From a virus, in IMG/VR virus record IMGVR_UViG_3300035698_010625, positions 1-64,000 of that record: a stretch of 64,000 bases of DNA; one strand, written 5' to 3'. Under the pieces are notes generated by a model. The model had not been told where the DNA came from and made no database searches. It saw nothing but the letters and a program-made list of their open reading frames with translations. The position numbers and the translations under genes are program-made. Below, one piece after another: positions 1-64,000 of the stretch; within the stretch, counting starts at the first letter, position 1, and every line of letters starts with the position of its first letter.

Positions 1-1029
1 ACTTTAGATGTTGTTGGAGTTGCTACATTTTCAAATACGATTAATGTTAGAAATAATAGTGCTGGAATTATACTTGAACAAGCTAATAATACTGTTGATG
101 CACAAGTCTGGAAAATGGAAGTTGAAGATGGTGCCTTAAAGATAAGGTCTTATGAGGATGATGAAACAACACTCGTAGCAACTGCTCTTGACATTGCACA
201 TAGTGGCGCTATTACATCTGCGGCGAGTAATTTAATCACCCAAGGTAATTATGGGTTTGCAATAACACGAGCTAGTACTACTACATTAACTATTGGTGCT
301 GGAGGGTGTTGGGATAGTACAGAATCTTATTACTTTACTGTCTCTGAACTCACTGGATGTTCTGGATCAGCTGGTGCTTGGGTAGCTGGAAGTACCCAAG
401 ATAAAATGGATAGTGGTCTTGTAATGCCAGTAAATGCTGTTCTTTATTTATATGCGATGATGAAAGATAGTGATGAAAGTGGAGATGTTATTTTTAGTGC
501 ATCTACTACATGGGCTGGAGTAACTAAACCTTCTGGATATACTTATGGCCGGCGCATTGGCGCAGTTGCAACAAGTGGTACACCGACTTTTCTTGATTTT
601 CATGAAGTAGCTGGTGTTTATTCGTTCAGATCGTCACAGACCCAATGGTATTATACAGGGTTTCCATACGAAAATCCAACGCTACCAATTATGGTATCTG
701 TAAACATACCAGCAGCACCCGCAGATTCACTTGCTTTTCTTACAGCTAATCACTTTGAAGCAACCCCCAACTTTCAAATGCGCATATATTTAGGAACATC
801 AGATACTATAGCTACAGTTGCTGCAGGCGGGGATTTAATAGCTTGGCTATATCAAAGCACTAATGTGTTATATACCAATTGTGGTACAAAAAATATATTA
901 GTTGATTCAAATTCTAACGTTGGCTCACAAATATGGGTATATGCAGCTACGAGTTCTACCAATACACAGTGGGCTATAGCTATATCAGGTTATGACCTTA
1001 TTGATAGATTTCAGGAGTTAAACGCATAA
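1..1029 (+). CDS. tail fibre / virion structural protein, C-terminal part (frame is open from base 1)
   Basis: Frame open from window start; Thr/Ser/Gly/Ala-rich beta composition; GYTYGRRIG segment resembles phage fibre tips; late-gene context. Confidence 0.6.
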   Translation, partial: TLDVVGVATFSNTINVRNNSAGIILEQANNTVDAQVWKMEVEDGALKIRSYEDDETTLVATALDIAHSGAITSAASNLITQGNYGFAITRASTTTLTIGAGGCWDSTESYYFTVSELTGCSGSAGAWVAGSTQDKMDSGLVMPVNAVLYLYAMMKDSDESGDVIFSASTTWAGVTKPSGYTYGRRIGAVATSGTPTFLDFHEVAGVYSFRSSQTQWYYTGFPYENPTLPIMVSVNIPAAPADSLAFLTANHFEATPNFQMRIYLGTSDTIATVAAGGDLIAWLYQSTNVLYTNCGTKNILVDSNSNVGSQIWVYAATSSTNTQWAIAISGYDLIDRFQELNA

Positions 1030-1517
1030 TGAGTACTAAAGCATATCTTGACGCGGATGATTTTTTAATAGAATTTGGATCAAGTAAAAATGATATACCT
1101 ACGGGAGCAGTGACTACACTTAATGATCCACCATCGCCACCATGGATTATTGAATTTGGTTTATCTCATAAATGGAATGGTACTGACTGGGATCAAGCTA
1201 ATCGAAACCCACCAGTCGATCAGCGAATTCAATTAGTTAAAGATAGCAAAACAGAAGCATACAATCGCATCATTGCAGTTTATCCAGAATGGAAACAGCG
1301 TAATCTAACAGCAGAAGCATTAGAACTTGTAGACATTGGTGGAAGTCGAACTTCTGCTCAAACAACTAGATTAAATGAAATACGGGCTGTATGGGCATGG
1401 GTTGAAACTGTGCGTGATGCGTCAGATACTATTCAAGCTGAAATTGCTTTTCTTAGTGATGCTGCTCTTGCTTCATATGATATTTCTGGACACGTAAGTT
1501 GGCCCAATAATCCGTAA
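1029..1517 (+). CDS. putative tail fibre assembly/chaperone protein
   Basis: Coupled (TAATG) to fibre gene; KWNGTDW motif, helical C-terminus ending WP, typical of fibre-assembly proteins. Confidence 0.5.
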   Translation: MSTKAYLDADDFLIEFGSSKNDIPTGAVTTLNDPPSPPWIIEFGLSHKWNGTDWDQANRNPPVDQRIQLVKDSKTEAYNRIIAVYPEWKQRNLTAEALELVDIGGSRTSAQTTRLNEIRAVWAWVETVRDASDTIQAEIAFLSDAALASYDISGHVSWPNNP

Positions 1518-1533
1518 AACCAGAGTTCTAACT

Positions 1534-1541
1534 TATAAATA
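1534..1541 (+). promoter_or_regulatory. T4-type late promoter TATAAATA
   Basis: Exact consensus in intergenic gap; gp55 encoded in window. Confidence 0.85.
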
Positions 1542-1574
1542 AACTATACCTTTAAACATATAAGCGACTGCCAA

Positions 1575-1883
1575 ATGCCTGAAGAACACATCCAAACAGC
1601 AGCGATTGATATGAATAGGCAGTTAGACTTAATTGCGTCAGTGTCGAAAATTGAAGAACGTACAGGAAGTATGCAAGAAGATGTCCGGAAACTCGGACAC
1701 TCAATAGAAATTCTAAGAATAGACATTGAGAAAAACTTTGTTACTAGAGATGAATTCGCACCTATTAAAGAAAAATTTGTATCTAAAGATCAATTCGAAC
1801 CAGTAAGAAATCTAGTTTATGGTGGTGCAATTCTTCTTCTCACAGCAGTTGTAACAGCTATAGTAGGTTTAATCATTCCATGA
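1575..1883 (+). CDS. coiled-coil protein with C-terminal TM helix (holin/XhlA-like?)
   Basis: Hydrophobic C-terminus LVYGGAILLLTAVVTAIVGLII; late promoter upstream. Confidence 0.4.
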   Translation: MPEEHIQTAAIDMNRQLDLIASVSKIEERTGSMQEDVRKLGHSIEILRIDIEKNFVTRDEFAPIKEKFVSKDQFEPVRNLVYGGAILLLTAVVTAIVGLIIP

Positions 1884-2359
1884 AAATACTAGATAAGTTA
1901 CTACACCCAAGAGTTGCTACATCTTTTGCATATGTAACTTTAATGGTTTTAACAATTGTTATTGGATCATTTCTCTGGATATTAGAACAAGATATAAATT
2001 TTGTCCCTATTCAAGATGTTACTACCCAAGCAGTAACTGTTAAACCTGGTGAAATCGCAAGAATAATATTCACCTATACTAGAATGCAAATACCGCGTAA
2101 ATTAGTTATTGATAGTAGAACTCTAGTGTGTGATGATGGTACGCAATGGAATGTTGAATCTCTAGTAGAATTAAATTCTTCTTGGCCAAGTGGAGTTAAT
2201 CAAAAAGCTACTGTAGCTATAGATATTCCAACAAATGTCAGTAGTCCCCAAACCTGTTATTATTCTTCACAGGTTTGGTATTATCGCTACATACTTCCAC
2301 CATTGCTAGTTAAAATGCCACCTAGTAGTACACTTATATTCATTGAAGAGACTGACTAA
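1880..2359 (+). CDS. membrane-anchored hypothetical protein (N-terminal TM, two Cys)
   Basis: ATGA overlap with previous gene; one TM helix then beta-rich domain. Confidence 0.5.
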   Translation: MKILDKLLHPRVATSFAYVTLMVLTIVIGSFLWILEQDINFVPIQDVTTQAVTVKPGEIARIIFTYTRMQIPRKLVIDSRTLVCDDGTQWNVESLVELNSSWPSGVNQKATVAIDIPTNVSSPQTCYYSSQVWYYRYILPPLLVKMPPSSTLIFIEETD

Positions 2360-3093
2360 TGTTTGCACATCAATTTGATCATTCTTTAGTTCGCAAATAT
2401 GTGATTGCTTTTGGAAATCTATTTAACGATATCATTATCCAGCGATACAATCAAGCTGGTGTGAAACAGGATACTATTGCAGTACCGTTATCATATTCCC
2501 CTAAAGAAAAGGCTCTAGCAAGGTTAAACGCAGATCCAGATTTGGATCAAGCAGTAGCGATTACATTACCACGTATCAGTTTTGAAATGAATGGATGGAC
2601 ACCAGATCCAGAAAGACAACTTCCAGCATCTCTTAGAAATTTCAGTGTAAACCCACTAAAGCAAAATACTGTGCAGTCACAATTCGTTGCTGTACCTTAT
2701 GATATTTCATTTTCTATGTCAGTGTTTGCTAAATATTCTAGAGATGGAAATCAAATCATCGAACAGATTCTACCATACTTTAGACCTGAGTTTACTACTA
2801 CACTGAATCTCATTCCAGAAATGGGTATGGTAATAGATTGCCCAGTTATTTTACAGAGTGCTATACCATCTGAAATTTATGAAGGTGATTTTGAATCTCG
2901 CCAAGCATGGACATTCGATATTGAATTTCTCATGAAAGCATACTTCTTCGGGCCTGTTACGACCAAAGGTGTCATAAATAGAGTAATAGTCGATGTTCAT
3001 GATGGTCTTATAGATGGTTCGCCAATAGCCCAAAGAATGACTATTGATTCTTCTAACAACGTTTCCATTAACGCATACGGGTACGGATACTAA
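2359..3093 (+). CDS. gp15: tail sheath stabilizer/terminator protein (T4 gp15-like)
   Basis: RKYVIAFGNLFNDI, VPLSYSPKEK, LPRISFE, QIIEQILPYF motifs. Confidence 0.9.
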   Translation: MFAHQFDHSLVRKYVIAFGNLFNDIIIQRYNQAGVKQDTIAVPLSYSPKEKALARLNADPDLDQAVAITLPRISFEMNGWTPDPERQLPASLRNFSVNPLKQNTVQSQFVAVPYDISFSMSVFAKYSRDGNQIIEQILPYFRPEFTTTLNLIPEMGMVIDCPVILQSAIPSEIYEGDFESRQAWTFDIEFLMKAYFFGPVTTKGVINRVIVDVHDGLIDGSPIAQRMTIDSSNNVSINAYGYGY

Positions 3094-3842
3094 TGGCTAC
3101 ACCTACAACACGAATTCAATTTCGCGAATATATCCTTCGTAGACTAGGTAAGCCAGTCCTCGAGGTTAATGTAAGTCCGGAACAAATTGACGATCGTATC
3201 GACGACGCACTAAGATTCTGGCAAGATTATCACTATAACGGTAGTTCACGTGTACTATATAAGCATGTAGTATTAGCAGCTGACATTACCAATGGATACT
3301 TAACACTCCCTGATACCTTCGTAGGTGTAGTACGCGTAGTCCCATTTTCATCTTCATGGAGTGGTGCGGGCGGAGTCTTTAGTGCTCAATATCAGTTACA
3401 TTTAAATGAAGCATTCTATCAAGTACAATCTTCAATGTTACCTTACTATGTTGCACAGCTTCATATGGCAAATGTTGATGAAATGTTTAACACTGAACCA
3501 ATGCATGAGTACAAACGCCACAGTAATCAGCTTACCGTTCACATGGATTGGGTTACAAAACAAACAGCTGGACAGTATATGATCATTGATGGATATACTA
3601 AAACATCTCCAGATACAGTAACTGATGCAGAAGGTTGGAGTGATCATGACCTCCAGCGCCTTGCTACAGCATACACGAAGCGTCAATGGGGAGAAAATCT
3701 TTCAAAATTTAGTGGTGTTCAATTGCTTGGTGGAATGACAATGAATGGAGAAAGAATTTTCCAAGAAGCACAAAATGAAATCGAATTACTTGAGAAAGAA
3801 TTCAAAGAAAACTATAACATTCCTGGGGACTTCATAGGATAA
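3093..3842 (+). CDS. gp13: neck protein (T4 gp13-like)
   Basis: YILRRLGKPVLEVNV, QWGENLSKFSGVQLLGG motifs. Confidence 0.92.
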   Translation: MATPTTRIQFREYILRRLGKPVLEVNVSPEQIDDRIDDALRFWQDYHYNGSSRVLYKHVVLAADITNGYLTLPDTFVGVVRVVPFSSSWSGAGGVFSAQYQLHLNEAFYQVQSSMLPYYVAQLHMANVDEMFNTEPMHEYKRHSNQLTVHMDWVTKQTAGQYMIIDGYTKTSPDTVTDAEGWSDHDLQRLATAYTKRQWGENLSKFSGVQLLGGMTMNGERIFQEAQNEIELLEKEFKENYNIPGDFIG

Positions 3843-4633
3843 TGCCTCTTAATCCGTGGTTTTCAAATCATTCTCATGAAGGACAGCAAAGTCTTATTGA
3901 GGATCTAGTGATTGAGTCTATCAAAATTCATGGGCAAGAGATTAGATATCTTCCACGCACTATAGTAGATGAAGATAAGATTTTTGGTGAAGATAGATTC
4001 TCAACATTTGATGCAGCTTCATCTATTGAAATGTATCCACGAAACATCGATGGTTTTGAAGGTGAGGGTGATTTCTTATCTCGCTTTGACATTGAAATCA
4101 GAGACACTATAACATTCACTGTTTCAAAGAAAAGATTCTTACAGCATCGTACAGAAGGTGTACTACAACAGAGTGGTTATAACCTTCTGCAGCAGGATGG
4201 CGCAAAAGTTCTACTTCAGGGTAACAATGGTGATGGATATAACATTACATCATCTCGTCCATTAGAAGGTGATCTGATTTATTGGCCACGACTTGATAAA
4301 GTGTATGAAATCAAATTCGTTGAGCATGAGAGCATATTCTATCAAGGTGGCGCACTTCAGACGTATGACGTACGCTGCGAATTATTCGAATATAGTAATG
4401 AAGGTATTAATACTGGTGTGGCAGAGATTGATGACATTGAAACTGAGAATACACAAGATATTCTGTTATATGAGATTCTACAACAAGACGGATCAAAAAT
4501 CTTACAGCAGTCTGGTGGATCAATTCTTATGGAACTCGGATTTAGTAAGAACGCCCAAAACAATGAAATTGAAGCAGCTACAGTGGGTTTGGTCGACTTC
4601 AGTGAAGATAATCCTTTTGCAGAGGACTTTTAA
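3842..4633 (+). CDS. gp14: neck protein (T4 gp14-like)
   Basis: LIEDLVIESIKIHG, YLPR, RPLEGDLIY, C-terminal DFSEDNPF. Confidence 0.92.
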   Translation: MPLNPWFSNHSHEGQQSLIEDLVIESIKIHGQEIRYLPRTIVDEDKIFGEDRFSTFDAASSIEMYPRNIDGFEGEGDFLSRFDIEIRDTITFTVSKKRFLQHRTEGVLQQSGYNLLQQDGAKVLLQGNNGDGYNITSSRPLEGDLIYWPRLDKVYEIKFVEHESIFYQGGALQTYDVRCELFEYSNEGINTGVAEIDDIETENTQDILLYEILQQDGSKILQQSGGSILMELGFSKNAQNNEIEAATVGLVDFSEDNPFAEDF

Positions 4634-4704
4634 AGCATATAAGGTATCATTGACAGTGATTATAGTGTAAAATAGTTATATGGTACTCCATTAAAGAGAA
4701 TATT

Positions 4705-5835
4705 ATGCAAACAATTGATTTTTTCATGGATCTCCCAGATGATCTATTTCCAATTTTTGAAATGTTTAAAGATGCTGATGCAGAACTCTATGTAGTTGGT
4801 GGTGCTGTACGAGACGCTCTTCTTGGTGAAACACCAAAGGACTTCGATCTCGTCACAAACGTTGAACCTGACGTAGTGCTTGAAATGGCACGAAAAGAAG
4901 GTATACACACAACTGCAGTAGGTAAAGCATTTGGAGTTGTCATTGTAAACGGCCATGAGATTGCTACTTTCAGAAAAGATATTGGAAGTGGTAGGCGCCC
5001 AGATTCAGTAGAATTTACTGATATTAACGGCGACGTCTCACGTAGGGATTTAACGATTAATGCACTCTTCTATGACACTGTTAAATGTCAGATTGTTGAC
5101 TTAGTTGGTGGGCTGGATGACCTTCTGGGCGTGGATAACGCAGATAGTCCACTCATCCGAACGGTGGGTGACCCCGCTGAAAGATTTGGGGAAGATCATC
5201 TTCGTAAGCTGCGCGCTGTGCGCTTTACTGCTTCTCTTGCAGGGAAGATGGATGATGACACGTTTACTGCAATCTGCAATAATCCGATGCTCGAAGGCGT
5301 TTCGCCAGAACGTATACGAGATGAGTTCATTAAAGGTTACATTAAAGCAGATAATAAAACAGTATATTTGAAATTGCTTCATTCAACTAGGTTAATGAAT
5401 TATATTTGGCCTACTCTGTGGGAAGTAAATTGGAATTGGGTGTTTGATGCCCTTTTCAATGTAGTCTTCGAAGATTGGAGATTACAACTTGCTGCAATGT
5501 TTGTTGGTACACCAGCAGATATGTTGAAGGACGAACTATTAAAGCTGAAATACAGTAAAGCTGAAGTATACGATATTTGCTTATTGCAGAGCCTTGACCG
5601 TTATGATTACAAAGATATTGTATCAATGAAAAAACGGTTGTCCCACACAACTCTTAGTAATGAGGATATCCTTCTATATGTGCATGACAAAAAGAAACTC
5701 AACAACTTACTGAATTTCGTGCTTACTGTAAAGGGTGGAGATGTAATGGCAGAAGGCTTTGTTGGCCCTGCAATTGCAACAGAAGTTAACCGAAGAGAAT
5801 TAGAACTATTTAGGAAAATGGATGAAGACTTTTAA
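4705..5835 (+). CDS. cca: class II tRNA nucleotidyltransferase (CCA-adding enzyme)
   Basis: VGGAVRD..KDFD catalytic motif, RRDLTINAL, EDHLRKLRAVRF (EDxxR templating motif), SPERIRDE. Confidence 0.85.
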   Translation: MQTIDFFMDLPDDLFPIFEMFKDADAELYVVGGAVRDALLGETPKDFDLVTNVEPDVVLEMARKEGIHTTAVGKAFGVVIVNGHEIATFRKDIGSGRRPDSVEFTDINGDVSRRDLTINALFYDTVKCQIVDLVGGLDDLLGVDNADSPLIRTVGDPAERFGEDHLRKLRAVRFTASLAGKMDDDTFTAICNNPMLEGVSPERIRDEFIKGYIKADNKTVYLKLLHSTRLMNYIWPTLWEVNWNWVFDALFNVVFEDWRLQLAAMFVGTPADMLKDELLKLKYSKAEVYDICLLQSLDRYDYKDIVSMKKRLSHTTLSNEDILLYVHDKKKLNNLLNFVLTVKGGDVMAEGFVGPAIATEVNRRELELFRKMDEDF

Positions 5836-6232
5836 GCAACTAAACGAATCAAAGAAGCAGGGCTACTTCGCAGTAATCCTCGATAAGCCAAGTCAAAAGA
5901 AAGTTCGTGCTTATGCTTCTTTTGAAGTCATTGATAGTAATCATATGACAGTTGCTTTTACTCCACCTTTAGAAGTATATGAAAATCTCATTAAGAATCA
6001 GGGGACTATTGTCGAGTTACGTTCACAGAGTTATTTAGAAAATGACAACATTGGAGCACTGATGATTTCACGCTCATCAGTAACACGATACGACGATAGT
6101 CCCGCTCACATAACCGTATCTAGAAAGGCTGGAGTGAGTGGAAAAGACGCTAAGAAATTACCAAGTACACACACAAAGAAACAACAAGCTGCTCATAATT
6201 TGCGTGGCAAACTACAATGGATCACGTTATGA
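5822..6232 (+). CDS. 2H phosphoesterase (cyclic phosphodiesterase fold) with capsid-targeting-like N-terminus
   Basis: Two HxT motifs (HMTVAF, HITVS); starts MKTFKQLNE. Confidence 0.65.
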   Translation: MKTFKQLNESKKQGYFAVILDKPSQKKVRAYASFEVIDSNHMTVAFTPPLEVYENLIKNQGTIVELRSQSYLENDNIGALMISRSSVTRYDDSPAHITVSRKAGVSGKDAKKLPSTHTKKQQAAHNLRGKLQWITL

Positions 6233-6777
6233 AGTCGTTTGATGAGTACATTACCGAATCACCACTGAAAGCTCTGCGATACGCTAAGAAACAACACAGT
6301 GGACAGACAAGATCTGATGGATCACCTTACATTAAACACCCTATGCGTGTTGCTAGATATTTACGTGATTTCAAAGCGTCAAAACAGTTGGATAAGTTGA
6401 TACAAGCAGCGTGGTTGCATGACACTATTGAAGACACTGACACGACCCATGAAGATTTAGAAAAGATGTTCGGAGGGCTTGTTGCTTCACTTGTTAAAGA
6501 ACTTACTTCTGATAGTGCTCGCATTAAAGAAATCGGAAAAACTGCTTACATGCAGGACAAGATGAAGCATATGTCTTCTTGGGCGCTTGCTATTAAGCTT
6601 GTAGATAGGCTTGATAACGTTCAAGATATCGCTACTGCGCGTACACCTGAATGGCGGGCTAAATATAAGAAACAAACACTCGATGTTATGGCTACACTAG
6701 AGAAGGATAGAACCCTTAGTGGAACTCATACACGAATCATTACTGCTATCAAGAAAAAATTAAGTGAAGTTGATTGA
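6229..6777 (+). CDS. HD-domain hydrolase, SpoT/Mesh1 ((p)ppGpp hydrolase)-like, capsid-targeting-like N-terminus
   Basis: HSGQTRSDGSPYIKHP, AAWLHDTIEDT, IKLVDRLDN; ATGA-coupled start at 6229 (MKSFDEYITE). Confidence 0.85.
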   Translation: MKSFDEYITESPLKALRYAKKQHSGQTRSDGSPYIKHPMRVARYLRDFKASKQLDKLIQAAWLHDTIEDTDTTHEDLEKMFGGLVASLVKELTSDSARIKEIGKTAYMQDKMKHMSSWALAIKLVDRLDNVQDIATARTPEWRAKYKKQTLDVMATLEKDRTLSGTHTRIITAIKKKLSEVD

Positions 6778-7295
6778 AAACTTTTACTACATTTATGGAA
6801 GGAAAGAAAATGAAAAACTTGGGATATCTCTACTTTGATATGGATGGCGTACTCTGTAATTTTGAGAAGCGCGCTAATGAACTCCTACCTGGAGATTCTT
6901 TCAACTACATTGGTGATAAGGAATGGAAAGTTCTCAATCAAGCAAAAGGTTTTTGGTCTGATTTAGAGTGGATACCTGGTGCTAAAGGTATGATTGAAAA
7001 GATGAAACGGTACAGTCCTAGAATCCTATCAGCATACACTAAGAGCAATCCTTCAGTGTCACAAGATGGCAAAATGAAATGGTTAGCGAAAAACATCCCA
7101 TGGATCAAAAAAGGTAATATCAACCTTGTAGTAAGGCGTGATAAGAAACTTCATGCTATGACTGATGGAAAGGTAAATATACTTATTGACGATGTTGGTG
7201 GAAACATCAAAGAATGGAATGCTGCTGGCGGTATCGGAATTTTGCATACAGAAGTACGCATCACAATGAACACATTAAAGAGGTTGGGTTACTAA
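6774..7295 (+). CDS. HAD-family 5'(3')-deoxyribonucleotidase (NT5C-like)
   Basis: DMDGVL motif I, ILIDD, W..AGGIGILH; starts MKTFTTFME. Confidence 0.8.
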   Translation: MKTFTTFMEGKKMKNLGYLYFDMDGVLCNFEKRANELLPGDSFNYIGDKEWKVLNQAKGFWSDLEWIPGAKGMIEKMKRYSPRILSAYTKSNPSVSQDGKMKWLAKNIPWIKKGNINLVVRRDKKLHAMTDGKVNILIDDVGGNIKEWNAAGGIGILHTEVRITMNTLKRLGY

Positions 7296-7354
7296 TGAAA
7301 ACATTTTCTAATTTTATAAGTGATACTGGTTATGGGAATGCTGGTGAAATTTGA
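7295..7354 (+). CDS. 19-aa micro-ORF MKTFSNFISDTGYGNAGEI (capsid-targeting-like peptide or gene remnant)
   Basis: TAATG-coupled upstream and TGATG-coupled downstream; same MKTF..F motif as neighbours. Confidence 0.45.
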   Translation: MKTFSNFISDTGYGNAGEI

Positions 7355-7779
7355 TGTATGAATATAATTGCACCATAACTAGGCATATCGATGGAGATAG
7401 TGTTGAAGTAGCTATAGATTTAGGTTTTGGTGTATGGCTACTTGAGCAATCAATAAGAGTACACGGATTAGATACACCTGAGTCTAGAACTTCTGACGCT
7501 GAAGAAAAAGTCTTCGGATTGATAGCAAAAGATAAAGCAAAAGTATTACTTCCAATTGGCTCGTCACAAACACTTGTCTCGAAGGCGTTTAAGAAAGGAA
7601 AATTTGGTAGGATTTTGGGTGACTTCAAGTTTACAGAAACCACTTATGCAGAATTCATGATAGAAAATCACTACGGTGTTGCATACTTCGGTCAAAGTAA
7701 AGATGATGTTGCTACAGAACATTTGAAAAACAGAGTTACTCTTTTGAGTAAACCAAAGGATGATGATGGCGAAATTTAA
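7354..7779 (+). CDS. thermonuclease (SNase-like) family protein
   Basis: IDGDS..IDLGF, IRVHGLDTPESRT, GKFGRILG. Confidence 0.85.
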   Translation: MYEYNCTITRHIDGDSVEVAIDLGFGVWLLEQSIRVHGLDTPESRTSDAEEKVFGLIAKDKAKVLLPIGSSQTLVSKAFKKGKFGRILGDFKFTETTYAEFMIENHYGVAYFGQSKDDVATEHLKNRVTLLSKPKDDDGEI

Positions 7780-8215
7780 AGATAACATGACTGAGATATT
7801 CGATCTTCCAGTTGATGATTTTGAAAGTATTGGGAATTTACCAGCAGTTCCAGAAAAACCTGCTACAGAACTAGTTGCTATTAACTCCCGCGATGCCGAT
7901 ATGGAAACGGATTATAAGTTCGCGCGTGAAGTTCTTATTAACACAATCAATGACGCAAGACTCCAATTAGATGAGATTTCACGAGTAGCAGAAGCTACTG
8001 AGCAACCCCGCGCATATGAAGTTGTCGCTAAACTTATAGATACTATTACAAATACTCAAAAAGAGTTAATGGAACTACATAAGAGTATGAACAACCTTAC
8101 TGGTATGTCTAAGTCAGCAAATGAGTCCGGACCTAAATCGATCACTAACAATGCTGTGTTCGTAGGGTCTACAAAGGATCTTGCTGATGCTCTTAAAAGG
8201 CTCCAACAAAGCTAA
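7760..8215 (+). CDS. gp16: terminase small subunit (gp16-like)
   Basis: DYKFARE, PRAYEV, NNAVFVGST; precedes gp17. Confidence 0.88.
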   Translation: MMMAKFKDNMTEIFDLPVDDFESIGNLPAVPEKPATELVAINSRDADMETDYKFAREVLINTINDARLQLDEISRVAEATEQPRAYEVVAKLIDTITNTQKELMELHKSMNNLTGMSKSANESGPKSITNNAVFVGSTKDLADALKRLQQS

Positions 8216-8289
8216 GCATATGCAGGAGGTACAGTATATTATACCAAATTTGGGAAGGCTCTGAAAGGTATATTGCTGACAAAGTATAA

Positions 8290-9990
8290 ATGATTGAAGA
8301 AGATTTAGTTCCAAAGTCGGACATGTTCCGATCTAACCCGCTTTTAAAGAGGGCTAATGTACCTATCTCGTGGACTGACGAGATGTTTCAAGAATATGTT
8401 AAATGCTCTGAAAGTGTTACATATTTCATCAATAATCACATCACCATTATTAACCTTGATGAAGGTCTCATAAAATTTAAGTTATGGGATTTCCAAGATA
8501 AAATGGCGAACACGATTGTTGATAATCGTTTCACTATAATCAAAACTCCACGACAGGCTGGAAAGACTACTACTTCAGCTGCTGTAATTCTTTGGCATGT
8601 ACTGTTTAACTCAAATTACACATGCGCTATTCTAGCTAACAAACTCGCAACATCCATCGAAATCCTTTCTAGAGTGCAGCGCGCTTTTGAAAACTTACCG
8701 AAATGGTTGCAAATTGGTGTAGTTGAATGGAATAAAGGAAGTGTTACACTAGAAAATGGAAGTAGAATTCTAGCATCTGCTACAGCTTCTACTGCTATCC
8801 GTGGATACTCAATCAACTTCCTTTATCTTGACGAATTTGCATTCGTACAACGTGGTCTTCAAGACGACTTCTTCACATCAGTATATCCTACAATTATTTC
8901 TGGTAAAAAGACAAAAGTTGTTATCACTTCAACACCAAACGGTTTCGACCTTTTCTACAAACTCTGGACAGATGCTTCAGAAGGTAGAAACGATTACGTT
9001 CCAGTTCCTGTTTACTGGTCAGACATTCCTGGGCGTGATGAAGAATGGAAAAGGAAGACTATCGCTAATACTAGTGAGAGTCAATTCCGCCAAGAATTTG
9101 AAGCAGAATTTATTGGATCAAGTAACACATTAATTTCTCCAGATGTTCTACGCCGACTTGCTTTTACTACACCTATGCTTGAAGAGTATAAAGGTGCACT
9201 GAGAATCTATGAAGAACCCGAAGTAGGGCGGACATATTTCTGCACTGTTGATACATCACGAGGAGTGGGTATCGATAACTCAGCCTTCATAGTGTATGAT
9301 TTAACGGAATATCCTTTCAGAGTAGTTGCTGCTTATTCAGATAATCTCATTGATCCTTTACTATATCCAGACATTATTTTCCAAGTAGTGAAGTGGTACA
9401 ATCAAGCATTTACTCTCATAGAAATAAATGACAACGGCCAACAAATTGCTGACATTCTCCATAACGATCTAGAATATGAGTACGTAGTATTCACATCTAC
9501 TAAAGGTCGAGCAGGACAAGTTATCGGTGGTGGTTTCTCTGGATCATCTCAAAAAGGCGTAAGAACAACCAAAGCAGTTAAACGAATTGGTTGTGCTAAC
9601 GTTAGATCAATGATTGAAAACGATCAGCTAATGTTGCATGACTATGAATTGATCCGAGAATTTTCAACGTTTATTGTTAGTAAAGATTCTTATGAAGCAG
9701 AAGAAGGAGCTAAAGACGATTTAGTAATCTGCTGTGTACTCCTTGCTTGGGCTTCTGAACAGGAATTCTTTAAAGATATTACGAACACAAACTTTAGACA
9801 GAAGCTTCTAGAGCAACGTGCAGATTCAATTTATGATTCAAGTACTCCTTTTGGATTCATGCCAGATCACGCTGATTATTTTGAACAACAATTAGAATCT
9901 GAGCAGCTTATGCAGAAATTTGGACTTGGTGGATTTAGTACTGGTGATGATGGAGACGGATTTAATGGTAGTGGGTTTGAACAATGGTAA
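8290..9990 (+). CDS. gp17: terminase large subunit (gp17-like)
   Basis: RQAGKTT Walker A, YLDEFAF Walker B, STPNG, DDLV nuclease motif. Confidence 0.97.
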   Translation: MIEEDLVPKSDMFRSNPLLKRANVPISWTDEMFQEYVKCSESVTYFINNHITIINLDEGLIKFKLWDFQDKMANTIVDNRFTIIKTPRQAGKTTTSAAVILWHVLFNSNYTCAILANKLATSIEILSRVQRAFENLPKWLQIGVVEWNKGSVTLENGSRILASATASTAIRGYSINFLYLDEFAFVQRGLQDDFFTSVYPTIISGKKTKVVITSTPNGFDLFYKLWTDASEGRNDYVPVPVYWSDIPGRDEEWKRKTIANTSESQFRQEFEAEFIGSSNTLISPDVLRRLAFTTPMLEEYKGALRIYEEPEVGRTYFCTVDTSRGVGIDNSAFIVYDLTEYPFRVVAAYSDNLIDPLLYPDIIFQVVKWYNQAFTLIEINDNGQQIADILHNDLEYEYVVFTSTKGRAGQVIGGGFSGSSQKGVRTTKAVKRIGCANVRSMIENDQLMLHDYELIREFSTFIVSKDSYEAEEGAKDDLVICCVLLAWASEQEFFKDITNTNFRQKLLEQRADSIYDSSTPFGFMPDHADYFEQQLESEQLMQKFGLGGFSTGDDGDGFNGSGFEQW

Positions 9991-10001
9991 ATCACTTTTC
10001 T

Positions 10002-10009
10002 TATAAATA
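10002..10009 (+). promoter_or_regulatory. T4-type late promoter
   Basis: TATAAATA upstream of gp18. Confidence 0.85.
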
Positions 10010-10070
10010 CAATTAAAGCTACTAACCGCTTTCAATAACAACAAAAATAATCACCACGGGGAGATGAATT

Positions 10071-12035
10071 ATGCCATTTCAACTATCAGCAGGCGTTAAT
10101 ACCAGCGAAATTGACCTTACCGGTATTGTACCTGCAGTGTCAGTCTCAGTTGGTGCATTAGCTGGACAATATCATTGGGGGCCAATGAAAAAACGCGTAC
10201 TTGTTACTGACGAGGAAGTATATGCTGCACAATTTGGAAAGCCAAACAATGATAATTATCAAGAATGGTTCACTGGAGCAGATTTCCTAGCTTATGCTAA
10301 TCAGCTATATATTACACGTCTTGATAACGGTGCTAATAATGCTACCAGCTCTGGTACCTCTGTTCGCGTACTTAATGACGACGATTACGAAACAAAAGAT
10401 GGTCTTACTTCTCTTAGTACTGCTGGTACTTGGGTTGCTAAGTGGCCAGGTGCCCTGGGTAATTCTTTAAAAGTAGCTGTCTGCCAAGGCGCTAACACTT
10501 ATGAATCTACACCAGCTGTTGCTTGGGTAATTCAAGCTGCTAACACTACAATGAAGACTACTGCAGTAGCTAACGTTGCTTTAACAGTTTCCGCCGGAGA
10601 CAAACTAAGTTACGCAAACAGCACTGTACGTATTGATGTTAAAGTTGCTTCGATTACATCGAACGCTCTTTCTTCAGTAGTAATTCTAGAAGCTGCTCCA
10701 ACAAGCTATCAGTTAGGTGGTACTACTGCCGTGACTACTGTATCTGGAGTTGTTAAGCGTCGTTGGGAATACTTCGATAACTTTAATAGTGCTCCAGGAA
10801 CATCTTCATATGCTACAGTTAAATCTGGTGCTAATGATGAAATGCACGTTATCGTTATTGATGAAGATGGCGAATGGACTGGTGTGAAAGGTTCTGCTCT
10901 TGAAATATACCCATTTGTTTCTCGTGCATCTGATGCAAGAAACACAGATGGTAGTTCGAATTATTACAAGACAATACTTAACACAAAGTCATCCTTTGTA
11001 TGGTGGGCACAACACCCTCACACAACTCTTGGCCTTGCTTCTGCAACCGCAGCTGCTGCCGCTTCATTAACATTCGCGAATGCTAGTGATCTTGGTGCAA
11101 CTCTTTCTAACAGTCTATCTGATGGTACTGACGGTAATGCTCCTTCAGAAGCAGAAGTAATTGATGCTTATGACCTTTACGTAGATGCTGAAGAAGTTGA
11201 TGTATCTCTTGTAATGGGCGCTGATGCGACTGCTACAATTGCACAACATCTGATTCAAGATATTGCTGAAGTTCGTAAGGACTGTGTTGCTATCATCTCT
11301 CCAGAACGAGCAGATGTTGTAGATAACGCTGTTTATGTTGGTGCTGAAGCAGATGATGTTGTTGCATTCAAGGATTCTATCAATGTATCAAGCTCATACG
11401 GTTTCATGGATTCCGGTTGGAAGTACCGCTACGACAAGTACAATGACGTTTACCGTTATGTACCTCTGAACGGTTCTGTTGCTGGTACAATGGCACTAAC
11501 TGATAACGTTCGTGACGCTTGGTGGTCTCCTGCTGGTTTCAATCGCGGTAAGATTCGCGATATTGCTAAGCTTGCATATAACCCACGTAAAGCACATCGC
11601 GACCTTCTATACAAGAACAACATTAACCCTGTTGTATCTTTCCCTGGTGAAGGTACCGTACTTTACGGTGACAAGACAATGTTAACACGTCCGTCTGCAT
11701 TCGATAGAATCAACGTACGTCGTCTATTCATCGTTATGGAAAAGGCAATTGCAACTGCTGCTAAGTACGCTCTATTCGAGTTCAACGATGCATTTACAAG
11801 AGCTCAGTTCCGTAACCTAATCGAACCTTACCTTCGTGATATCCAAGGCCGTCGTGGAATTTACGATTTCCGTGTTGTATGTGATGAGTCAAACAACACT
11901 CCAGAAATTATCGATAGAAATGAATTCGTTGGTGACATCTACGTTAAACCAGCACGCAGCATTAACTTCATTCAATTGAACTTTGTCGCTGTCAGAACTG
12001 GTGTAGAATTCGAAGAAGTCATTGGAAAGTTCTGA
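10071..12035 (+). CDS. gp18: tail sheath protein (gp18-like)
   Basis: WWSPAGFNRG, FDRINVRRLF, KPARSINFIQLNF. Confidence 0.97.
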   Translation: MPFQLSAGVNTSEIDLTGIVPAVSVSVGALAGQYHWGPMKKRVLVTDEEVYAAQFGKPNNDNYQEWFTGADFLAYANQLYITRLDNGANNATSSGTSVRVLNDDDYETKDGLTSLSTAGTWVAKWPGALGNSLKVAVCQGANTYESTPAVAWVIQAANTTMKTTAVANVALTVSAGDKLSYANSTVRIDVKVASITSNALSSVVILEAAPTSYQLGGTTAVTTVSGVVKRRWEYFDNFNSAPGTSSYATVKSGANDEMHVIVIDEDGEWTGVKGSALEIYPFVSRASDARNTDGSSNYYKTILNTKSSFVWWAQHPHTTLGLASATAAAAASLTFANASDLGATLSNSLSDGTDGNAPSEAEVIDAYDLYVDAEEVDVSLVMGADATATIAQHLIQDIAEVRKDCVAIISPERADVVDNAVYVGAEADDVVAFKDSINVSSSYGFMDSGWKYRYDKYNDVYRYVPLNGSVAGTMALTDNVRDAWWSPAGFNRGKIRDIAKLAYNPRKAHRDLLYKNNINPVVSFPGEGTVLYGDKTMLTRPSAFDRINVRRLFIVMEKAIATAAKYALFEFNDAFTRAQFRNLIEPYLRDIQGRRGIYDFRVVCDESNNTPEIIDRNEFVGDIYVKPARSINFIQLNFVAVRTGVEFEEVIGKF

Positions 12036-12066
12036 TAAATATAGCAAACAATAGGAGAACTATATA

Positions 12067-12645
12067 GTGGCATTCTCAATTAACGAATTTTACAGCGCAC
12101 TAGAGTTCGGTGGATCTCGTTCAAATCTCTTCGACGTGATTATCACGTGGCCGGGTGGCGAGCTACCAGAAATCAACTTTATGGCAAGAGCGACTCAGAT
12201 CCCTGGGGCGACTCTTAACACTGTAACACAACCGTATTTCGGCCGTGAACTTAAGTTCGCAGGTAACCGTACCTTTGAAGATTGGACGGTAACAATTATC
12301 AATGATGAAGACTATCTAATTAGAGACGGTCTAGAAAGGTGGTCTGAAGCTCTTAACGGATTTGAATCTAACGTCCGTGATCCTGCTCGACTGCAGACTT
12401 CTCAGTACAAAGGAACTGGTACTGTAAATCATTATGGTAAAACTGGTAACATTCTAAGAACCTACGAAATTCGTGGAATTCTTCCAACTGCAATTGCACC
12501 TATCCAGCTTGACTGGGGTAATGATGAAATTGTAAACTTTGATACTACCTTCTCAATGGATTATTGGGTAGCTACCAGAACTAACCGAGCTAACATTACT
12601 GCACGATCAGCGTTCGCTACAGCTGTAGATCTAGCAACTTCATAA
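12067..12645 (+). CDS. gp19: tail tube protein (gp19-like)
   Basis: YFGRELKFAGNRTFEDWTVTIIND; follows sheath. Confidence 0.95.
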   Translation: MAFSINEFYSALEFGGSRSNLFDVIITWPGGELPEINFMARATQIPGATLNTVTQPYFGRELKFAGNRTFEDWTVTIINDEDYLIRDGLERWSEALNGFESNVRDPARLQTSQYKGTGTVNHYGKTGNILRTYEIRGILPTAIAPIQLDWGNDEIVNFDTTFSMDYWVATRTNRANITARSAFATAVDLATS

Positions 12646-12652
12646 TTATTAT

Positions 12653-12673
12653 AGGGGAGGCTCTCTCCCCTTT
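12653..12673 (+). terminator. probable intrinsic terminator
   Basis: AGGGGAG-GCTCT-CTCCCCT hairpin plus short T run after gp19. Confidence 0.55.
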
Positions 12674-12693
12674 GACCTAAGGATAACAACTGT

Positions 12694-14451
12694 ATGCGTC
12701 TTTTCGGATTTGAAATAAAGAAGTTAGATGAGCTTGAAGATCAAGCAGTTAATCTATCCTTCGTTCCACCAGATACTCAAGACGGTTCACTCGAAATCGC
12801 TACTGGTGGCGCGAGTGGTGCTTTCGTAGATTTTGAAGGAACCGCTACTAACGAAGGTGAGATGATCACGAAATATCGTGTGATGGCTCATAAATTCGAA
12901 GCTGATAATGCTATTCAAGACATTGTAAACGAAGCAATCATCTTAAGTGAAGATGGTGACATCGTAGAAATCAATACTGACAACGTTAAGTTTACACCAA
13001 GAATTAAAAAGAAGATTGGTGATGAATTTAGAAATGTACTGAAACTTTTGGATTTCAATAACAGAGGTTATGAAATTTTTAGATCTTGGTATGTTGATGG
13101 TAGAATGCATTATCACAAAATTGTTGATGTAGAAAAACCTACTGAAGGGCTTCAAGAATTACGGTACATTGATCCCCGCCGTATCAAAAAGGTTAAAGAA
13201 CACATCAAGCAAAAGGATCCCAACACTGGGATTTCTGTATATTTACGTACTAATGAATATTTCATGTACTCCCCAGCCGGTGCTTTCCAAGCAGCTGCTT
13301 CAGCTCCTACACATGCAGGAATTGGAGTTGGCTCATTTGCTATCGCTAAGGATTCAGTAGCATACATTCATTCTGGTCAAATCTGTCCTCTATCTGGTGT
13401 TCCATTATCTTGGCTAAGTAAGGCAACTAAAGCATTGAATATGCTTAACACGCTTGAAGATGCTATCGTAATTTATCGCCTTGCTAGAGCGCCAGAACGT
13501 AGAATCTTCTATATCGATACCGGTAACCTTCCTCGTGCACGTGCCGAAGAGCAAGTTAATAAGGAAATGAATAAGCATCGAAATAAAGTTGCTTATGACG
13601 CAAGTACTGGTGAAATCAAAGATCAAAAACGCTTCCTAACAATGATGGAAGATTACTGGTTCCCACGTCGTGAAGGTGGTAGAGGAACGGAAGTAACAAC
13701 ACTTACTGGTGCTCAGAATCTTGGTGAAATCGAAGATATTCTATACTTCAGAAAGAACCTTTATAAAGCGCTAGGAGTTCCAGTTGCTAGACAGGAATCT
13801 GAAAACACATTTAACTTAGGTCGAAGTCAAGAAATCTCAAGAGATGAAATCAAATTCGCTAAGTTTATTACTAGACTTCGTGCACAATTCTCAGAATTAT
13901 TCGATGATTTACTTGAAACTCAACTAGTTCTAAAAGGTGTAATCAATAGTGAAGAATGGGAATCTGTTCGCCAAGAAATCTCATATGATTGGCAGAATGA
14001 TAACTACTTCTCAGAACTTAAAGACACAGAAATCTGGAGAGAACGCCTTAGTATCCTGAACGATGTTGATGCATACGTTGGTAAATATTTTTCAAGCGAA
14101 TGGGTAAAGAAATATATCCTGAAGTTTAGTGAAGATGATATTGACCAAATTAATCGCGAAATGGATGAAAATGATGATGGGTTCGTTGATGATAATGAAG
14201 ATCCATCTAAACCATTTGATGATTGGGGTGGAGAAGAAGGTGGGCAGCCAGGACAACCTGGAGGTCAAGCAGCACAGGGAAGACCTGCACCACCAGGAGG
14301 ACCTAATGATGCTAGTCCCCGCGCAGGCGAACCAGCAAATCCACCAAAGAGAGAATCTTACAACACTGAATTAGCGCCTGAAGAAAAATTGTTTCTAGAA
14401 AGCGTAACAAACTATCTTGGGGATTTAACTGATGAAGATAGCGGAAGCTAA
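12694..14451 (+). CDS. gp20: portal protein (gp20-like)
   Basis: WYVDGR, IYRLARAPERRIFYIDTGN, EDYWFPRREGGRGTE. Confidence 0.97.
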   Translation: MRLFGFEIKKLDELEDQAVNLSFVPPDTQDGSLEIATGGASGAFVDFEGTATNEGEMITKYRVMAHKFEADNAIQDIVNEAIILSEDGDIVEINTDNVKFTPRIKKKIGDEFRNVLKLLDFNNRGYEIFRSWYVDGRMHYHKIVDVEKPTEGLQELRYIDPRRIKKVKEHIKQKDPNTGISVYLRTNEYFMYSPAGAFQAAASAPTHAGIGVGSFAIAKDSVAYIHSGQICPLSGVPLSWLSKATKALNMLNTLEDAIVIYRLARAPERRIFYIDTGNLPRARAEEQVNKEMNKHRNKVAYDASTGEIKDQKRFLTMMEDYWFPRREGGRGTEVTTLTGAQNLGEIEDILYFRKNLYKALGVPVARQESENTFNLGRSQEISRDEIKFAKFITRLRAQFSELFDDLLETQLVLKGVINSEEWESVRQEISYDWQNDNYFSELKDTEIWRERLSILNDVDAYVGKYFSSEWVKKYILKFSEDDIDQINREMDENDDGFVDDNEDPSKPFDDWGGEEGGQPGQPGGQAAQGRPAPPGGPNDASPRAGEPANPPKRESYNTELAPEEKLFLESVTNYLGDLTDEDSGS

Positions 14452-15313
14452 ATTATTTGGCGCGATAGTAAGCTTCGTTGAAAAGAGATTAGACAAATTC
14501 AAGAAAGATCTTTTAACAAGCATTCCTGAAGTATTACCCGAAAGCTTTTCTCAACCTGGCGTACCAGGACCCGCTGGTGAGAAAGGCGAGACTGGTGCAT
14601 CTGGAGGACCAAGAGGACTCCGTGGTCTTCCTGGTCGTGATGGTGTTAATATCATTGGTGAAGAAGGACCACCTGGAAGAGATGGTCGAGATGCACGTCC
14701 TGCGCGTAATGGAAGACCAGGTCTAAAAGGAAATATAGGCGATCCTGGCCGTGACGGTATAAATGGAACTGATGGAAATCATGGGTTACATGGAACTGAT
14801 GGAAAAGATGGTGCGCCTGGAAGAGATGGCAAAGATCACACTGGAAAAGAATATTCTAGATTAAGATTTGAGTTCGATGAATATAGAAGACTCACTCAAA
14901 CACAGATGTCTAGTTTAGGTGGCGGTGGTTCTACAAGAATTCTAGAAATGGATGATGTAGTACAAAATTATCGTGGGCAACTTGCTAATAACGATGTCCT
15001 TTTATGGGATGACTCAATTAATAAATTTCGCTCTTACAACATGGTAACTCTTATAAATACTGTGACAGATACCGTGACAACTAATGTGGAAACTATGTAT
15101 GATAAGCTTATAGATGATAGTACCGTTAATGGCGCTAACACCTTTACTTACATTGGCGAATCACTTCCGGGTGCTGTAACTGCAAATCCTGTTTGGAGAA
15201 TTAAAAGAATTGCAGCATATTCGGATGACACAACAAATATACTTTGGGCTAACAATCAAGCTACTTTCGTGCAAACTTGGGATGATAGAGCTAGCTACGT
15301 ATACGACGTTTAA
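14432..15313 (+). CDS. collagen triple-helix repeat protein (putative fibre)
   Basis: About 30 G-X-Y triplets; C-terminal YIGE..PG...VWRIKRI...WDDRASYVY domain. Confidence 0.75.
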   Translation: MKIAEAKLFGAIVSFVEKRLDKFKKDLLTSIPEVLPESFSQPGVPGPAGEKGETGASGGPRGLRGLPGRDGVNIIGEEGPPGRDGRDARPARNGRPGLKGNIGDPGRDGINGTDGNHGLHGTDGKDGAPGRDGKDHTGKEYSRLRFEFDEYRRLTQTQMSSLGGGGSTRILEMDDVVQNYRGQLANNDVLLWDDSINKFRSYNMVTLINTVTDTVTTNVETMYDKLIDDSTVNGANTFTYIGESLPGAVTANPVWRIKRIAAYSDDTTNILWANNQATFVQTWDDRASYVYDV

Positions 15314-15342
15314 AAATAATAATAATAAGAAAGGTGTAACCA

Positions 15343-17268
15343 ATGGCAATTGCTGATGACTTTACAATTGACCGTACAAATCGAAGAATTTATCACTCTT
15401 CTGGTACTACGGTTTATACAACAAATGCATTCTTCTCATGGATCATGGATGAAGCAGATGACGCGGATGATACTGATTTAGACATCACGAACGATGTACC
15501 AATGAAGTTTCTAACACCAACCGCTTATCGTGTTGGCTCAATTGAAGCTGATGCTGCTTCGCCGTGGTTTTTAGATCCAGAAGCTACTAAATATCTTAGT
15601 GGTGGTGGTATCGATACAACAGGCTGGAGTGGATTCATTCACAAGATCGCTTTTGGTTCAACTGCAGGTGCAGTATCTGGTGATATTGGTAAAGTGGTTA
15701 CTGATGGCACCAACAGCGGTACATTGGTAGGTTACAACAGTGCAGGTACAATTTGGTATGTCCGAACTGCAGCAACACAAAGCGCTGGATACTTCAGTAC
15801 TGGTGTTACTACATCTGTAACTGCAGGAACAGGAACAGGAACATCGACTGCTGCGTCTATCACTGGTGAAACAGTATGGCACAATATCTTCACTCTAGGT
15901 TCTGGTAACGATATTTCACAAATTAAATTAATGGTTGTGCAAAACGGCTCTACCATTACAAATGAAGTAACAGATGGTGGTGCAGCTTGGTGGACCCGTG
16001 GTCAAATTGATATTTTAGTTGCTACTGTAGATTCAGGCGCTACTATTGATTCTGGTGACCTTCGAGTACAGGCTAGAGAGCTTGGATTTTCTTATGACTA
16101 TTTCGATCAGCCTGCATTAACAGCTGTTGGTAGAACACCTTTCGCTATCGCGATCGCCGACGATGCTGATGACGATCAGGCGCAGGGTGCTCATACAGGT
16201 GGAACTCACGCAACTATCTTAACTGATTCTACAAAAGATTTCACAGCACTTGGTATTTTAACATCTGGATATACAGTAACAAATATTTCAGATGGATCTA
16301 GTGGTGTAATCACCGCAGTTGGTACTACAACTGTTACTGTAGGTGGTGGATTATCTGGTGGTTCTGGTGATAATTTTGTAACAGCAGATGAATACGAAAT
16401 TCACCAAACTTCTACTTCCGTAGTATTCAATTGGGGCGATACAACTGCCGATGTTGATGCTACTGGTGGATCTGAAAATTATAACATGACTGCTGATCTT
16501 AACACTGACACAATTGCTGAAGCATATATGTACTTTAAATATGTTACGCGTAGAGGCGGTGGTGCATTACCAGGAACTGCTTCACCTGGTAATGGTGAAC
16601 TATATACTTCTGAAAATGAAGCAACATATACCGTAGTCAAATCTGCACCAATAGGTACACTTGCTGGTGGTAAATTCTTCGGCGCGCAAGGCGTTCTTAT
16701 CATTGATATGGCTGGTGCCGATTCAAACAACTATGAACTTATCGATGCAGCTGGATTAACAAAAGTACCACCTTCTAGCGTAACAATTCTATTCGGATCT
16801 GTTGTTTCTGGTGACCAACTTCTTATCGCAAGATTAACTGGAATTGCTGGATCACTTGATAAAGCAGAATATACTCTTAATGGCGCTGCAAGTACTACTG
16901 ACGCAACAGTTGTTGTTAATGAAGCAATTTCATCTGATACACCAGCGACTGGAACAATTCGCTTAGGTGTCAATGAAAAGAGATATACATATTCATCATG
17001 GGCAACTTCTACATTTACTCTAGATGTGTCAGATCATGCAAGTGGATTAGATGAAAATCATTTAAATGCAGCCCAAGTTTATGTACCATTTATTGACTTA
17101 ACAGCAAGTACAACATCACACAGTACATCAATCATTTATAATGCTGATGTTCCAGTACTTGCTCGTTGCCGTAAGAAAGGTATTATTCCATTTGGTGCTG
17201 AAGGAACAATCACAAGTACTGGATTCACAGTATCAGCAGTGAGAACAACAGACGATATCGTAACCTAA
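15343..17268 (+). CDS. large Thr/Gly/Ser-rich virion structural protein
   Basis: 641 aa, beta-rich; TATAAATA at 15052-15059 upstream. Confidence 0.55.
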   Translation: MAIADDFTIDRTNRRIYHSSGTTVYTTNAFFSWIMDEADDADDTDLDITNDVPMKFLTPTAYRVGSIEADAASPWFLDPEATKYLSGGGIDTTGWSGFIHKIAFGSTAGAVSGDIGKVVTDGTNSGTLVGYNSAGTIWYVRTAATQSAGYFSTGVTTSVTAGTGTGTSTAASITGETVWHNIFTLGSGNDISQIKLMVVQNGSTITNEVTDGGAAWWTRGQIDILVATVDSGATIDSGDLRVQARELGFSYDYFDQPALTAVGRTPFAIAIADDADDDQAQGAHTGGTHATILTDSTKDFTALGILTSGYTVTNISDGSSGVITAVGTTTVTVGGGLSGGSGDNFVTADEYEIHQTSTSVVFNWGDTTADVDATGGSENYNMTADLNTDTIAEAYMYFKYVTRRGGGALPGTASPGNGELYTSENEATYTVVKSAPIGTLAGGKFFGAQGVLIIDMAGADSNNYELIDAAGLTKVPPSSVTILFGSVVSGDQLLIARLTGIAGSLDKAEYTLNGAASTTDATVVVNEAISSDTPATGTIRLGVNEKRYTYSSWATSTFTLDVSDHASGLDENHLNAAQVYVPFIDLTASTTSHSTSIIYNADVPVLARCRKKGIIPFGAEGTITSTGFTVSAVRTTDDIVT

Positions 17269-17281
17269 TAAAGGATATACA

Positions 17282-17740
17282 ATGGAAGACTCTACAACAT
17301 TTGCGGGGCGTACCATGCACGTAAATTATGCAACAAGAGTGTTAACAATAAGTGATGCAGGTGCTGGTGTGTTAGTGTTTGACACTGATAAAGAATATTA
17401 CTTTGCATTAAGAGAAGCTTGGTTAGATATGAATCCAGTAGCAGATGTTCAGTCTCAATTGTTAATCGCGAGAGGTGGCTGGACATTGACTCTCGAAGCA
17501 GTTACAGCAGGAAATGATTTCTTTATCGATGCTTTTATACATGGTAGACATGTACTACACGATACTGAATCTGGACAAATTTCAGTTACTTTTGGTGGCG
17601 TCCGATTTCCAGATCTAGTAGATCAACAGTATATTGATGGAGCAAATATGATTTGGGATGATTCTTCACCAATTCGCAAAGTTAATGATTTTGTTATAAA
17701 TGTACAAAAAGGCTGGACAGTAACGGATGATACGATTTAA
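17282..17740 (+). CDS. hypothetical (probably structural) protein
   Basis: RBS AAGGA; coupled to next gene. Confidence 0.55.
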   Translation: MEDSTTFAGRTMHVNYATRVLTISDAGAGVLVFDTDKEYYFALREAWLDMNPVADVQSQLLIARGGWTLTLEAVTAGNDFFIDAFIHGRHVLHDTESGQISVTFGGVRFPDLVDQQYIDGANMIWDDSSPIRKVNDFVINVQKGWTVTDDTI

Positions 17741-20706
17741 TGGCTACTAGATACATCGACAGCCTAACAACAGAAGCTACATTTGCTTTAATGGACGCGA
17801 ATGGAATCTTAACCGATACTGATCTTATATTAATAACTGGTCTTGACTTTGTTTGTGATGAAGAAGTTAATTGGTCATATGGGTTATCTATTAGTGGCCC
17901 ATGGGCCACTCAAGCTAGTACACAAGGATCTGTGACTTATGATTCCACCCGTACTCGATTAATCAAATACGATGGAGGTACCGGAACTCCAGTACCTGTT
18001 ATGTTTGACACTATAACTGGTGATGATTCTAGTGCAGTAGGTCAAATTATCCAATTCCTCGATTCATCTATGGTACCTAACGCTTCACATCAATCTTCAG
18101 CTGGATATTTAAAATTCAGAGAAGTTACTGGTACTTTCACAGACAACGAACTTATTCGTAAAACTGGAAGTACTGGTGAATGGGAAGCATCTGCTGATGG
18201 TGCAGACACAGTAGGATTTCTTGAAATTCTCCATCGTTCTAATGGTAACTGGACTACAAGCATCAATGTACCTATCACTATACAAGGTACTTGGTGGGAA
18301 CTTGGTACTAGTGATGGTACAGCTGACCAAACATTTACATCTTATACTTCTGGTAAAATTCCAATTATTTGGGTAGAAACTGCGGAAAGTTCTGGTGTAT
18401 TTGACATGTGGGTCAACGTGGAAGGTACTGGAGAAGGTCTTGGTATGGCTAATCATGAAGCGGGAGTTTTGGGCCGTATTTTTGAACAAGCAAATGCAAG
18501 TACTAGTATACTATTTGGTGATGATATCAATGGAGCTATTCCTCCTAATAATGCAATCATCAAGATCCCAAATATGTACATGGGAATTCATGATGAACCA
18601 ACTGATTACACAACACCATATTTTCCTACTCAAGCGTCGGATTCAAGTGCTATGCACCCAGACTGGACTGCGGGTGGTAACGGTGCTAGAGGTGAATTAT
18701 CCCTAGACACGGTTATATTTGGAGGCTGGGAAGGTAAATTCGATGATCTTAACAACATCTACGTAGACAATGTGGGTATGTTTGGTAAGTGCCAATGGAA
18801 CCTAATTCGAGGCATTCGTAAATTCGAAAATATTGGATCTGCACCAGTCACCAATCATTATAGTAACTCTGGACAATTTTTTATAGCTGGCGCTGGAGGT
18901 GGTTTAACAATTGGCCCAATTTTATCAGTTGCAGTAGATACTGGTAGGTTATCAAAGGGGTTCGTAATCACCTCATCAGATGGGGTGGTTATCAATGGGC
19001 TATATTGTGCATTTTTAAATCCGGGTTTTTTTGGAGAGTATCCTCTCTATATCATTAACGTCAATGACATTGTGATTAATGATGTGACTATGATTGGTGG
19101 GGGCAGTCCTCTGCACATGCGAAACTGCAACAATGTTAAGTTGACTAACATGACGATGGCTACAAAAACTAATACAGCCCACACTATTGCAGCGAGATAT
19201 ATGGCGGATATTAGTGCTTGCGCGGGCGTGACATTGGATGGATTAACTATATTAGGGCCATACATCCAATCGGTAGCTACTAACTATTACTTTATGCGGA
19301 TCTTTTCAAATTATGGTCCATTCAAGCTACAGAATTTTGGAACCAGAGCAGCACCCCTTGATCTAGGAACTATGAGCTCGAATGCAAACATTTTCCAGAT
19401 CTCTGATACCCCTAGTATACGACTAGCTAGAATCTGGTTTAAAAACCAACCCCAAGCAGCTTCTGCATATCACTTTGGAAACATGACTGGTTCTTCTCTC
19501 CACACAGTACAAGATGTTGGAAACCCAGAAGCGTACGACACTAGATATTACCCAACTGAAGGAGTTACCGTACTTAATTATTATGGTAGTAATGGAGTTG
19601 ATGCTTTCCAAGGATCGTTTTATCCGGGGTATGTATCGCCATGCAACGACCCATTCTCAACTAACTTCCGAAGTGATACTACCGGATACTTGCGTGTATT
19701 CCTAACGCAGAGTTTGGGAACGGTATCACCTTACGCTACGCTGGAAGGTGATACCGTATTGACGGGTGCAATATGGTTCTCTGCTAGTGCATCTGATAAA
19801 ATAACATTTACAGCTAGAACGCCTCTTTACGGGATCACCAGTTTCGATAGTGCCGAGCGAATTTCAGGATGGGTTGGTAGTTCTTCCTTCGCCTATTACA
19901 CAGATATGCCGACAAATGCTGCCAGCGGTTCTCAATATTCCATTGAGTATCAACTAGACAAGGGCGACGGTAATGGATGGGTCGCGGGTGGTGCGGATGA
20001 TACGTGGAGAGCATTGGACAACGGTGATACTTTCACCCAGTCCATGACGTTTGATGCCGCCGCTAAAACAATTGTACGTAGCTCTGGTAATTGGGCGGAC
20101 GACGATTTCGATGAACCTCTAATGCTGTATGCGAGTGCCGATACGATGATTCGTATTTCCGGTACTGCGAGTAATGATGGTTGGTATAAAGTAAGTGCGC
20201 TTTCAACTACAACTCTTACTGTTGATGCTGCTCACACTTTAACTAATGAAACCATCAGTTGTACTGCGTATTATGGAATATGTGGTGAGGAGGATATAAG
20301 TGACACTCTTGGTGTATTGTTTAAACTAAGAATTTCAAATCTTACTGCAGCAGTACCAAATCATCAACCACGTTTCTTAAACATTCCGTTCATAACATCT
20401 ACAACTGCACAAAACGCGGCATTGATATCGCTTAACGCTGCAACAATTAGTATTGATAATATTATCGATGGTAGTACGTATCGCGTGTACAATAGAACTA
20501 CATCAACTCAATTATCTAGTGGAGTGGTGTCTGGTACATCGTTAACATTAACTGATATGGACGCTGCAGATGATGATATCCTTTCTATTAGGGTGCGAAA
20601 GAGTACTACTGGAACAAGATACGTTCCATTCTATTCCGAAGCAACTGTCTCAAATGATGCAGCAAGTTTTTACATCATCCAAATTGAAGATGTGGTGGTA
20701 ATCTAA
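17740..20706 (+). CDS. large protein with probable right-handed beta-helix (spike/depolymerase-like)
   Basis: 988 aa; repeated xVxIxNx rungs (NDIVINDVT, NNVKLTNMT, AGVTLDGLT). Confidence 0.55.
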   Translation: MATRYIDSLTTEATFALMDANGILTDTDLILITGLDFVCDEEVNWSYGLSISGPWATQASTQGSVTYDSTRTRLIKYDGGTGTPVPVMFDTITGDDSSAVGQIIQFLDSSMVPNASHQSSAGYLKFREVTGTFTDNELIRKTGSTGEWEASADGADTVGFLEILHRSNGNWTTSINVPITIQGTWWELGTSDGTADQTFTSYTSGKIPIIWVETAESSGVFDMWVNVEGTGEGLGMANHEAGVLGRIFEQANASTSILFGDDINGAIPPNNAIIKIPNMYMGIHDEPTDYTTPYFPTQASDSSAMHPDWTAGGNGARGELSLDTVIFGGWEGKFDDLNNIYVDNVGMFGKCQWNLIRGIRKFENIGSAPVTNHYSNSGQFFIAGAGGGLTIGPILSVAVDTGRLSKGFVITSSDGVVINGLYCAFLNPGFFGEYPLYIINVNDIVINDVTMIGGGSPLHMRNCNNVKLTNMTMATKTNTAHTIAARYMADISACAGVTLDGLTILGPYIQSVATNYYFMRIFSNYGPFKLQNFGTRAAPLDLGTMSSNANIFQISDTPSIRLARIWFKNQPQAASAYHFGNMTGSSLHTVQDVGNPEAYDTRYYPTEGVTVLNYYGSNGVDAFQGSFYPGYVSPCNDPFSTNFRSDTTGYLRVFLTQSLGTVSPYATLEGDTVLTGAIWFSASASDKITFTARTPLYGITSFDSAERISGWVGSSSFAYYTDMPTNAASGSQYSIEYQLDKGDGNGWVAGGADDTWRALDNGDTFTQSMTFDAAAKTIVRSSGNWADDDFDEPLMLYASADTMIRISGTASNDGWYKVSALSTTTLTVDAAHTLTNETISCTAYYGICGEEDISDTLGVLFKLRISNLTAAVPNHQPRFLNIPFITSTTAQNAALISLNAATISIDNIIDGSTYRVYNRTTSTQLSSGVVSGTSLTLTDMDAADDDILSIRVRKSTTGTRYVPFYSEATVSNDAASFYIIQIEDVVVI

Positions 20707-21218
20707 TGTCATTTGTTTATGATCAATATACAAGGCGCTTTACTGTAGCGGGTGGGCAAAGTACTCTTGAAGTACAAGACATTGTGAATTTGGGTAGAAC
20801 TGAAGAATCATCTGAAGATGGTATAGTCCAAGATCCTATCTTTGCTGCTGCTTCTGGTAAGTTTACACTTGATACTGGAATCACAACTGGAATTGATTGT
20901 GAATTAGCAGATGATGTGGACATACTCTTTGAAGCTGGAACTTATTCTGCTGTAGTTAAAGGCGGAAATCTAGTTGGTGGTATATCAGGTGAACCCATCG
21001 CATATTCTGCTGGTGTTAGAGTTAAAAACATTCAAGCAGAAGGACATTCAATTTCAACAGCTGGCGCACCTTCATTATCTGATGCTGATAAAGAAGACAT
21101 TGCTGAGAGAGTCTTTAAACAACCATTTAGTGATGTTACATTACAAGCAACAGGAACTTGGGGTGAATATCTTGGTAAGAAAATTATGACAATATCTGAT
21201 TATTTCAAATTTAGTTAA
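20706..21218 (+). CDS. hypothetical structural protein
   Basis: Coupled to upstream gene; end of inserted operon. Confidence 0.5.
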   Translation: MSFVYDQYTRRFTVAGGQSTLEVQDIVNLGRTEESSEDGIVQDPIFAAASGKFTLDTGITTGIDCELADDVDILFEAGTYSAVVKGGNLVGGISGEPIAYSAGVRVKNIQAEGHSISTAGAPSLSDADKEDIAERVFKQPFSDVTLQATGTWGEYLGKKIMTISDYFKFS

Positions 21219-21232
21219 CCAAAACCCGAACT

Positions 21233-21240
21233 TATAAATA
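21233..21240 (+). promoter_or_regulatory. T4-type late promoter
   Basis: TATAAATA. Confidence 0.85.
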
Positions 21241-21262
21241 CATTTAAAGAAAGATATGGAGA

Positions 21263-21544
21263 ATGATTATGTCGACAAGAGATGCACTAGTTGCACTATT
21301 CAATGGCGAGAGCCACCAGTTCCGAACAATTATCGAAGATGAATTGCAGTCACGTTCAATGGAAGCAATTGAAGCAGATCGTTTTTCATTAGGCGCTAAC
21401 CTTTTTGCAGAAGGTTGTGACGATGAAGAGTCAGAAGATGACTACGGTAAAAAGAAGAAGAAAGAATCTGATTACGAAGAAGATGACGAATCTAGCGAAG
21501 ATGATTCTGATGAAGACGAGTATGAGGACGAGGAGGACGACTAA
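21263..21544 (+). CDS. prohead core protein (gp67-like)
   Basis: Small, highly acidic C-terminus; position between gp20 and gp21. Confidence 0.65.
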   Translation: MIMSTRDALVALFNGESHQFRTIIEDELQSRSMEAIEADRFSLGANLFAEGCDDEESEDDYGKKKKKESDYEEDDESSEDDSDEDEYEDEEDD

Positions 21545-21963
21545 TGAATTCTCTCCAATTAATGACAATCCTTAAAGAAGCGACGGATTACGATCCTAAG
21601 TATAAAAAGAAGTATGATGATGAAAAAGGACCACCTGTTACGTCTAAGGGCGATGAGGATTTTCGCGCTATCCACAAAGTTGAAACTACTAGCGAAGACG
21701 ATTTCGATGCCGCAAGTGGCGGAAAGACTAAGAAGCAATCACGTAAAAAGTTCGAAGGTGGAAGCCCAGACGAAAAGTTAAACGCTGTAAAAGATACTTC
21801 TGGTAAAATGCCTGGACCACGTGCTGGTAAAAGACCTACAGATAGTAACCAAGGCGATTGGAAAACTCCTACAGTTAAAGAGAATACTACACCTGGTATT
21901 AGTGAATCTACTTCTCTCACTTCATTAAAGAGCGCTCTAAGTTCTATGAGTAAAAGAGGCTAA
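21544..21963 (+). CDS. hypothetical charged prohead-region protein
   Basis: Coupled; in head assembly operon. Confidence 0.5.
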   Translation: MNSLQLMTILKEATDYDPKYKKKYDDEKGPPVTSKGDEDFRAIHKVETTSEDDFDAASGGKTKKQSRKKFEGGSPDEKLNAVKDTSGKMPGPRAGKRPTDSNQGDWKTPTVKENTTPGISESTSLTSLKSALSSMSKRG

Positions 21964-21966
21964 ATC

Positions 21967-22338
21967 ATGGCACAACAATTTACATTTAATCAAAATCACG
22001 GCAGCCGAGGAACTAGTGTTGTTGTAGTTCGTGCTACATCAAACGGCCATATTCGAATGAACGATACACTCAATGGCGCTAACGTTATTGGTGAAACTGT
22101 TGTTGATATGACTATTGCTGATATTGCTTGGTCTACGCCTTCTGGTGTATACTGGTCTGTTAAACGCGGCGATCACGAAATGTGGCGCGCCCATGGTAAT
22201 GGACATCTGAATTGTGCAGATAATCAAATGCGTTTAGAATCAAATTCTATGCATATGACTTCCAATTGTGTATTTGAATTATCAGGATCTGGTAACGCTA
22301 GTATCTTGATTAAACTTCACAAACGTTCAGGAGCATAA
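21967..22338 (+). CDS. small head-region protein
   Basis: Directly upstream of gp21. Confidence 0.5.
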   Translation: MAQQFTFNQNHGSRGTSVVVVRATSNGHIRMNDTLNGANVIGETVVDMTIADIAWSTPSGVYWSVKRGDHEMWRAHGNGHLNCADNQMRLESNSMHMTSNCVFELSGSGNASILIKLHKRSGA

Positions 22339-22339
22339 T

Positions 22340-22987
22340 ATGAAACTGATTACCGAAGTACGTTTTACTGATGTCGAAACATTTTCGGAGTCAGTTAAAA
22401 GTGGTGGAAAGAATTACTATATTGAAGGTGTGTTCATGCAGGGCGATATTAAGAATCGCAATGGCAGATCATATCCAATGGGTATTCTTGAAAGAGAAGT
22501 TAACAAAATTAATGAATCTCAAATTCAACATAATGCTGGATATGGAGAACTTGGTCACCCAGACGGTCCAACCATTAACCTTGAGAGAGTGTCGCATTTA
22601 ACACAATCACTTGTTAAAGAAGGTAATAACTTCATCGGTAAAGCAAAAATTATTGCTACGCCTTATGGAGAAATTGCTAAGACATTTGTCGACGAAGGTT
22701 CTAGACTTGGTGTATCATCACGTGGTATGGGTTCACTGCGTGATAGAGATGGAGCTAGTGAAGTTCAAGAAGATTTCACATTAGCAACACCAGCAGATAT
22801 CGTTTCTGATCCTTCTGCTCCAGATGCCTTCGTTAAAGGTATTATGGAAGGTAGAGAGTTCTATTATGATTCTGATCGCAAGACTTGGATTTCAGAAGAA
22901 ATCAAACACCAAATCAATGGAATGAGCAAGAGCAAACTTCAAGAAACTAAACTTGCTCTATTTCATAGGTTCTTACGTAACCTGTAA
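22340..22987 (+). CDS. gp21: prohead core protease (gp21-like)
   Basis: MKLITE, GELGHP, GVSSRGMGSL, DIVSDPSAPDAF. Confidence 0.96.
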   Translation: MKLITEVRFTDVETFSESVKSGGKNYYIEGVFMQGDIKNRNGRSYPMGILEREVNKINESQIQHNAGYGELGHPDGPTINLERVSHLTQSLVKEGNNFIGKAKIIATPYGEIAKTFVDEGSRLGVSSRGMGSLRDRDGASEVQEDFTLATPADIVSDPSAPDAFVKGIMEGREFYYDSDRKTWISEEIKHQINGMSKSKLQETKLALFHRFLRNL

Positions 22988-22998
22988 GAACACATTCT

Positions 22999-23006
22999 TA
23001 TAAATA
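22999..23006 (+). promoter_or_regulatory. T4-type late promoter
   Basis: TATAAATA upstream of gp22. Confidence 0.85.
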
Positions 23007-23052
23007 CTTTTATAGTTACAAACTAAATATTTCCTAAGAGGGAGAAGCGGTT

Positions 23053-24207
23053 ATGCCAGACAAAAATATCATTGACGAGCTTGAGGAAGAAATTGCAGCA
23101 GAGTTAGATGATGACGATAATGAGCTCGAAGATAAAACACCTCGGCGTAAGCGTAAGAAGGCTTCTGCTGAAGATTCGGATGATCTAGGAGAAGGTAAAG
23201 CATCTATGGGTGATCCATCTGAAGATGCTACTATTATTGCTATGTCCGATAAAAAGAACAAAGCTTCAATTAAGATGAAGGGTAAGGCTACTGCAGCTAA
23301 ACTCAAGGGCGTTGAAACCCGTGGTGGAAAGATGGAAAGCAAGTTTGCTATCATCAACAACATCATTTCTGAAATGCAGGGAATGGATAAAAGTGAAATC
23401 GCTGCCGTTTACTCTAACATGTTCGAAGGAGCAGGAGTAGAAGGTTCTGAAGACGAAGTTGATTTCTCAGTAGAAATTGATGGCTTGTTTGAAGGCGAAG
23501 AGTTAACAGAAGAATTCCGTGTAAAAGCATCCACAATTTTTGAAGCTGCAGTTGCTGCAAAGGCTAACGAACGAATTGAAGAATTCGTAGTAGAAGCTAA
23601 TGCAAATATTGAAGTTGAAAAAGAAGAAATGCTTGACCAGCTCACAGAGCAACTAGACACATATCTTGACTATGTTGTTGAACAGTGGAGCGACGAGAAC
23701 AAACTAGCAATTACATCTGGAATCAAATCAGAAGTTGTTGAATCTTTCCTTGGTGGCCTGAAAGAACTATTCGTAGAACATTACGTTGATATTCCAGAAG
23801 ACCAAGTAGATGCAGTTACTGCTCTCGGTGATAAGGTCGCATCTCTTGAAGAAGATCTAAACAGTCTTACTTCAGAAAACGTACATCTTCGCGAATCTGT
23901 TAAAGGTTTCGAAAAGACTGCTGTGCTAGAAGAAGTTGGTGAAGATCTTTCTGACTCCGATTTCGAAAAGCTAAGAGTGTTTGCAGAATCTGTAGATGCT
24001 GGATCAGCTGGTGATTACCGCAAGAAGTTGGTTACTATTAGTGAGCACTACTTCGATGTTAATCCTAACAAGAAGACTCTAAGCGAAAGCAAGAAGACTC
24101 TTAACGAAGACGTAAATCCTTACACTCAATTAGATGAAGACGCTAATAAAGCTCGTTCTGCAAATAGAGTTAAAGGTGTAGCGGAAGCTATCTCAAGAAT
24201 CGTATAA
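23053..24207 (+). CDS. gp22: prohead scaffold protein (gp22-like)
   Basis: EEFRVKASTIFEAAV, LDTYLDYVVEQW, LKELFVEHY. Confidence 0.93.
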   Translation: MPDKNIIDELEEEIAAELDDDDNELEDKTPRRKRKKASAEDSDDLGEGKASMGDPSEDATIIAMSDKKNKASIKMKGKATAAKLKGVETRGGKMESKFAIINNIISEMQGMDKSEIAAVYSNMFEGAGVEGSEDEVDFSVEIDGLFEGEELTEEFRVKASTIFEAAVAAKANERIEEFVVEANANIEVEKEEMLDQLTEQLDTYLDYVVEQWSDENKLAITSGIKSEVVESFLGGLKELFVEHYVDIPEDQVDAVTALGDKVASLEEDLNSLTSENVHLRESVKGFEKTAVLEEVGEDLSDSDFEKLRVFAESVDAGSAGDYRKKLVTISEHYFDVNPNKKTLSESKKTLNEDVNPYTQLDEDANKARSANRVKGVAEAISRIV

Positions 24208-24229
24208 CATCACTTAAAATAAACTAACT

Positions 24230-24237
24230 TATAAATA
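24230..24237 (+). promoter_or_regulatory. T4-type late promoter
   Basis: TATAAATA upstream of gp23. Confidence 0.85.
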
Positions 24238-24278
24238 ACTTAAAATAAACCATATTAGGTTATCTAGGAGAACTCACA

Positions 24279-25700
24279 ATGGCACAACAATTTCAGGGTC
24301 TAACTGAAGCGATGAAAGCTCGTTGGGACGATGTAATCAATCATCCTGACCTTCCACCGATTACAGATCAGCACCGAAGAGAAGTAACAATTCGTCTACT
24401 GGAAAACCAGTTAGAAGATACGGCAAGTACGCCTGCACACATGCTACCAACATTGCTTGGTGAAGCAGCACCTTCAAACGCTGTCGTTGACGCGGCTGGT
24501 GGTGGTCAGATGGATACATACGATCCTGTCCTAATCGGCATGATTCGACGTTCCGCTCCTCAGATGATGGCTTATGATATCTGTGGTGTTCAGCCAATGT
24601 CCGGACCTTCTGGTCTTATCTTTGCAATGCGCTCACAGTACATTGTTGATGCTATTCCAGCTGGAACAGTACAGCCTGGCTCGACTGCTGCATCTCGTCA
24701 AGAAACTTTCTATAACGAAGTTGATACTAGATTCTCAGCTCTTGCTAACAACGTTATTGGTGGCGTTTATGACGTTACAGATAACTTCCCAGCATCTTCT
24801 AACCCAGCGCTAAACGATCCACATGATACTTCGGGTACATATGGTGTTCGTCAAGCAATGGCAACAGCTCTTGCTGAAGCACTTGGTGATACTACATCCA
24901 ATCCTTTCTCAGAAATGGGATTCAGTATTGAGAAGTTCACCGTATCTGTTAAGAGTCGTGCTCTTAAAGCTGAATACACAACAGAACTTGCACAGGATCT
25001 TAAAGCCGTTCACGGTTTGGATGCTGAAAAAGAACTTGCTAATATCCTTGCTACAGAAACTCTAGCAGAAGTTAACCGCGAAATTGTTCGTCTTATCAAC
25101 ATTATCGCTAAGACTGGTGCTCAAGAGAACGTAGCAACTGCAGGTACTTTCGATCTTGACTTAGACGCTAACGGCCGTTGGTCGGTAGAACGTTTCAAGG
25201 GCCTTATGTTCCAGCTAGAACGTGAAGCTAACAAGATTGCTAAGGATACAAGACGTGGTAAGGGTAACATCCTAATCTGTTCATCTGATGTAGCTTCGGC
25301 TCTTCGCATGGCTGGTGTACTGGATTATACTCCTGCTTTGAATAACGATCTTAAGGTTGACGATACTGGTAACACATTCGTTGGAGTACTTAACGGTCAG
25401 TTCAAGGTCTATGTTGATCCTTACTTCGCATCTGCTCAGGGTCTGCAGTACGCAAACGTTGGCTTCAAGGGAAGCAACAAGTACGACGCTGGTCTATTCT
25501 ACTGCCCATACGTTCCATTACAGATGGTTCGCTCAATCGGTGAACAGACATTCCAGCCAAAGATCGCTTTCAAGACTCGTTACGCAATTGCTGTCAATCC
25601 TTTCTCGAAAGGTGCTGCTGTTCTATCCAACCCGGATGCACGACCAGAAGCTGACGCAAACGTATACTACCGTCTGTTTGCTATCAAGAACCTTATGTAA
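24279..25700 (+). CDS. gp23: major capsid protein (gp23-like)
   Basis: DICGVQPMSGPSGLIFAMR, KSRALKAEYTTELAQDLKAVHGLDAE, FQPKIAFKTRY. Confidence 0.98.
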   Translation: MAQQFQGLTEAMKARWDDVINHPDLPPITDQHRREVTIRLLENQLEDTASTPAHMLPTLLGEAAPSNAVVDAAGGGQMDTYDPVLIGMIRRSAPQMMAYDICGVQPMSGPSGLIFAMRSQYIVDAIPAGTVQPGSTAASRQETFYNEVDTRFSALANNVIGGVYDVTDNFPASSNPALNDPHDTSGTYGVRQAMATALAEALGDTTSNPFSEMGFSIEKFTVSVKSRALKAEYTTELAQDLKAVHGLDAEKELANILATETLAEVNREIVRLINIIAKTGAQENVATAGTFDLDLDANGRWSVERFKGLMFQLEREANKIAKDTRRGKGNILICSSDVASALRMAGVLDYTPALNNDLKVDDTGNTFVGVLNGQFKVYVDPYFASAQGLQYANVGFKGSNKYDAGLFYCPYVPLQMVRSIGEQTFQPKIAFKTRYAIAVNPFSKGAAVLSNPDARPEADANVYYRLFAIKNLM

Positions 25701-25744
25701 AACTGGTTCGACAAAAATAAGAGCTTCTGTCAGGGGCCAATTTC

Positions 25745-25770
25745 AGGGGAGTCTTCGGGCTCCCTTTTTT
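25745..25770 (+). terminator. intrinsic terminator
   Basis: GGGAGTC-TTCG-GGCTCCC followed by TTTTTT after gp23. Confidence 0.9.
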
Positions 25771-25802
25771 GTGTGTATAGATACATAAAAGAGGAATCAG
25801 TA

Positions 25803-26291
25803 ATGCCAGTAAATCCAAGCCAAAATTTTCTTTCCGATAAAGGTTTCCGCTTTATACTTGAAAGAACTCCAAACGTACAATACTTTACTCAAGAGGTATC
25901 GTTACCATCGATAAGTTTGGGTGGTGTTGAATCTGTTATGCCTTTCCACAGACACCAACGGCATGGAAGTAAACTGACTTGGAGCCCACTAGTACTCAAT
26001 TTTGCTGTTGATGAAAATCTCATTAATTACAAAGAAATCCATAATTGGATGTTCGGATTAGCTCCAGCAACACCAAGTGAAAGTAATACAATTCTGAATG
26101 ATAAAGGTCCAGTTTCTGATGGCACATTATTCATCCTAAATTCAAATCATTCAGACGGCCTTCAAATTACTTTTGAAAACCTTTGGCCAACAGATTTATC
26201 AGAACTCAGTTTTTCATCAACAAGTGGTGACCTGCGATATCTGAAAGCAACGGTAACCTTTGAGTATATGCAATACACCTTTAAAGAGTGA
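25803..26291 (+). CDS. gp3: tail tube terminator/completion protein (gp3-like)
   Basis: NFLS..GFRF..PNVQYF.Q, VDENLINYKEIHNW, SDGTL; follows gp23. Confidence 0.85.
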   Translation: MPVNPSQNFLSDKGFRFILERTPNVQYFTQEVSLPSISLGGVESVMPFHRHQRHGSKLTWSPLVLNFAVDENLINYKEIHNWMFGLAPATPSESNTILNDKGPVSDGTLFILNSNHSDGLQITFENLWPTDLSELSFSSTSGDLRYLKATVTFEYMQYTFKE

Positions 26292-26375
26292 TTTAAACCT
26301 TTACAGAAAGGTAGAAGCATGGTATAATAATCTTGCTGCTTCTGCATATACTAGTAGTAACTAGAAGAGGTAGTA

Positions 26376-26819
26376 ATGACAATTGATGAAGTAATTGCAA
26401 TGTGGATTATAGATGCTCCACTGAATGAATTAGATCTACAACGTTCCATATACGATATCCCTAAAATGTTATCTAAGTATTTGAAACTACTTGCTAGATC
26501 ACGTAAACAAAGAATTCTGCTACAACGCAAAAGAAAACTACTCCAGATAAAACTAATGGAGTACTATTCCGGAGATTTGAATAATCCGAAGGATCTCGAA
26601 GAGATCAAAAGACAGCCATTTGAAAAGTCTATACTCAACTCTCAAATCAAAGATTATATCGAAGCAGACAAAGAGATGATAGATCTCAATCTGAGTAATG
26701 GATATAATAATGAGCTAATTGCCATTCTTGAAGACATAATGAAGTCTCTCCACAACAGAAATTTCTTAATCAAGAATTCAATCGATTACCAAAAATTCAT
26801 TTCTGGGTCGCAATACTAA
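26376..26819 (+). CDS. uvsY: recombination mediator UvsY
   Basis: IP..SKYL, EYYSG, RNFLIKNSIDYQKF; precedes uvsW. Confidence 0.85.
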   Translation: MTIDEVIAMWIIDAPLNELDLQRSIYDIPKMLSKYLKLLARSRKQRILLQRKRKLLQIKLMEYYSGDLNNPKDLEEIKRQPFEKSILNSQIKDYIEADKEMIDLNLSNGYNNELIAILEDIMKSLHNRNFLIKNSIDYQKFISGSQY

Positions 26820-26918
26820 GATATATACACTATAGGAAGGATTATGGAAGACAAACAATTAAACATTACAGAAGCATCTCAGTTAGTAAATTCAGATGTA
26901 GAATTTTTTGGATAAAAT

Positions 26919-28355
26919 ATGACGGATATAAGCATCAGAAAATATAATGAAGTTCACATGTATATTGACTGTGAACCTGGCATTGCTATGGAGCTTTCTG
27001 ATGCTTTTTCCTTTGAGATTGCTAATGCTAAGTTCAACCCAAAAGTGCGTAACGGTATCTGGGATGGAAGGATTCGTCTATTTAATCGAATGACTCATTT
27101 GATGTATATCGGCCTTCTAGATAGGGTTAAGACCTTTGCTCACGCTCGTGACTACACGTACGATGTAATGGGTGAACTTGCAAATGATATCAATTTTTCT
27201 TTATCGGATGCAGATGAGTTTGTTAAAAATCTCAAAGCACCTTTTGAAGCAAGACGGTATCAATTAGAATCTTTTGCTGAGTGTATACGCCGCGATAGAA
27301 GTTTGGTAGTATCACCAACAGGATCTGGTAAATCATTTATTATCTATACCGTCTTACAATATTACAGAAAGACATCATTAATCATTGTTCCAACTAGAGG
27401 TCTTCTCACCCAAATGGAGAAGGATCTATGTGATTATGGCATGGCACCATCTCATATTCAGATAGGACCATCTGATAAAATTACTAAGGGTGTTACTATA
27501 TGCACGTGGCAGTCTATCTACAAGAAAAAGAAAGATTGGTTCGCGCAATTTGATGTTGTTGTAGGTGATGAGGTTCATCTGTTTGCTGCTAAAAGTTTAG
27601 TAGGAATCATGGAGAAACTCGTACACTGTCAATATCGTTTTGGATTTACTGGAACACTGGGTGAAACAAAGACAAATGAACTAGTGCTTGCTGGATTATT
27701 TGGGCCAGTTAAACAGTTCGTGAAAACAAAAGATCTGATTAAAGAAAAGCATCTATCAGACTTCCGGATTCGCTGTTTGATCCTTGATCATAAGGATAAA
27801 CCAAAGGGTAAGATGGATTACCCAAATGAAATGGCGTATCTAGTAAGTAATGCAAAACGTAATGCGTTCATTGCTAAATTAGTCATGTCATTAGAAGGAA
27901 ACACACTAGTACTATTCCAATACGTAGAAAAACACGGTAAAATATTACATGACTTATTTGAAGAAAAAATCGCTCGTGATGGAACAGATAGAACTCTATC
28001 ATTTATACACGGAGGCGTCAAAGCAGAAGTTCGGGAAGACACTAGGAACAATATTGAGTCTGTTTCTAACGGTATCATTATTGCCTCTTATGGTACTTTC
28101 TCTACTGGTATTAATATTAGGAATCTCCATAACCTTGTGTTCGCTTCTCCTAGTAAGTCTCGCATACGAAACCTTCAAAGCATTGGGCGTGTACTCCGCA
28201 CCGGAGACAACAAATCCAAAGCCGTATTATACGACATCAGCGACAAAACTTCTAGAACAAAGAAACCCAACTACACATATCTCCACTTTCGAGAAAGAAT
28301 GAAAGCTTACGTCGAAGAAGAATTCGACTACAAAATATATAACATTAACCTTTAA
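26919..28355 (+). CDS. uvsW: UvsW SF2 DNA helicase
   Basis: WDGRIRLF, SPTGSGKS, DEVH, TGT, QSIGRVLR. Confidence 0.95.
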   Translation: MTDISIRKYNEVHMYIDCEPGIAMELSDAFSFEIANAKFNPKVRNGIWDGRIRLFNRMTHLMYIGLLDRVKTFAHARDYTYDVMGELANDINFSLSDADEFVKNLKAPFEARRYQLESFAECIRRDRSLVVSPTGSGKSFIIYTVLQYYRKTSLIIVPTRGLLTQMEKDLCDYGMAPSHIQIGPSDKITKGVTICTWQSIYKKKKDWFAQFDVVVGDEVHLFAAKSLVGIMEKLVHCQYRFGFTGTLGETKTNELVLAGLFGPVKQFVKTKDLIKEKHLSDFRIRCLILDHKDKPKGKMDYPNEMAYLVSNAKRNAFIAKLVMSLEGNTLVLFQYVEKHGKILHDLFEEKIARDGTDRTLSFIHGGVKAEVREDTRNNIESVSNGIIIASYGTFSTGINIRNLHNLVFASPSKSRIRNLQSIGRVLRTGDNKSKAVLYDISDKTSRTKKPNYTYLHFRERMKAYVEEEFDYKIYNINL

Positions 28356-28418
28356 AGAGATATGTGTTAACTGTTATACTGGAATAGTGTATAATTGATC
28401 TATAATAAAGGATAATCT

Positions 28419-28784
28419 ATGCACGTTTTTATGAAACTATTAACCGGAGAGGACGTAATCGGTACTGTCCACTCTCAATCAAACTCCGATACATCTGCGC
28501 CATCTCTTCTTGTTACAAACCCTTACGTTGTAAGCCTTGTTCGTGACAGTGAAGGGTATGAATGTAACGCTCATAAATGGATGCCGTTTGCAGAGAAGGT
28601 TCCAGATGAAATAGAAAGTTATTGGATTCCAAAGAAAATCATCATTGTTACAGCTAAAGCTGACCCTGATATCATCGATATGTATAAATCTTGGATTGAA
28701 GAAGATGATGACGAAACTGATGAAGAATTTCATGGGCGTATATTGGAATCCTTAGAACCCGAAGAAGAGGGTAATTTACACTAA
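28419..28784 (+). CDS. conserved T4-like hypothetical protein (Sm-like)
   Basis: KLLTGEDVIG, KWMPF; usual position before gp55. Confidence 0.6.
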   Translation: MHVFMKLLTGEDVIGTVHSQSNSDTSAPSLLVTNPYVVSLVRDSEGYECNAHKWMPFAEKVPDEIESYWIPKKIIIVTAKADPDIIDMYKSWIEEDDDETDEEFHGRILESLEPEEEGNLH

Positions 28785-29449
28785 TGGAAAAGAAAAAAAG
28801 AACAAGAGTCAAAAATAGAGATAAATCCAGAGATTATGTAGATAACGTTTTACTCTGCGAAGAAGTAGTAAAATTCCGAGATAGAGTTATTGCTGCTAAA
28901 GAATTAGGACACTATCTAGACGACGATCCAGAAGAAGAAAATCTCGTTTATGATCGCCCTAAAATTCCGGAATATATTGGCAAATCTATTATGGACATTG
29001 CCAAACGTAGATCAATGGAACGTGGATTCATTAATTATCCATATCGCGATGAAATGGTTTGTGACGGTATTGAAAACTGCTTACGGTATATTGACAATTT
29101 CAATCCAGCGGTTACTACAAACCCATTCGCATATTTTTCTCAAATCATTTACTTTGCCTTTATCAGAAGGATCTTAAAAGAAGAAAAGCAAAAGTATGTG
29201 AAATTCAAAGCTATGGTCGACACTTCTTGGGTTACACAATCTGAAGATGGTATTAGTACACACGCTAAAGCTGCACCTGATGATCATTCTATGGAATACA
29301 TCAACCAGTTTATCAAGAAATTTGAAGATTCAAAGCGTAAGCCTCTAAAGAAAAAGAAACCTAAGAAAGTAATCGATACATCAAATACTGTGTTTGACAG
29401 TGTAGTTAACGTACTAGAAACAACCTATGAAGATAGCACTAATAACTGA
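28784..29449 (+). CDS. gp55: late transcription sigma factor (gp55-like)
   Basis: YVDN, FINYPYRDEMVCDGIEN, NPFAYFSQIIYFAFIRRI. Confidence 0.95.
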   Translation: MEKKKRTRVKNRDKSRDYVDNVLLCEEVVKFRDRVIAAKELGHYLDDDPEEENLVYDRPKIPEYIGKSIMDIAKRRSMERGFINYPYRDEMVCDGIENCLRYIDNFNPAVTTNPFAYFSQIIYFAFIRRILKEEKQKYVKFKAMVDTSWVTQSEDGISTHAKAAPDDHSMEYINQFIKKFEDSKRKPLKKKKPKKVIDTSNTVFDSVVNVLETTYEDSTNN

Positions 29450-30503
29450 TACGCACTTTGGTGCGCGTAGTGATAGCCAAACCTTTATAAGAGCATTCGA
29501 TAGATTTTACAGTAACATCTTCTTTCCAACTCTTAAAGAACGCGACATTGATACAATCTTTCACTTGGGTGACATTGTAGATAAACGTAAACACATCAGT
29601 TATGTTACACTTAAATCCTTCCGAGAGCAGTTTGTTGATGTATGCGTAGACCAAAAGATTAACCTTCATGTAATCGTAGGTAATCATGACATCCCATATC
29701 GTAACACTAATTCTGTTAACGCGATGACTGAATTGTTTAGAGGTTATGGAACTGATTGGTTAAACTTTTATGCTGATCCAACTGAAGTTTCATTTGATGG
29801 TCTGGACATTGCTATAAGTCCGTGGATTAACAGTGAAAACTATCTTGATACTCTTGAATTTATAGCAAAGACTAATGCTGAAGTTTGCTTCGGACATTTT
29901 GATTTTAACGGATTTGAAATGCATCGTGGAATGGTGCAAGAAAACGGTATGGACACCACAGCTTTCCAGAAATTCGATATTGTTTATTCTGGTCATTTTC
30001 ATCATAAATCACAGAAGGGGAACATCACGTACCTCGGGAATCCTTACGAGTTAACATGGAGTGACTACGGAGATTCCCGCGGATTTCATATTTTTGATAC
30101 TAATACTCGTGAATTAGAATTCATTGAAAATCCTTACAGAATGTTCTATAAGGTAGTCTACAATGATTTAGATGCTGAATACAATGATGTAGTAAATCGC
30201 AACTTTGCTGGATTTAAAGACACATACGTTAAAGTTATAGTCCAAGAAAAAACTAATCCTTATTGGTTTGATTTGATGTTGGATAATCTATACGCTGCAA
30301 ATCCTTCTAACGTCACTATTGTTGATGATAATCGCAATATGGATAAGTTGTCTGAAACAGAAATCATTGATGAGGCAGAAGACACATTAACAATAATGAA
30401 TAAGTACGTGGATACTACAGTAAATAATGTAGATGTCACTAAACTTAAGAAATTGTTACATACTCTATATATTGATGCACAGTCGGTGGAAATCGTTGAA
30501 TGA
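29427..30503 (+). CDS. gp47: recombination endonuclease subunit (gp47, Mre11-like)
   Basis: ITDTHFG, HLGD, GNHD, SGHFH. Confidence 0.95.
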   Translation: MKIALITDTHFGARSDSQTFIRAFDRFYSNIFFPTLKERDIDTIFHLGDIVDKRKHISYVTLKSFREQFVDVCVDQKINLHVIVGNHDIPYRNTNSVNAMTELFRGYGTDWLNFYADPTEVSFDGLDIAISPWINSENYLDTLEFIAKTNAEVCFGHFDFNGFEMHRGMVQENGMDTTAFQKFDIVYSGHFHHKSQKGNITYLGNPYELTWSDYGDSRGFHIFDTNTRELEFIENPYRMFYKVVYNDLDAEYNDVVNRNFAGFKDTYVKVIVQEKTNPYWFDLMLDNLYAANPSNVTIVDDNRNMDKLSETEIIDEAEDTLTIMNKYVDTTVNNVDVTKLKKLLHTLYIDAQSVEIVE

Positions 30504-32203
30504 TACTCTTCAAAAAAATAAAGTACAAAAACTTCCTTTCTACAGGGAACAACTTTACTGAGATCCAGTTAAATAGAAGTCCAACAACTTTAATCGTTGG
30601 AGAAAATGGATCTGGTAAAAGTACTATGCTTGATGCATTGTGCTACGTTCTTTTTGGTAAACCATTTAGAAAAATCAACAAACCTCAACTGTTAAATAGT
30701 GTCAACAAGCGTAACTGCATTGTGGAAATTGATTTTGATATTGGCCCTAATAGTTACAAAATTACTAGAGGTATGAAGCCTGGCATATTTGAGATTCTAT
30801 ACAATGGTAAATTGATTGACCAAGATGCTGCTTCAAAGGATTACCAAGAACATCTAGAAAAGAACATTTTGAAATTGAATCACACTTCATTTACTCAAAT
30901 TGTTATCTTGGGTTCTTCTACTTTTATACCGTTTATGCAACTACGTGCACGGGATCGTCGTGAGATTATTGAAGACCTTCTAGATATTAAGATCTTCACG
31001 ATCATGAATACACTCCTTAAAGCAAAGGTTCAAAAGAACCGAGATGCTTTGAATGACTTGAAAACAAAATTGGATTTCGAACGTGAAAAATCTGCATTTG
31101 TTAAGAAGCAAATTGAAAGTATCCTCAATAAACAAGAAGAAAAGAAAGGCAAATTTGACGATCAAATAGCAGATGTTCAAGAACAGGTTACTCAATTAGA
31201 AGCATTACGATATACTGTTTTAGATCAACAGCAAGATCTTGCTATAGATAAAGTACCTTCTGTAGCAGCTGATATCGACCAGCGTTATAGAACAATGACG
31301 ATACATTCTAAGAGTATAAAGACACATCAAGAACTGAGTAATTTTTATATCGATAATCCAGTCTGTCCTACATGTACTCAAAATATTGATAAAGAACACC
31401 GTGATGAAAAACTCACTGCACATAAGACAGAAATATCTAACATTCAAGAAGAACTTCTTAGAATTCAAAAAGAAATTGAAATATTGGTAGCACAGGAAGA
31501 AGCATCTAAAAAACTAGAATCTGAATACCAACTCCTTGTATCGCGCGAAACTTCAATTCGTTTGGAAATCTTTAATCTTACTACGCGTATAACAATGCTG
31601 ACTGAGCAACATGCTAGTGTAGATAATAGTAGTGAAATCCACGAAGCACAAGCTAAGCTGAAAGAAATTAATGAGAAAGCGAAGAAACTCCAAAGCCTTC
31701 GTGAAAGGTCTATTATTCAGCGTGAAATGTTCGCAGCTGCTGGAATTCTATTAAAAGATAGTGGAATCAAAACTCAAATTGTTAAGCAATACATTCCAGT
31801 TATGAATAAGCTTATCAATAAATATTTGGCTCAAATGGAATTCTTTGTTAAATTTGAACTAGATGAAAACTTCAATGAATGTATCCGTTCTAGATTCCGT
31901 GATGACTTTAGTTACGCATCCTTCTCAGAAGGTGAAAAGTCCCGATTAGATTTAGCATTGATGTTAACATGGCGTGCTGTTGCAAAGATGAAAAACTCAG
32001 CACACACAAATCTCTTGATTCTCGATGAAGTATTCGATGGATCACTTGACATCGTTGGACTTGACACACTAATGGAAATCCTTGGTGAAATGTATGAGAC
32101 TAACATATTCGTAATTTCACATAAGGGTGAGCACTTACAAGACAAAATGCAATCTGTTGTGAAATTTGAGAAAGTTAAGAATTTTTCGAGGATGGTTACA
32201 TGA
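30500..32203 (+). CDS. gp46: recombination endonuclease ATPase subunit (gp46, Rad50-like)
   Basis: GENGSGKS, CPTC hook, FSEGEK, LILDE. Confidence 0.96.
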   Translation: MILFKKIKYKNFLSTGNNFTEIQLNRSPTTLIVGENGSGKSTMLDALCYVLFGKPFRKINKPQLLNSVNKRNCIVEIDFDIGPNSYKITRGMKPGIFEILYNGKLIDQDAASKDYQEHLEKNILKLNHTSFTQIVILGSSTFIPFMQLRARDRREIIEDLLDIKIFTIMNTLLKAKVQKNRDALNDLKTKLDFEREKSAFVKKQIESILNKQEEKKGKFDDQIADVQEQVTQLEALRYTVLDQQQDLAIDKVPSVAADIDQRYRTMTIHSKSIKTHQELSNFYIDNPVCPTCTQNIDKEHRDEKLTAHKTEISNIQEELLRIQKEIEILVAQEEASKKLESEYQLLVSRETSIRLEIFNLTTRITMLTEQHASVDNSSEIHEAQAKLKEINEKAKKLQSLRERSIIQREMFAAAGILLKDSGIKTQIVKQYIPVMNKLINKYLAQMEFFVKFELDENFNECIRSRFRDDFSYASFSEGEKSRLDLALMLTWRAVAKMKNSAHTNLLILDEVFDGSLDIVGLDTLMEILGEMYETNIFVISHKGEHLQDKMQSVVKFEKVKNFSRMVT

Positions 32204-32412
32204 AAAATCAAAAATGGGGTATCAAATTAAGCACCGCTGGCCGATCTTTATTTGTTATAGATATAAAGGAGGTCGCTGGTCGAGCTATCATATCGGTAGA
32301 TGCTAGTGAAGAAAACAAAAACAACGAAGTATTATCATTTGATAGTCAAGAATTAGCAACTAATTACGCGGAGAGAATGGGATGGATACTGTACAGGATC
32401 GCACCGATCTAG
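32200..32412 (+). CDS. hypothetical protein
   Basis: ATGA-coupled short ORF. Confidence 0.5.
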   Translation: MKNQKWGIKLSTAGRSLFVIDIKEVAGRAIISVDASEENKNNEVLSFDSQELATNYAERMGWILYRIAPI

Positions 32413-32924
32413 AAACAATGGATCGTAATATTGTAAAACATGACCACGCTAGCCTTCGTAGAGTGTGCCGATACTTTAACTTTGAAAATCCACCAGCCGA
32501 TCCTATGTACATAGCAGAGGTTATGATATATAATCTTATTAAGCACCGCGGCCTTGGTCTTGCAGCACCACAAATTGGATTTCCGTATAACGTTTTTGCA
32601 GTAGGTAATCCAGACCTTCCAGATAAGGTTATGGTTTTCTTTAATTCAACAATCGTACATTTCTCGGAAAATGTTATACTCTTAGATGAAGGTTGCTTAT
32701 CATTTCCAAGTCTATTTATGAAAATTAAAAGACCAGATTCTATCCGAATGAGATTTACTGATCCAGATGGGGTTAAGAAAACAGAAAAATTTGATGGAAT
32801 ATTAGGGCGTGTAATTCAACATGAGTACGATCATATCAATGGCAAACTATTCACATCTCGAGTTAACCCAATTGAATACGATCGAGCAAAACGTCGTCAA
32901 AAAAAAATATTGAGAAAGGTATAA
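32382..32924 (+). CDS. def: peptide deformylase
   Basis: GLGLAAPQ, EGCLS, QHEYDH motifs. Confidence 0.93.
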   Translation: MDTVQDRTDLETMDRNIVKHDHASLRRVCRYFNFENPPADPMYIAEVMIYNLIKHRGLGLAAPQIGFPYNVFAVGNPDLPDKVMVFFNSTIVHFSENVILLDEGCLSFPSLFMKIKRPDSIRMRFTDPDGVKKTEKFDGILGRVIQHEYDHINGKLFTSRVNPIEYDRAKRRQKKILRKV

Positions 32925-32927
32925 AGT

Positions 32928-33365
32928 ATGTCTAGTAACTGGGTTAATGATATTCGTCTAATGCACGAACACTTTGGTGTTACTGATTGGATGGATGATC
33001 TTAAAAATGAAACGAAGTTCGATGAATTTTTAGCATTTAGATTAAGGTTTCTCCAAGAAGAACTGGATGAAACAATGAAAGCTTGGAAAGAAGGTGATTG
33101 TGAAGAAATTGTTGATGGTTTAATAGATCTTTGTGTAGTAGCTATTGGAACACTTGATGCTTTCAATATTGACTCTAATAAAGCATGGAATAATGTATTA
33201 AAAGCAAATATGAGTAAAAATACAGGCGTAAATAAAACTCGCCCTAATGCACTTGGTCTTCCAGATTTGATTAAACCTATAGATTGGGAAGCACCTACAC
33301 ATAAAGAAAATCATGGATTGTTACTTGCGTGGCGTAATATTTCATCATTAGGTGAAGGCACATGA
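32928..33365 (+). CDS. MazG-like/all-alpha NTP pyrophosphohydrolase
   Basis: EELDE..EIVDGLID, V.KANMSK, DLIKP..W.AP. Confidence 0.75.
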   Translation: MSSNWVNDIRLMHEHFGVTDWMDDLKNETKFDEFLAFRLRFLQEELDETMKAWKEGDCEEIVDGLIDLCVVAIGTLDAFNIDSNKAWNNVLKANMSKNTGVNKTRPNALGLPDLIKPIDWEAPTHKENHGLLLAWRNISSLGEGT

Positions 33366-33733
33366 AGCCCGAACTACCAAAAATGCCAGATGCTACATTA
33401 CCTATGCCATCACAATCTGCTTCTTTAGATGTTTTAATGGAATGTGCTGGTCTTCAGAGACGCAAATCTAACGATTATCAAAATCCGAATTCTAACATCA
33501 AGCAAGCAATGCATTACCGTCGTGGTATAGATACTATTCATGACATGATTGCACAAAAACTCCTTCGGGCCCAATCTTTACTAGAATCTAAAGAAGATCC
33601 AAATAACGAATCATTAGAAGATACATATAAAGATATGATTAACTATTGCTCATTCGCAGTAGTATATTTGAGAAAACAGATGGATGGACAGGATCCTTCC
33701 AGGGATATTTTTAATGCACCAGAACGTACGTGA
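33362..33733 (+). CDS. nucleotide-modification-associated domain protein (DUF1599/Nmad1-like)
   Basis: RKSNDY, K..R, ESLEDTYKDMINY. Confidence 0.7.
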   Translation: MKPELPKMPDATLPMPSQSASLDVLMECAGLQRRKSNDYQNPNSNIKQAMHYRRGIDTIHDMIAQKLLRAQSLLESKEDPNNESLEDTYKDMINYCSFAVVYLRKQMDGQDPSRDIFNAPERT

Positions 33734-34409
33734 TATACGCGATAGATTTCGTGATGAACTGAAAAACGCTAGATACATTACAGATAAAAGTGGTGTAAAA
33801 ACTATTGAATTAATGTCTGTCAATTTCAAAGCAGATGAGACAAGTATCTTCGGTAAGGTTGATGAAAATTTTGTAAAGAGAGAAACTAATTGGTATTTAA
33901 GTCAATCGTTAAATGTTAATGATTTAGTAGATGCTCCTGCGATATGGAAATCTGTTGCATCACGCCATGGTGCAATCAATTCAAATTACGGATGGTGTGT
34001 ATACAGTAGAGAAAATGGTGACCAATACGGGTTTGTTTGTAATGAACTTTGGACTAATCCAGATTCACGTAGAGCTATCATGATTTACACTCGCCCTGAT
34101 ATGCACACTGCAGCTTTTAAAGAAAATATGAATGATTTTATGTGCACGAACACTGTACAGTATCTCATTCGTGATAGCAAACTTCATGCACATGTAAGTA
34201 TGAGAAGTAATGATGCAGTCTTTGGATATAAAAATGATTTTGCTTGGCAGCACCGTGTTTTTAGTCGGGTGTTAGAACTTATAAATCACCGCCGTGCTGT
34301 ATACGATGAAGATCCATTAATAGCTGGCGACATTATCTGGAATGTTGGTTCACTTCACATATACGAAAGACATTTTCATATAGTAGATTCACAGCAGGTA
34401 CTTTTATGA
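33714..34409 (+). CDS. dCMP hydroxymethylase-like (thymidylate synthase superfamily, T4 gp42-like)
   Basis: INSNYGW, DFMCT catalytic Cys, MRSNDAVFGYKND (Asp at the dCMP-specificity position), SLHIYERHF. Confidence 0.85.
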   Translation: MHQNVRDIRDRFRDELKNARYITDKSGVKTIELMSVNFKADETSIFGKVDENFVKRETNWYLSQSLNVNDLVDAPAIWKSVASRHGAINSNYGWCVYSRENGDQYGFVCNELWTNPDSRRAIMIYTRPDMHTAAFKENMNDFMCTNTVQYLIRDSKLHAHVSMRSNDAVFGYKNDFAWQHRVFSRVLELINHRRAVYDEDPLIAGDIIWNVGSLHIYERHFHIVDSQQVLL

Positions 34410-35284
34410 TTAAAAGAATTTACATCCCTACATATGGACGTGTAGACAAACAAGAAACGTATGATTATCTTCCAAAGAAATGGCAGAAGCGCTGTCTTCT
34501 AGTAATTGCTGAAAAAGAAAGAGAAGCATTTGAGAAAACAGATTATCCGTTTGTTGTTTCACCATGTCAAGGACCTGCACCAGAAGGCGCTGACCCATTA
34601 GATTATGGTTTGAGTCCTACAAGAAAATGGATTGCTTATCACGCGGGTGATATGAAGTATGGTGTGCTGGATGATGACATTAACGAATTTGTGTATACAC
34701 CAAGACCTTCTGAAGTTGACTATCACGAATACACAAATGCTCAAATCAATGAACACAATAAGAAACTAGGGTATGGTGGTTATTTTGATGATATGATGAC
34801 AATGCTCGACGAGTGGCTTGAAGATTTTGTTACTGTTGGACTTGAAGTATCATGGAATCCACCTTTTGAAGAAGATCATACAGAATGCTGGAGACAAACA
34901 ACTAATCACTTTTACAATGGAGCTAATTTTCCAAAAGATGACATCGATTTCACATCTCTGAAATGTGCTCAGGATTACTTTATCCTTCTCCAGTTGCTAG
35001 TTATGGGATATAAAAATCGAATCAGTTTGAGATATCGCGTACGTCCTGCTATGACACAAGAAAAAGGTGGTTGTGAAGTATACAGAACTATTCAAGTCCA
35101 TAATGACTCGATGGAAAAATTACGAGATGCTTTTCCAGATTTCGTAAATCTGAATACTAAAATCACAAAGACTGGACCTTGGGCAGGACAGGAAAAATTC
35201 AGCGCTTCTATCCAATGGAAAAAGGCGTATAAATCTAGTATAGGAAAGACAAAACCAACTAACTCTTTAGCAGATTTCTTTTAG
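34406..35284 (+). CDS. TET/JBP-associated-type (TAGT/GREB1-like) glycosyltransferase
   Basis: IYIPTYGR, LDDDI, late GGC motif; coupled to the hydroxymethylase. Confidence 0.65.
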   Translation: MIKRIYIPTYGRVDKQETYDYLPKKWQKRCLLVIAEKEREAFEKTDYPFVVSPCQGPAPEGADPLDYGLSPTRKWIAYHAGDMKYGVLDDDINEFVYTPRPSEVDYHEYTNAQINEHNKKLGYGGYFDDMMTMLDEWLEDFVTVGLEVSWNPPFEEDHTECWRQTTNHFYNGANFPKDDIDFTSLKCAQDYFILLQLLVMGYKNRISLRYRVRPAMTQEKGGCEVYRTIQVHNDSMEKLRDAFPDFVNLNTKITKTGPWAGQEKFSASIQWKKAYKSSIGKTKPTNSLADFF

Positions 35285-35293
35285 AGGTATATA

Positions 35294-36082
35294 ATGAACG
35301 ATTACATAATGAAATTCCTTGGAACTGGTAACGCATTCCCTTACGATCTTAACCTTCCACCAGAGGATCAAAACTTCCAGTCAAACGCTATGTTGATTGC
35401 ACCTAGTGGTAGAAAGTTACTCATTGATGCTGGTGGATTGATTCAAAATGCATTAGGTTTTTACCAAATGTCTTCAGCGGATCTTGACAGTGTCTATATT
35501 TCTCATCCACACGGTGATCATATCGGTGGATTGGAGTATATTGCATTCACTACTTATTTCAATCCAACACTCCCGAAACCACGTCTAATTGCAAATAAGA
35601 AACTTGTTCGTGAATTATGGAACAATAGTCTATCTGGTGGACTTGGTAGCATTCAAGGACAAATCACTGACTTAGATACTTTCTTCAATGTCGATGCTGT
35701 TGGAAAGAATCAAACATTTCGTTGGTCAAATATCGATTTTCAGCCAGTACAAGTAGTACACTATATGGATGGATTTGATATTGTGCCTTCTTATGGCTTG
35801 TTCTGGGAAGTTAACGATAAGAAATATTTCTTCACCAGTGATACACAACATTGCCCAAATCAAATTAAAGATTTCTACAATGTTGCTGATTTGATTTTCC
35901 AAGATTGTGAAACAGCACCATTTCCTTCTGGTGTACACGCTCACTATACAGAACTTGTTACTTTGCCAGATGACATTAAAGCAAAAATGCATCTATATCA
36001 TTATCACCCAGGTGAAAAGCCAGACTGTGTTACTGATGGTTTTGCAGGATGGATCACACGAGGTCAGGAATTTATTCTATGA
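35294..36082 (+). CDS. metallo-beta-lactamase-fold hydrolase, Apyc1 (anti-Pycsar)-like
   Basis: FLGTGNAF, LLIDAG, SHPHGDHIGGLE, FTSDT, VHAHY..L..LP..IK.KM.LYHY. Confidence 0.7.
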   Translation: MNDYIMKFLGTGNAFPYDLNLPPEDQNFQSNAMLIAPSGRKLLIDAGGLIQNALGFYQMSSADLDSVYISHPHGDHIGGLEYIAFTTYFNPTLPKPRLIANKKLVRELWNNSLSGGLGSIQGQITDLDTFFNVDAVGKNQTFRWSNIDFQPVQVVHYMDGFDIVPSYGLFWEVNDKKYFFTSDTQHCPNQIKDFYNVADLIFQDCETAPFPSGVHAHYTELVTLPDDIKAKMHLYHYHPGEKPDCVTDGFAGWITRGQEFIL

Positions 36083-37296
36083 TTACCCATGCGAGTATAG
36101 TCCCACTGATGGGCAGTGCTACATTAGCAGCTGATGAAGTTTTTGAAAATGATTCAAAATATCTCTTATCTTATAGTGATTATGAAGTCAATGATTCACA
36201 CTTAGTCCATTACTATAAGCAAACAAATAAAGATGTACCGTACACTTTTGTTACAGGAGACACTGTTCCAGAGTATGTGGATGTTGTTACTACACAATGC
36301 TATCCAGGCGCTCTAGCTAGTTTTAGTGATGATGTTTATCCGGGTAATCACCAGAACAATGAAATTGAAAAAGTAACAACTTTTGTTCTTAACAAAATTA
36401 AGCCAAAGGTTTTTTGGGGTGAAGCAGCACCTTCATTCTCACATACAATTGGTAAGAGAATTCGAATGAAATTAGCAGCACTTGCCACTGCTAATGGATA
36501 TTCAATGTCAGTGTTTCGATCTAAAGCAACATTTCATGGATCACCACAAGTTAGACAAAGATCGTTTTTCATATTCTGGAAAGAAGTTAGAAATGTACCA
36601 ATTCTAAAATTCTTCGAAACAGTATGTGTGCCAGTTAAGGATTTAATTCCTTCTCTCAAAGGTGATACACAGCATCATTTAGTCAACTCTCAAGATCCTA
36701 TAGATAATCCTTATTACCACTATCTAATGGATCAAATTCATCCTAATACTACACACGAAGATTTCATCGATAGTTTGCTACAATCCTACGATGTAATTCA
36801 GTATATGAGAGAACAAGGAGTTGAATATAGGGAAATGACATTGTGGTTTAATTCTAACGGATATGAATCTGAATCTATAAAAATCAAAGAACAGTACATT
36901 TCTACGAATAAGAAATTAGATTCTAGTGGAGTACTTTTACCTCGCTCAGTGTTCGCTCCTAAGCAACATATAAATGGCTTTGTAAAGCACTTTCCACGAA
37001 CGATGATGCACCCAGTGATACGACGTCATTTAACATATCGTGAATGTATGGGTTTCATGGGATTCCCAGAAGATTTTGAAATGTTAAACCCTGAAAAAAA
37101 TCTCGATCATGTCTGTGAAAATATTATTGGTGATGTAGCAAAAGATATTCTCGGTGAAATTAAAGCCTATCTAGAAGGTAATCGTGAAATGGTTCGTTGC
37201 GATATGGTAATACAGTATAATGAAATTAAGAAAACGAAATTGATTAATCCTGATACTACGGGTGATGTTGGTGGGTTAAGTAACTTTTTAACATAG
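36079..37296 (+). CDS. C5-cytosine methyltransferase-like protein, catalytically degenerate paralog
   Basis: Paralog of 37310-38512 (KPKVFWGE, PQ.RQRSF, TYRECMG.MG.PEDFE.LNP); PC motif replaced (QCYPGA), EN replaced (GEAAP). Confidence 0.7.
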   Translation: MITHASIVPLMGSATLAADEVFENDSKYLLSYSDYEVNDSHLVHYYKQTNKDVPYTFVTGDTVPEYVDVVTTQCYPGALASFSDDVYPGNHQNNEIEKVTTFVLNKIKPKVFWGEAAPSFSHTIGKRIRMKLAALATANGYSMSVFRSKATFHGSPQVRQRSFFIFWKEVRNVPILKFFETVCVPVKDLIPSLKGDTQHHLVNSQDPIDNPYYHYLMDQIHPNTTHEDFIDSLLQSYDVIQYMREQGVEYREMTLWFNSNGYESESIKIKEQYISTNKKLDSSGVLLPRSVFAPKQHINGFVKHFPRTMMHPVIRRHLTYRECMGFMGFPEDFEMLNPEKNLDHVCENIIGDVAKDILGEIKAYLEGNREMVRCDMVIQYNEIKKTKLINPDTTGDVGGLSNFLT

Positions 37297-37309
37297 GCAA
37301 ATAACAATA

Positions 37310-38512
37310 ATGAAACACGCGACTATTATCCCTCTTATCGGTGGAATTTCACTAGCATCTGACCAAGTGTACGGAACCAAACCAAAGTGGATTGCATCCT
37401 ACGATGTATTCAAAGGCAATGACGCCCATCTTCGTAATTATTACGAATTCCAGAATCATGATGTACCGTATAAATTGCTTGACGTTGAAGCACATAATGG
37501 TATTAAATTAGAGCAAGGAATGGATGTCATCTCAACAGTATGCCCGTGCGCTGGCCTTTCCACAATGAGTCTTACATCTGGTGCTGATAATCCTCTGAAT
37601 GAATGGATGGCTCATAGTGCTGAATATGTGTTGACTAACCTTAAGCCAAAGGTTTTCTGGGGTGAGAACGCCCCAACTTTTGCTGGAAACACTGGTAAGA
37701 AAATCCGCGATCGTATCTATGAAATCGGTAGAAAGAATGGTTATACAATGACAGTTTATAGAACTAAATCATTGTTACATGGTCTTCCACAAATTCGCCA
37801 ACGCTCATTCTACTTTTTCTGGAAAGAGAAAAATCACGTACCTATGATGGAATATTTCCGGCGCCCTAATATTGACATCAAAGATTTCATTGAAGGAATG
37901 GGTGGTAACTCTCAACAGGAATTGGTTAACCCTAAAATTCCAACTGATAATCCTTATTACAAATTCATCCTTGAGAAGATGCATCCAGGAATGCAGCACC
38001 ATGAATTTGTTGAGCAACTCGATAAATCATATGAGCTTACACGTTACATCAGAAAAAATGGAATTCAATTTCCAGAATTAGGAGAATACTTTTATGGTCT
38101 TGGCCTTGAGAAAGAAGGTGATAAGTGTTACCGCCGCCAAGCAAAACTAGATAGTGGTGGAGGAATCATGACCCGCGCCCTATATATTCCAAAGGATTAT
38201 ACTGGAGCATTTGTTGGTCATCTTCCACGTGACATGACTCACCCTGTTGAAAATCGCTTTTTGACTTATCGTGAATGTATGGGTATGATGGGATTGCCAG
38301 AAGATTTTGAATTGTTAAATCCTAATAAAAATCTCAATCACGTTTGTCAGAATGTTCCAGTAACAACTGCTAAGGATATGGCAACTGAAGTTAAAGCTTA
38401 TCTAGAAGGCAACCGCCCTATGGTAAAAGCGACTCAACTATTTCAACGTAATGATCCACGCACCCATGAAATTATGGAAGCAGATCATAGTACTCTTGGA
38501 GATTTTATATAA
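37310..38512 (+). CDS. C5-cytosine methyltransferase-like protein
   Basis: VCPCAGLS (motif IV), GENAP (VI), PQIRQR (VIII), RFLTYRE (IX); SAM motif atypical (IPLIGG). Confidence 0.75.
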   Translation: MKHATIIPLIGGISLASDQVYGTKPKWIASYDVFKGNDAHLRNYYEFQNHDVPYKLLDVEAHNGIKLEQGMDVISTVCPCAGLSTMSLTSGADNPLNEWMAHSAEYVLTNLKPKVFWGENAPTFAGNTGKKIRDRIYEIGRKNGYTMTVYRTKSLLHGLPQIRQRSFYFFWKEKNHVPMMEYFRRPNIDIKDFIEGMGGNSQQELVNPKIPTDNPYYKFILEKMHPGMQHHEFVEQLDKSYELTRYIRKNGIQFPELGEYFYGLGLEKEGDKCYRRQAKLDSGGGIMTRALYIPKDYTGAFVGHLPRDMTHPVENRFLTYRECMGMMGLPEDFELLNPNKNLNHVCQNVPVTTAKDMATEVKAYLEGNRPMVKATQLFQRNDPRTHEIMEADHSTLGDFI

Positions 38513-38958
38513 TGCCTGGTGAAAGTGATCGTGAAAAAATACTACTTGATGATTATTTCTCAAGTTTAAACACCGCCCGTGGTGCTACTACTCAAAAATT
38601 AGTTAAAGCATTTAATGACTTACAAAAAGGCGACGTAAATGAAATGGTGAATTCTAGTCCTCTCCCAGCAGGTATAAAGAACGATAAAGGTAAAGATCGT
38701 TGGGATTTGTTACCTATAGGACCTGTACGTGAAATTGTTAAAGTACTCACATTTGGCGCAGAAAAATACTCTCCAGATAATTGGAAATATGTTGATAATC
38801 ACAAAGCCCGCTACTTTGCAGCAATGCAGAGACATATAACTAGTTGGTGGGAAGACGATGAAATGTTCGACCCTGAAACTGGCATCCATCATTTAGCTCA
38901 TGCTGGATGCTGTATGCTTTTCGCAATTTGGCATGATATGAATCCTGGTAAAAAGTAA
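38512..38958 (+). CDS. dATP/dGTP diphosphohydrolase domain protein (DUF5664-like)
   Basis: GIKNDKGKDRWDLLP, LTFGAEKY..DNW, A..RH, DPETG.HHLAHA. Confidence 0.8.
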   Translation: MPGESDREKILLDDYFSSLNTARGATTQKLVKAFNDLQKGDVNEMVNSSPLPAGIKNDKGKDRWDLLPIGPVREIVKVLTFGAEKYSPDNWKYVDNHKARYFAAMQRHITSWWEDDEMFDPETGIHHLAHAGCCMLFAIWHDMNPGKK

Positions 38959-39834
38959 ATGAATGAAGAATCAATTGCAGAAATTTCTCTTAGTGAACTA
39001 CGTAAAAGAAAGATCTTTGTAGCAACACCAATGTATGGCGGAATGTGTACTGGGCAATTCACAAAATCCTGTACTGATTTAGCAAAAATGGGAGCATTGA
39101 ATGGAATTGAAATTGAATTCTTTTCACTGTTTAATGAAAGCCTTATCACACGCGCACGTAACTATTGTGTTGATGAGTTCCTTCGTAGAGAGGAATTTAC
39201 TCACCTTATGTTCATCGATGCTGACATTGGATTTAATCCAAAAGATGTAATCGATCTAGCAATTCTATCAGATCCAGAAAGTGATTACGATATTCTTTGT
39301 GGTCCTTATCCAAAGAAAACTATCTCTTGGGAAAAGATTGCTGCTGCTGTAGACCAGGGATTCGCTGATGAAAATCCAGAAAATCTATCACGTTTTGTTG
39401 GTGATTATGTTTTCAATCCAGTAGATACTAAAGATGGTAAAATTCATCTGGATCGGCCAGCAGAAGTTCTAGAAGGTGGTACTGGATTCATGATGATTCA
39501 GCGTAAAGTATTTGCAAAATTTGCTGAAGGTTATCCTGAACTTAAGTACAAACCAGATCATGTAAGAACAAAACACTTCGATGGTTCCCGATATATTCAT
39601 GCTTATTTTGAAACGGTAATTGATCGTGATGAAAATGGAGAAGGCTCTGAAAGGTATCTCTCTGAAGATTATATGTTCTGTCAGTATTCTAGAAAACTTG
39701 GGATGAAAGTTTGGATGTGCCCTTGGATGAAGATGATGCATATCGGGACTTACTTCTTTGGAGGAAGTTTGATGGACCTCGCGCAAATTGGAGCACATGC
39801 TACTGCCGATCCTTCTAAATTAAAGAAAAAGTGA
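38959..39834 (+). CDS. GT-A fold glycosyltransferase-like protein
   Basis: FVATPMYGG, ESLITRARN, FIDADI, GTGFMMI, LSEDY. Confidence 0.7.
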   Translation: MNEESIAEISLSELRKRKIFVATPMYGGMCTGQFTKSCTDLAKMGALNGIEIEFFSLFNESLITRARNYCVDEFLRREEFTHLMFIDADIGFNPKDVIDLAILSDPESDYDILCGPYPKKTISWEKIAAAVDQGFADENPENLSRFVGDYVFNPVDTKDGKIHLDRPAEVLEGGTGFMMIQRKVFAKFAEGYPELKYKPDHVRTKHFDGSRYIHAYFETVIDRDENGEGSERYLSEDYMFCQYSRKLGMKVWMCPWMKMMHIGTYFFGGSLMDLAQIGAHATADPSKLKKK

Positions 39835-39889
39835 TGTACGTATACCGTCTAGAATGTTATAATAATCCTTTATATACAGGAAATAAACT

Positions 39890-40540
39890 ATGAATATTTC
39901 GAAAGAAACCTTGGCATACCTGAAAAGTTTCGCGCAAATTAACCCTTCAATCTGGGTTAATTCTGGAAGCACACTCCGGACTATGTCGACGAATAAGACA
40001 ATTGTCGCCTCGGCTAAAGTACCAGAAGAGTTCCCAATTGATTTTGGTATCTATGACCTTAATACTTTCCTAAGTGTTATTAGTCTTATGGAACAACCAG
40101 AATTTGAGTTCAGCCCAAATCACGTTGAAATCTCTGCAGGCAAAACGAAGGTTCAATATCGTTATGTCTCGAAGAAAGTTATTGTTACTCCTCCAGAAAA
40201 GGAACTAACTATTCCTGATGAAGCACTTGCATTCTTGCTTACTAATGAAGATATGCAGCGTGTCATGCGTGCTGCTAAAGTAATGAGTCTTCCTAACATT
40301 GTTGTTGATACTCGAAATAATGAACTGTTTCTAGTTGCAACTGATGATTCAAATAATGACAGTAATGAATATCGAATTGTTGTTGGCGAAACATCTCCAG
40401 ATGAGCAGTCATTTACTTTCCGTGAAGAGAACCTTAAACTTATTGAGGGTGATTATGAAGTCATTATCTCCAGTAAGGGTATTGCACAATTCACGGGCAA
40501 ATCACAGGATGTAACATACTTTATCGCTACTGAGTCTTGA
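39890..40540 (+). CDS. gp45: sliding clamp (gp45-like)
   Basis: LKSFAQIN, FGIYDLNTFL, ENLKLIEGDY. Confidence 0.93.
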   Translation: MNISKETLAYLKSFAQINPSIWVNSGSTLRTMSTNKTIVASAKVPEEFPIDFGIYDLNTFLSVISLMEQPEFEFSPNHVEISAGKTKVQYRYVSKKVIVTPPEKELTIPDEALAFLLTNEDMQRVMRAAKVMSLPNIVVDTRNNELFLVATDDSNNDSNEYRIVVGETSPDEQSFTFREENLKLIEGDYEVIISSKGIAQFTGKSQDVTYFIATES

Positions 40541-40660
40541 TATGAAACGCAGATAATACTCCATTTCTGGAGTATTACGTCTTAATGTACAGTATAAACC
40601 CCATTCAATTTCCTATATTGTTATTGAAGCAAAACTAGGTCCACAAGGATACACTATATA

Positions 40661-41593
40661 ATGAATCAACTTTGGGTAGAAAAATACCGTCCAGGAACTG
40701 TTGGAGAATGTATCCTCCCAGCAGCAACGAAAGCAGCATTTCAAACTTTCGTTGATAAAAAATATGTACCAAATCTTCTTTTATCTGGAGGACCGGGAAT
40801 TGGCAAAACCACTATCGCTAAAGCAATGCTTGCTGAGTGTGATTTCGACTCTATTGTTATCAATAGTTCCATGGATGGTAACATCGACATATTACGCACT
40901 CGTATTCGTGACTACGCATCTACCGTATCTTTCAGCGGCAGTCGCAAGTATGTTATTCTAGATGAAGCTGATCATCTGAATCCACAATCGACTCAGCCTG
41001 CTCTACGTAACTTTATGGAAGAGTATAGTGAGAACTGTGGGTTTATCATGACCTGCAATTACAAGAAACGTATCATTGAACCTTTGCACTCCAGATGCTC
41101 TGTTGTTGATTTTAAGATTGGTACGAAAGAACGTGCTGAAGTCGCAAAGCAAATGATGGCGCGTATTCAATATATTCTAGATGAAGAAAAAGTACCTTAT
41201 GAGAAGCCTGTATTAGCACAATTGCTACTCCAGCATTTTGGTGATTGGCGTCGTCTTATCAATGAACTCCAGAGATATTCTGCATCTGGAACTATTGACG
41301 CTGGAATTTTGGTAAATCTTGGTGATGATAATTTCAAGAAACTCATTAAGAGCCTTAAAGGAAAGGATTTTAAAGCAGCTCGTGTATGGGTAGGTACGAA
41401 CACTGATCTGGATTCTTCTGAGATTTTTCGTGCACTTTACGATCAATCGGTGGAAATTATGACACCACCTAGTATCCCACAGTTAGTTCTGATTCTTGCT
41501 GATTACTCTTATAAAGCAGCTTTCGTTGCTGACCAAGAGATTAATCTGATTGCATGTTTAACTGAAGTGATGACATCTTGTGAGTTTAAATAA
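40661..41593 (+). CDS. gp44: clamp loader large subunit (gp44-like)
   Basis: LWVEKYRP, GPGIGKTT, ILDEAD, SRC. Confidence 0.96.
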   Translation: MNQLWVEKYRPGTVGECILPAATKAAFQTFVDKKYVPNLLLSGGPGIGKTTIAKAMLAECDFDSIVINSSMDGNIDILRTRIRDYASTVSFSGSRKYVILDEADHLNPQSTQPALRNFMEEYSENCGFIMTCNYKKRIIEPLHSRCSVVDFKIGTKERAEVAKQMMARIQYILDEEKVPYEKPVLAQLLLQHFGDWRRLINELQRYSASGTIDAGILVNLGDDNFKKLIKSLKGKDFKAARVWVGTNTDLDSSEIFRALYDQSVEIMTPPSIPQLVLILADYSYKAAFVADQEINLIACLTEVMTSCEFK

Positions 41594-41949
41594 TGAAATT
41601 ACTAGTATGTGGCGGGAGAGATTATAAGGATAGGCACCGAATCTATAGGTCTCTCGATAAAGTATTAAAAGCTCAAAATGGTGATTTAACAATCATCGCT
41701 GGTGGCGCTAACGGTGTAGATACTATTGCTGAAGAATGGGCAGTAGAAAATAATCTGGAGACAGATATCTACCCTGCTGACTGGGATAATCTAGGGAAGA
41801 AAGCTGGATATGTCAGAAACGCACAAATGCTTGAAGAAGGTAAACCCGATTATGTCCTAGCCTTTCCCGGAGGTCCAGGGACTAAAATGATGAAAAATCT
41901 AGCACGCAAGAAAAAGATTGGTGTTCTTGTAGTATCTAGTAAAGGATAG
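41593..41949 (+). CDS. SLOG/YspA-family (DUF2493-like) protein
   Basis: LVCGGRDY, GGANGVD, ADW..GK.AG..RN, AFPGGPGT. Confidence 0.8.
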   Translation: MKLLVCGGRDYKDRHRIYRSLDKVLKAQNGDLTIIAGGANGVDTIAEEWAVENNLETDIYPADWDNLGKKAGYVRNAQMLEEGKPDYVLAFPGGPGTKMMKNLARKKKIGVLVVSSKG

Positions 41950-41952
41950 ATA

Positions 41953-42321
41953 ATGAAATTATGGGATCACGTAAACGCAATTAATAGCGGTAAAGGTACT
42001 CTTGCCGATGATCTGTCAGAATACAAACCCTTTCTCATTAACCGTCAGTTATCGTATTTCAAAGATACAGTCTTCATAGCAGCAGAAATGAATTCTCATG
42101 CAAATCTCGATAAAGATATGCAACATGCTTTTCTTATAAATATTGTGAGGCCGAGGAAACGTTTTTCTAAATGGGCGAAAGCTCCGAAGGACGCTGATTT
42201 TTCTGCTGTTATGGAGTACTTTGGTTATGGACCCGTGAAAGCCAAGGAAGCTCTTAAAATCCTTACCGATGATGATCTACGCGATCTGAAAAAAGAATTA
42301 GAAAAAGGCGGTAAACAATGA
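41953..42321 (+). CDS. gp62: clamp loader small subunit (gp62-like)
   Basis: YKPFLINRQLSYF.D, RKRFSKW, YFGY. Confidence 0.92.
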   Translation: MKLWDHVNAINSGKGTLADDLSEYKPFLINRQLSYFKDTVFIAAEMNSHANLDKDMQHAFLINIVRPRKRFSKWAKAPKDADFSAVMEYFGYGPVKAKEALKILTDDDLRDLKKELEKGGKQ

Positions 42322-42719
42322 ACTTTGATATTAACGATTTAGTGGAGGTGTCTTTAAAAACTGACGATGATTTTCTGAAGATTAAAGAGACACTAACTAG
42401 AATTGGAATTGCTTCTAAGAAAGATAATGTACTATACCAATCGTGCCACATCCTACACAAACGTGGACGATACTTTATCATTCATTTTAAGGAATTATTT
42501 GCTTTAGACGGTAAGCCATTTAACATGACAGAGGATGACATTGGAAGGCGTAATACCATCTCTAGCCTTATCGCAGAGTGGGGTTTAGCTGCAATTGTAA
42601 ATCCGGAATCTATGGAGCAACCACGCGCTCCTATGGCGAAAATCAAAATCCTACCTTGGAAAGAAAAGGACGACTGGGACCTAGTAGCCAAGTACGATAT
42701 CGGTAAAAAGCGTACATAA
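42318..42719 (+). CDS. regA: translational repressor RegA
   Basis: DDFLKIKETLTRIGIAS, QSCHILHKRGRYFIIHFKELF. Confidence 0.96.
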   Translation: MNFDINDLVEVSLKTDDDFLKIKETLTRIGIASKKDNVLYQSCHILHKRGRYFIIHFKELFALDGKPFNMTEDDIGRRNTISSLIAEWGLAAIVNPESMEQPRAPMAKIKILPWKEKDDWDLVAKYDIGKKRT

Positions 42720-42723
42720 GAAA

Positions 42724-42740
42724 GGGGCCATGTCGGCCCC
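42724..42740. terminator. hairpin at convergence of regA and minus-strand genes
   Basis: GGGGCC-ATGTC-GGCCCC. Confidence 0.55.
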
Positions 42741-42772
42741 CGATCCCTCCATAAACGGTCAATCATGGCCGC

Positions 42773-43111
42773 TTAATTATTGATTTCCACCTGCACTTTA
42801 GTAGTTACCACCACAGGTTCTACTTTAAATGCACGATATTTTGGTGGCCCTCCTGAGCGTTTTTCCATTTCAGAAATCGCTAGAACAAAATCTTCTTTAT
42901 CTGTGTATGCAACATAATCTAGATTAGGCTCATTGCTAGCAGGATAACCATGCCCTAGATTACTCCTCGAGCGCTCATCACCGGGAACATATCTAGTAGT
43001 GAAGTGCATGATTCCCCAATGTGGACCTTTAGGACAATCCCTTTCTCGGCGAACATAAAACGTATTACTATTTTTCATGATGCTAATTTTCCATTGTAAA
43101 CGTGTTTCCAA
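42773..43111 (-). CDS. hypothetical protein
   Basis: Part of tightly packed minus-strand run. Confidence 0.55.
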   Translation of the reverse strand: METRLQWKISIMKNSNTFYVRRERDCPKGPHWGIMHFTTRYVPGDERSRSNLGHGYPASNEPNLDYVAYTDKEDFVLAISEMEKRSGGPPKYRAFKVEPVVVTTKVQVEINN

Positions 43112-43461
43112 ATATCGTCTTCATTAAATGAGCTTCTAAATCCAGCGCGTACTAAATCAAAACTCTCCATATGATGATCATGTGCTAACACAGCAACTGC
43201 CGTGTGCATACCTTCCATACTATCTTCATCTTCATAAAAATCAGCGTATTGTTCTCCACTGTTAAATAGAAGATTTGTTAGATAAATCATTCGGGCACTA
43301 TTACCACCTTCCAAAATAATGAGGGTTTTGTGATCTTCACACCACTGATTTACATATTCATTATTTTGATGAACCAATTCTGCTACTGCATGAGCGCTCT
43401 GGATGCCTTTCTGCAAAGGACTCAACCACGTATGGGCAAACACATATACTCTCATTACCAT
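43075..43461 (-). CDS. peptidyl-tRNA hydrolase type II (Pth2)-like protein
   Basis: LSPLQKGIQSAHAV, W...HKTLIIL, F.E....TAVA pattern. Confidence 0.6.
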   Translation of the reverse strand: MVMRVYVFAHTWLSPLQKGIQSAHAVAELVHQNNEYVNQWCEDHKTLIILEGGNSARMIYLTNLLFNSGEQYADFYEDEDSMEGMHTAVAVLAHDHHMESFDLVRAGFRSSFNEDDIWKHVYNGKLAS

Positions 43462-43862
43462 TCTCCCCCAAATTCATTATTTGGATCAGTATCAATTCTG
43501 ATATCACCAAAGTAAATAGTACTCTCATCCATTCCAACTTCAAATGGCTCTTTAAAAGTAATTACAGCACCAGATCCTCTTTCGACGAGTTTAGCAAGAT
43601 CAACACCATTAATGTCCCCAACAGTGAAATCGTCGAAGTGGATGCAACCGATAGTACCGGAATCCACAGAGTACTTCCGGCCGAAATCATCTTCGAAACG
43701 TCCATCCCCATAAGTTGTATTGAAAGCAGCCATGTGCGCATTGTTTCTCTCCTTTACTTTAAAGTCATTATTTTCAATTACATATTCACACATATAATCC
43801 CAATCATTATCATCAATCACGTAGCAAAGATCACCTACGTAATATCGTCCAGGTTTCATCAT
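43455..43862 (-). CDS. conserved phage hypothetical protein
   Basis: YYVGDLCYV, T.YGDG, VDSGTIG. Confidence 0.65.
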   Translation of the reverse strand: MMKPGRYYVGDLCYVIDDNDWDYMCEYVIENNDFKVKERNNAHMAAFNTTYGDGRFEDDFGRKYSVDSGTIGCIHFDDFTVGDINGVDLAKLVERGSGAVITFKEPFEVGMDESTIYFGDIRIDTDPNNEFGGEW

Positions 43863-44185
43863 TATTCAAATTCTCTCTTAAGTTCTTCAAATTCCCGTAG
43901 TCGCGCTGCTTTAGCAACAACCTCCCGCTCAGTAATTCGGTCATGTTTACGATTAGAAACCCTTACAATAACATCTGTCATAGCTTCACTGGATTGTTCA
44001 ATAATTTCAAATGTTATTAGTTTACAATCTTTATAAACATTCTCCGCAGCATATGTACCCATCATTACAATATGATTAGATATATGTCCCAATGCAGCCC
44101 AAGTTTTTCCTCTTGGATTGAATTTAGGGTGACTTGTTCCAGTAGAAAAGTTACCATTCTTATCGCGTATTTTAAAGACTAACAT
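43862..44185 (-). CDS. hypothetical protein
   Basis: Coupled ORF. Confidence 0.6.
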   Translation of the reverse strand: MLVFKIRDKNGNFSTGTSHPKFNPRGKTWAALGHISNHIVMMGTYAAENVYKDCKLITFEIIEQSSEAMTDVIVRVSNRKHDRITEREVVAKAARLREFEELKREFE

Positions 44186-44741
44186 CTTTGATTGTTATCT
44201 CCCCTTTCCATGGCTGAATGAAATCTACCCAAGACTCGTGATCCAAAGTAATAGGATATTTTCTACGCAGTGAAACTAGCTTTGAATAGGACGGTGTATA
44301 TGGTTTGTGCCGTGGCTTTTTGTTTTTCGCATCTGTGTCACCATAATTATGATTACAAGGACCACACGACGCGAGATAATTGTTCCAACCATCTCGCCCT
44401 CCTTTTGCTTTCGGAATGTAATGATCATAAGTAAGTGTATCAATTGAAAGCGGACAACTGCAGTATACACACTTGTAGTTGTCTCTCAGAAGGATATATT
44501 GCTTATTGTAAGGAACTGTCTCAGGTCTCTTAAAGTATTTAGTTCGCGCCATCACTGACGGTACAGGGATATGGTGTTTCCCACCTGCAGTACTAAAGAC
44601 ACGATCATATGTCGCAACAGTAAAGCACGTCCCATTAAGTACGCGTACAATAGCTTGTTCTACCTGATTAGCACGCATAGTCAGTGCATTCACTGGCATC
44701 ATGTCAGCATTTAATACAAGTGTCTTTAGTCCAATACTCAT
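44172..44741 (-). CDS. HNH endonuclease (McrA-like)
   Basis: RD..CVYC, LTYDH.IP..GG...W.N....C..CN. Confidence 0.85.
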   Translation of the reverse strand: MSIGLKTLVLNADMMPVNALTMRANQVEQAIVRVLNGTCFTVATYDRVFSTAGGKHHIPVPSVMARTKYFKRPETVPYNKQYILLRDNYKCVYCSCPLSIDTLTYDHYIPKAKGGRDGWNNYLASCGPCNHNYGDTDAKNKKPRHKPYTPSYSKLVSLRRKYPITLDHESWVDFIQPWKGEITIKDVSL

Positions 44742-44875
44742 TTACTTTCTTCTCTTAACTTGAAACGTAATTCTCCAGTAAAGTTTAACTTTACACCAAA
44801 ACTCTTGGGGAATGCCAGCAGCGCAAAATAGCATCACTAGCATCGCTGCTACAGATATATATGCTACCCACTCCA

Positions 44876-45259
44876 TTAGAGAGCTTCCCAAGCTGCATTA
44901 CCAGTACAACGTGGCTTTCCATCTGAACCTAGTAGAGGTGTTAGAAAATCACTAACGCGAATGTACGTACACCCAGTTTCTAGATCTTTGTACAATCTGA
45001 AATTATCTGCTGGTTTATCTACTCGTGGAAATCTATCAACGCTACTAGTAGTTTTTGTTGTTTCTCCTCTTGCTTCTGCCATCGCTTCTTGTTTTCCTTC
45101 AACAATTGCTATTACAGAGAGCATAAGGAACACAATCAGAGAACAGAAAGAGAGAGTCCAAGCTTCATCTCCAATCTTGCTTCGCACAAAATAAGAATGC
45201 ATTATATAGCATACTGTACAAAGAAAAATAAGTGCTGATAGAAATATAAAAAAGTCCAT
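44876..45259 (-). CDS. membrane protein with C-terminal D.ETGC.Y...LTPL..DGKP domain
   Basis: Two TM helices plus small Cys-containing domain. Confidence 0.6.
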   Translation of the reverse strand: MDFFIFLSALIFLCTVCYIMHSYFVRSKIGDEAWTLSFCSLIVFLMLSVIAIVEGKQEAMAEARGETTKTTSSVDRFPRVDKPADNFRLYKDLETGCTYIRVSDFLTPLLGSDGKPRCTGNAAWEAL

Positions 45260-45261
45260 AA

Positions 45262-46020
45262 TTAAATCTCCAGTAGAAGTTCGGGATTATGGTCAGTTTC
45301 TTCTGCCCATGTTGATGTTACATATCCAAAAGCATTACAAACGACGCGCGTATCACCAATGGTATAGTTACTAGGAGAATGAATGTGCCCGTGGAACCAA
45401 TACTTCGCTCGGGAAATTCGGACTACTTCATCAAGATTAGATGCAAAGTAACAATTTGATGTTTCTCCTGCATACTTAGCACCAATTGATCGTTCACTTG
45501 GAGCATGATGTGTAACAATCACTCGAGGAAGGTCTGTCTCCTTTTCCATCTCAGACAGTAACCAAGCAAGGTCCCGTTTGTGACGGTCAAGAATCTCCCA
45601 CCCTGTAGTTTTACTATGTTTTGCATCATTAAGAACTCGGTGATACATTTTCTCCATGAATATACCGTCACCGTAAAGATTAAAGTCAGTCCATAGCGTG
45701 CAGCCAATGAACTGAACTCCTTCAACAGTAACTACATCACGATTCAAAAAGTAAACGTCATCATAAAACTCAGCTGCTTCTTTCATTGCAAAGTAGTTAG
45801 GTGCTAACCCCGCTTTGTTGTAATGTTCATGGTTCCCAGCAACCAAGATAACTGGCACCCCTCCAGATCGTGCTCCAATTTGCGCTCCAACATCTACCAT
45901 CGTTGGGTTATCAAAGAGATCCCCTGCAATGACAATGATGTCAGTACCTTCTGGTGCTTTATACTCAGCACCAGGTGTAAATTCATGGTGAAGGTCACTC
46001 ACTAAATGTATATTTGTCAT
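45262..46020 (-). CDS. calcineurin-like metallophosphoesterase
   Basis: SDLH, AGD, GNHE, THHAP, HGHIH. Confidence 0.9.
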   Translation of the reverse strand: MTNIHLVSDLHHEFTPGAEYKAPEGTDIIVIAGDLFDNPTMVDVGAQIGARSGGVPVILVAGNHEHYNKAGLAPNYFAMKEAAEFYDDVYFLNRDVVTVEGVQFIGCTLWTDFNLYGDGIFMEKMYHRVLNDAKHSKTTGWEILDRHKRDLAWLLSEMEKETDLPRVIVTHHAPSERSIGAKYAGETSNCYFASNLDEVVRISRAKYWFHGHIHSPSNYTIGDTRVVCNAFGYVTSTWAEETDHNPELLLEI

Positions 46021-46023
46021 AAG

Positions 46024-46227
46024 TTAAGGTCTCGTTAATCCAAGGATCGAATCAACATAGAGCTTCCATGCTGGTTCGTTTAAAGGTTCTGGCTGTCGCA
46101 CTCCCATTTTTCGAAGCGCATCGGGATTGCGTACTTCCATGAATTCATGTCTTATAAACCCATCTGCGTTTTTGAAATAAGAGTAAATAAAACCGCGATA
46201 TGAATATGTAAGAACGTGAATTTTCAT
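46024..46227 (-). CDS. hypothetical protein
   Basis: In minus-strand run. Confidence 0.45.
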   Translation of the reverse strand: MKIHVLTYSYRGFIYSYFKNADGFIRHEFMEVRNPDALRKMGVRQPEPLNEPAWKLYVDSILGLTRP

Positions 46228-46604
46228 GAAATATCAAATCTCCTTTGGATTGCAGTATCCATAATATATATTGCGGTTATGTTATCAGCATCCAAAGATA
46301 TCGCACCTAGCGCTGCTTCAAGAAATAGTTTTTCACTCCCAACAATGCGGTGTTCGCCACCTTCAACCACAATATTAATCGTATACTGTTTATGCATCAG
46401 TCAGGCGTCCAGATCCAGCCGCCGCGTTTCTCCGGTTCGATGCTCCCATGTATTGCTTCAAGGTCAGCGATTTTTCTGCCCAGTCTTCAGCATTTTCCAA
46501 CGTACCACATATAAAAGCATGGTGTTGGATAGAAGTAAATCCAACGTGCCCACAAGGTGAAATTTTCAAATATTTCATACTTTCAATTTCGTAAATGATA
46601 AACA

Positions 46605-46982
46605 TCAAACCAAATCTCCATGTTTTTCAATGAGATAAGCAAGTCGCTCACGTAAAGCTTTTATTTCTTCAAGTGCTTCATATCGAGCTCGCGTTCTTTT
46701 ATTCGTTGCGATCGCTTGAACAACCTTGGGATAATCACGAATCATTAAACTACGTTTGGGTACGAATGCATCACCAACCCACATTACAACAAATCCACCA
46801 TCCAATTCAAGAGCGAGTGAATGATAGTTGTTGCGAATGATAATGTCAGCAACCCGTCCAGCATCGAGAATTGAGTTATAACGCTCGGCTTCCCACATTG
46901 AACCCGTAAGTGACATTGTTTTGTCATCGTCTAATTTGAAATAACGCAAGCTAGTAGCTTCTTTGATAACGTAATAAGCCAT
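46605..46982 (-). CDS. hypothetical protein
   Basis: RBS-like GGAGA before MAYYVIKE. Confidence 0.55.
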   Translation of the reverse strand: MAYYVIKEATSLRYFKLDDDKTMSLTGSMWEAERYNSILDAGRVADIIIRNNYHSLALELDGGFVVMWVGDAFVPKRSLMIRDYPKVVQAIATNKRTRARYEALEEIKALRERLAYLIEKHGDLV

Positions 46983-47031
46983 AAAAATTCTCCAATGCTG
47001 GGTGAGACAGCGCCCCACCCAGTAAGGTTAA

Positions 47032-47280
47032 TTAGAAGAGAGGGCATTCCAGTGCAACCGCCCGGACAACGCCTTGCCAGCTGTGTTTGGAGACGAGTGC
47101 AGAGACTGCTTCATCTGCTGCTTTGTCATCCCCGTAAAGCCAGAGTCGATTAGCGTCAAGACAAGCTTCGACCGCTTCATGATTATCGCTGATACCCTCC
47201 ATGCAGTCGGGGCCGATGCAGTTCCAAGTAGTGTACACTGCAGTTTTGATAGCGTCAGAGATTTCAATGTCCATGTTCAC
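47032..47280 (-). CDS. hypothetical early protein (GC-rich)
   Basis: Coupled to upstream ORF; GC-rich codons. Confidence 0.55.
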   Translation of the reverse strand: MNMDIEISDAIKTAVYTTWNCIGPDCMEGISDNHEAVEACLDANRLWLYGDDKAADEAVSALVSKHSWQGVVRAVALECPLF

Positions 47281-47474
47281 CAGCCCAGTTGTTTTTCGAG
47301 AAGTTCAATCCGCGCAGCAGCTACGGTGGCGCGTTCATTGAGGTCGAACGCTTTCTTTTCATCGCCAGCAGTGATAGCGTCATCACGGTCCAAGATGAGA
47401 ATGTCGTACCCAGCGTTTTCACTGAGAAGTTGGAGGCCGTTGCGGACGTCGCGCATCAATTGAGTGTCTGGCAT
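47277..47474 (-). CDS. hypothetical early protein (GC-rich)
   Basis: MPDTQLMR start after AAGAAGG. Confidence 0.5.
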   Translation of the reverse strand: MPDTQLMRDVRNGLQLLSENAGYDILILDRDDAITAGDEKKAFDLNERATVAAARIELLEKQLGW

Positions 47475-47822
47475 GTTATTAAACCTTCTTGGATTTGTAG
47501 ATGAAAGGCAGTTCGCGTTTTGGGGTGATGCGACAGTTGTGCACTTTCCATTTTCCAGAGCGACAAGCTTCGATGCGGCGTTTGCGCGAGATTTTCTTCG
47601 CTGGGAGGATTTCAATGACTCCGCCTGCAGCGTAGAAGTGAGCCATTTCGCGTTCAGTAGCGTTCATAAGAGTAACCAAGTCAGAGGGAGAGAGCGCCCC
47701 GAGTGTAATTTTTCTCGGCCCAAGCTTTCATTTTAGTGACCACTTGGTCCTGGCGCCGTGTCATCGTGTAAGGCGCAGATGGCATGTGGTTGGCCGTTTT
47801 TGCTGTTGGAGTTGATAAGTCC

Positions 47823-48329
47823 ATTCTATATGGTTGAGCCAAATGTTACACATATAAAACCTTAATAAAATCAGCCACTTACGGGCCGGTTGCGCTAAGT
47901 GATTGATTCTATTAGGAAATCATTTGAACTTGTCGTTCGTTCACGCCTATATAAAGGACTAAAAAATATAGTGTAGAATCAGGCACTTAGAGCACATCAC
48001 TCTAGAGGAAATATAGTGTAAAGACAGGCACTTAGAGACCAAAAGGGCACTAGAGTTAGGTAACCAAGGTTGACACCTTAATGACCGTCTCAGAAATGAC
48101 ACTAGAGTGAATCCACGAAAAACGTAACGAAATCAGGCACTTAGAGCCGAATTTCGTGGTTATTTTCTTACCACAAATGGTCATTTTATGTGCAATTGTA
48201 TCAAAATCAATCACTTACGTCACACTCTGGCTTTTTAGTGTAGAATCAATCACTTAGATCATCAGGCTGCTAAGTGCCTGATTTCGTTAACAATTTAGGT
48301 ATGTTTTTTATTACCACACTGTATATAAT
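47823..48329. repeat. divergent-promoter region with 8 copies of a 13-bp AATCA(G/A)(G/T/C)CACTTA-type motif (candidate origin/early control region)
   Basis: Copies at 47869(+), 47896(-), 47977, 48022 (variant), 48131, 48205, 48244(+), 48271(-); -10 boxes at 47823-28 (-) and 48324-29 (+); coding strand switches here. Confidence 0.75.
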
Positions 48330-48402
48330 GGTCCTTGTCAACACAACAACCTAAACCACGCACTGCACTGACACGCACTGCACTCGACACTAGGAGATAC
48401 GA

Positions 48403-49374
48403 ATGGCACGCCGCTTTCGTATGACTGCAAAACGAAAAGCCCGCCTCGATTTTTTGGGCCTTTCGCTTGATGACCTCGACACTGACGTTCAAGGGATTCG
48501 CGTAACACGCGACGCCATCGACGCCATGGAAGAACTGATGGACGCCGCTGAGTCTGACATGCATCGCCAGCGCTTTTCAGCTGCGACGCTCGCTGAAGAC
48601 ACGCAGGAAACTGACGACGAAATCTTGGAGCGCTTGAACGACCGCTTCGAAATTTTGCAGGAACTGACTTCACTGGCCATCAAGGGTACCGCCAAGGGAC
48701 TCATCGTCTCTGGCCCACCCGGCCTTGGAAAATCGCACACCATCATGGAGATGGTTGCTGCTCTCGAACTCGAAGGCAAAGCTGAAGTCATCTCTGGGAA
48801 AGTCAAGACCACCGGCTTGTACAAAGTTCTGCACCGCCACCGCAAGCCCGGCCACGTGGTTGTCTTTGACGACTGCGACTCCATCTTCAGCGATGAAGAT
48901 TCGCTCAACATGCTGAAGAAGGTTTGCGACTCCACCAAGACGCGCCGCTTGTCATATCTTTCTGAATACCAGATTGTCGACGAGACCACACTCGAAGTCT
49001 GCCCTAACACTTTCGACTTCGAAGGCGCCGTGATTTTCATCACCAACTACAACTTCGATGATATGATCGAACGCGCCCATCGCCTTTCGCCACATCTCGA
49101 AGCCATGGTTTCACGCTCGCACTACATCGACTTGGCGATGCGCACCAAGCGCGACTACATGCTCCGCATCAAGCATGTAGTCGCGCATGGGATGCTACGC
49201 GACAACGGCCTCAACGCTGAACAAGAAGCAGATGTCATGGATTTCATCGCTGAAAACACCGACAATCTCCGTGAGCTTTCACTCCGCATCGCCCTCAAAA
49301 TTGGCGCCCTGCGGCTGACAAATGGAAATTGGCAGAAAACGGCCCGGGTCACCTGCTGCAGAAACCTAGCATAA
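48403..49374 (+). CDS. AAA+ family P-loop ATPase, early gene
   Basis: GPPGLGKS Walker A, VVVFDDCD Walker B, IFITN; RBS AGGAG; GC-rich. Confidence 0.8.
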   Translation: MARRFRMTAKRKARLDFLGLSLDDLDTDVQGIRVTRDAIDAMEELMDAAESDMHRQRFSAATLAEDTQETDDEILERLNDRFEILQELTSLAIKGTAKGLIVSGPPGLGKSHTIMEMVAALELEGKAEVISGKVKTTGLYKVLHRHRKPGHVVVFDDCDSIFSDEDSLNMLKKVCDSTKTRRLSYLSEYQIVDETTLEVCPNTFDFEGAVIFITNYNFDDMIERAHRLSPHLEAMVSRSHYIDLAMRTKRDYMLRIKHVVAHGMLRDNGLNAEQEADVMDFIAENTDNLRELSLRIALKIGALRLTNGNWQKTARVTCCRNLA

Positions 49375-50142
49375 TCACTGAGGGCGTGGTTGCACCGGGT
49401 CACTCTGGTCCGGTTGCACCACACTCTACAAAGGCTGAACTACAATGCACCCAACACTGACTGAAAATCTCAACCGCGGTTGCACCATCGCTTTTCGCAT
49501 TGCAATCGCCATCACTCTCATCAAAATTATGGGAGTCGAGTGGAGTATCGATAGCGCCTTGGTTACTTTCGCCGCCGTCTTCGCTTCAGGGTTAAATGTC
49601 ACTTGGATAGAAGAGGTGTAACCCATGGAATGGTTTGGATTTTGGATTTTTCTCACTGCACTCGTTTCAGCTGAATATATAGATAGAATGTACAGCAATT
49701 ATTGTAAGAAGCGAATTGCTGAAGTTAAACTTTTACTCACAACAAAGGCACAAGATAATGAATGAACAGACCAAGCGTAAGACCGGTAAGCGTCGTTCTG
49801 CACTACGCAAAGCGGTTGCTGATCCCAACGGTATGTTCACTACGCGTAAGCATGCTGACCGCTCCAAATATGAGCGTAAAGCACGCTACAAAAATGATGG
49901 CTACCACAACGACGAGAGTTAAACAATGGACATCACAGTATACCGTTGGTGCGCTTCGAATGAAAGTGGCTGGTCGACTACTATTTACGGGTCAACACAA
50001 AAACGGTATACTGTGAGATGGGAGAACACCCCACCCCTGCCCTCGATGTAATGAAGCTCTCAAACCCGTAGCAGTTTCCGTTTAACTTTAAGTGAGGTTG
50101 CACAGATGCCTTCAACAGATACATACATGAAAAAAACTCCGC

Positions 50143-50472
50143 GTGTCCGTTAATGACATGCTTGTAGTTATCCCAGAAAATATCAACAGTATGAAGTTTG
50201 ATGTTGATATAAATGGCAATCAATTGTCACTGAGCGCTAGTGACATTATTGAAGCAGTAGTTGAATCGGCAGTTAATCTCCGTGCAGGTGCTGAACTTGG
50301 TGGTGACAATACAGATGGTGGGTGTCGCAAAGCTATCACTGCGCTGAACTTGTGGTTGATTGGACTCATGGGAGAAATGCCAATGCAATTTTCAGCAAAT
50401 GTTTATGCAATGCGCCACCATCATCCTGAGTATAAAGAGTATTTGAGATTGAAGAAACTTTTTGAGAAATAA
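50143..50472 (+). CDS. hypothetical protein
   Basis: C-terminal EYKEYLRLKKLFE, a common phage small-protein tail. Confidence 0.5.
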   Translation: MSVNDMLVVIPENINSMKFDVDINGNQLSLSASDIIEAVVESAVNLRAGAELGGDNTDGGCRKAITALNLWLIGLMGEMPMQFSANVYAMRHHHPEYKEYLRLKKLFEK

Positions 50473-50876
50473 TCTCTAAAACATCTCCGGTGTGTATATA
50501 TAATAGTACAAAAGGAACGGTACATCTGTTCCTATTAACCTTTGCTTTAAAAGTTAATCATGTGTTATCCACCTTGCATCTAAGGTATAATTGATACATC
50601 GATTGGAACAAAATGGCTTGCGCCATTACACTGATTAACTTTTACTTTAAGTGTTAACTGTATGTTTTCTGATCGGTAGCTGATATACAATAGCTACTTG
50701 ATTGGAGGAAAGGAAACGGTAATTACTGCTTCTGATTACTTCAATATCGAATTTAAGTGTAATGCGAAACGAGCTCGCCGGGACACTCTAAAATCCTAAA
50801 AGGGGCGGAACCGAGGATGGCGTATTTTTACAATACTCAAAAATCCGGATTTCAACAATAATAAGTTTTCATTGGT

Positions 50877-50951
50877 GTGGCCGTGGCCGAATGGTTTAGG
50901 TGCCTGACTGTGAATCAGATTATATGGGTTCAATTCCCATCGGTCACCCCA
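50877..50951 (+). tRNA. tRNA-His(GUG)
   Basis: Cloverleaf, CT-GTG-AA loop, C73, CCA. Confidence 0.9.
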
Positions 50952-50966
50952 ATGAAAATTTACAAT

Positions 50967-51043
50967 GCCCTTCTAGCTAAACTGGACAAGGCCCTCGGCT
51001 ACGAACTGAGAGATTGAAGGTTCGAATCCTTCGGAGGGTACCA
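50967..51043 (+). tRNA. tRNA-Arg(ACG)
   Basis: Cloverleaf, CCA. Confidence 0.9.
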
Positions 51044-51223
51044 TATTAAGGAGTTTGTTATGAGTAAATGGGATTACCCCAAGACTAAGAAGAATTCTGA
51101 TGGAGCAAAACTGACTGCTGCTGAATTACGCGCACAAAGAAAAGCTCATCGGAAAGCAATTAAAGCTACTGCTCATACTGAACTCAAGACGAAGAAAAAT
51201 AAAGATCAAATTAAGTAACAATT

Positions 51224-51300
51224 GGGTGCTTCGTATAACGGCACATTATGTCGGACTCTTAATCCGAACGATCTGGGTTCGAATCCCAGGGTACCCACCA
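51224..51300 (+). tRNA. tRNA-Lys(CUU)
   Basis: Cloverleaf, CCA. Confidence 0.9.
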
Positions 51301-51315
51301 AACAAAGGTATTATT

Positions 51316-51588
51316 ATGGAATTCACTGCTGAACTTGCTAAACAAATAGTTGAAGAAGATCATGATGATTGGGAACAAGTTAATGAAGAATCTTCTAATT
51401 CTTCCCGATGGCATACTCATTACAGTGGTGTTTATAAAAATACATTAACTGGAAAATACTATGAATTTATTTGGCAGCGTGGTTCTACTGAATATCAAGA
51501 TGAAGGTACAGAATTTTACACTGACCCAATAGAAGCTGTAGAAGTTATTGAAAAATCAGTAACTGTAATGCGCTGGGTTGCTGTTTAG
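51316..51588 (+). CDS. hypothetical protein
   Basis: SRW..HY..V.K, W.RGSTEYQD phage motif. Confidence 0.65.
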   Translation: MEFTAELAKQIVEEDHDDWEQVNEESSNSSRWHTHYSGVYKNTLTGKYYEFIWQRGSTEYQDEGTEFYTDPIEAVEVIEKSVTVMRWVAV

Positions 51589-51683
51589 TTTGTACGCGGA
51601 CGGTACTGCTTGGCAGTCCACTTGAATATCTTGTGGGTCACTGCACAGTCCGGGTTGAAGAACCTTAAACTTAACTAACAATT

Positions 51684-51759
51684 GCCGGTGAAGCAATCAG
51701 GGTATTGCAACTCGTTGTCTGCGAGAGATAGGAGGGTTCGAGTCCCTTCATCGGCGCCA
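51684..51759 (+). tRNA. tRNA-Asp(GUC)
   Basis: Cloverleaf, TT-GTC-TG loop, GCCA. Confidence 0.8.
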
Positions 51760-51765
51760 ATTTTT

Positions 51766-51841
51766 GGGGGATTAGCTCATCTGGGAGAGCGTCTGTTTTG
51801 CAAGCAGAAGGTGATCGGTTCGAGTCCGATATCTTCCACCA
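51766..51841 (+). tRNA. tRNA-Ala(UGC)
   Basis: G3:U70, CCA. Confidence 0.93.
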
Positions 51842-51876
51842 TTTTACTAGAAAGATTCATATACTTTCTAGACATT

Positions 51877-51954
51877 CGTTCGGTAGCTCAGCCTGGTTAG
51901 AGCACCCGTCTGATACGCGGTAGGTCGAAGGTTCAACTCCTTCTCGAACGACCA
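51877..51954 (+). tRNA. tRNA-Ile(GAU)
   Basis: Cloverleaf, CCA. Confidence 0.88.
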
Positions 51955-52211
51955 ATTTAAAGAGCTTAGGTGTAGAAACGAGAATGCACCTTTAAGAAAA
52001 CCTTGTTGCTGGGCTACCCGATAAATCATCTTCTCAGATGTATGCAACACAAACTTCAGCTCTTCCTTTTGTACTGTCATGCGGGGTCGCCTCGGTGACG
52101 AAAGTGCTAGCGGGTACCGTCTTAGTAACGGTTTCACGAGGTGCAGGACCTCGGGGGTTTTCAGTTTCCACAATCGGGCTAGCTAAAACTGAAGTACAAT
52201 TTTATTACAAT

Positions 52212-52288
52212 GCTACGTTCGTCTAATGGACTAGGACTCTGGGTTTTCACTTCAGATAATATCGGTTCGAATCCGATACGTAGTACCA
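52212..52288 (+). tRNA. tRNA-Glu(UUC)
   Basis: Cloverleaf, CCA. Confidence 0.88.
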
Positions 52289-52296
52289 ATTTCAAT

Positions 52297-52372
52297 TCCT
52301 AGTTAGTATTCTTGGTGAGCACGGGTGACTGTTAATCACTTCAGGTAGGTTCGAATCCTACACTAGGAGCCA
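52297..52372 (+). tRNA. tRNA-Asn(GUU)
   Basis: Cloverleaf, GCCA. Confidence 0.88.
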
Positions 52373-52460
52373 AATCAATGAGAGTTTAGTTCAAGTTAGA
52401 ACATCTGGCGCAATAGTCAGAAGATGCTGGTATCGAATCCAGTCCCTTTCACCGAATAAT

Positions 52461-52546
52461 GGATGTGATGTACCGGTGGTGGTATAGCGGGCTGTAACCC
52501 CGTGGCTCTTATGGGCGAGTAGGTTCGACTCCTTCCACATCCACCA
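52461..52546 (+). tRNA. tRNA-Tyr(GUA)
   Basis: Long variable arm, CCA. Confidence 0.85.
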
Positions 52547-52634
52547 ATTTCGTTGGCAGTAAGGTCACGCATTGAGATTGACCTCCTAGTAATAGGTACC
52601 TGATGGGTAAATTAAAAAGTGCGATTTCAAATTC

Positions 52635-52712
52635 CGGTGATTAGCTCAGCCTGGTTAGAGCTCTCCGTTTGGGGCGGAGTTGCCAGAGGTTCGAATCCTC
52701 TATCACCGACCA
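52635..52712 (+). tRNA. tRNA-Pro(UGG)
   Basis: Cloverleaf, CCA. Confidence 0.92.
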
Positions 52713-52885
52713 ATAACTAATTATCTAATGTGCTTGCCGGCATATGCGGATGATTGCACGAACTTCTATTGATAACAAGCGGTAACTTGTAATCATAAGA
52801 TGAGTTAATTAGTAGTTTAACGGTAGATCGCCTGGCTGGAAGATGCGGGTTCGAATCCTGTCTAATTACTTTCGTGATTTACAAC

Positions 52886-52960
52886 AGTTCCTTAACTCAG
52901 AGGCAGAGTATCGCTTTTACACAGCGAAGGTCGAGATTTCGAAATTCTCAGGAACTACCA
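52886..52960 (+). tRNA. tRNA-Val(UAC)
   Basis: Cloverleaf, CCA. Confidence 0.88.
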
Positions 52961-53148
52961 GTAACTAATCAACAGCTCGATGGGAGTCTTGCTATTTGAT
53001 TGCACAGCGTCTTACTCCCATAAGATTTATTGATAGTGTAATGGATGCACACTGGGGTTTAAACCTGGAAGTACGGTTCGATTCCGTGATTAATAACTTG
53101 GGCTGTGATTTACAAATCGCTTGAGCAACTGCTCGCGTACAATACAAT

Positions 53149-53236
53149 GGGAGTGTGGTGGAATTGGTATACACATTGGTCTTAGAAACCAACGACTGTA
53201 ATGGTCACGCAGGTTCGACTCCTGTCACTCCTACCA
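53149..53236 (+). tRNA. tRNA-Leu(UAG)
   Basis: Long variable arm, CCA. Confidence 0.92.
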
Positions 53237-53319
53237 ATCAATGTTCGATTAGCATAATGCAATGCGGCAAGTACTTGTAGAAGAAAGCTCGAATCTTTCA
53301 TCGAACTCCAAATTTAAAC

Positions 53320-53393
53320 GCTCAATTAGTTCAATGGTAGAACAACGGCCCGGTAAGTCGTTAACGTAAGTTCGATTCTTACATTGAGCACCA
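53320..53393 (+). tRNA. tRNA-Thr(GGU)
   Basis: Cloverleaf, CCA; C at position 33 (atypical). Confidence 0.85.
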
Positions 53394-53561
53394 ATTAATG
53401 CCCGGTTCGTCTAAATATTAGGACCTCTGCCATATTTGAGCAGAAAATAAAAGTGAGATTCTTTTACCGGACACCAAACAATGCCAAGGTCGTCTAATAA
53501 TCTAAGACCCTCTCGTGATAGAGAGAAATGAGGTGTAAATCCCCCCGAGGCACCAAACAAT

Positions 53562-53637
53562 GCTGGAGTCGTCTAACGGCTAGGACTTTACATTCTCAGT
53601 GTAAACAATGCGAGTTCGAATCTCGTCTCCAGTACCA
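53562..53637 (+). tRNA. tRNA-Glu(CUC)
   Basis: Cloverleaf, CCA. Confidence 0.88.
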
Positions 53638-53642
53638 AATCT

Positions 53643-53729
53643 GGATTGATCCGCTGGGTAGGCCGGCAGCACGGTTTGAACCCGTGGGTGACCGAAAGGT
53701 TAGGGGTTCGACTCCTCATCTCTCCGCCA
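53643..53729 (+). tRNA. tRNA-Ser(UGA)
   Basis: Long variable arm, GCCA; acceptor mismatches. Confidence 0.8.
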
Positions 53730-53965
53730 ATTTTATCCTTCGCTCGTCTAATGTTAAGACACCAAACCGTGGAGGTTTGGGGATAGAGGTTTGATTCCTT
53801 TGCTTAGGACCAATTTTAATGACTACTTCCTATACGTAGGTTAATAACTGAAAAGTTAAGAGTGGTCACCAAGTTATCCCACACTCATCGAATGGTACGG
53901 TAAACGTTAAGAAACGTTTCGTGGGGAGTTTATCAGAAAGCCGTGACAGATAGACAACTAACAAT

Positions 53966-54039
53966 AGCTGCATAGCATAGTGGTAATGCGGGGGTCTTTG
54001 AAACCTCTCAGTAAGGTTCGATTCCTTATGCGGCTGCCA
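53966..54039 (+). tRNA. tRNA-Gln(UUG)
   Basis: Cloverleaf, GCCA. Confidence 0.88.
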
Positions 54040-54125
54040 ATTTTGATGTGGATATAATCTATCCCTTGTGCGGGTGCCCCTAGTAATAGGTCAAGGCAGC
54101 AAACTGCTCACATCAGATTTAATAT

Positions 54126-54212
54126 GGAAGATTAACTAGACAGGGTTCTAGAGCTGTTTGCTAAACAGATGGTACCGCAAGGTATGAGTTTCGAATACTC
54201 AATTTTCCGCCA
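54126..54212 (+). tRNA. tRNA-Ser(GCU)
   Basis: Long variable arm, GCCA. Confidence 0.87.
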
Positions 54213-54241
54213 AACATAAAGAAAAATTAAGTATTAACAAT

Positions 54242-54316
54242 GGGACTCAGGTGTAACTGGGTGCACGGCGGACTTTTAATCCGTAAGGACAGGGTTCAAG
54301 CCCTGGGGTCCCACCA
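54242..54316 (+). tRNA. tRNA-Lys(UUU)
   Basis: Cloverleaf, CCA. Confidence 0.88.
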
Positions 54317-54403
54317 AATGTAAATGGAAATGCTTCGGCATTGTAAAACTCACCGAAAGGTTTCCACCCAAGTGTGGATATAAAGAAGTTCCGATTAGTC
54401 AAT

Positions 54404-54477
54404 GCGTCTAAGTACAAGGTGTATCCTCGGGTTTCCAACCCGTAGTGAGTGGGTTTCGATTACCCCTAGTCGCTCCA
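54404..54477 (+). tRNA. tRNA-Gly(UCC)
   Basis: GCG start, U73, CCA; atypical D arm. Confidence 0.75.
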
Positions 54478-54482
54478 ACAAT

Positions 54483-54555
54483 AGTTATCTAGCTCAACTG
54501 GCAGAGCACTAGCTTCATACGTTAGGGAATCTCGGTTCAAATCCGAGGGTAACTA
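54483..54555 (+). tRNA. tRNA with CAU anticodon (Met elongator or Ile2); no encoded CCA
   Basis: Cloverleaf; ends A-CAA. Confidence 0.85.
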
Positions 54556-54561
54556 CAATCT

Positions 54562-54569
54562 TATAAATA
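54562..54569 (+). promoter_or_regulatory. T4-type late promoter inside the tRNA island
   Basis: TATAAATA upstream of the MQTFKSFTE ORF. Confidence 0.8.
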
Positions 54570-54595
54570 CTCTTTTAATAAACGAGTATCAGAAA

Positions 54596-54850
54596 ATGCA
54601 AACTTTTAAAAGTTTCACCGAAGGAAATGTCGTTAAATTTCCTAAGAAGAAAAAACAAACCCACGATGAAATTACTGGATTGCCAATTGATTCACGTCTT
54701 CCAGATACCCCAGACGAATGGATGGTTGTATCAAAGGATGAGAGTGTAGCATATAGCACTTCACCAACTCGTCAAGAAGCACAGAAAAAACTTAAGACGT
54801 ATATGATGAAGACAGGTAAGAGAGATCTTAAAGTCATCAAATTTGGCTAA
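54596..54850 (+). CDS. small late protein with capsid-targeting-like N-terminus (internal protein candidate)
   Basis: MQTFKSFTEG; own late promoter. Confidence 0.6.
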   Translation: MQTFKSFTEGNVVKFPKKKKQTHDEITGLPIDSRLPDTPDEWMVVSKDESVAYSTSPTRQEAQKKLKTYMMKTGKRDLKVIKFG

Positions 54851-54859
54851 GATAATCCT

Positions 54860-54888
54860 CGCCAAGAAGGTCTAAACCATATATAATG
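54860..54888 (+). promoter_or_regulatory. phage early/middle promoter GCCAAGAAGGTCNAAACCATATATAAT
   Basis: Near-identical copy at 61427-61453; TATAAT -10. Confidence 0.7.
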
Positions 54889-54898
54889 ATATAACAAA

Positions 54899-54970
54899 GC
54901 GGGTATAGCTCAGTGGTAGAGCGGAACGTTGCCAACGTCCAGGTCGAGAGTTCGAATCTCTCTACCCGCT
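54899..54970 (+). tRNA. tRNA-Gly(GCC); no encoded CCA
   Basis: Canonical cloverleaf; ends U-CUA. Confidence 0.9.
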
Positions 54971-55180
54971 CTAATTTAGGATTATATGATGAATTTGGGA
55001 CTAACAAGTGATTGTGAGGCAGAAGCATATTTTGATAGCGCTGATACTTACATCAAACAATACAACGCTACTTATATGTTTGAGAATAGTTCTGCGAGAG
55101 TCCGAACTATCATTGCTGAATATTTTGCTAATCTAGATAATAAAACTATTTGGCTTTGGAAAACTAAGAGTGATTGAATC

Positions 55181-55399
55181 ATGCGCCTTATCATTTCGCG
55201 GACTAACAATGACAGCACTTTGGACTTCGAAGTTCATGATGCACGTTGGGTTACTTTTAGTGATAAAATGAAAGCATTTGCTTGGACTCGTCCGGGTAAT
55301 AAGCTTGGAATTTACTTCTCCGAGGAATATGTCAATCGCCGCTTTGTGAACATCTTTTGCATTAGCGCGCTTGAGAACATGCACTGGCAGGTTAAGTGA
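55181..55399 (+). CDS. hypothetical protein
   Basis: Short ORF in small-gene run. Confidence 0.45.
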   Translation: MRLIISRTNNDSTLDFEVHDARWVTFSDKMKAFAWTRPGNKLGIYFSEEYVNRRFVNIFCISALENMHWQVK

Positions 55400-55409
55400 G
55401 GATTACATT

Positions 55410-55601
55410 ATGTGGATTCGATTTGAAGAGAAACAACCCAAACAAGATAAAGACCTTTATTACTTCTTCGATGTAGTAGGTGTTCACTCAGGGCGCTATT
55501 ACGGCGGTGATACATTTCAAGGCCGAAGAGGTTTTCTCAATGGTGACGTTACTCATTGGCAATATGATAAAGGGCAGGGAAAACCTGCTGAACCAAAATG
55601 A
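55410..55601 (+). CDS. DUF551-like small protein
   Basis: MWIRFEEKQP...VTHWQ pattern. Confidence 0.55.
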   Translation: MWIRFEEKQPKQDKDLYYFFDVVGVHSGRYYGGDTFQGRRGFLNGDVTHWQYDKGQGKPAEPK

Positions 55602-55606
55602 ATAAT

Positions 55607-55683
55607 GCAAGAGTGGCTCGACTGGTGAAGGCCGGCGTCTTATATGCGTCTATATGTGGGTTCGAATCCCGCCTCTTGTACCA
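55607..55683 (+). tRNA. tRNA-Ile(UAU)
   Basis: GGCGT-CT-TAT-AT-GCGTC arm, CCA. Confidence 0.85.
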
Positions 55684-55691
55684 AAATATTT

Positions 55692-55768
55692 CAGGGTATA
55701 AGTCAGTCTGGTAGACACCCCGGTTTGGAACTGGGAAGCCGTTGGTTCGAATCCAACTACCCTGACCA
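55692..55768 (+). tRNA. tRNA-Pro(UGG), second copy
   Basis: Cloverleaf, CCA. Confidence 0.9.
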
Positions 55769-55785
55769 TTTAAAGAGAGTACATT

Positions 55786-56046
55786 ATGCTTACATTCAAT
55801 ATTAAAGATTTCTTTTGTTGGCATAGTATTCAAAAAGAAGAGTCATTTGAAGCTTTTCATGCAAGAGCAGAAGCACTGCATGAAACTTATCAACATTGGA
55901 CTCCTGTAAATGAAATTGAAAGAACAAATAGAGCAGTATGTTTTGTATCTTTTATTAACAATCACCCAAAAATCGTAAATCCATATACTGGTAAAACAAA
56001 AAAACAATTTTCTTTAACGGAATATCCTATATCTACCTTGTCTTAA
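55786..56046 (+). CDS. hypothetical protein
   Basis: ORF between tRNAs. Confidence 0.45.
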   Translation: MLTFNIKDFFCWHSIQKEESFEAFHARAEALHETYQHWTPVNEIERTNRAVCFVSFINNHPKIVNPYTGKTKKQFSLTEYPISTLS

Positions 56047-56069
56047 AGGTTGTATAATGATTATTCAAT

Positions 56070-56145
56070 ACACGGTAAGCAATTATGGTTAATGCGCTGG
56101 CTTGAAGTCCCAGATAACTAAGTTCGATTCTTAGACCGTGTACCA
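56070..56145 (+). tRNA. tRNA-Phe(GAA)
   Basis: Cloverleaf, CCA. Confidence 0.85.
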
Positions 56146-56168
56146 ATTTATTATGGAGTGACTGTGAT

Positions 56169-56870
56169 ATGTTTGCTGATTTTTGCACTGATCATTTCTC
56201 GACGAGTAACAATGCACATTACAGAAATCCGCGAACTGTTGACCAAAATGTAATTGCTAATGAGACAATGCTATTTAGCGCATCTCCAGAATTTGCTACT
56301 GCAAATGGTGGCCCACTTACTGCTTACTTTCTCTCCAAGCTTTTTGATGGTGGATTTGAAAGCATTGATACTCGAGGAATGCATTGGGTCATTGATACTC
56401 GCTCGCACATGCTGATGCCAGGTCAATTTCCTTCTATTCCAGGTTGGCATTGTGATGCTTGGGAGCGAGATCCAAAGACACAACAACCACTTTTATGGCA
56501 GCACCCACATGGTACCGCTATGCATTTTGTAATGACACTTGGTACTAATGATGATGGTGTATCACTTACAAAATTCATACTTCCTTTTGGTGTGCCGATT
56601 CGTGTATCTTACGATCCATCCAAAGTTTGGGGTTCTGTAAACGAATCAATTGAACACCAAATTGAAGATCTCGTTATATCACCAGATAGAATTATTAGTG
56701 CGCCTTCAGGGACACTCATTTCGTTTGGACAAAACATATTACATACGGCTAGTGTAGCTACCAGTAAAGGCTGGCGCTTCTTTGCTCGTATAAGTTTAAT
56801 GACAAATCCACCACTCAACAAAATTCGAAAACAGGTACAAGTTTACGCTGATTCAAATGTTGGTTGGTAA
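56169..56870 (+). CDS. 2OG-Fe(II) dioxygenase-like protein
   Basis: PGWHCD (HxD), distal LHTA, R.F.R end motif. Confidence 0.65.
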   Translation: MFADFCTDHFSTSNNAHYRNPRTVDQNVIANETMLFSASPEFATANGGPLTAYFLSKLFDGGFESIDTRGMHWVIDTRSHMLMPGQFPSIPGWHCDAWERDPKTQQPLLWQHPHGTAMHFVMTLGTNDDGVSLTKFILPFGVPIRVSYDPSKVWGSVNESIEHQIEDLVISPDRIISAPSGTLISFGQNILHTASVATSKGWRFFARISLMTNPPLNKIRKQVQVYADSNVGW

Positions 56871-56954
56871 ATGAATTAAGGGAAACGTTGGTTCGAGTCC
56901 AACTCCTGCGCTGGTGCAAAGGATCGTAATTGATGGCCAAGACACCCTTACGTT
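56870..56954 (+). ncRNA. circularly permuted tRNA-like RNA (YrlA/Y-RNA-like order)
   Basis: TAAGGG/CCCTTA stem enclosing T arm, then closed acceptor-like hairpin, then D-like arm. Confidence 0.55.
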
Positions 56955-56959
56955 ACAAT

Positions 56960-57033
56960 GTTGATATGGCAGAATGGTTATGCCGTGGCTTGCAAACCCA
57001 CTTACTCTGGTTCGATTCCGGATATCAACTCCA
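56960..57033 (+). tRNA. tRNA-Cys(GCA)
   Basis: U73, CCA. Confidence 0.88.
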
Positions 57034-57285
57034 AGATAAGGCTTTAGCCGCAGCAGAGTAGTCAGGCATGACATAAAAGGTCGAAATGAAAAAGTTTAGC
57101 CGGCTCGACCAGCTTTATTTCTGAGTTCAAAGGTGGTCCTGAGCACGATGGATATGCACCAATTGTAAAAAATGTCTGTGATGGTGATTATACCGAATTC
57201 TCAGTTTGTTTGGAATGTGGTACTCTGAAAGGTACTTTCCCGGTTGATGATCCTGTTTGGAATGATGAAGAAGAAGATTAACAAT

Positions 57286-57358
57286 GCGCCGCGCTCTGGG
57301 TAAGCAGTATGGTTTCCAATGCCTCGCGTGTGGAGTTCGATTCTCTGGCGGCGTGCAC
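57286..57358 (+). tRNA. atypical tRNA, probably Trp(CCA)
   Basis: Acceptor and T arm good; weak D and anticodon stems; TT-CCA-AT loop; no CCA. Confidence 0.5.
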
Positions 57359-57380
57359 CTGTAATAGATTAAAGAATAAT

Positions 57381-57456
57381 AAGAGTATAGTATAATGGCT
57401 CATTACCCCGGGCTCTGAACTCGGTAATCTAGGTTCGAATCCTAGTACTCTTGCCA
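57381..57456 (+). tRNA. tRNA-Gln(CUG)
   Basis: Cloverleaf, GCCA. Confidence 0.9.
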
Positions 57457-57463
57457 AATATAC

Positions 57464-57538
57464 GCCTGCTAAGCATTAATGGTGATGCACTGGTTTTGTA
57501 ATCCAGAGAAGAGGGATCGTTACCTTCAGTCGGCACCA
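57464..57538 (+). tRNA. tRNA-Thr(UGU)
   Basis: Cloverleaf, CCA. Confidence 0.82.
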
Positions 57539-57541
57539 AAT

Positions 57542-57615
57542 CGCGAGATGTTGAAATGGCATCCTGCTGGGCTCATAACCCTTCGTTGGCGGTTCAACTC
57601 CGTCTTTCGCTACCA
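57542..57615 (+). tRNA. initiator tRNA-fMet(CAU)
   Basis: C1:72 mismatch, GGG/CCC in anticodon stem, CCA. Confidence 0.8.
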
Positions 57616-57729
57616 ACTTTGTGAGATCGTCAAGTGTAATTATGTTAAAGCCCGAGATGATGACATTACAAAATGTACGAATCGGTTAATCTTTAACTAG
57701 CACAAGGGACATCTCACAAACTTTTTTAT

Positions 57730-57868
57730 GTTGTAACTGCAAGGATAATGCAGGGTGGTTGGAGAGCTTGTGAGGGTGTACAACCTTTTATCCACAGGTA
57801 TAAAGTTAGCTTTAACAAATCGAGGCGCTTTATAAATCTCTAGTGAAGTTCGATTCTTCATTACAACA
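57730..57868 (+). ncRNA. tRNA-like RNA with ~85-nt insert replacing the anticodon region
   Basis: GTTGTAA/TTACAAC acceptor, CTGCA/TGCAG D-like arm, TGAAG-TTCGATT-CTTCA T arm. Confidence 0.55.
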
Positions 57869-57876
57869 CTTTCAAT

Positions 57877-57964
57877 GGGAGTATGGTGGAATTGGTATAC
57901 ACAGCAGACTTAAAATCTGCCGCCTGTAATGGGCTCGGGGGTTCGAATCCCTCTACTCCTACCA
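57877..57964 (+). tRNA. tRNA-Leu(UAA)
   Basis: Long variable arm, CCA. Confidence 0.92.
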
Positions 57965-58404
57965 AATTAAGGTAAATATGATGCAGGAAACAAGCACTAA
58001 AACTATAGCAGATAAAGAAGCATTGATTCTGTCTGCTGGTGAATGTTATCCAGATACATCTAGTTTTATACGAGATGAAGTTGTGAAAGACATTAATTTT
58101 AAGCTAGTTGATAAGATGTGGGGCAAATAACGAGTGTTGCTCATGCTCCAACCTTCATATACAATGGTGAATGTAAACCTTGTGTAAGTAGGTTGTACCG
58201 TAGCTATTTGAGATACACTTATATAACTGCTGCACACATTAATGCACTGGTGTATGACATGGTAGTGGAATTAGATGATTTACTTATAGATGCTTCTGAA
58301 TTTCACCCATATATGATGGCGATACCACAATTAGCTGAAGAAGAATATATTGAATTTAATCGAATTGCATTCAAACTTCGATTTGCATTTTAAAGATTAA
58401 CAAT

Positions 58405-58479
58405 GCCCCGGGTGTTGGATACACAGCAGAGGTTTCTACCCTCAGCCTTCTGGGTTCGACTCCTAGTCGGGGTACACCA
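58405..58479 (+). tRNA. tRNA-Arg(UCU)
   Basis: GAGG-TT-TCT-AC-CCTC arm; T arm; atypical D arm and 3' end (ACACCA). Confidence 0.7.
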
Positions 58480-58492
58480 TTTAAGGTTCATT

Positions 58493-58771
58493 ATGAAATA
58501 TCTTCTTGAGTTGTATTGGATGTGGAGGGACCGCCAAAGAGCAGAAGCTGAACTCGATAAATTCATAGCTGTTAAAAAGTGGGATGCTAGCATTCGTTGG
58601 AATAATGACAAATCGGTTGAAAACATTCTTTATATTGGTCTTGAAAATGGCCGTGGTGAACGTAAAATACAAATTCATGATTATGGATTAACCCGTACTT
58701 ATTCTAAGTCGAAGGCCCATCTCATTTATACAAAGTACGTTTTGCCATGGCAGCATAAAATAAATGAATAA
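58493..58771 (+). CDS. hypothetical protein
   Basis: Start moved downstream of tRNA. Confidence 0.5.
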   Translation: MKYLLELYWMWRDRQRAEAELDKFIAVKKWDASIRWNNDKSVENILYIGLENGRGERKIQIHDYGLTRTYSKSKAHLIYTKYVLPWQHKINE

Positions 58772-58877
58772 TAACCTTTATCTTAAGGTCCTATATTGAT
58801 ATAATATACTTATTGGAACGCACCTATTTTGCTGTCAACGCAATGTTGGCTTTTTTGTAATTAAACGGGGATACATT

Positions 58878-59702
58878 ATGATTACGCGAAACAAATTGGC
58901 TGTTGCTATTCTTGCTGCAGTTTCCATTACTACCGCAGCACACGCATCTGAAGTTACTACAATCACCGCTGGCTCCAAGGGCGGTGCATACGCTACTTAT
59001 GGCAACAATCTTGCAACTATGCTCACCCAGAATGATTGGAAGAGTAAGGTTATTCGCAGTAAGGGTTCAATTCAGAATATTGCCCGTCTTGTAGATGGCT
59101 CAGCACAAATTGGTTTCACCCAGGGCGATGCTTTGCAGCTCTCAAAGGCTGGTGGTAAGATTGATATTCTTGGAGCACTTGGAATGGAATGTGCTTTCAT
59201 TGTTTACAGTAAGAAGGGTAAGGTCACTGACGAAGATCATCTTCAGAATGAGGGTGTGAAAATTGCTGTTGGTAAGAAAGGTACTGGTTCACAAGCAACG
59301 TGGTCTTACATGGTTCAGCTAGAACCTGCATACGGTAATGCATCTGCACAGTATACTGGCGGAGCTCGCGCACTTGGCGCACTCAAAGCAGGCACTGTTG
59401 ACGCTGTTCTCTTTGTCACCGATCCCACTAATCTGAGTCATAAGCTTATTCAAGCAGTAAATGGTGATCCAGACCTCGATTTTCTAGACGTTGATGACAG
59501 TGACTTGAATGATGATCTACCTAATGGCACGCCTGTCTATGAATTCAAAGAAGTTGACACTGAAACGGGTGCTTTCGCGGATGACGTAGATACTATCTGT
59601 ACGCCTTTGCTAGTAATTGCTAGTGCAGATGCTGACGAAGACATGCTTGATGATGCTGCAGGAATTATGCTAAGCAATCGCAATGCGGTGCTTGGTAAGT
59701 AA
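58878..59702 (+). CDS. TAXI-family TRAP transporter solute-binding protein
   Basis: Signal peptide (AHA), GSKGGAY, SKGSIQNI, AQIGFTQGD, VGKKGTGS. Confidence 0.8.
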   Translation: MITRNKLAVAILAAVSITTAAHASEVTTITAGSKGGAYATYGNNLATMLTQNDWKSKVIRSKGSIQNIARLVDGSAQIGFTQGDALQLSKAGGKIDILGALGMECAFIVYSKKGKVTDEDHLQNEGVKIAVGKKGTGSQATWSYMVQLEPAYGNASAQYTGGARALGALKAGTVDAVLFVTDPTNLSHKLIQAVNGDPDLDFLDVDDSDLNDDLPNGTPVYEFKEVDTETGAFADDVDTICTPLLVIASADADEDMLDDAAGIMLSNRNAVLGK

Positions 59703-59725
59703 CAATGCAAAAGATAGTCGTTCCC

Positions 59726-59923
59726 AAGTTAGTACTTAATCGCTCTACGGAGAGGAAAGTCGGGACAAGCGGCATGATCGTGTGGGAGGAGTTAACTCCG
59801 CTTTACCACCGTGACATAGCTTGCAACACAAACAGGATTAGACAAATTGTGCATCAATGATATCCGGGTTGTGGCCAATAGACGAATGATAGCATAGAAC
59901 AGGATCCCGCTTACGGATTACTT
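59726..59923 (+). ncRNA. minimal RNase P RNA (rnpB-like)
   Basis: GAGGAAAGTCGGGA (CR-I) pairs with AACAGGATCCCGCTTA (CR-V) as P4 with bulged U; AGACGAATGAT (CR-IV); P5, P15 and L15 GGU can be drawn. Confidence 0.8.
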
Positions 59924-60212
59924 ACTACTTACAAGGAGCAAATGATGAGCAAGGTATACCCTCACTCAAGCACTAAGCAACGCGAACGATACGTGAAACA
60001 AAACGCTATTAAAGGCGAACGCTCTATCGGGCAAACTGATGCTTCAGTAGGCTGGTATGGACTTACAGTAAATTGGAAAGCTATTGTGCGTGGTGCACCG
60101 TGTTACATTACAACTAACTAAAAGGAGCAAGATATGCGCTTGATGAATTTAGAGCACCTCCTTAAATTGTGATTTTTGGTAAAACACTAATTCACACTTA
60201 AGGAAACATCTA

Positions 60213-60590
60213 ATGAAAATCACTTATCTCAAAATTAAAGTAAAGTCACTAGCAGCAGAGTCACGCATGATCCGCCAAGAGGAGTTGAAACTCAAACGTC
60301 GATACCAGGCGATTAAACTGTTGGACAATCAGTATGACACTGCAGCAGAAGAGGGAGACATAAGGTCTACTCGTTTAGGTCTTTATGAACACCGTACAGA
60401 TGATGTACGTCGAGAGTCGCGTGTAGCTAATATTGCTTACGGTCTACTTCGAGGAAGAGAGTATAGCAAAATTGAGCGAGGAGTTCGGGAGTTTAATCAA
60501 CCGAAATGGACACGCGTTACAAAGTTGATTGAGAAGTATTCAAACAGTGAGGAGCAGAAGGTTAAAGCTTTTCAACTGATTGAGCAGTAA
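60213..60590 (+). CDS. conserved phage hypothetical protein
   Basis: LKIKVKSLAAESRMIR..R...IAYGLLRGREY. Confidence 0.65.
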   Translation: MKITYLKIKVKSLAAESRMIRQEELKLKRRYQAIKLLDNQYDTAAEEGDIRSTRLGLYEHRTDDVRRESRVANIAYGLLRGREYSKIERGVREFNQPKWTRVTKLIEKYSNSEEQKVKAFQLIEQ

Positions 60591-60597
60591 ATATCAT

Positions 60598-60624
60598 GAC
60601 GGAGCGCTTCGGCGCTCTCGTTTT
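60598..60624 (+). terminator. UUCG hairpin terminator
   Basis: GAGCGC-TTCG-GCGCTC followed by TCGTTTT. Confidence 0.6.
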
Positions 60625-60838
60625 GGCTGACACGGTGACTACCTGGCTTTCAATCCAAAGGAGTTTAGGGTTCGATTCCCTTATCAGCCACCAAATTTTA
60701 GGAGAGGCATTATGAGTATATTTGCTTGGATTGTTTTTCCATTTTTATTCCCCGTGGTTGTCGCAATGTTTTGGGTGCTGACACATGTGGATCCATACAC
60801 TGGTAAGGTTCATTGGAATCTTACGTGGTAAACGATAT

Positions 60839-61128
60839 CATGTAGTAGTTTAAATGTTGGCATTATGAGGAAAGGTGAAGATTATTTGAAAGTAAAATTA
60901 AGTTAGTAGCAATTCTGTAGTGGTGATGTAACGAGACGTGTAGGTAAAAACGTGAGCCAAATGAAAGATTGGACAGGCATCATCATCGAGGGCGTTGCGA
61001 ATTCTTCTTTTGAACCCTTTAATTAGTAACCTTTACTTACGTGTCACACGGAAAAACGCTAGGAACCCCCCCGCTTACGCGTCTCTTAATCCTGGATATC
61101 CACGGTTCAATACCGGGCTACATGGCCA
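60839..61128 (+). ncRNA. ~290-nt tRNA-scaffolded RNA
   Basis: CATGTAG/CTACATG-GCCA acceptor, T arm, D stem GTTT/AAAC around ~195-nt insert, enlarged anticodon loop. Confidence 0.6.
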
Positions 61129-61152
61129 ATTTCTTGAAACGGAGTTTATAAT

Positions 61153-61398
61153 ATGAATGATTATTTTAATGCGTTTATTATGATTTTGGTTATAGCGATA
61201 GTAACAAATGTTGGTTGGATTATTAATTATGATGATCTTAAAACACTTCATGAAAAGGCGTTAAGTATTCATAAGATTGAAGTCATGCAACATAGACAAG
61301 CTATTTGTCGTAGTGCAACAGCTGAACACGCAACTAATACTGCTACACTCTTCGAAGCAATCAATAAGCTCAATTCTGCTGCTAAGGCTGCAGAATAA
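61153..61398 (+). CDS. small membrane-anchored protein
   Basis: N-terminal TM; RBS GGAG. Confidence 0.5.
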   Translation: MNDYFNAFIMILVIAIVTNVGWIINYDDLKTLHEKALSIHKIEVMQHRQAICRSATAEHATNTATLFEAINKLNSAAKAAE

Positions 61399-61459
61399 TT
61401 TACTTTAATGGCATAAGATATACCTTGCCAAGAAGGTCGAAACCATATATAATGGTACT

Positions 61460-62347
61460 ATAATCTGAACACAAACTAATAGATTGGGTCGCGTGGGATC
61501 CATAAGATAAGTAGCAGTAATGTTACGAAAGGCTATCTCATTTACGGATAGCGCCACTTTTATGAAGGTGGACATCTACGCAAGCCAAGCTCTTTACGGG
61601 TACCTCCGGGTGCTCTGGAAGATAAGTTGTGACCGACAAACACATCCAGGCCAACGGTGAGGATGATAGATTCCGCAAGAATCTCGGGTCAAGCAAAAGC
61701 AACGAACTTCAATGAGCAAAGGGTAGATTGAAAAGTTAAGCTTGCAGGTAAGGCTTTCAATCAATACGATAGGTGAAAGAAGATACAGCCTTCTGGAATC
61801 TAGAAATATTGCTAAGTAGCTCGCAAGGCGAAAGGTACGAGGTGGGTGGTATTTGGTAACTCAAAGGTTATTGAGCCACAGGCATTCGCTCATCTTAAAA
61901 TGTAAATATGTAAACGGAATAGGGGAATAGGTACACCCGCCCGGCCGCCAAAGCCAGGATCTGTTGGTTCGAATCCAACTTTCGTTATCAACTTTGTATT
62001 GATAACAAATCTTAAATGCAAAGACGAATGCCACCGTGAAGTGGAAATTGCTTAATCCTCAAACCCATAGGGTAATTGAGGTTCAGGATGCTCGCAAGGC
62101 GGATTGAATTAGTTGGAGTCACAGGTAAATTCTTAGCGGAGTTACACAGCCCAGCAAGGCTGACCGGTCGATGAATGCTGAAAAGCTCGCGGATAGAGGA
62201 ATCGCTACCTCTTTAAACAAAGCAGCAATGGTTGATTACTATGCCGCTCTTCGGAGGGTAAAGTGGAAAAGAGAAGAACCTAGCGGATCGCACCGTGTGG
62301 ATAATTTCTCGAAGGATCAACTGCATATGAGTATATTCTCAACTCAT
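61460..62347 (+). ncRNA. large structured ncRNA, GOLLD-like, with embedded tRNA-like element (61913-61990)
   Basis: Own promoter (-10 at 61448-53); ~890 nt without credible ORF; many GCAA/GNRA hairpins; GGCATTCG/CGAATGCC helix flanking the insert; terminal TGAG-TATATTCTCAA-CTCA hairpin. Confidence 0.65.
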
Positions 62348-62557
62348 CTGTTTACTTATGGCAGGTTGTACGTTCTCTGCCTTAAACGTACTGGCTTTCT
62401 GGGGAGGCTCAGATAACCGGGTAGTTCACCTAACTACCTGCCATAAGTAAATAGGAAGATAATATGAACATTGATAAAGTTGAACTTCAGAAGATCTTTC
62501 TTGAAGTTTTTACTAAACACCCAGAAGCTGCAAAGATTTTTCTAAAGGGTAATAACT

Positions 62558-62857
62558 ATGAGCACGACCCCTACAAGAAGTTTGAGAGTTGAAAGATCAT
62601 ATACAAATAAGTTTAACCAAGTAATTGAAGTTGGTGATGAAGTAGTATTTGTTGCAACTTCTTGGGGTGGTACTGATATTCGCCAAGGTGTTTATCTTGG
62701 ATATTACCCACGCACTGGTTGGGATGGTCGCCCTGCACTTCATGCTGCTAGTGTATCATACATTGGTAAGGAGTGGGATGGAAGAAAATGGATTGACGAT
62801 GCAGTACTTCATTCTGTTCTTGAACTCGGTCGTGTTTTCAAAATTGAGAAAGTATAA
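62558..62857 (+). CDS. hypothetical protein (paralog of next ORF)
   Basis: N...Q.IEVGD.V...R.G.Y.G...R.FKI pattern. Confidence 0.6.
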   Translation: MSTTPTRSLRVERSYTNKFNQVIEVGDEVVFVATSWGGTDIRQGVYLGYYPRTGWDGRPALHAASVSYIGKEWDGRKWIDDAVLHSVLELGRVFKIEKV

Positions 62858-63174
62858 TGGCATTCCTCGAAGAGTCATTTGTCAATGAAATCGGGCAACG
62901 TATTGAAGTTGGGGATCGTGTAATAGCGGTCGCACATGGATACAATCTCAACTGCCGTCCTGGTATCTATGAAGGTTATCACAGTCATGGCGAACAATAT
63001 TATACTATCTCACAACTTGTAGAAACTGCAGATGGTGGGTTTAAGAAAGATGAACGTGGTAATTATGTGAGATATACGAAAAAACATTATTACATTCGAA
63101 TGTTACATCGCGTATTGTACGATGAAGGTTGGCGTGGAATACTTCAGAATGGTAACATTTTCAAAATTGCATAA
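62857..63174 (+). CDS. hypothetical protein (paralog of previous ORF)
   Basis: NEIGQRIEVGDRV...RPGIYEG...IFKI. Confidence 0.6.
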   Translation: MAFLEESFVNEIGQRIEVGDRVIAVAHGYNLNCRPGIYEGYHSHGEQYYTISQLVETADGGFKKDERGNYVRYTKKHYYIRMLHRVLYDEGWRGILQNGNIFKIA

Positions 63175-63178
63175 CAAT

Positions 63179-63268
63179 GGCATTGTGGTGGAACTAAGGT
63201 ATACACAGCGTCTTCAAAAGCCGCCGGTCTTTGAGACTATGAGGGTTCGACTCCCTCCGATGCTACCA
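63179..63268 (+). tRNA. tRNA-Leu(CAA)
   Basis: Long variable arm, CCA. Confidence 0.88.
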
Positions 63269-63381
63269 AGTTTAGGTTAACGAGTAACAGGCTTATAAGA
63301 AGTCGCGGTTCTTAGGTTCCTCTCCATACTGTTAATTTGGAGGAAAAGTTACTCACTCACACTATACAAAGGATCTTTATT

Positions 63382-63831
63382 ATGGGTATTATTAAACGTG
63401 ATAGTATGCTTGGCCGTTGGATCTTTTCACCCAATACTTTTATCTATCAAGATGCTAAACTCTCTAGTGTTGAAACTATTAATTCTTGTCAAATTGTGCA
63501 AATGATTCTTTGGCGGTGCTTTGTAACTGTCGCAGTACTTTTTCTTGGATTTGTACTTGGTACACTAACCATCGGCTTGGTTACTGGGTTAGGCACTATG
63601 GTTGGTTTTTTCGACTTTGCTGCAATTTTCTTGTATGATTCATATTTTGGTGGTGCAGTAATGCTAGCTGGATTGATGTCAGTAATGGGATTAGTTATCG
63701 CTGGTTCATATTATTTTGAAGAATGGAAGATAGCCCGTCAGCACAAGCCCCGTGATGTTGACTCTGTTGTTGAAATCATGTATGATGGTTTCAAAAATAA
63801 GTTCTGCCCAATTTTTAAGGTAGTCGATTAA
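63382..63831 (+). CDS. membrane protein
   Basis: Hydrophobic segments; C-terminal K.KFCP motif. Confidence 0.6.
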   Translation: MGIIKRDSMLGRWIFSPNTFIYQDAKLSSVETINSCQIVQMILWRCFVTVAVLFLGFVLGTLTIGLVTGLGTMVGFFDFAAIFLYDSYFGGAVMLAGLMSVMGLVIAGSYYFEEWKIARQHKPRDVDSVVEIMYDGFKNKFCPIFKVVD

Positions 63832-64000
63832 ATGAAGTATTATGTAGATTCTATGAGACATTTGGTATGTGTGCCTTACAGTATATCTAATCTACATAAA
63901 TGGCAGAAGTGTTAGAAATTAATCGTTGTTGGTTTCACAAAAATCATTACGACGTACCTAAAAGAAGAATCAAAGAAATCCAAGCAAAAGCTACATTAGT

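Follow-up and report, generated by a model that had tools for sequence, protein, structure and literature searches.

Seven tRNA-like units without a canonical anticodon loop lie within the tRNA array of an uncultured T4-like phage

RESULTS

Seven tRNA-sized units are packed between genuine tRNA genes

The sequence analyzed here (the window) comprises positions 1 to 64,000 of the IMG/VR virus record IMGVR_UViG_3300035698_010625, a 59%-complete contig from an uncultured T4-like phage with a large tRNA array on the + strand. The genuine tRNA genes of this array include two standard Pro(UGG) genes, and some have odd loops themselves (C33 in Thr(GGU) and U37 in Asp). Within one 1.5-kb stretch, seven tRNA-sized genes, referred to as m1 to m7, are packed between genuine tRNA genes, and all seven were located at the positions at which the original prediction had placed a cluster of tRNA mimics. 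The gaps from m1 and m3 to m7 to the adjacent tRNAs are 5 to 9 nt, as at real tRNA-tRNA junctions, and neighboring real tRNAs without any mimic between them are separated by spacers of 3 to 9 nt. No terminator-like site was found on the + strand between 50.9 and 54.6 kb, and we infer that the + strand array, m1 to m7 included, is one transcription unit with the real tRNAs. The long open reading frames of the window are intact under translation table 11, and none was seen to need a four-base codon.

m1 (positions 52380 to 52454, + strand) has an acceptor stem with 5/7 pairs, a D stem with 4/4 pairs, an anticodon arm of 6 bp plus 6 nt or, alternatively, 5 bp plus 8 nt, an 8-nt T loop (UAUCGAAU), and the tail ACCG. 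Its unconstrained fold is a cloverleaf (z-score of −2.98). Against the tRNA model RF00005, it scored 28.9 bits, slightly below the gathering cut-off of 29 bits, and ARAGORN at a relaxed threshold assigned it the four-base anticodon caat. m1 had been called aberrant, and the incomplete acceptor stem, the 8-nt T loop, and the ACCG in place of CCA bear this out; it looks partly degenerate. m2 (52806 to 52868, + strand; 37.3 bits) has a complete acceptor stem (7/7), a canonical T arm (GCGGG-UUCGAAU-CCUGU), a canonical D loop with GG, and no CCA. As read from the sequence, m2 resembles the UUA suppressor-like tRNA at 53028 (44/61 identity) minus the loop between two CTGG words. The stub anticodon arm ascribed to m2 is there (10 nt); the extended acceptor helix also ascribed to it was rejected, as the fold z-score is only −0.7. 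m3 (53243 to 53310, + strand) has the perfect stems previously described (acceptor 7/7, D 4/4, and T 5/5), the T loop CUCGAAU, and the tail UCCA, and its fold is a cloverleaf preceded by the leader aucaau. The D loop lacks GG, and the anticodon arm consists of 4 bp plus GUAC, the loop being cut to the 4 nt that had been noted or to as few as 2 nt. Searched alone, m3 scored 43.0 bits against RF00005, with loop positions deleted.

m4 (53400 to 53476, + strand) has 6/7 acceptor pairs, a Glu-type D stem, a perfect 5-bp anticodon stem with a 9-nt loop, a complete T stem (5/5) with the T loop UGAGAUU, and the tail ACCA; its unconstrained fold is a cloverleaf (z-score of −2.38). m5 (53483 to 53555, + strand) has perfect D and anticodon stems, the latter of 5 bp with a 6-nt loop, a broken T arm, an acceptor stem with 5/7 pairs, and the tail ACCA. 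It shares the Glu-type D arm with m4 and m6 and, based on sequence (50/71 identical positions), is probably a tandem paralogue of m4; it is probably degenerate. Neither m4 nor m5 matched any Rfam family, RF00005 included, at E ≤ 10, and both were rejected as members of such a family. m6 (53737 to 53812, + strand) is a Pro-type unit with C1:G72, A73, and UGG, which are ProRS identity elements in E. coli, with the T loop UUUGAUU and the tail ACCA. Its anticodon arm forms either 7 bp plus 5 nt or 5 bp plus the 7-nt loop CGUGGAG; the 7-nt loop requires that C32-G38 is left open and then has G33. m6 has acceptor mismatches at 4:69 and 5:68, folds without constraint as a cloverleaf, scored 33.6 bits against RF00005, and was called Pro(tgg) by ARAGORN with -ps; it may still be a chargeable Pro-type tRNA. 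The loops predicted for m4 (9 nt), m5 (6 nt), and m6 (5 nt on a 7-bp stem) and the CCA ends of these three units were thus each found.

m7 (53821 to 53871, + strand) is the 51-nt unit that had been described as an acceptor helix with two small hairpins and ACCA. It forms a three-way junction in which an acceptor-like closing helix of 8 bp carries two hairpins, both capped by special tetraloops (UACG of the UNCG type and GAAA of the GNRA type). The junction is clean in the unconstrained fold, with a fold frequency of 0.53 and a z-score of −2.23. No Rfam family matched m7 at E ≤ 10. The possibility that m7 is a portion of a larger RNA was rejected because it still formed its own domain when the 3' flank was included in the fold.

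Helices, leaders, and tails are kept and loop bases are lost

To estimate how often such units arise by chance, we scanned the region from 52373 to 53965 for an acceptor stem with at least 6/7 pairs, a T stem with 5/5 pairs, and NCCA. Six units were recovered on the + strand (four real tRNAs, m3, and m4) compared to 0.07 in shuffled sequences, and one was recovered on the minus strand. m1 to m7 are far beyond chance.

The cluster had been described as having no usable anticodon and a recognizable elbow and/or CCA end. The first of these features holds throughout: none of the seven units has a canonical 7-nt loop with U33 and R37, the loops being of 6 or 8 nt in m1, a stub in m2, 2 to 4 nt in m3, 9 nt in m4, 6 nt in m5, 7 nt with G33 at best in m6, and absent in m7. 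The CCA end is kept in part, with NCCA in 5/7 units (m3 to m7), ACCG in m1, and none in m2. The recognizable elbow is missing in five of the six cloverleaf units: m1 and m3 to m6 have neither the D-loop GG (0/5 versus 28/29 real tRNAs; p = 2e-5) nor a UUC T loop (0/5), and G18-G19 and T54-psi55-C56 are both present in m2 alone.

We then compared stems and loops over the five cloverleaf units m1, m3, m4, m5, and m6. Approximately 95/105 stem pairs (~90%) are kept, compared to 94% in real tRNAs, whereas only 30/55 (55%) of the conserved tRNA loop bases are kept, compared to 91% in real tRNAs, a contrast that presumes ancestors with canonical loops. With the anticodon loop excluded, 30/45 loop bases are kept (p = 7e-4). 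The flanks are also uniform: U(−1) is present in 7/7 units and an AAT leader in 5/7 (background 3%, p = 6e-7). Unconstrained-fold z-scores range from −0.9 to −3.0 and are comparable to those of real tRNAs. The closest array tRNA to any unit has 65 to 72% identity, which is the level among unrelated tRNAs, and we rejected recent duplication of an array tRNA on this basis. Covariation across m4, m5, m6, and two Glu tRNAs was left out of the evidence because differences between paralogues that each derive from a working tRNA look compensatory without later selection.

A half-size RNase P RNA and two candidate tRNA-related proteins are encoded in the same genome

The same tRNA array contains a half-size RNase P RNA (59728 to 59929, + strand) that aligns end to end with RF00010 (38.3 bits, E = 1.1e-10). 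The catalytic core is kept, the specificity domain is reduced from ~110 to 23 nt, and, judged from this alignment, the phage RNA lacks most of the elbow-reading domain. A GGGU stretch is retained; in the Rfam alignment, it falls on the consensus segment CCGGGU, and it presumably corresponds to the CCA-binding GGU in L15 of M1 RNA. In 9/10 other IMG/VR contigs with the short RNase P motif pair, this pair also lies within tRNA arrays. Two protein-coding genes on the + strand are of interest. One encodes a nucleotidyltransferase of the CCA-adding/poly(A)-polymerase family (4705 to 5835; PF01743 at 94 bits, PF12627), and the other encodes a protein with an HD_4 domain, the RelA/SpoT-type hydrolase domain (6217 to 6777; PF13328 at 70 bits), whose predicted product is like a small alarmone hydrolase. 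Both genes lie 47 kb from the mimics, and their tie to them is circumstantial. No genes for a FemAB-type transferase or a peptidyl-tRNA hydrolase were found on the 59%-complete contig.

The mimics resemble tRNA-like RNAs of T4 and T5 in architecture

Searches for relatives gave no usable match. In blastn searches of 50,697 phage records with the region and with single mimics, only chance-level matches were obtained; neither an exact 24-mer of m3 in IMG/VR nor a 20-mer of tRNA-Thr(GGU) against metagenome contigs yielded a usable match, the latter giving none at all. Protein scans with the ORFs at 56169 to 56870 and 48403 to 49374 identified no usable close relative; homologues of the former are 40 to 48% identical. 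In a profile scan built on 25 aligned homologues, 65 loci were recovered, of which almost none had a tRNA array and 0 had mimic homologues. A capsid scan returned short contigs with a top identity of 67% and no usable relative, a comparison with the tRNA arrays of three distant T4-like records gave no usable relative, and the ten IMG/VR contigs with the short RNase P motif pair had capsid identities of ≤35% and 0 mimic homologues.

T5 RNA1 to RNA3 and T4 RNAC and RNAD are stable RNAs from phage tRNA clusters (PMC3014915). The T5 genes (RNA1, 30501 to 30644; RNA2, 32959 to 33083; RNA3, 33877 to 33949 of NC_005859) are annotated as "tRNA-like stable RNA with unknown functions," and their cluster also contains an annotated pseudo-tRNA. 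Like them, the mimics lie inside a tRNA cluster, on the tRNA strand, and adjoin tRNA genes. T5 RNA3 is 73 nt long, combines an acceptor helix with an anticodon arm of 6 bp plus 6 nt and an 8-nt T loop (CAUCGAAU), has no GG in its D loop, and has an ACCA tail; m1 shares three of these oddities, i.e., the 6-bp plus 6-nt arm, an 8-nt T loop, and the absence of GG. However, the two sequences have no significant similarity (score of 8, ~2.4 standard deviations over shuffles), and we rejected homology: the architecture is common and the sequence is not. Homologues of T5 RNA3 were found only in T5-like phages, at ≥90% identity. T5 RNA1 and RNA2 are larger (125 to 144 nt), and the T5 RNAs were observed as stable RNAs, whereas the mimics are predicted from sequence. 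T4 RNAC and RNAD (species 1 and 2 RNA; NC_000866, 70908 to 71171) adjoin tRNA-Arg and are small stable RNAs from the tRNA region with roles still unassigned (PMC3014915). The 3' part of RNAC has a canonical T arm and an acceptor-like closing stem, a partial tRNA anatomy as in the mimics. RNAC and RNAD are 119 to 139 nt long, contain long hairpin insertions, and do not encode CCA, whereas the mimics are tRNA-sized or smaller, and no sequence similarity was seen. A comparison of folds supports that partial tRNA anatomy without a decoding loop is common to m1 to m7, T4 rnaC, and T5 RNA3.

Compared to canonical tRNAs (RF00005), the mimics are alike in cloverleaf stems, array position, RNase-P-type junctions, and CCA tails and differ in that they lack a 7-nt loop with U33 and R37, that five units lack the elbow bases, and that m4, m5, and m7 go undetected. 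Phage tRNAs have been reported to escape nucleases via anticodon-loop changes (PMC10264068); those are point changes in a normal 7-nt loop, whereas the mimics have loop deletions or expansions. Tentative parallels also exist in bacteria. Soil metatranscriptomes contain irregular tRNA polycistrons and inactive allo-tRNAs (Mukai et al.; PMC5389517), which are tRNA-shaped and, like tRNA-Other of B. cereus (PMC3399842), are transcribed and at times charged and are not used in translation. All of these differ from the mimics in being bacterial, in keeping the anticodon loop, and in having either an acceptor/T geometry of 8/4 or 9/3 or a different genomic setting.

DISCUSSION

Here, we describe seven tRNA-like units in a phage tRNA array. 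The units are a mixed set: the acceptor/T-type top half is perfect in m2, m3, and m7, whose anticodon arm is missing or closed off, and m4 and m6 are elbow-less cloverleaves. We put at about even the chance that m1 to m7 are tRNA-derived genes that no longer decode, are processed, and have their helices and signals under selection. The pattern fits processed, non-decoding, CCA-tailed RNAs. In such a scheme, the mimics would be transcribed together with the real tRNAs from the one + strand array, the RNase P of the host or the half-size RNase P RNA of the phage would cut them at the same U(−1)|+1 junctions, and five of them would be freed as RNAs of 51 to 77 nt with an NCCA tail. Selection appears to hold the helices and processing signals and not the bases for decoding or for the L-shape.

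The strongest competing explanation, which we consider possible and distinctly less probable, is that the units are tRNA pseudogenes, i.e., unpurged dead duplicates or deletion derivatives that are perhaps processed and have no function. m1 carries four distinct lesions, the T arm of m5 is lost, and each of these two units is on its own compatible with decay; mismatches occur in the acceptor stems of m4, m5, and m6; m2 looks as if slippage between CTGG repeats had deleted part of a suppressor-like tRNA and m3 as if 5 nt of the loop had been removed in a single deletion; the T5 cluster holds a pseudo-tRNA too; and no mimic relatives were found in the phage and IMG/VR searches. Pseudogenes would be expected to have lesions in stems and loops alike and decaying flanks, and the group as a whole does not look like this: lesions gather in the loops while the helices hold at ~90%, and the leaders, spacing, and NCCA are intact. 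Because no parent tRNA is recognizable, the units are not young, and old neutral relics would have lost their stems; the kept stems therefore count against neutral decay. Decay does not produce a junction capped by tetraloops like that of m7, and useless DNA is quickly lost from phage genomes. The kept stems and flanks together with the lost loops argue against plain decay. The prediction that loss was non-random thus stands in that tRNA loop bases are lost while the stems, the U(−1)/AAT leader, and the NCCA tail are kept, and it fails for the CCA of m1 and m2.

We regard it as improbable that the units act only in cis, as punctuation for the folding of the precursor or for the order or efficiency of its cleavage or as an exonuclease shield, with the released RNA having no role. 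Their tight packing among real tRNAs, whose junction motifs they share, the dedicated short RNase P RNA within the same array, and the array location of the short RNase P motif pair in the nine contigs mentioned above would suit this explanation; nevertheless, adjacent real tRNAs manage with short spacers and no mimic, and full-length cloverleaves and CCA tails are left unexplained. Least probable of all is that the units are unorthodox decoders, m6 being a nuclease-escaping Pro(UGG) and m1 (8 nt) or m4 (9 nt) frameshift or four-base decoders: the Pro-type elements and 33.6 bits of m6, the four-base anticodon in m1, the odd loops of good array tRNAs, and precedents for nuclease-evading loop changes (PMC10264068) are outweighed by two standard Pro(UGG) genes already in the array, by the lack of U33 and elbow bases and the two acceptor mismatches in m6, by the lack of any loop able to decode in m2, m3, and m7, and by the lack of a gene seen to require a four-base codon among intact long ORFs. 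A four-base decoder would have an 8-nt loop in an otherwise intact, chargeable tRNA; only m1 can form 8 nt, and in this unit two acceptor pairs are mismatched, the T loop has 8 nt, and the tail is ACCG in place of CCA.

If m1 to m7 are processed, non-decoding RNAs, their most likely role, which we advance tentatively, would be that of surrogate tRNA 3' ends that occupy factors reading only the acceptor stem, the T arm, and the CCA, and they would act beside the phage CCA-adding-type enzyme. A decoy for readers of the acceptor/CCA end is plausible and would fit the presence of genes for this enzyme and for the SpoT-type hydrolase. Published defense effectors need only the acceptor stem, the T arm, and the CCA: Cas12a3 cuts CCA tails and tolerates loop-less substrates (PMC12851939), and toxSAS enzymes, which inspect the acceptor stem, transfer pyrophosphate to the CCA end (bioRxiv 10.1101/2024.07.05.602228). 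The acceptor stems of m4, m5, and m6 contain mismatches, which weakens a reading based purely on the top half. Also counting against the main explanation are the missing T arm of m5, the missing CCA of m1 and m2, and the fact that a single recent deletion from a functional tRNA could account for m2 and likewise for m3. RelA senses deacylated tRNA that is codon-paired in the ribosomal A site and, therefore, needs an anticodon; the earlier suggestion of a decoy for RelA is, for this reason, unlikely. The other earlier suggestion, a non-translational aminoacyl carrier, gained no support from the search for a FemAB-type transferase gene, which covered the 59%-complete contig. A more speculative and rather improbable extension is that the phage RNase P RNA without the elbow domain matures the mimics that have a CCA tail and no elbow, that these are intended for it and serve as sacrificial 3' ends, and that together with the CCA-adding-type enzyme and the SpoT-type hydrolase they form a three-part shield of the tRNA pool against host immunity in which CCA tails are clipped, extended, or pyrophosphorylated (Cas12a3-, MenT-, or CapRel/FaRel2-type effectors).

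No function has yet been assigned to the tRNA-like RNAs of the T4 and T5 tRNA clusters, although they were recognized decades ago. The array described here is a compact set of seven designs, including a loop-deleted tRNA, elbow-less cloverleaves, and a tetraloop-capped minihelix. If the mimics are relics, they would provide a measure of the turnover rate of large tRNA arrays in phages. If they are processed and stable, they would be ready substrates to ask whether phages counter acceptor-end defenses with non-decoding look-alikes, and they could reveal whether an RNase P without a specificity domain handles elbow-less substrates.

Anatomy of the tRNA look-alike units

The stretch 52380-53871 holds seven units, numbered m1 to m7 along the map, with tRNA-type junctions, helices, and tails but no usable anticodon. 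The cleanest is m3 (53243-53310), in which the acceptor (7/7), D (4/4), and T (5/5) arms are perfect, the end is UCCA, and the anticodon arm is physically a stem of 4 bp closed by GUAC; searched alone, it matched the Rfam tRNA model at 43.0 bits, in an alignment that lacks the anticodon-loop positions. The 9-nt loop of m4 (53400-53476), the 6-nt loop of m5 (53483-53555), and the 7-bp stem with 5-nt loop of m6 (53737-53812) were borne out, as were the ACCA ends of all three. m4 has a 5-bp anticodon stem, and its unconstrained fold is a cloverleaf (z -2.4); m5 has a broken T arm and a 5/7 acceptor; m6 (33.6 bits) can also form a 5-bp stem with the loop CGUGGAG, in which form ARAGORN calls it Pro(UGG) with G33. 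Acceptor mismatches occur in all three and are shared by m5 and m6 at positions 4:69 and 5:68. As predicted, m1 (52380-52454; 28.9 bits) is aberrant: two acceptor pairs are mismatched, the T loop has 8 nt, the anticodon arm is 6 bp plus 6 nt, and the tail reads ACCG. m2 (52806-52868; 37.3 bits) lacks CCA, but its acceptor is perfect, its T arm is canonical (UUCGAAU), and GG is present in its D loop; its stub anticodon arm is real (10 nt in place of 17), while the extended acceptor helix also attributed to it is not significant (z -0.7). Finally, m7 (53821-53871) is a 51-nt three-way junction with an ACCA end, whose two small hairpins end in the tetraloops UACG and GAAA; it matched no Rfam family and stayed a separate domain when folded together with its flank. 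Within 52,373-53,965, a strict filter (acceptor at least 6/7, T arm 5/5, NCCA) retained six + strand units (four real tRNAs plus m3 and m4), compared with 0.07 in shuffled sequence.

Thus, the stems, tails, and aberrant or absent anticodon loops of the original prediction are real, but its recognizable elbow is not: the D-loop GG is present in 0/5 of the cloverleaf units (m1, m3, m4, m5, and m6) and in 28/29 real tRNAs (p = 2e-5), and none of the five has a UUC T loop.

Genomic context of the units

The source contig (105.6 kb, estimated 59% complete, with the window as its first 64 kb) carries T4-like genes for terminase, tail sheath, and a gp23-type major head protein. The nearest capsids are 58% (cultured phages) and 67% (IMG/VR) identical, and by this measure, the phage is isolated, without close relatives. 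Neither close relatives nor homologues of any unit were found in cultured-phage records, IMG/VR, distant T4-like arrays, and one metagenome scan. The very large + strand tRNA array spans 50,877-63,268, with 29 tRNAs by ARAGORN at default and 32 at the relaxed -ps setting, nearly all with encoded CCA. No terminator-like site on the + strand interrupts the stretch across 50.9-54.6 kb. The array also contains a GOLLD RNA (RF02032; 61,839-62,345; 151.6 bits, Rfam), in which a tRNA-Trp-like unit is embedded (61913-61987).

That unit has G33, and two otherwise good tRNAs, Thr(GGU) (53320-53393; C33, loop CCGGUAA) and Asp(GUC) (51684-51759; U37), have non-canonical loops as well; all three may be linked to evasion of anticodon nucleases. 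A suppressor-like tRNA whose UUA anticodon would read UAA (53028-53097) has an A/T-rich acceptor, no CCA, and only 30 bits against RF00005, and a second UUA-type unit (57797-57869) appeared at the relaxed threshold. Recoding is not evident, as long ORFs are intact under table 11. Default ARAGORN missed Ser(GCU) with a long variable arm (54126-54212), a Gly(UCC)-like unit that has U73 and whose D arm is weak (54404-54477), a Trp-like unit without CCA (57286-57356), and an NCCA-ended unit whose T arm contains UUCGAUU (60625-60693). The 93-nt spacer upstream of m2 (52713-52805) is predicted to form two hairpins (minimum free energy -23.3 kcal/mol, z -2.7) and may be a further small structured RNA.

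Decayed tRNAs or maintained RNAs

The best array match of each unit is 65-72% identical, the level at which unrelated tRNAs resemble one another, indicating that none is a recent copy of an array tRNA. In the five cloverleaf units, about 95/105 stem positions are still paired (an automated count of 89, hand-adjusted for the m1 T loop and the m6 D-stem register), compared with 94% in the array's real tRNAs, whereas 30/55 universally conserved loop positions are retained, compared with 91%. Leaving out the two anticodon-loop positions, retention is 30/45, still far below that of pairs (p = 7e-4). Neutral drift disrupts base pairs sooner than individual bases; therefore, the contrast points to selection on the helices, although ancestors may already have had odd loops. 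The flanks are also tRNA-like, with U(-1) in 7/7 units, an AAT leader in 5/7 (background 3%), NCCA in 5/7, and spacers of 5-9 nt that match real tRNA-tRNA spacing.

These features, together with the two special tetraloops of m7, which are not a product of decay, argue against plain tRNA pseudogenes, a reading that we consider unlikely but the strongest of the alternatives. In its favor, m1 and m5 each bear multiple lesions, the acceptors of m4, m5, and m6 contain mismatches, and a single deletion could yield m2 or m3; m2 resembles the neighboring UUA suppressor-like tRNA minus its loop, excised between two CTGG words. For these reasons, we read the cluster as mixed, with m3, m4, and m7 as maintained RNAs, m2 and m6 probably so, and m1 and m5 doubtful. 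The claim that the lesions are unlike random decay is supported by the retained helices, leaders, and NCCA ends; m1 and m5 on their own would fit decay.

A half-size RNase P RNA in the array

Within the array, a half-size RNase P RNA (59,728-59,929; RF00010, 38.3 bits, E 1e-10) can be aligned over its whole length with bacterial class A RNase P. The core strands GAGGAAAGUC and ACAG..CC.GCUUA are kept, and a GGGU stretch aligns to the consensus CCGGGU segment; we take its GGU to be the counterpart of L15, which in M1 RNA pairs with the CCA of tRNA. The specificity domain, which in RNase P reads the T-loop/D-loop elbow, is reduced from about 110 to 23 nt. An enzyme that lacks this elbow reader should depend on the acceptor helix, U(-1), and CCA, the features retained by the elbow-less units. 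Ten other IMG/VR contigs (12-190 kb), none related to this phage by capsid, have the same short spacing of the CR-I to CR-V core strands, in 9/10 with the motif pair inside tRNA arrays. In two of these contigs, array gaps hold uncalled tRNA-shaped units (L168, 7105-7197 and 8925-8995, in reverse-complement orientation; L166, 4181-4272), one with a large insert in the anticodon arm.

Relation to known phage RNAs and possible role

The tRNA cluster of phage T5 includes RNA1, RNA2, and RNA3, whose annotation is tRNA-like stable RNA of unknown function. In the fold of the 73-nt RNA3, the anticodon arm is 6 bp plus 6 nt, the T loop has 8 nt (CAUCGAAU), and the tail is ACCA; m1 shares the peculiarities of the anticodon arm and T loop, but the sequences are not significantly alike. 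T4 RNAC, which ends in a canonical T arm, and RNAD adjoin the T4 tRNAs, and their roles are unknown (PMC3014915). Because the likeness lies in position and partial tRNA anatomy, and homology was tested and not found, we file m1 to m7, known here from sequence alone, beside the T4/T5 RNAs as a variant of this long-known, unexplained kind, not as members. They also differ from nuclease-evading phage tRNAs, which carry point changes within a normal loop (PMC10264068).

We suggest that m1 to m7 would be transcribed together with the array tRNAs, cut by RNase P at +1, trimmed to CCA, and persist as small RNAs unusable by the ribosome because both the anticodon loop and the elbow are missing. Of the proposed functions, a decoy for RelA is unlikely, because this enzyme detects deacylated tRNA that is paired with its codon. 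As a preferred but tentative role, the units may be surrogate tRNA 3' ends. Cas12a3 cuts CCA tails, its cleavage is unimpaired by loop removal, and it also accepts a CCA-bearing hairpin (PMC12851939); enzymes of the toxSAS group add pyrophosphate to the CCA end, with FaRel2 choosing its target by the acceptor stem (bioRxiv 10.1101/2024.07.05.602228); and MenT extends acceptor ends (PMC11541572). The phage encodes a CCA-adding/poly(A)-polymerase-family nucleotidyltransferase (4705-5835), grouped inside the structural-gene block with a small-alarmone-hydrolase-like HD_4 protein of the SpoT type (6217-6777) and an NT5C nucleotidase (6774-7295). A pool of cheap CCA-tailed look-alikes plus this CCA-adding enzyme would blunt CCA-end attacks. 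The contig yielded no gene for FemAB or for peptidyl-tRNA hydrolase. That the units are cis-acting processing punctuation is improbable, and that they are unorthodox decoders, mainly m6, is more improbable still.

Overall, the observation of tRNA mimics is partly confirmed and its interpretation partly supported. What adds to its interest is a testable pairing, in which CCA-tailed substrates without an elbow occur alongside an RNase P RNA without the domain that reads it.

Follow-up and report, generated by a model that had tools for sequence, protein, structure and literature searches.

The genome of a T4-like phage contains a gene that encodes a reduced form of bacterial class A RNase P RNA. 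The gene is about 205 nt long and occupies positions 59726-59930 of the + strand of the window, that is, of the 64,000-nucleotide stretch of DNA that was analysed. The window corresponds to the first 64 kb of a 105.6-kb viral contig from IMG/VR (IMGVR_UViG_3300035698_010625), estimated to be ~59% complete. Comparisons with covariance models and with related sequences confirm a genuine gene, homologous to bacterial class A RNase P RNA. We propose that the encoded RNA probably cleaves the 5' leaders of the phage pre-tRNAs with the help of host RnpA. Few ribozymes are universal; RNase P RNA is among them, and it is treated in textbooks as a cellular housekeeping gene. In full-text literature searches, no publication describing an RNase P RNA encoded by a virus came up. 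If the phage RNA is a working ribozyme, it would be the first of this kind.

No RNase P match is found at the Rfam gathering thresholds in the entire 64-kb window. With permissive filters, the class A model RF00010 aligns globally with 59728-59929 at 38.3 bits, below its curated gathering threshold of 100 bits. The corresponding E-values are 1.4e-10 in a search of a 451-nt region and 7.6e-12 in a search of the whole 105.6-kb contig. The alignment hits the invariant positions of the model in CR-I, J5/15, L15, CR-IV and CR-V, and jumps over ~140 positions of the specificity domain and over 23 positions of P18. Neither the archaeal type T model (RF02357) nor the class B model (RF00011) gives a match at E <= 10, the type T search covering the whole contig. 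A single-sequence model, R1, derived from the RNA of another phage (locus L003) without any input from the window sequence, scores the window copy at 59.1 bits (E ~1e-14). Both R1 and a second family model, R2, match 59726-59927. The original prediction, made from the letters of the DNA, had proposed an RNase P-like RNA lacking most of its specificity domain. It is borne out by the RF00010 match and by covariation in 25 sequences (see below). Its 3' end, set at 59923, needs to be moved: the RNA probably ends near 59930, because the 3' strand of P1 extends that far. A blastn search with the locus found no match in deposited phages. The minimum-free-energy fold of 59726-59923 is uninformative (z = +0.9), which we attribute to the pseudoknotted fold of the RNA and to its dependence on tertiary contacts. 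The features of the window copy are as follows.

59726-59930, + strand: whole mini RNase P RNA gene (RF00010 and R1/R2 matches; P1 duplex reaching 59930)
59726-59741, + strand: P1 5' strand; its inner part UAAUC (59737-59741) is also the sole candidate for the P2 5' strand
59743-59752, + strand: P3 hairpin CUC(UACG)GAG, covarying in the family
59752-59764, + strand: CR-I and P4 5' strand (A59757-G59764, U59760 bulged)
59766-59770 / 59819-59823, + strand: P5, CAAGC/GCUUG, enclosing about 48-49 nt
59772-59777 / 59847-59852, + strand: P6 pseudoknot, GCAUGA/UUGUGC, 6/6 paired
59778-59814, + strand: P7-P9 stub; helices 7-9 covary in the family
within 59819-59826, + strand: J5/15 CAA, after the P5 3' strand, conserved in the family
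59827-59873, + strand: P15-P16-P17 arm (model alignment and pair counts)
59878-59893, + strand: CR-IV / J18/2 AUAGACGAAUG, then P2 3' strand GAUAGC at 59888-59893 (RF00010 alignment)
59898-59913, + strand: CR-V and P4 3' strand, C59906-U59912 (model alignment and family pairing)
59916-59930, + strand: P1 3' strand GAUUACUUACUACUU, beginning 2 nt past GCUUA in the family register

The catalytic domain is retained. CR-I (GAGGAAAGUCGGGA, 59752-59765), a CR-IV-like strand (AGACGAAUGAU, 59880-59890) and CR-V (AACAGGAUCCCGCUUA, 59898-59913) are present and follow each other in the class A order (59752-59764, 59878-59888 and 59898-59913, respectively). In P4, A59757-A-G and C59761-G-G-G59764, separated by the bulged U59760, pair with C59906-C-C-G-C-U-U59912 (7/7). 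The changed pair is G59762:C59908, which is C:G in E. coli. These motifs, the compensatory change in P4 and the bulged U had all been recognised in the original prediction. The same holds for the CR-IV-like strand, for the tiny P3, for P5 with its ~50 enclosed nucleotides, for P15 with an L15 GGU and for the absence of P18; each of these was recovered at the positions listed. Only GCCAAU separates P15 from CR-IV. P15 is formed by CACA 59827-59830 and UGUG 59870-59873, P16 by GGAU 59835-59838 and AUCC 59862-59865, and a weak P17 by 59841-59842 and 59854-59855. The L15 sequence, GGGU, is found at 59866-59869, between P16 and P15. In bacterial RNase P, the L15 GGU pairs with the 3' RCCA of the pre-tRNA (PMC4919922). 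The P6 pseudoknot had escaped the original prediction. P6 pairs J5/7 with the P17 loop and, in bacterial class A RNAs, is one element of the P6/P15/P16/P17 stack (PMC4919922). In the window copy, all pairs are formed in P3 (4/4), P4 (7/7), P5 (4/4), P6 (6/6), P7 (5/5), the hairpin of the stub (3/3), P15 (4/4) and P16 (3/3). P1 can form 13 bp with an energy of -7.7 kcal/mol (RNAduplex, 59726-59741 with 59916-59930); in the model alignment, it contains mismatches and 9 of its 12 positions are paired.

The 48-49-nt insert enclosed by P5 is best read, from its sequence and alignment, as a P7-P9 stub of the specificity domain. Its outer stem, GUGG 59782-59785 / CCAC 59806-59809, can be extended to 59778-59814 with C59810 bulged. 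The register of this stem is ambiguous and the model picked 59781-59785 / 59809-59816. Inside the stem are found GA (59786-59787), the hairpin GGAG(UUAA)CUCC (59788-59799) and GCUUUA (59800-59805). About 20 relatives have the same module, stem-GA-hairpin-GYUnnnA-stem, and it covaries among them. In relatives with a P8, the Rfam class A model aligns the GA-GGC...GCC hairpin to P9, as it also does for a class A RNA of 249 nt in a Pseudomonas assembly; our reading of the insert relies on this correspondence. It also led us to reject, for this sub-type, an unrelated inserted element replacing the specificity domain. A K-turn at the GA / G...A internal loop was rejected as well, the 3' strand being devoid of a helix-adjacent GA in most members. 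GYUnnnA might conceivably form a T-loop: a U located five positions upstream of its conserved A is common, though not universal. Beyond the stub, P8, P10-P14 with CR-II and CR-III, and P18 are all missing from the window copy. CR-II and CR-III touch the D and T loops of the tRNA (PMC4919922).

Related RNAs were searched in IMG/VR with a pattern fixing CR-I and CR-V alone and leaving the variable P4 pair free. At the same spacing as in the window, 10 further viral contigs were found. All of them keep the variable P4 pair, as G-C, A-U or C-G. Neighbouring spacings gave 18 more viral contigs. A scan specific to the sub-type yielded 23 loci in metagenomes. The structure of the L003 RNA, at 6197-6398 on the - strand of that locus, was written by hand, all its 57 pairs were verified to form, and R1 was built from this sequence alone. 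R1 recovers all loci, window included. The second model, R2, was then used for a structural alignment of 25 sequences with Infernal. MAFFT-only alignments misplaced the 5' helices and the insert, and the Infernal alignments were used instead.

In the 25 distinct sequences, standard pairs occupy 94.0% of the cells, as compared with 33-43% when the 3' partners are slid by 1-3 columns. Double-sided changes are seen in 48 of the 57 pairs, and none of 500 shuffles reached any of the observed measures. P4 is 100% paired and covaries, its variable pair being GC in 12 sequences, AU in 11 and CG in 2, and P5 is 100% paired with covariation at 3 of its 4 modelled pairs. P6 is 84% paired in the family, with double-sided changes in 6/6 pairs. 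Neither P4 nor P6 is part of the model, so the alignment was not fitted to them. Single-stranded positions are conserved too. G-C-A-A 59823-59826 (J5/15), which the search pattern does not fix, is invariant in 24-25 of the 25 sequences. Outside the pattern, the other invariant unpaired nucleotides are AG and AUG of CR-IV and one G of L15. Judging from the alignment, this is a conserved family under selection for the RNase P fold. The structural reading of the window copy, a viral RNase P RNA with a reduced specificity domain and a retained catalytic domain, is thus supported by family-wide covariation. An ATG-started ORF (59705-59860, 51 aa) overlaps the 5' half of the RNA, so that a coding stretch or a chance resemblance might be considered. 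The model E-values of 1e-10 to 1e-14 argue against both, as do the compensatory changes just described, and conservation at the RNA level continues past the ORF. The covariation data refute such a reading, to which we give practically no credence.

The window copy belongs to a sub-type that we call 'GGGAG' (P7-P9 stub): it has a class A C-domain, the module at 59782-59809 and adjacent tRNA genes. This sub-type has 16 distinct relatives on viral and metagenome contigs. In bacterial assemblies, 5 clear relatives were found, together with a weaker match in Achromobacter anxifer. The distance from CR-I to CR-V is 134 nt in the window, near the small end of the range. With the strict pattern, the spacings in viral contigs form a continuum:

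88-118 nt: 3 viral contigs
119-149 nt: 10 viral contigs and the window
150-180 nt: 15 viral contigs
181-211 nt: 15 viral contigs
212-242 nt: 12 viral contigs
243-273 nt: 36 viral contigs
274-304 nt: 22 viral contigs

The association with tRNA genes extends through the family. Same-strand tRNA genes, often 10-38 of them, are found in the flanks of the RNA at 24 of the 28 viral loci with mini spacing. Many relatives have the RNA just a few nucleotides away from same-strand tRNA genes, an arrangement in which tRNA processing would itself free the RNA. The cultured strain A. anxifer LMG 26857 (NZ_CAHLAR010000005.1) has a 224-nt mini copy at L057:6074-6297, between tRNA-Pro and tRNA-Arg genes. Around it, the chromosome has at least 32 tRNA genes in an array of 6.5 kb (L057:1460-8000). 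The strain also has a normal 405-nt rnpB on a different contig. The mini RNA of A. anxifer is an accessory, carried along with tRNA arrays. An Acidimicrobiia sequence (L055/L062) that looked like a short cellular RNase P RNA was discarded as an artefact, N letters replacing the specificity domain.

P2, which in class A RNAs connects P1 and P3 by 6-7 bp, sets the window copy apart from the family. In the model alignment, 2 of its 6 positions are paired, versus 6/6 in 23 of the 24 other aligned sequences and 5/6 in the remaining one, the rearranged L004. The best P2 duplex, A59739-U-C59741 / G59888-A-U59890, has ~3 bp and an energy of -1.4 kcal/mol, to be compared with -8.7 to -14.7 kcal/mol in 16 relatives. 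About 4 nt of the P2 5' strand are absent with respect to the family model. UAAUC 59737-59741 can instead pair with GAUUA 59916-59920, lengthening P1 to 13 bp. A GCUAUU at ~60081 was considered as a partner for the orphan 3' strand of P2 and judged to be there by chance. A search with the flanking proteins found no syntenic relatives of the phage in viral contigs. With a nearly lost P2, the window copy may be a weakened member of the family, and the erosion lowers our confidence in its full activity. One may go further and imagine that the family is functional while the window copy is a relic decaying in its tRNA island since the loss of the P2 5' strand. The pairing deficit, the poor duplex energy and the missing nucleotides all fit such a decay, and the R1 score of the window copy is the lowest among the P18-less members of its sub-type. 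On the other hand, all the other helices, the P6 pseudoknot and the conserved single-stranded nucleotides are intact, the 13-bp P1 is still available, and the damage is limited to one helix with none of the scattered substitutions of a pseudogene. We hold decay to be unlikely, and favour the reading of a probably active, if possibly weakened, ribozyme.

Among known RNase P RNAs, class A, with E. coli M1 RNA (rnpB, RF00010), is the sole class whose model matches the phage RNA, class B and type T giving none. The two RNAs share CR-I, CR-IV and CR-V, P4 with its bulged U, P1, P3, P5, the P6 pseudoknot, the P15-P17 arm with L15 GGU and J5/15 GCAA. They differ in size, ~205 nt for the phage RNA against 340-420 nt for class A. 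P8, P10-P14 (CR-II/III) and P18 are absent from the phage RNA, and P2 is nearly lost in the window copy. The phage RNA is also virus-encoded and stands beside the virus's own tRNA genes. A natural RNA of ~200 nt with only a catalytic domain and nearly no specificity domain is described in Pyrobaculum (type T/P; Lai et al. 2010, as cited in PMC4919922). Both RNAs are thus ~200 nt long, keep the catalytic domain and have lost nearly all of the specificity domain. In contrast, the Pyrobaculum RNA belongs to the archaeal type and has several archaeal protein partners, whereas L15 GGU and P6, both bacterial features, are found in the phage RNA. The reductions are independent and convergent. The comparison with archaeal type T made in the original prediction is therefore useful as an analogy; as a match it does not stand, RF02357 finding nothing.

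Bacterial RNase P RNAs engineered to consist of the C-domain alone can cleave pre-tRNA whether RnpA is present or not, according to the summary in PMC4919922 (its refs 75-77). They retain the same parts as the phage RNA. These constructs are truncations made in the laboratory and have a reduced rate and affinity, whereas the phage RNA is a natural conserved gene that keeps a covarying P7-P9 stub. The diverged class A RNAs of CPR bacteria are devoid of P12, P13, P14 and P18 (PMC8172020). Like the phage RNA, they are reduced class A RNAs that fall under the Rfam thresholds and have lost P18 and peripheral helices of the specificity domain. Unlike it, they are the only RNase P RNA of the cell, they keep P10/P11, and some have lost the L15 motif, while in the phage RNA L15 is present and P10-P12 are gone.

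The contig is that of a genuine T4-like myovirus, with strong PHROG matches to the large terminase, tail sheath, portal, gp23-type major head and a gp46-like SbcC subunit. The nearest deposited phages have less than 60% identity in the major head protein. The following features are relevant to the RNA.

4705-5835: CCA-adding-type tRNA nucleotidyltransferase, 376 aa, with a PolyA_pol head and an RNA-binding domain
50877-58475, + strand: array of 27 tRNA genes (ARAGORN), upstream of the RNA and on the same strand
58878-59702: periplasmic solute-binding protein gene, 274 aa, with a TAXI/NMT1_3-type domain (Pfam NMT1_3, 68 bits)
59942-60121: 59-codon ORF with a ribosome-binding site at 59933-59938
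61839-62345, same strand as the RNase P RNA: GOLLD RNA (RF02032), 151.6 bits for a cut-off of 150
61913-61987 and 63179-63268: two further tRNA genes (ARAGORN)

ARAGORN thus finds 29 tRNA genes in the window, 27 of them upstream of the RNA, somewhat fewer than the more than 30 neighbouring tRNAs first announced. CCA is encoded in 24 of the 29 genes, the exceptions including Met, Gly, Arg-UCU and Trp genes. Over the five or six bases ahead of the mature 5' end, the leaders share the consensus AACAAU; U(-1) is found in 23 of 27, A(-3) in 22 and C(-4) in 16. One ARAGORN tRNA, at 53028-53097, would decode the stop codon UAA with its anticodon UUA. It scores 30 bits with the Rfam tRNA model, has no CCA and could be a suppressor or a tRNA-like element. 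The tRNA-Trp gene at 61913-61987 is nested in the linker of the GOLLD RNA, itself located 1.9 kb downstream of the RNase P RNA. The solute-binding protein encoded directly upstream of the RNA begins with a hydrophobic stretch that resembles a signal peptide by eye.

The RNA begins 23 nt past the stop codon of the upstream ORF and ends 3 nt before the ribosome-binding site of the downstream ORF. No promoter-like or terminator-like sites flank it. With such tight neighbours and no such sites, discrete ends would have to be produced by processing. An AACAAU at 59701-59706, upstream of the RNA, resembles the tRNA leaders, yet no acceptor-like helix follows it.

Taken with these data, 5' maturation of the phage tRNAs with host RnpA is the most likely function that we infer. 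The RNA would be transcribed along with the surrounding phage genes, then fold and bind host RnpA through the retained surface of its C-domain. It would next remove the 5' leaders from the phage's own pre-tRNAs. Substrates would be recognised by their acceptor stem, by pairing of the encoded CCA with L15 and by their uniform AACAAU leader, rather than by the tRNA elbow. The phage would thereby be better able to process a burst of some 30 tRNAs. In bacterial RNase P RNA, the RnpA-binding surface lies within the C-domain. The parts retained in the phage RNA are exactly those needed for the RCCA-L15 and RnpA-leader contacts, and the CCA encoded in most tRNA genes fits the conserved L15 GGU. The bacterial C-domain alone is able to cleave pre-tRNA with or without RnpA, at lower rate and affinity, and RnpA binds leader positions -4 to -7 (PMC4919922). 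No RnpA homolog (PF00825) was found in the 105-kb contig, ~59% complete, which makes host RnpA the likely partner. As a counterpoint, the loss of CR-II/III takes away the known contacts with the tRNA elbow.

The same observations can be turned towards a non-enzymatic mimic that would titrate RnpA or compete with the host RNase P RNA, and so divert or shut down the maturation of host tRNAs. What is retained is the RnpA-binding C-domain, the phage contig shows no RnpA of its own, and a decoy could do without the domain that reads the elbow. A decoy would have no need, however, of the L15 GGU, of the bulged U of P4 or of the J5/15 and CR-IV nucleotides, all of which are invariant. In addition, same-strand tRNA arrays, both in phages and on a bacterial chromosome that bears its own rnpB, fit processing, not sabotage. 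We consider a decoy improbable. An active ribozyme might also be directed mainly at non-canonical targets, such as tRNA-like elements, the GOLLD RNA with its nested tRNA or a polycistronic transcript. An enzyme lacking the specificity domain should depend less on the tRNA elbow, and the GOLLD RNA with its embedded tRNA-Trp is close by. The uniform leader and encoded CCA, though, belong to ordinary tRNA genes. This possibility, which overlaps with 5' maturation of tRNAs and does not exclude it, seems to us very improbable as the main role. Beyond the window copy, there is in our opinion about an even chance that large phages and phage-like tRNA-array islands of bacteria carry a working RNase P made of a C-domain and a P7-P9 stub, acting independently of the elbow and using the CCA, the uniform leader and host RnpA.

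If true, this would be a natural proof that the bacterial C-domain suffices in vivo. A catalytic RNA would join the translation kit of large phages, which includes tRNAs, the CCA-adding enzyme and, in some relatives, tmRNA. How small the ribozyme can be while still recognising and cleaving its substrates in vivo is a long-standing question, studied so far with engineered truncations and with the archaeal RNA of Pyrobaculum. The family would bring to it dozens of minimal bacterial RNase P RNAs that occur naturally and covary, and could offer compact scaffolds of ~200 nt for structural work and in-vitro tRNA production. Annotation at the Rfam gathering threshold overlooks these mini RNAs. The cultured carrier A. 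anxifer LMG 26857 opens the question to direct testing.

Other reduced forms were encountered during the searches. In L006, L020 and L023, CR-II/CR-III-like strands (ACAGAGACGA...GUGAAACGGC) are kept and the P15-P17 arm is shortened or replaced, as judged by eye. This other sub-type suggests that phages arrived at small RNase P RNAs by more than one route. A Pseudomonas assembly (Pseudomonas sp. NPDC096917, L061:1501-1749) contains a class A RNA of 249 nt in which P7-P9 and P18 are present and P10-P14 are missing. It scores 187 bits, above the Rfam cut-off, and is the sole RF00010 match found in this 5.2-Mb assembly. A near-identical RNA is present on a 34-kb metagenome contig (L039). On several phage contigs bearing a mini RNase P RNA, the tRNA island that contains it also includes a tmRNA gene (L009:2543-2928, L017:2017-2391, L021:6827-7193 and L028:404-770). 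Finally, the RNA at L004:7796-8040 (IMGVR_UViG_3300040801_001572) looks circularly permuted, by eye and in one sequence. The P2 5' strand AACCGUC, a conserved GC and the P3 5' strand CUGAAA are all located after CR-V. AACCGUC pairs with GACGGUU, CUGAAA pairs with a UUUCAG just before CR-I, and a short linker replaces P1.

Follow-up and report, generated by a model that had tools for sequence, protein, structure and literature searches.

A 290-nt RNA gene on a tRNA frame in the RNA island of a T4-type phage

A 290-nt gene in a phage genome (positions 60839-61128, plus strand) is laid out as a tRNA gene in which the D loop and the anticodon loop have both been expanded. The tRNA frame is exact, far beyond what would be expected by chance, and each insert is complementary to the other. 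We put at about one in two the probability that this gene specifies a tRNA-derived, non-decoding RNA like T4 rnaC, which would be released and stabilized by tRNA processing and in which, according to folding models, the tip of a long rod would be paired to the enlarged anticodon loop. All positions are those of the window, the 64-kb stretch of DNA that was analyzed; it comes from the start of an IMG/VR virus record of 105.6 kb, the estimated completeness of which is ~59%.

This environmental phage, which is T4-like by its gp23, is a T4-type myovirus. It has genes for a gp23-like capsid protein, a portal, a sheath and a terminase, and gp43 polymerase, UvsX and PhoH are encoded downstream. The protein comparisons indicate that the lineage is isolated. 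The identity of gp23 to that of any GenBank phage is at most 58%, and its best matches elsewhere, at most 67% identical, are confined to contigs of ~20 kb. The closest match to the gp43 DNA polymerase among 5.8 billion proteins is 52% identical, and the matches to a TAXI-like neighbor protein are all below 41% identity and come from jumbo phages.

The 290-nt gene is located in an RNA island that spans 50.9-63.3 kb and is on the plus strand throughout. ARAGORN detected 29 tRNA genes in the island, and several more were detected by Rfam alone. The tRNA array covers 20 of 20 amino acids and includes tRNA-Lys(CUU) (51224-51300, plus strand) and tRNA-Lys(UUU). Because all 20 amino acids are already covered, the 290-nt gene would be redundant for decoding. 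The island also contains about 10 aberrant tRNA-like genes with abnormal anticodon arms, one of which is 142 nt long, and two other RNA genes on the same strand: a miniature (cut-down) RNase P RNA (59728-59929; RF00010, 38 bits, E 1e-10), 0.9 kb upstream of the 290-nt gene, and a GOLLD RNA with a tRNA-Trp-like element inside it (61839-62345; Rfam RF02032), 0.7 kb downstream. The immediate neighbors, both on the plus strand, are a 39-aa open reading frame (ORF) with the Shine-Dalgarno sequence AGGAG (60712-60831), which stops 7 nt before the RNA, and an 81-aa ORF (61153-61398), which starts 24 nt past its CCA. The ORF-free gap is 321 nt, and the gene nearly fills it, sparing only these 7 nt and 24 nt. 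A search of 5.8 billion proteins yielded no homolog of the 81-aa ORF, and an identical ORF is present on two short ENA contigs.

Beginning at the 5' end, the gene follows a tRNA almost position by position. The 5' strand of the acceptor stem, CAUGUAG (60839-60845), forms Watson-Crick pairs at 7 of 7 positions with CUACAUG (61118-61124; pair probability 0.997). The next six nucleotides (60846-60851) correspond in spacing and bases to tRNA positions 8-13: U8, A9 and then the 5' strand of the D stem, GUUU (60848-60851), all four bases of which pair with AAAC (61054-61057). Between the two strands, AAAUGUUGGCA (60852-60862) has A14, GG and A21 and represents the 5' part of the D loop; it is what ARAGORN takes as the D loop after removal of both inserts. 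The 3' strand of the D stem and the adjoining G26 (together 61054-61058) lead into an anticodon-type arm (61059-61095) with a 6-bp stem, CUAGGA (61059-61064) paired with UCCUGG (61090-61095; stem pair probability 0.78), and a 25-nt loop. The last seven nucleotides of this loop, CUCUUAA (61083-61089), are a remnant anticodon loop of the Lys CUU type. The remnant and the first three stem bases after it, CUCUUAAUCC (61083-61092), make up 10 nt that are identical to the same region of the tRNA-Lys(CUU) at 51224-51300. A 5-nt variable loop, AUAUC, and the T arm, CACGG-UUCAAUA-CCGGG, follow (61096-61117). The T loop is canonical (U54 U55 C56 A57 A58, with G53-C61), and 4 of the 5 T-stem positions are paired, the remaining one being a single A.G mismatch. 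The gene ends with the acceptor 3' strand, a discriminator G and an encoded CCA (61118-61128, GCCA being 61125-61128).

These features agree with what the sequence-only reading had described, namely a perfect 7-bp acceptor stem with GCCA, a T arm, a CUAGGA/UCCUGG stem with a 25-nt loop, and a GUUU/AAAC D stem; all of them can be read directly in the sequence where it had placed them. The universal tertiary bases are all retained (U8, A14, GG, A21, G26, U54-U55-C56, A58 and G53-C61). The first pair of the acceptor stem is C1-G72, pair 3:70 is U-A, and the discriminator is G73. The scaffold claim is also borne out by the ends of the gene, which resemble those of neighboring tRNAs: the base at position -1 is U, as in most tRNAs of the array, and GCCA is followed by AUUU, the same trailer that is found in the array's Asp, Ser and Gln tRNAs. 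By our own estimate, the chance of finding a perfect 7-mer partner together with an in-register (2 nt on) 4-nt complement for the D stem within ~230 nt is roughly 5e-5 to 3e-4. When both inserts were deleted in silico, ARAGORN called an 81-nt tRNA-Lys(CUU), and deletion of either insert with the other retained gave no call. This call after excision and the match of CUCUUAAUCC to tRNA-Lys(CUU) indicate that the gene derives from a tRNA frame.

The intact gene (60839-61128) was called by neither of the canonical tRNA models, ARAGORN and RF00005. It has a canonical 7-bp acceptor stem, D stem, UUCRANY T loop, U8, A14, G18G19 and G53-C61, and it departs from the canonical 5-bp anticodon stem and 7-nt loop in having 6 bp and 25 nt. 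The search of Rfam that the sequence-only reading had suggested found no family for the 290-nt gene at the gathering score or at E ≤ 10; the families searched include tmRNA, group I introns, 6S, Y RNA, RNase P and ribozymes. That reading had also held that the RNA is not a tmRNA, since it has neither G3:U70 nor a tag ORF, and we concur: the 3:70 pair is U-A, the ARAGORN tmRNA search returned neither a tmRNA nor a tag, and no tmRNA family matched at E ≤ 10. Several other identities were considered and rejected. Y RNA or YrlA is excluded by the lack of an Rfam match and of a Ro60 (TROVE) domain in the record, and a 6S-like RNA or a ribozyme by the lack of an Rfam match. The GOLLD model RF02032 matches 61839-62345 alone and not the 290-nt gene. 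Kinship with RNase P was considered on account of GAGGAAAG and CCCGCUUACG, which the gene has in common with the miniature RNase P RNA. No RNase P match was found on the 290-nt gene, the putative P4 strands are non-complementary, and the sharing of 10-mers is at chance level in 13.5 kb.

Searches for homologs were likewise negative over the collections covered. No homolog was detected among 50,697 GenBank phages by blastn, with either an 801-nt query at E 1e-5 or the 290 nt at E 10, or by megablast of 9 kb around the gene. Exact 19-25-mers of the gene gave empty or chance-level results in IMG/VR, JGI metagenomes and GTDB genomes. A degenerate, loop-anchored pattern had two matches in metagenomes, both to an unrelated terminator beside a tRNA in gut contigs. 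A covariance model built from the single sequence (R1) found no homolog in 84 loci (920 kb), 22 T4-like IMG/VR records and five cultured relatives (DLP_6, Melnitz, Mosig, phiM12 and S-CREM1). For a lineage as isolated as this one, the lack of homologs says little.

The two inserts differ greatly in size. The insert in the D loop is 191 nt (60863-61053, plus strand) and is predicted, in the minimum free energy (MFE) fold as well as in constrained folds, to form one long irregular rod. Its longest local helix is distal, with 10 bp between GUGGUGAUGU and GCAUCAUCAU (60920-60929 with 60977-60986; pair probability 0.79), and closes a junction at the tip. The interior of the rod is a prediction from a single sequence, and the fold is no more stable than those of shuffled sequences (z -0.09 for the whole 290-nt RNA and -0.18 for the D-loop insert alone). 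The D-loop insert has no second copy elsewhere in the genome, and we rejected the idea that it is a repeat or a recognizable mobile element in this genome. Within it lies an ORF of 21 codons (60961-61026), whose Shine-Dalgarno sequence, GAG, is weak. The anticodon-loop insert, ACCCCCCCGCUUACGCGU (61065-61082), is 18 nt and contains a run of seven C residues, one of just two C/G runs of at least six in the record.

Complementarity between the inserts involves three segments, which we call A, B and C. Segment A, GAGACGUGUAGGUAAA (60933-60948), is located at the tip of the rod, has a mean probability of being unpaired of 0.61, and is complementary to both of the others. Segment B, UUUACUUACGUGUC (61032-61045), is the 3' strand of the base of the rod, where it pairs with 60866-60876 in the MFE fold. 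Segment C (61073-61085) is mostly within the 18-nt insert of the anticodon loop. The A:B helix (60935-60948 with 61032-61045) has 14 pairs, and the A:C helix (60933-60945 with 61073-61085) has 13, each including three G.U pairs. The sequence-only reading had reported both as mutually exclusive pairings of 13 and 12 bp, and both exist, each slightly longer than it had them. In a scan of all helices with G.U allowed, these were the two longest uninterrupted helices in the RNA, the third being the 10-bp helix at the tip of the rod. Of 400 dinucleotide shuffles, 0.75% had a segment able to form at least 12 pairs with each of two partners. The A:C duplex has an energy of -21.7 kcal/mol; 3.6% of shuffled loops and 1% of the genome's 25-mers attained this value, and none of 2000 shuffled loops attained its run length. 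The two-partner complementarity is a real signal, modest in strength and noticed post hoc.

Segments B and C are near-copies of each other (CUUACGYGUC) and have two wobble positions against A in common, and ACGTGT and CTTACG each occur twice in the 290 nt. The common wobble positions hint, as far as the sequence goes, at duplication rather than selection. However, the pairing of each segment with A continues into a different flank, through UUA for B and UCUC for C, which disfavors a plain copy.

The unconstrained MFE fold (-68.9 kcal/mol) recovered the acceptor, D, anticodon-type and T helices, with the D-loop insert as the rod and segment A in the tip junction. The A:B state had an ensemble probability of ~0. 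With the tRNA frame forced, the energies were -54.2 kcal/mol for A:B and -62.1 for the rod; when the D and T loops were also kept free, they were -52.0 and -59.3, respectively. Thus, compared like for like, A:B is less stable than the rod by 7-8 kcal/mol; it is 14.7 kcal/mol above the unconstrained MFE and ~20 above the rod combined with A:C. The lowest state that we composed was this last one, at approximately -72 to -81 kcal/mol, compared to -59 to -69 for the rod alone and -52 to -54 for A:B. The energy of the combined state was obtained by adding the energy of the duplex, computed on its own, to that of a constrained fold, and it includes no penalty for a pseudoknot or steric strain. The energy model favors a rod with tip-to-anticodon-loop docking over a balanced switch. 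Because the rod is predicted to be ~50 bp long, docking of A with C within one molecule would require the rod to fold back; the alternative is head-to-tail pairing between molecules.

These energies bear directly on the two-state switch that the sequence-only reading had put forward, in which A would alternate between B and C and thereby change processing, stability or exposure of the anticodon-like loop. We consider such a switch improbable, even though the RNA's two longest possible helices are mutually exclusive, a two-partner segment is rare among shuffles and each partner extends its pairing in its own flank. The A:B state is too far above its competitors, the helices show no covariation, and there is no evident ligand pocket, protein site or downstream expression platform. 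The main rival to the reading that we prefer is a dead or dying gene: an ordinary tRNA-Lys(CUU)-type gene of the array would recently have received 191 nt in its D loop by insertion and 18 nt in its anticodon loop by templated duplication, with the complementarities as by-products and any RNA functionless. Several observations fit, including the tRNA call after virtual excision, the dispensability of a further copy in an array that has tRNA-Lys(CUU), tRNA-Lys(UUU) and the full amino acid set, the lack of a thermodynamic signature in the insert, the near-copies B and C with their common wobbles and repeated motifs, as expected of local duplication, and the many aberrant tRNA-like genes in the island. 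We nevertheless regard it as somewhat unlikely. The stems are still paired at 7/7, 4/4, 6/6 and 4/5 positions and every universal tertiary base has been kept through two insertions, the flank-specific extensions of B and C are unlike a simple copy, and the D-loop insert is of no repeated or mobile kind. In addition, lytic phages seldom retain 290 nt of junk, and the element fits the gap between its neighboring ORFs.

Removal of one or both inserts from a precursor to give a working tRNA-Lys(CUU) would make them intervening sequences of a new type, as the sequence-only reading had also suggested. The excision is clean in silico, leaving the CUCUUAA loop intact, and pairing between the inserts would draw both junctions together. 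This suggestion did not hold up well, and we judge it very unlikely. No intron or ribozyme family matched at E ≤ 10, and the group I model (RF00028) was negative even with permissive filters. The boundaries misfit the rule of U ... G and an internal guide sequence close to the 5' end. As far as is known, tRNA introns of bacteria and phages are of the group I type and occupy the anticodon loop, not the D loop, which is where the larger of the two inserts lies. The domains that were searched for, those of tRNA splicing endonuclease (PF01974), RtcB (PF01139) and Rnl2-type RNA ligase (PF09414), are absent from the ~59%-complete 105.6-kb record. After splicing, the anticodon stem would have a non-canonical 6 bp and the discriminator would be G73, which is atypical for tRNA-Lys in that LysRS identity rules favor A73. 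Least likely of all is that the 290 nt are not one RNA, with the 3' ~90 nt (61040-61128) being a degenerate tRNA-like element, the 5' acceptor match a coincidence and the ~200 nt between them a spacer or the source of a micro-peptide. CGUGUCA (61040-61046) does pair at 5 of 7 positions with the acceptor 3' strand, relaxed 7-mer partners alone arise by chance at ~0.3 per tRNA within 700 nt, and the 21-codon ORF lies in this interval. However, the long-range partner pairs at 7 of 7 positions and is followed by U8, A9, the complete D stem and AAAUGUUGGCA in exact tRNA register, whereas the short version has 5 of 7 acceptor pairs and lacks a D arm, and the micro-ORF is unsupported.

The reading that we prefer, a non-decoding RNA made on a tRNA frame, draws on the exactness of the frame and its tertiary bases, on ends that obey local tRNA conventions and on the fit of 290 nt into the inter-ORF gap. 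Four stems are intact despite two expanded loops, the inserts are complementary to each other, and the rod with A:C is the lowest state composed. The gene yields a tRNA-Lys(CUU) call with both inserts removed and goes uncalled by ARAGORN and Rfam when intact. T4 rnaC, an expressed RNA, folds to the same layout, and the island also holds the miniature RNase P RNA, GOLLD and other non-canonical tRNA-like genes. Other observations weigh against it. With no homolog found, no helix is backed by covariation; the insert and the whole RNA are no stabler than shuffles, unlike T4 rnaC, which the covariance model misses; the wobble positions that B and C have in common could mean duplication and not selection; intramolecular docking demands fold-back of the ~50-bp rod; and the T stem has its A.G mismatch.

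If this non-decoding RNA is made, it would probably be co-transcribed with the small ORFs that flank it. RNase P, either the host enzyme or one using the phage's miniature RNase P RNA, would cleave between 60838 and 60839, and the 3' end would be trimmed back to the encoded GCCA. The handle for processing and stability would be the acceptor/T-arm minihelix, possibly with an intact elbow between the D loop and T loop. The 191-nt insert is predicted, from one sequence, to exit the D loop as the long irregular rod, and segment A at its tip is predicted to form 13 bp with C, within a molecule by fold-back or head to tail between molecules. With either geometry, this pairing would bury the Lys-type anticodon remnant and so make the RNA unfit for translation. 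As for function, our favored speculation is that the RNA mimics a tRNA or serves as a scaffold, perhaps luring a tRNA-directed host factor as a decoy, and acts beside the non-canonical tRNA-like genes and GOLLD. In a more ambitious version, which we think unlikely, a tRNA-scaffold RNA that docks with itself or assembles with its like (as closed monomers or as head-to-tail oligomers carrying tRNA elbows) would be an enlarged, functional design relative of T4 species 1, joined with an elbow-independent miniature RNase P, decoy-like tRNAs and GOLLD in one RNA module for host takeover or anti-defense.

The significance of the gene depends on whether the RNA is made and is stable. If so, it would show that a complete tRNA chassis is used by T4-type phages for building large non-decoding RNAs, and the 290-nt RNA would be a second and far more elaborate example of the class of T4 RNAs C and D, the role of which has been unknown for 50 years. 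An insert that hides the anticodon loop would indicate tRNA mimicry (decoy, sponge or assembly unit) and not translation. With a miniature RNase P RNA, ~10 aberrant tRNA-like genes and GOLLD close to the gene, the phage offers a compact setting in which to study the biology of phage RNAs. If the gene is merely a broken tRNA gene, it documents the decay of a tRNA array and is of minor interest.

The closest known counterpart in design is in T4 itself, where the tRNA cluster ends with the genes for a pair of small stable RNAs, C (species 1) and D (species 2); their role is still unknown (PMC3014915). Both are expressed late in infection and have been detected by Northern blot (PMC9697503). In our fold, T4 rnaC (139 nt) is a four-way junction that has an acceptor-like terminal helix, a rod of ~65 nt at the place of the D arm, a hairpin at the place of the anticodon arm, and a canonical T arm, CCGGG-UUCGAAU-CCCGG. 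The 290-nt RNA likewise belongs to a T4-type phage, in which it is encoded within the tRNA cluster and on the same strand as the tRNAs; it has a canonical T arm beside an acceptor-like helix, a rod at the D position and a further hairpin and, like rnaC, would not decode. It differs in being about twice as long and in having a 25-nt anticodon loop complementary to the tip of its rod. T4 rnaC has an imperfect terminal helix, and the RNA ends in UA, whereas in the 290-nt RNA the acceptor stem is perfect over 7 bp, the D stem and D-loop bases are retained and CCA is encoded. The stability of the rnaC fold also stands out against shuffled sequence (z -4.6), in contrast to that of the 290-nt RNA (z -0.09). 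The covariance model of the 290-nt RNA gave no match on the T4 tRNA region, and no sequence homology to rnaC was detected. The likeness suggested by these folds is architectural only, one of design and not of family membership.

Two other comparisons concern the frame itself. With the phage's own tRNA-Lys(CUU), the 290-nt RNA has in common the four stems, the tertiary bases, the 5-nt variable loop, the T loop and the encoded CCA; it adds the 191-nt D-loop insert, 18 nt of anticodon loop, a 6-bp anticodon stem, C1-G72 and G73. Like tmRNA (SsrA), it is an RNA of ~300 nt whose ends form a tRNA-like domain of acceptor stem and T arm enclosing a large insert; it differs from tmRNA in having U-A at 3:70, no tag frame, and both D and anticodon stems.

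GOLLD and ROOL are also large non-coding RNAs in phage tRNA regions and, according to PMC12286853, they assemble by intermolecular loop-loop pairing. Pairing between molecules is what we propose for A:C in trans, and oligomerization of the 290-nt RNA is purely an inference. There is no similarity in sequence or model to GOLLD, and the arrangement is reversed: GOLLD has a tRNA inside a big RNA, whereas in the 290-nt RNA the tRNA frame encloses the insert.

Another tRNA-like gene of unusual size (142 nt) was found on the + strand at positions 57730-57871. Its acceptor stem is perfectly paired (GUUGUAA/UUACAAC), and it also has a T arm and a hairpin resembling a D arm, but approximately 75 nt of extra hairpins replace the anticodon and variable region. 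CCA is not encoded at its end.

Several tRNA-shaped genes with aberrant anticodon arms were also present on the + strand, at 52379-54482 (with examples at 53243, 53400, 53483, 53736 and 54404) and at 60624-60693. The acceptor and T arms of these genes are intact despite the aberrant anticodon arms, and a terminator-like hairpin (60601-60618) lies directly 5' of the gene at 60624-60693. At 53028-53097 (+), ARAGORN identified a tRNA with the anticodon UUA (ochre-suppressor type), also matched weakly by Rfam (30 bits), that does not end in CCA. There are only two homopolymer runs of at least six C or six G residues in the whole 105.6-kb record, compared to roughly a dozen expected from base composition, and both (53541-53546 and 61066-61072) are in loops of tRNA-like RNAs.

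We identified a miniature RNase P RNA of approximately 200 nt at 59728-59929 (+). The bacterial class A RNase P model (RF00010) aligned end to end with this region, with a score of 38.3 bits (E = 1.1e-10) that is far under the gathering score of 100. Conserved regions CR-I and CR-V are retained, and the specificity domain is mostly absent. The tRNA island also encloses a gene for a TAXI/NMT1-like solute-binding protein (58878-59702, +; PF16868, phrog_6856), whose closest phage relatives are from Erwinia and Klebsiella jumbo phages (~40% identity).

A GOLLD RNA was detected at 61839-62345 on the + strand (RF02032, 151.6 bits), and its variable linker holds a tRNA-Trp-like element (61913-61987). 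Ahead of it is a near-consensus promoter, TTGCCA-17-TATAAT (61425-61453), and the 44-nt block of this promoter recurs at 54848-54891, upstream of tRNA-Gly.

In the T4 tRNA region used for comparison (L164), rnaD (species 2 RNA) gave no signal comparable to the rnaC fold, with a stability relative to shuffled sequence of z = -0.8. The predicted fold of rnaC (species 1 RNA; L164:1409-1547, - strand; z = -4.6) is a cloverleaf-like four-way junction, in which a long rod takes the position of the D arm and the T arm is canonical.
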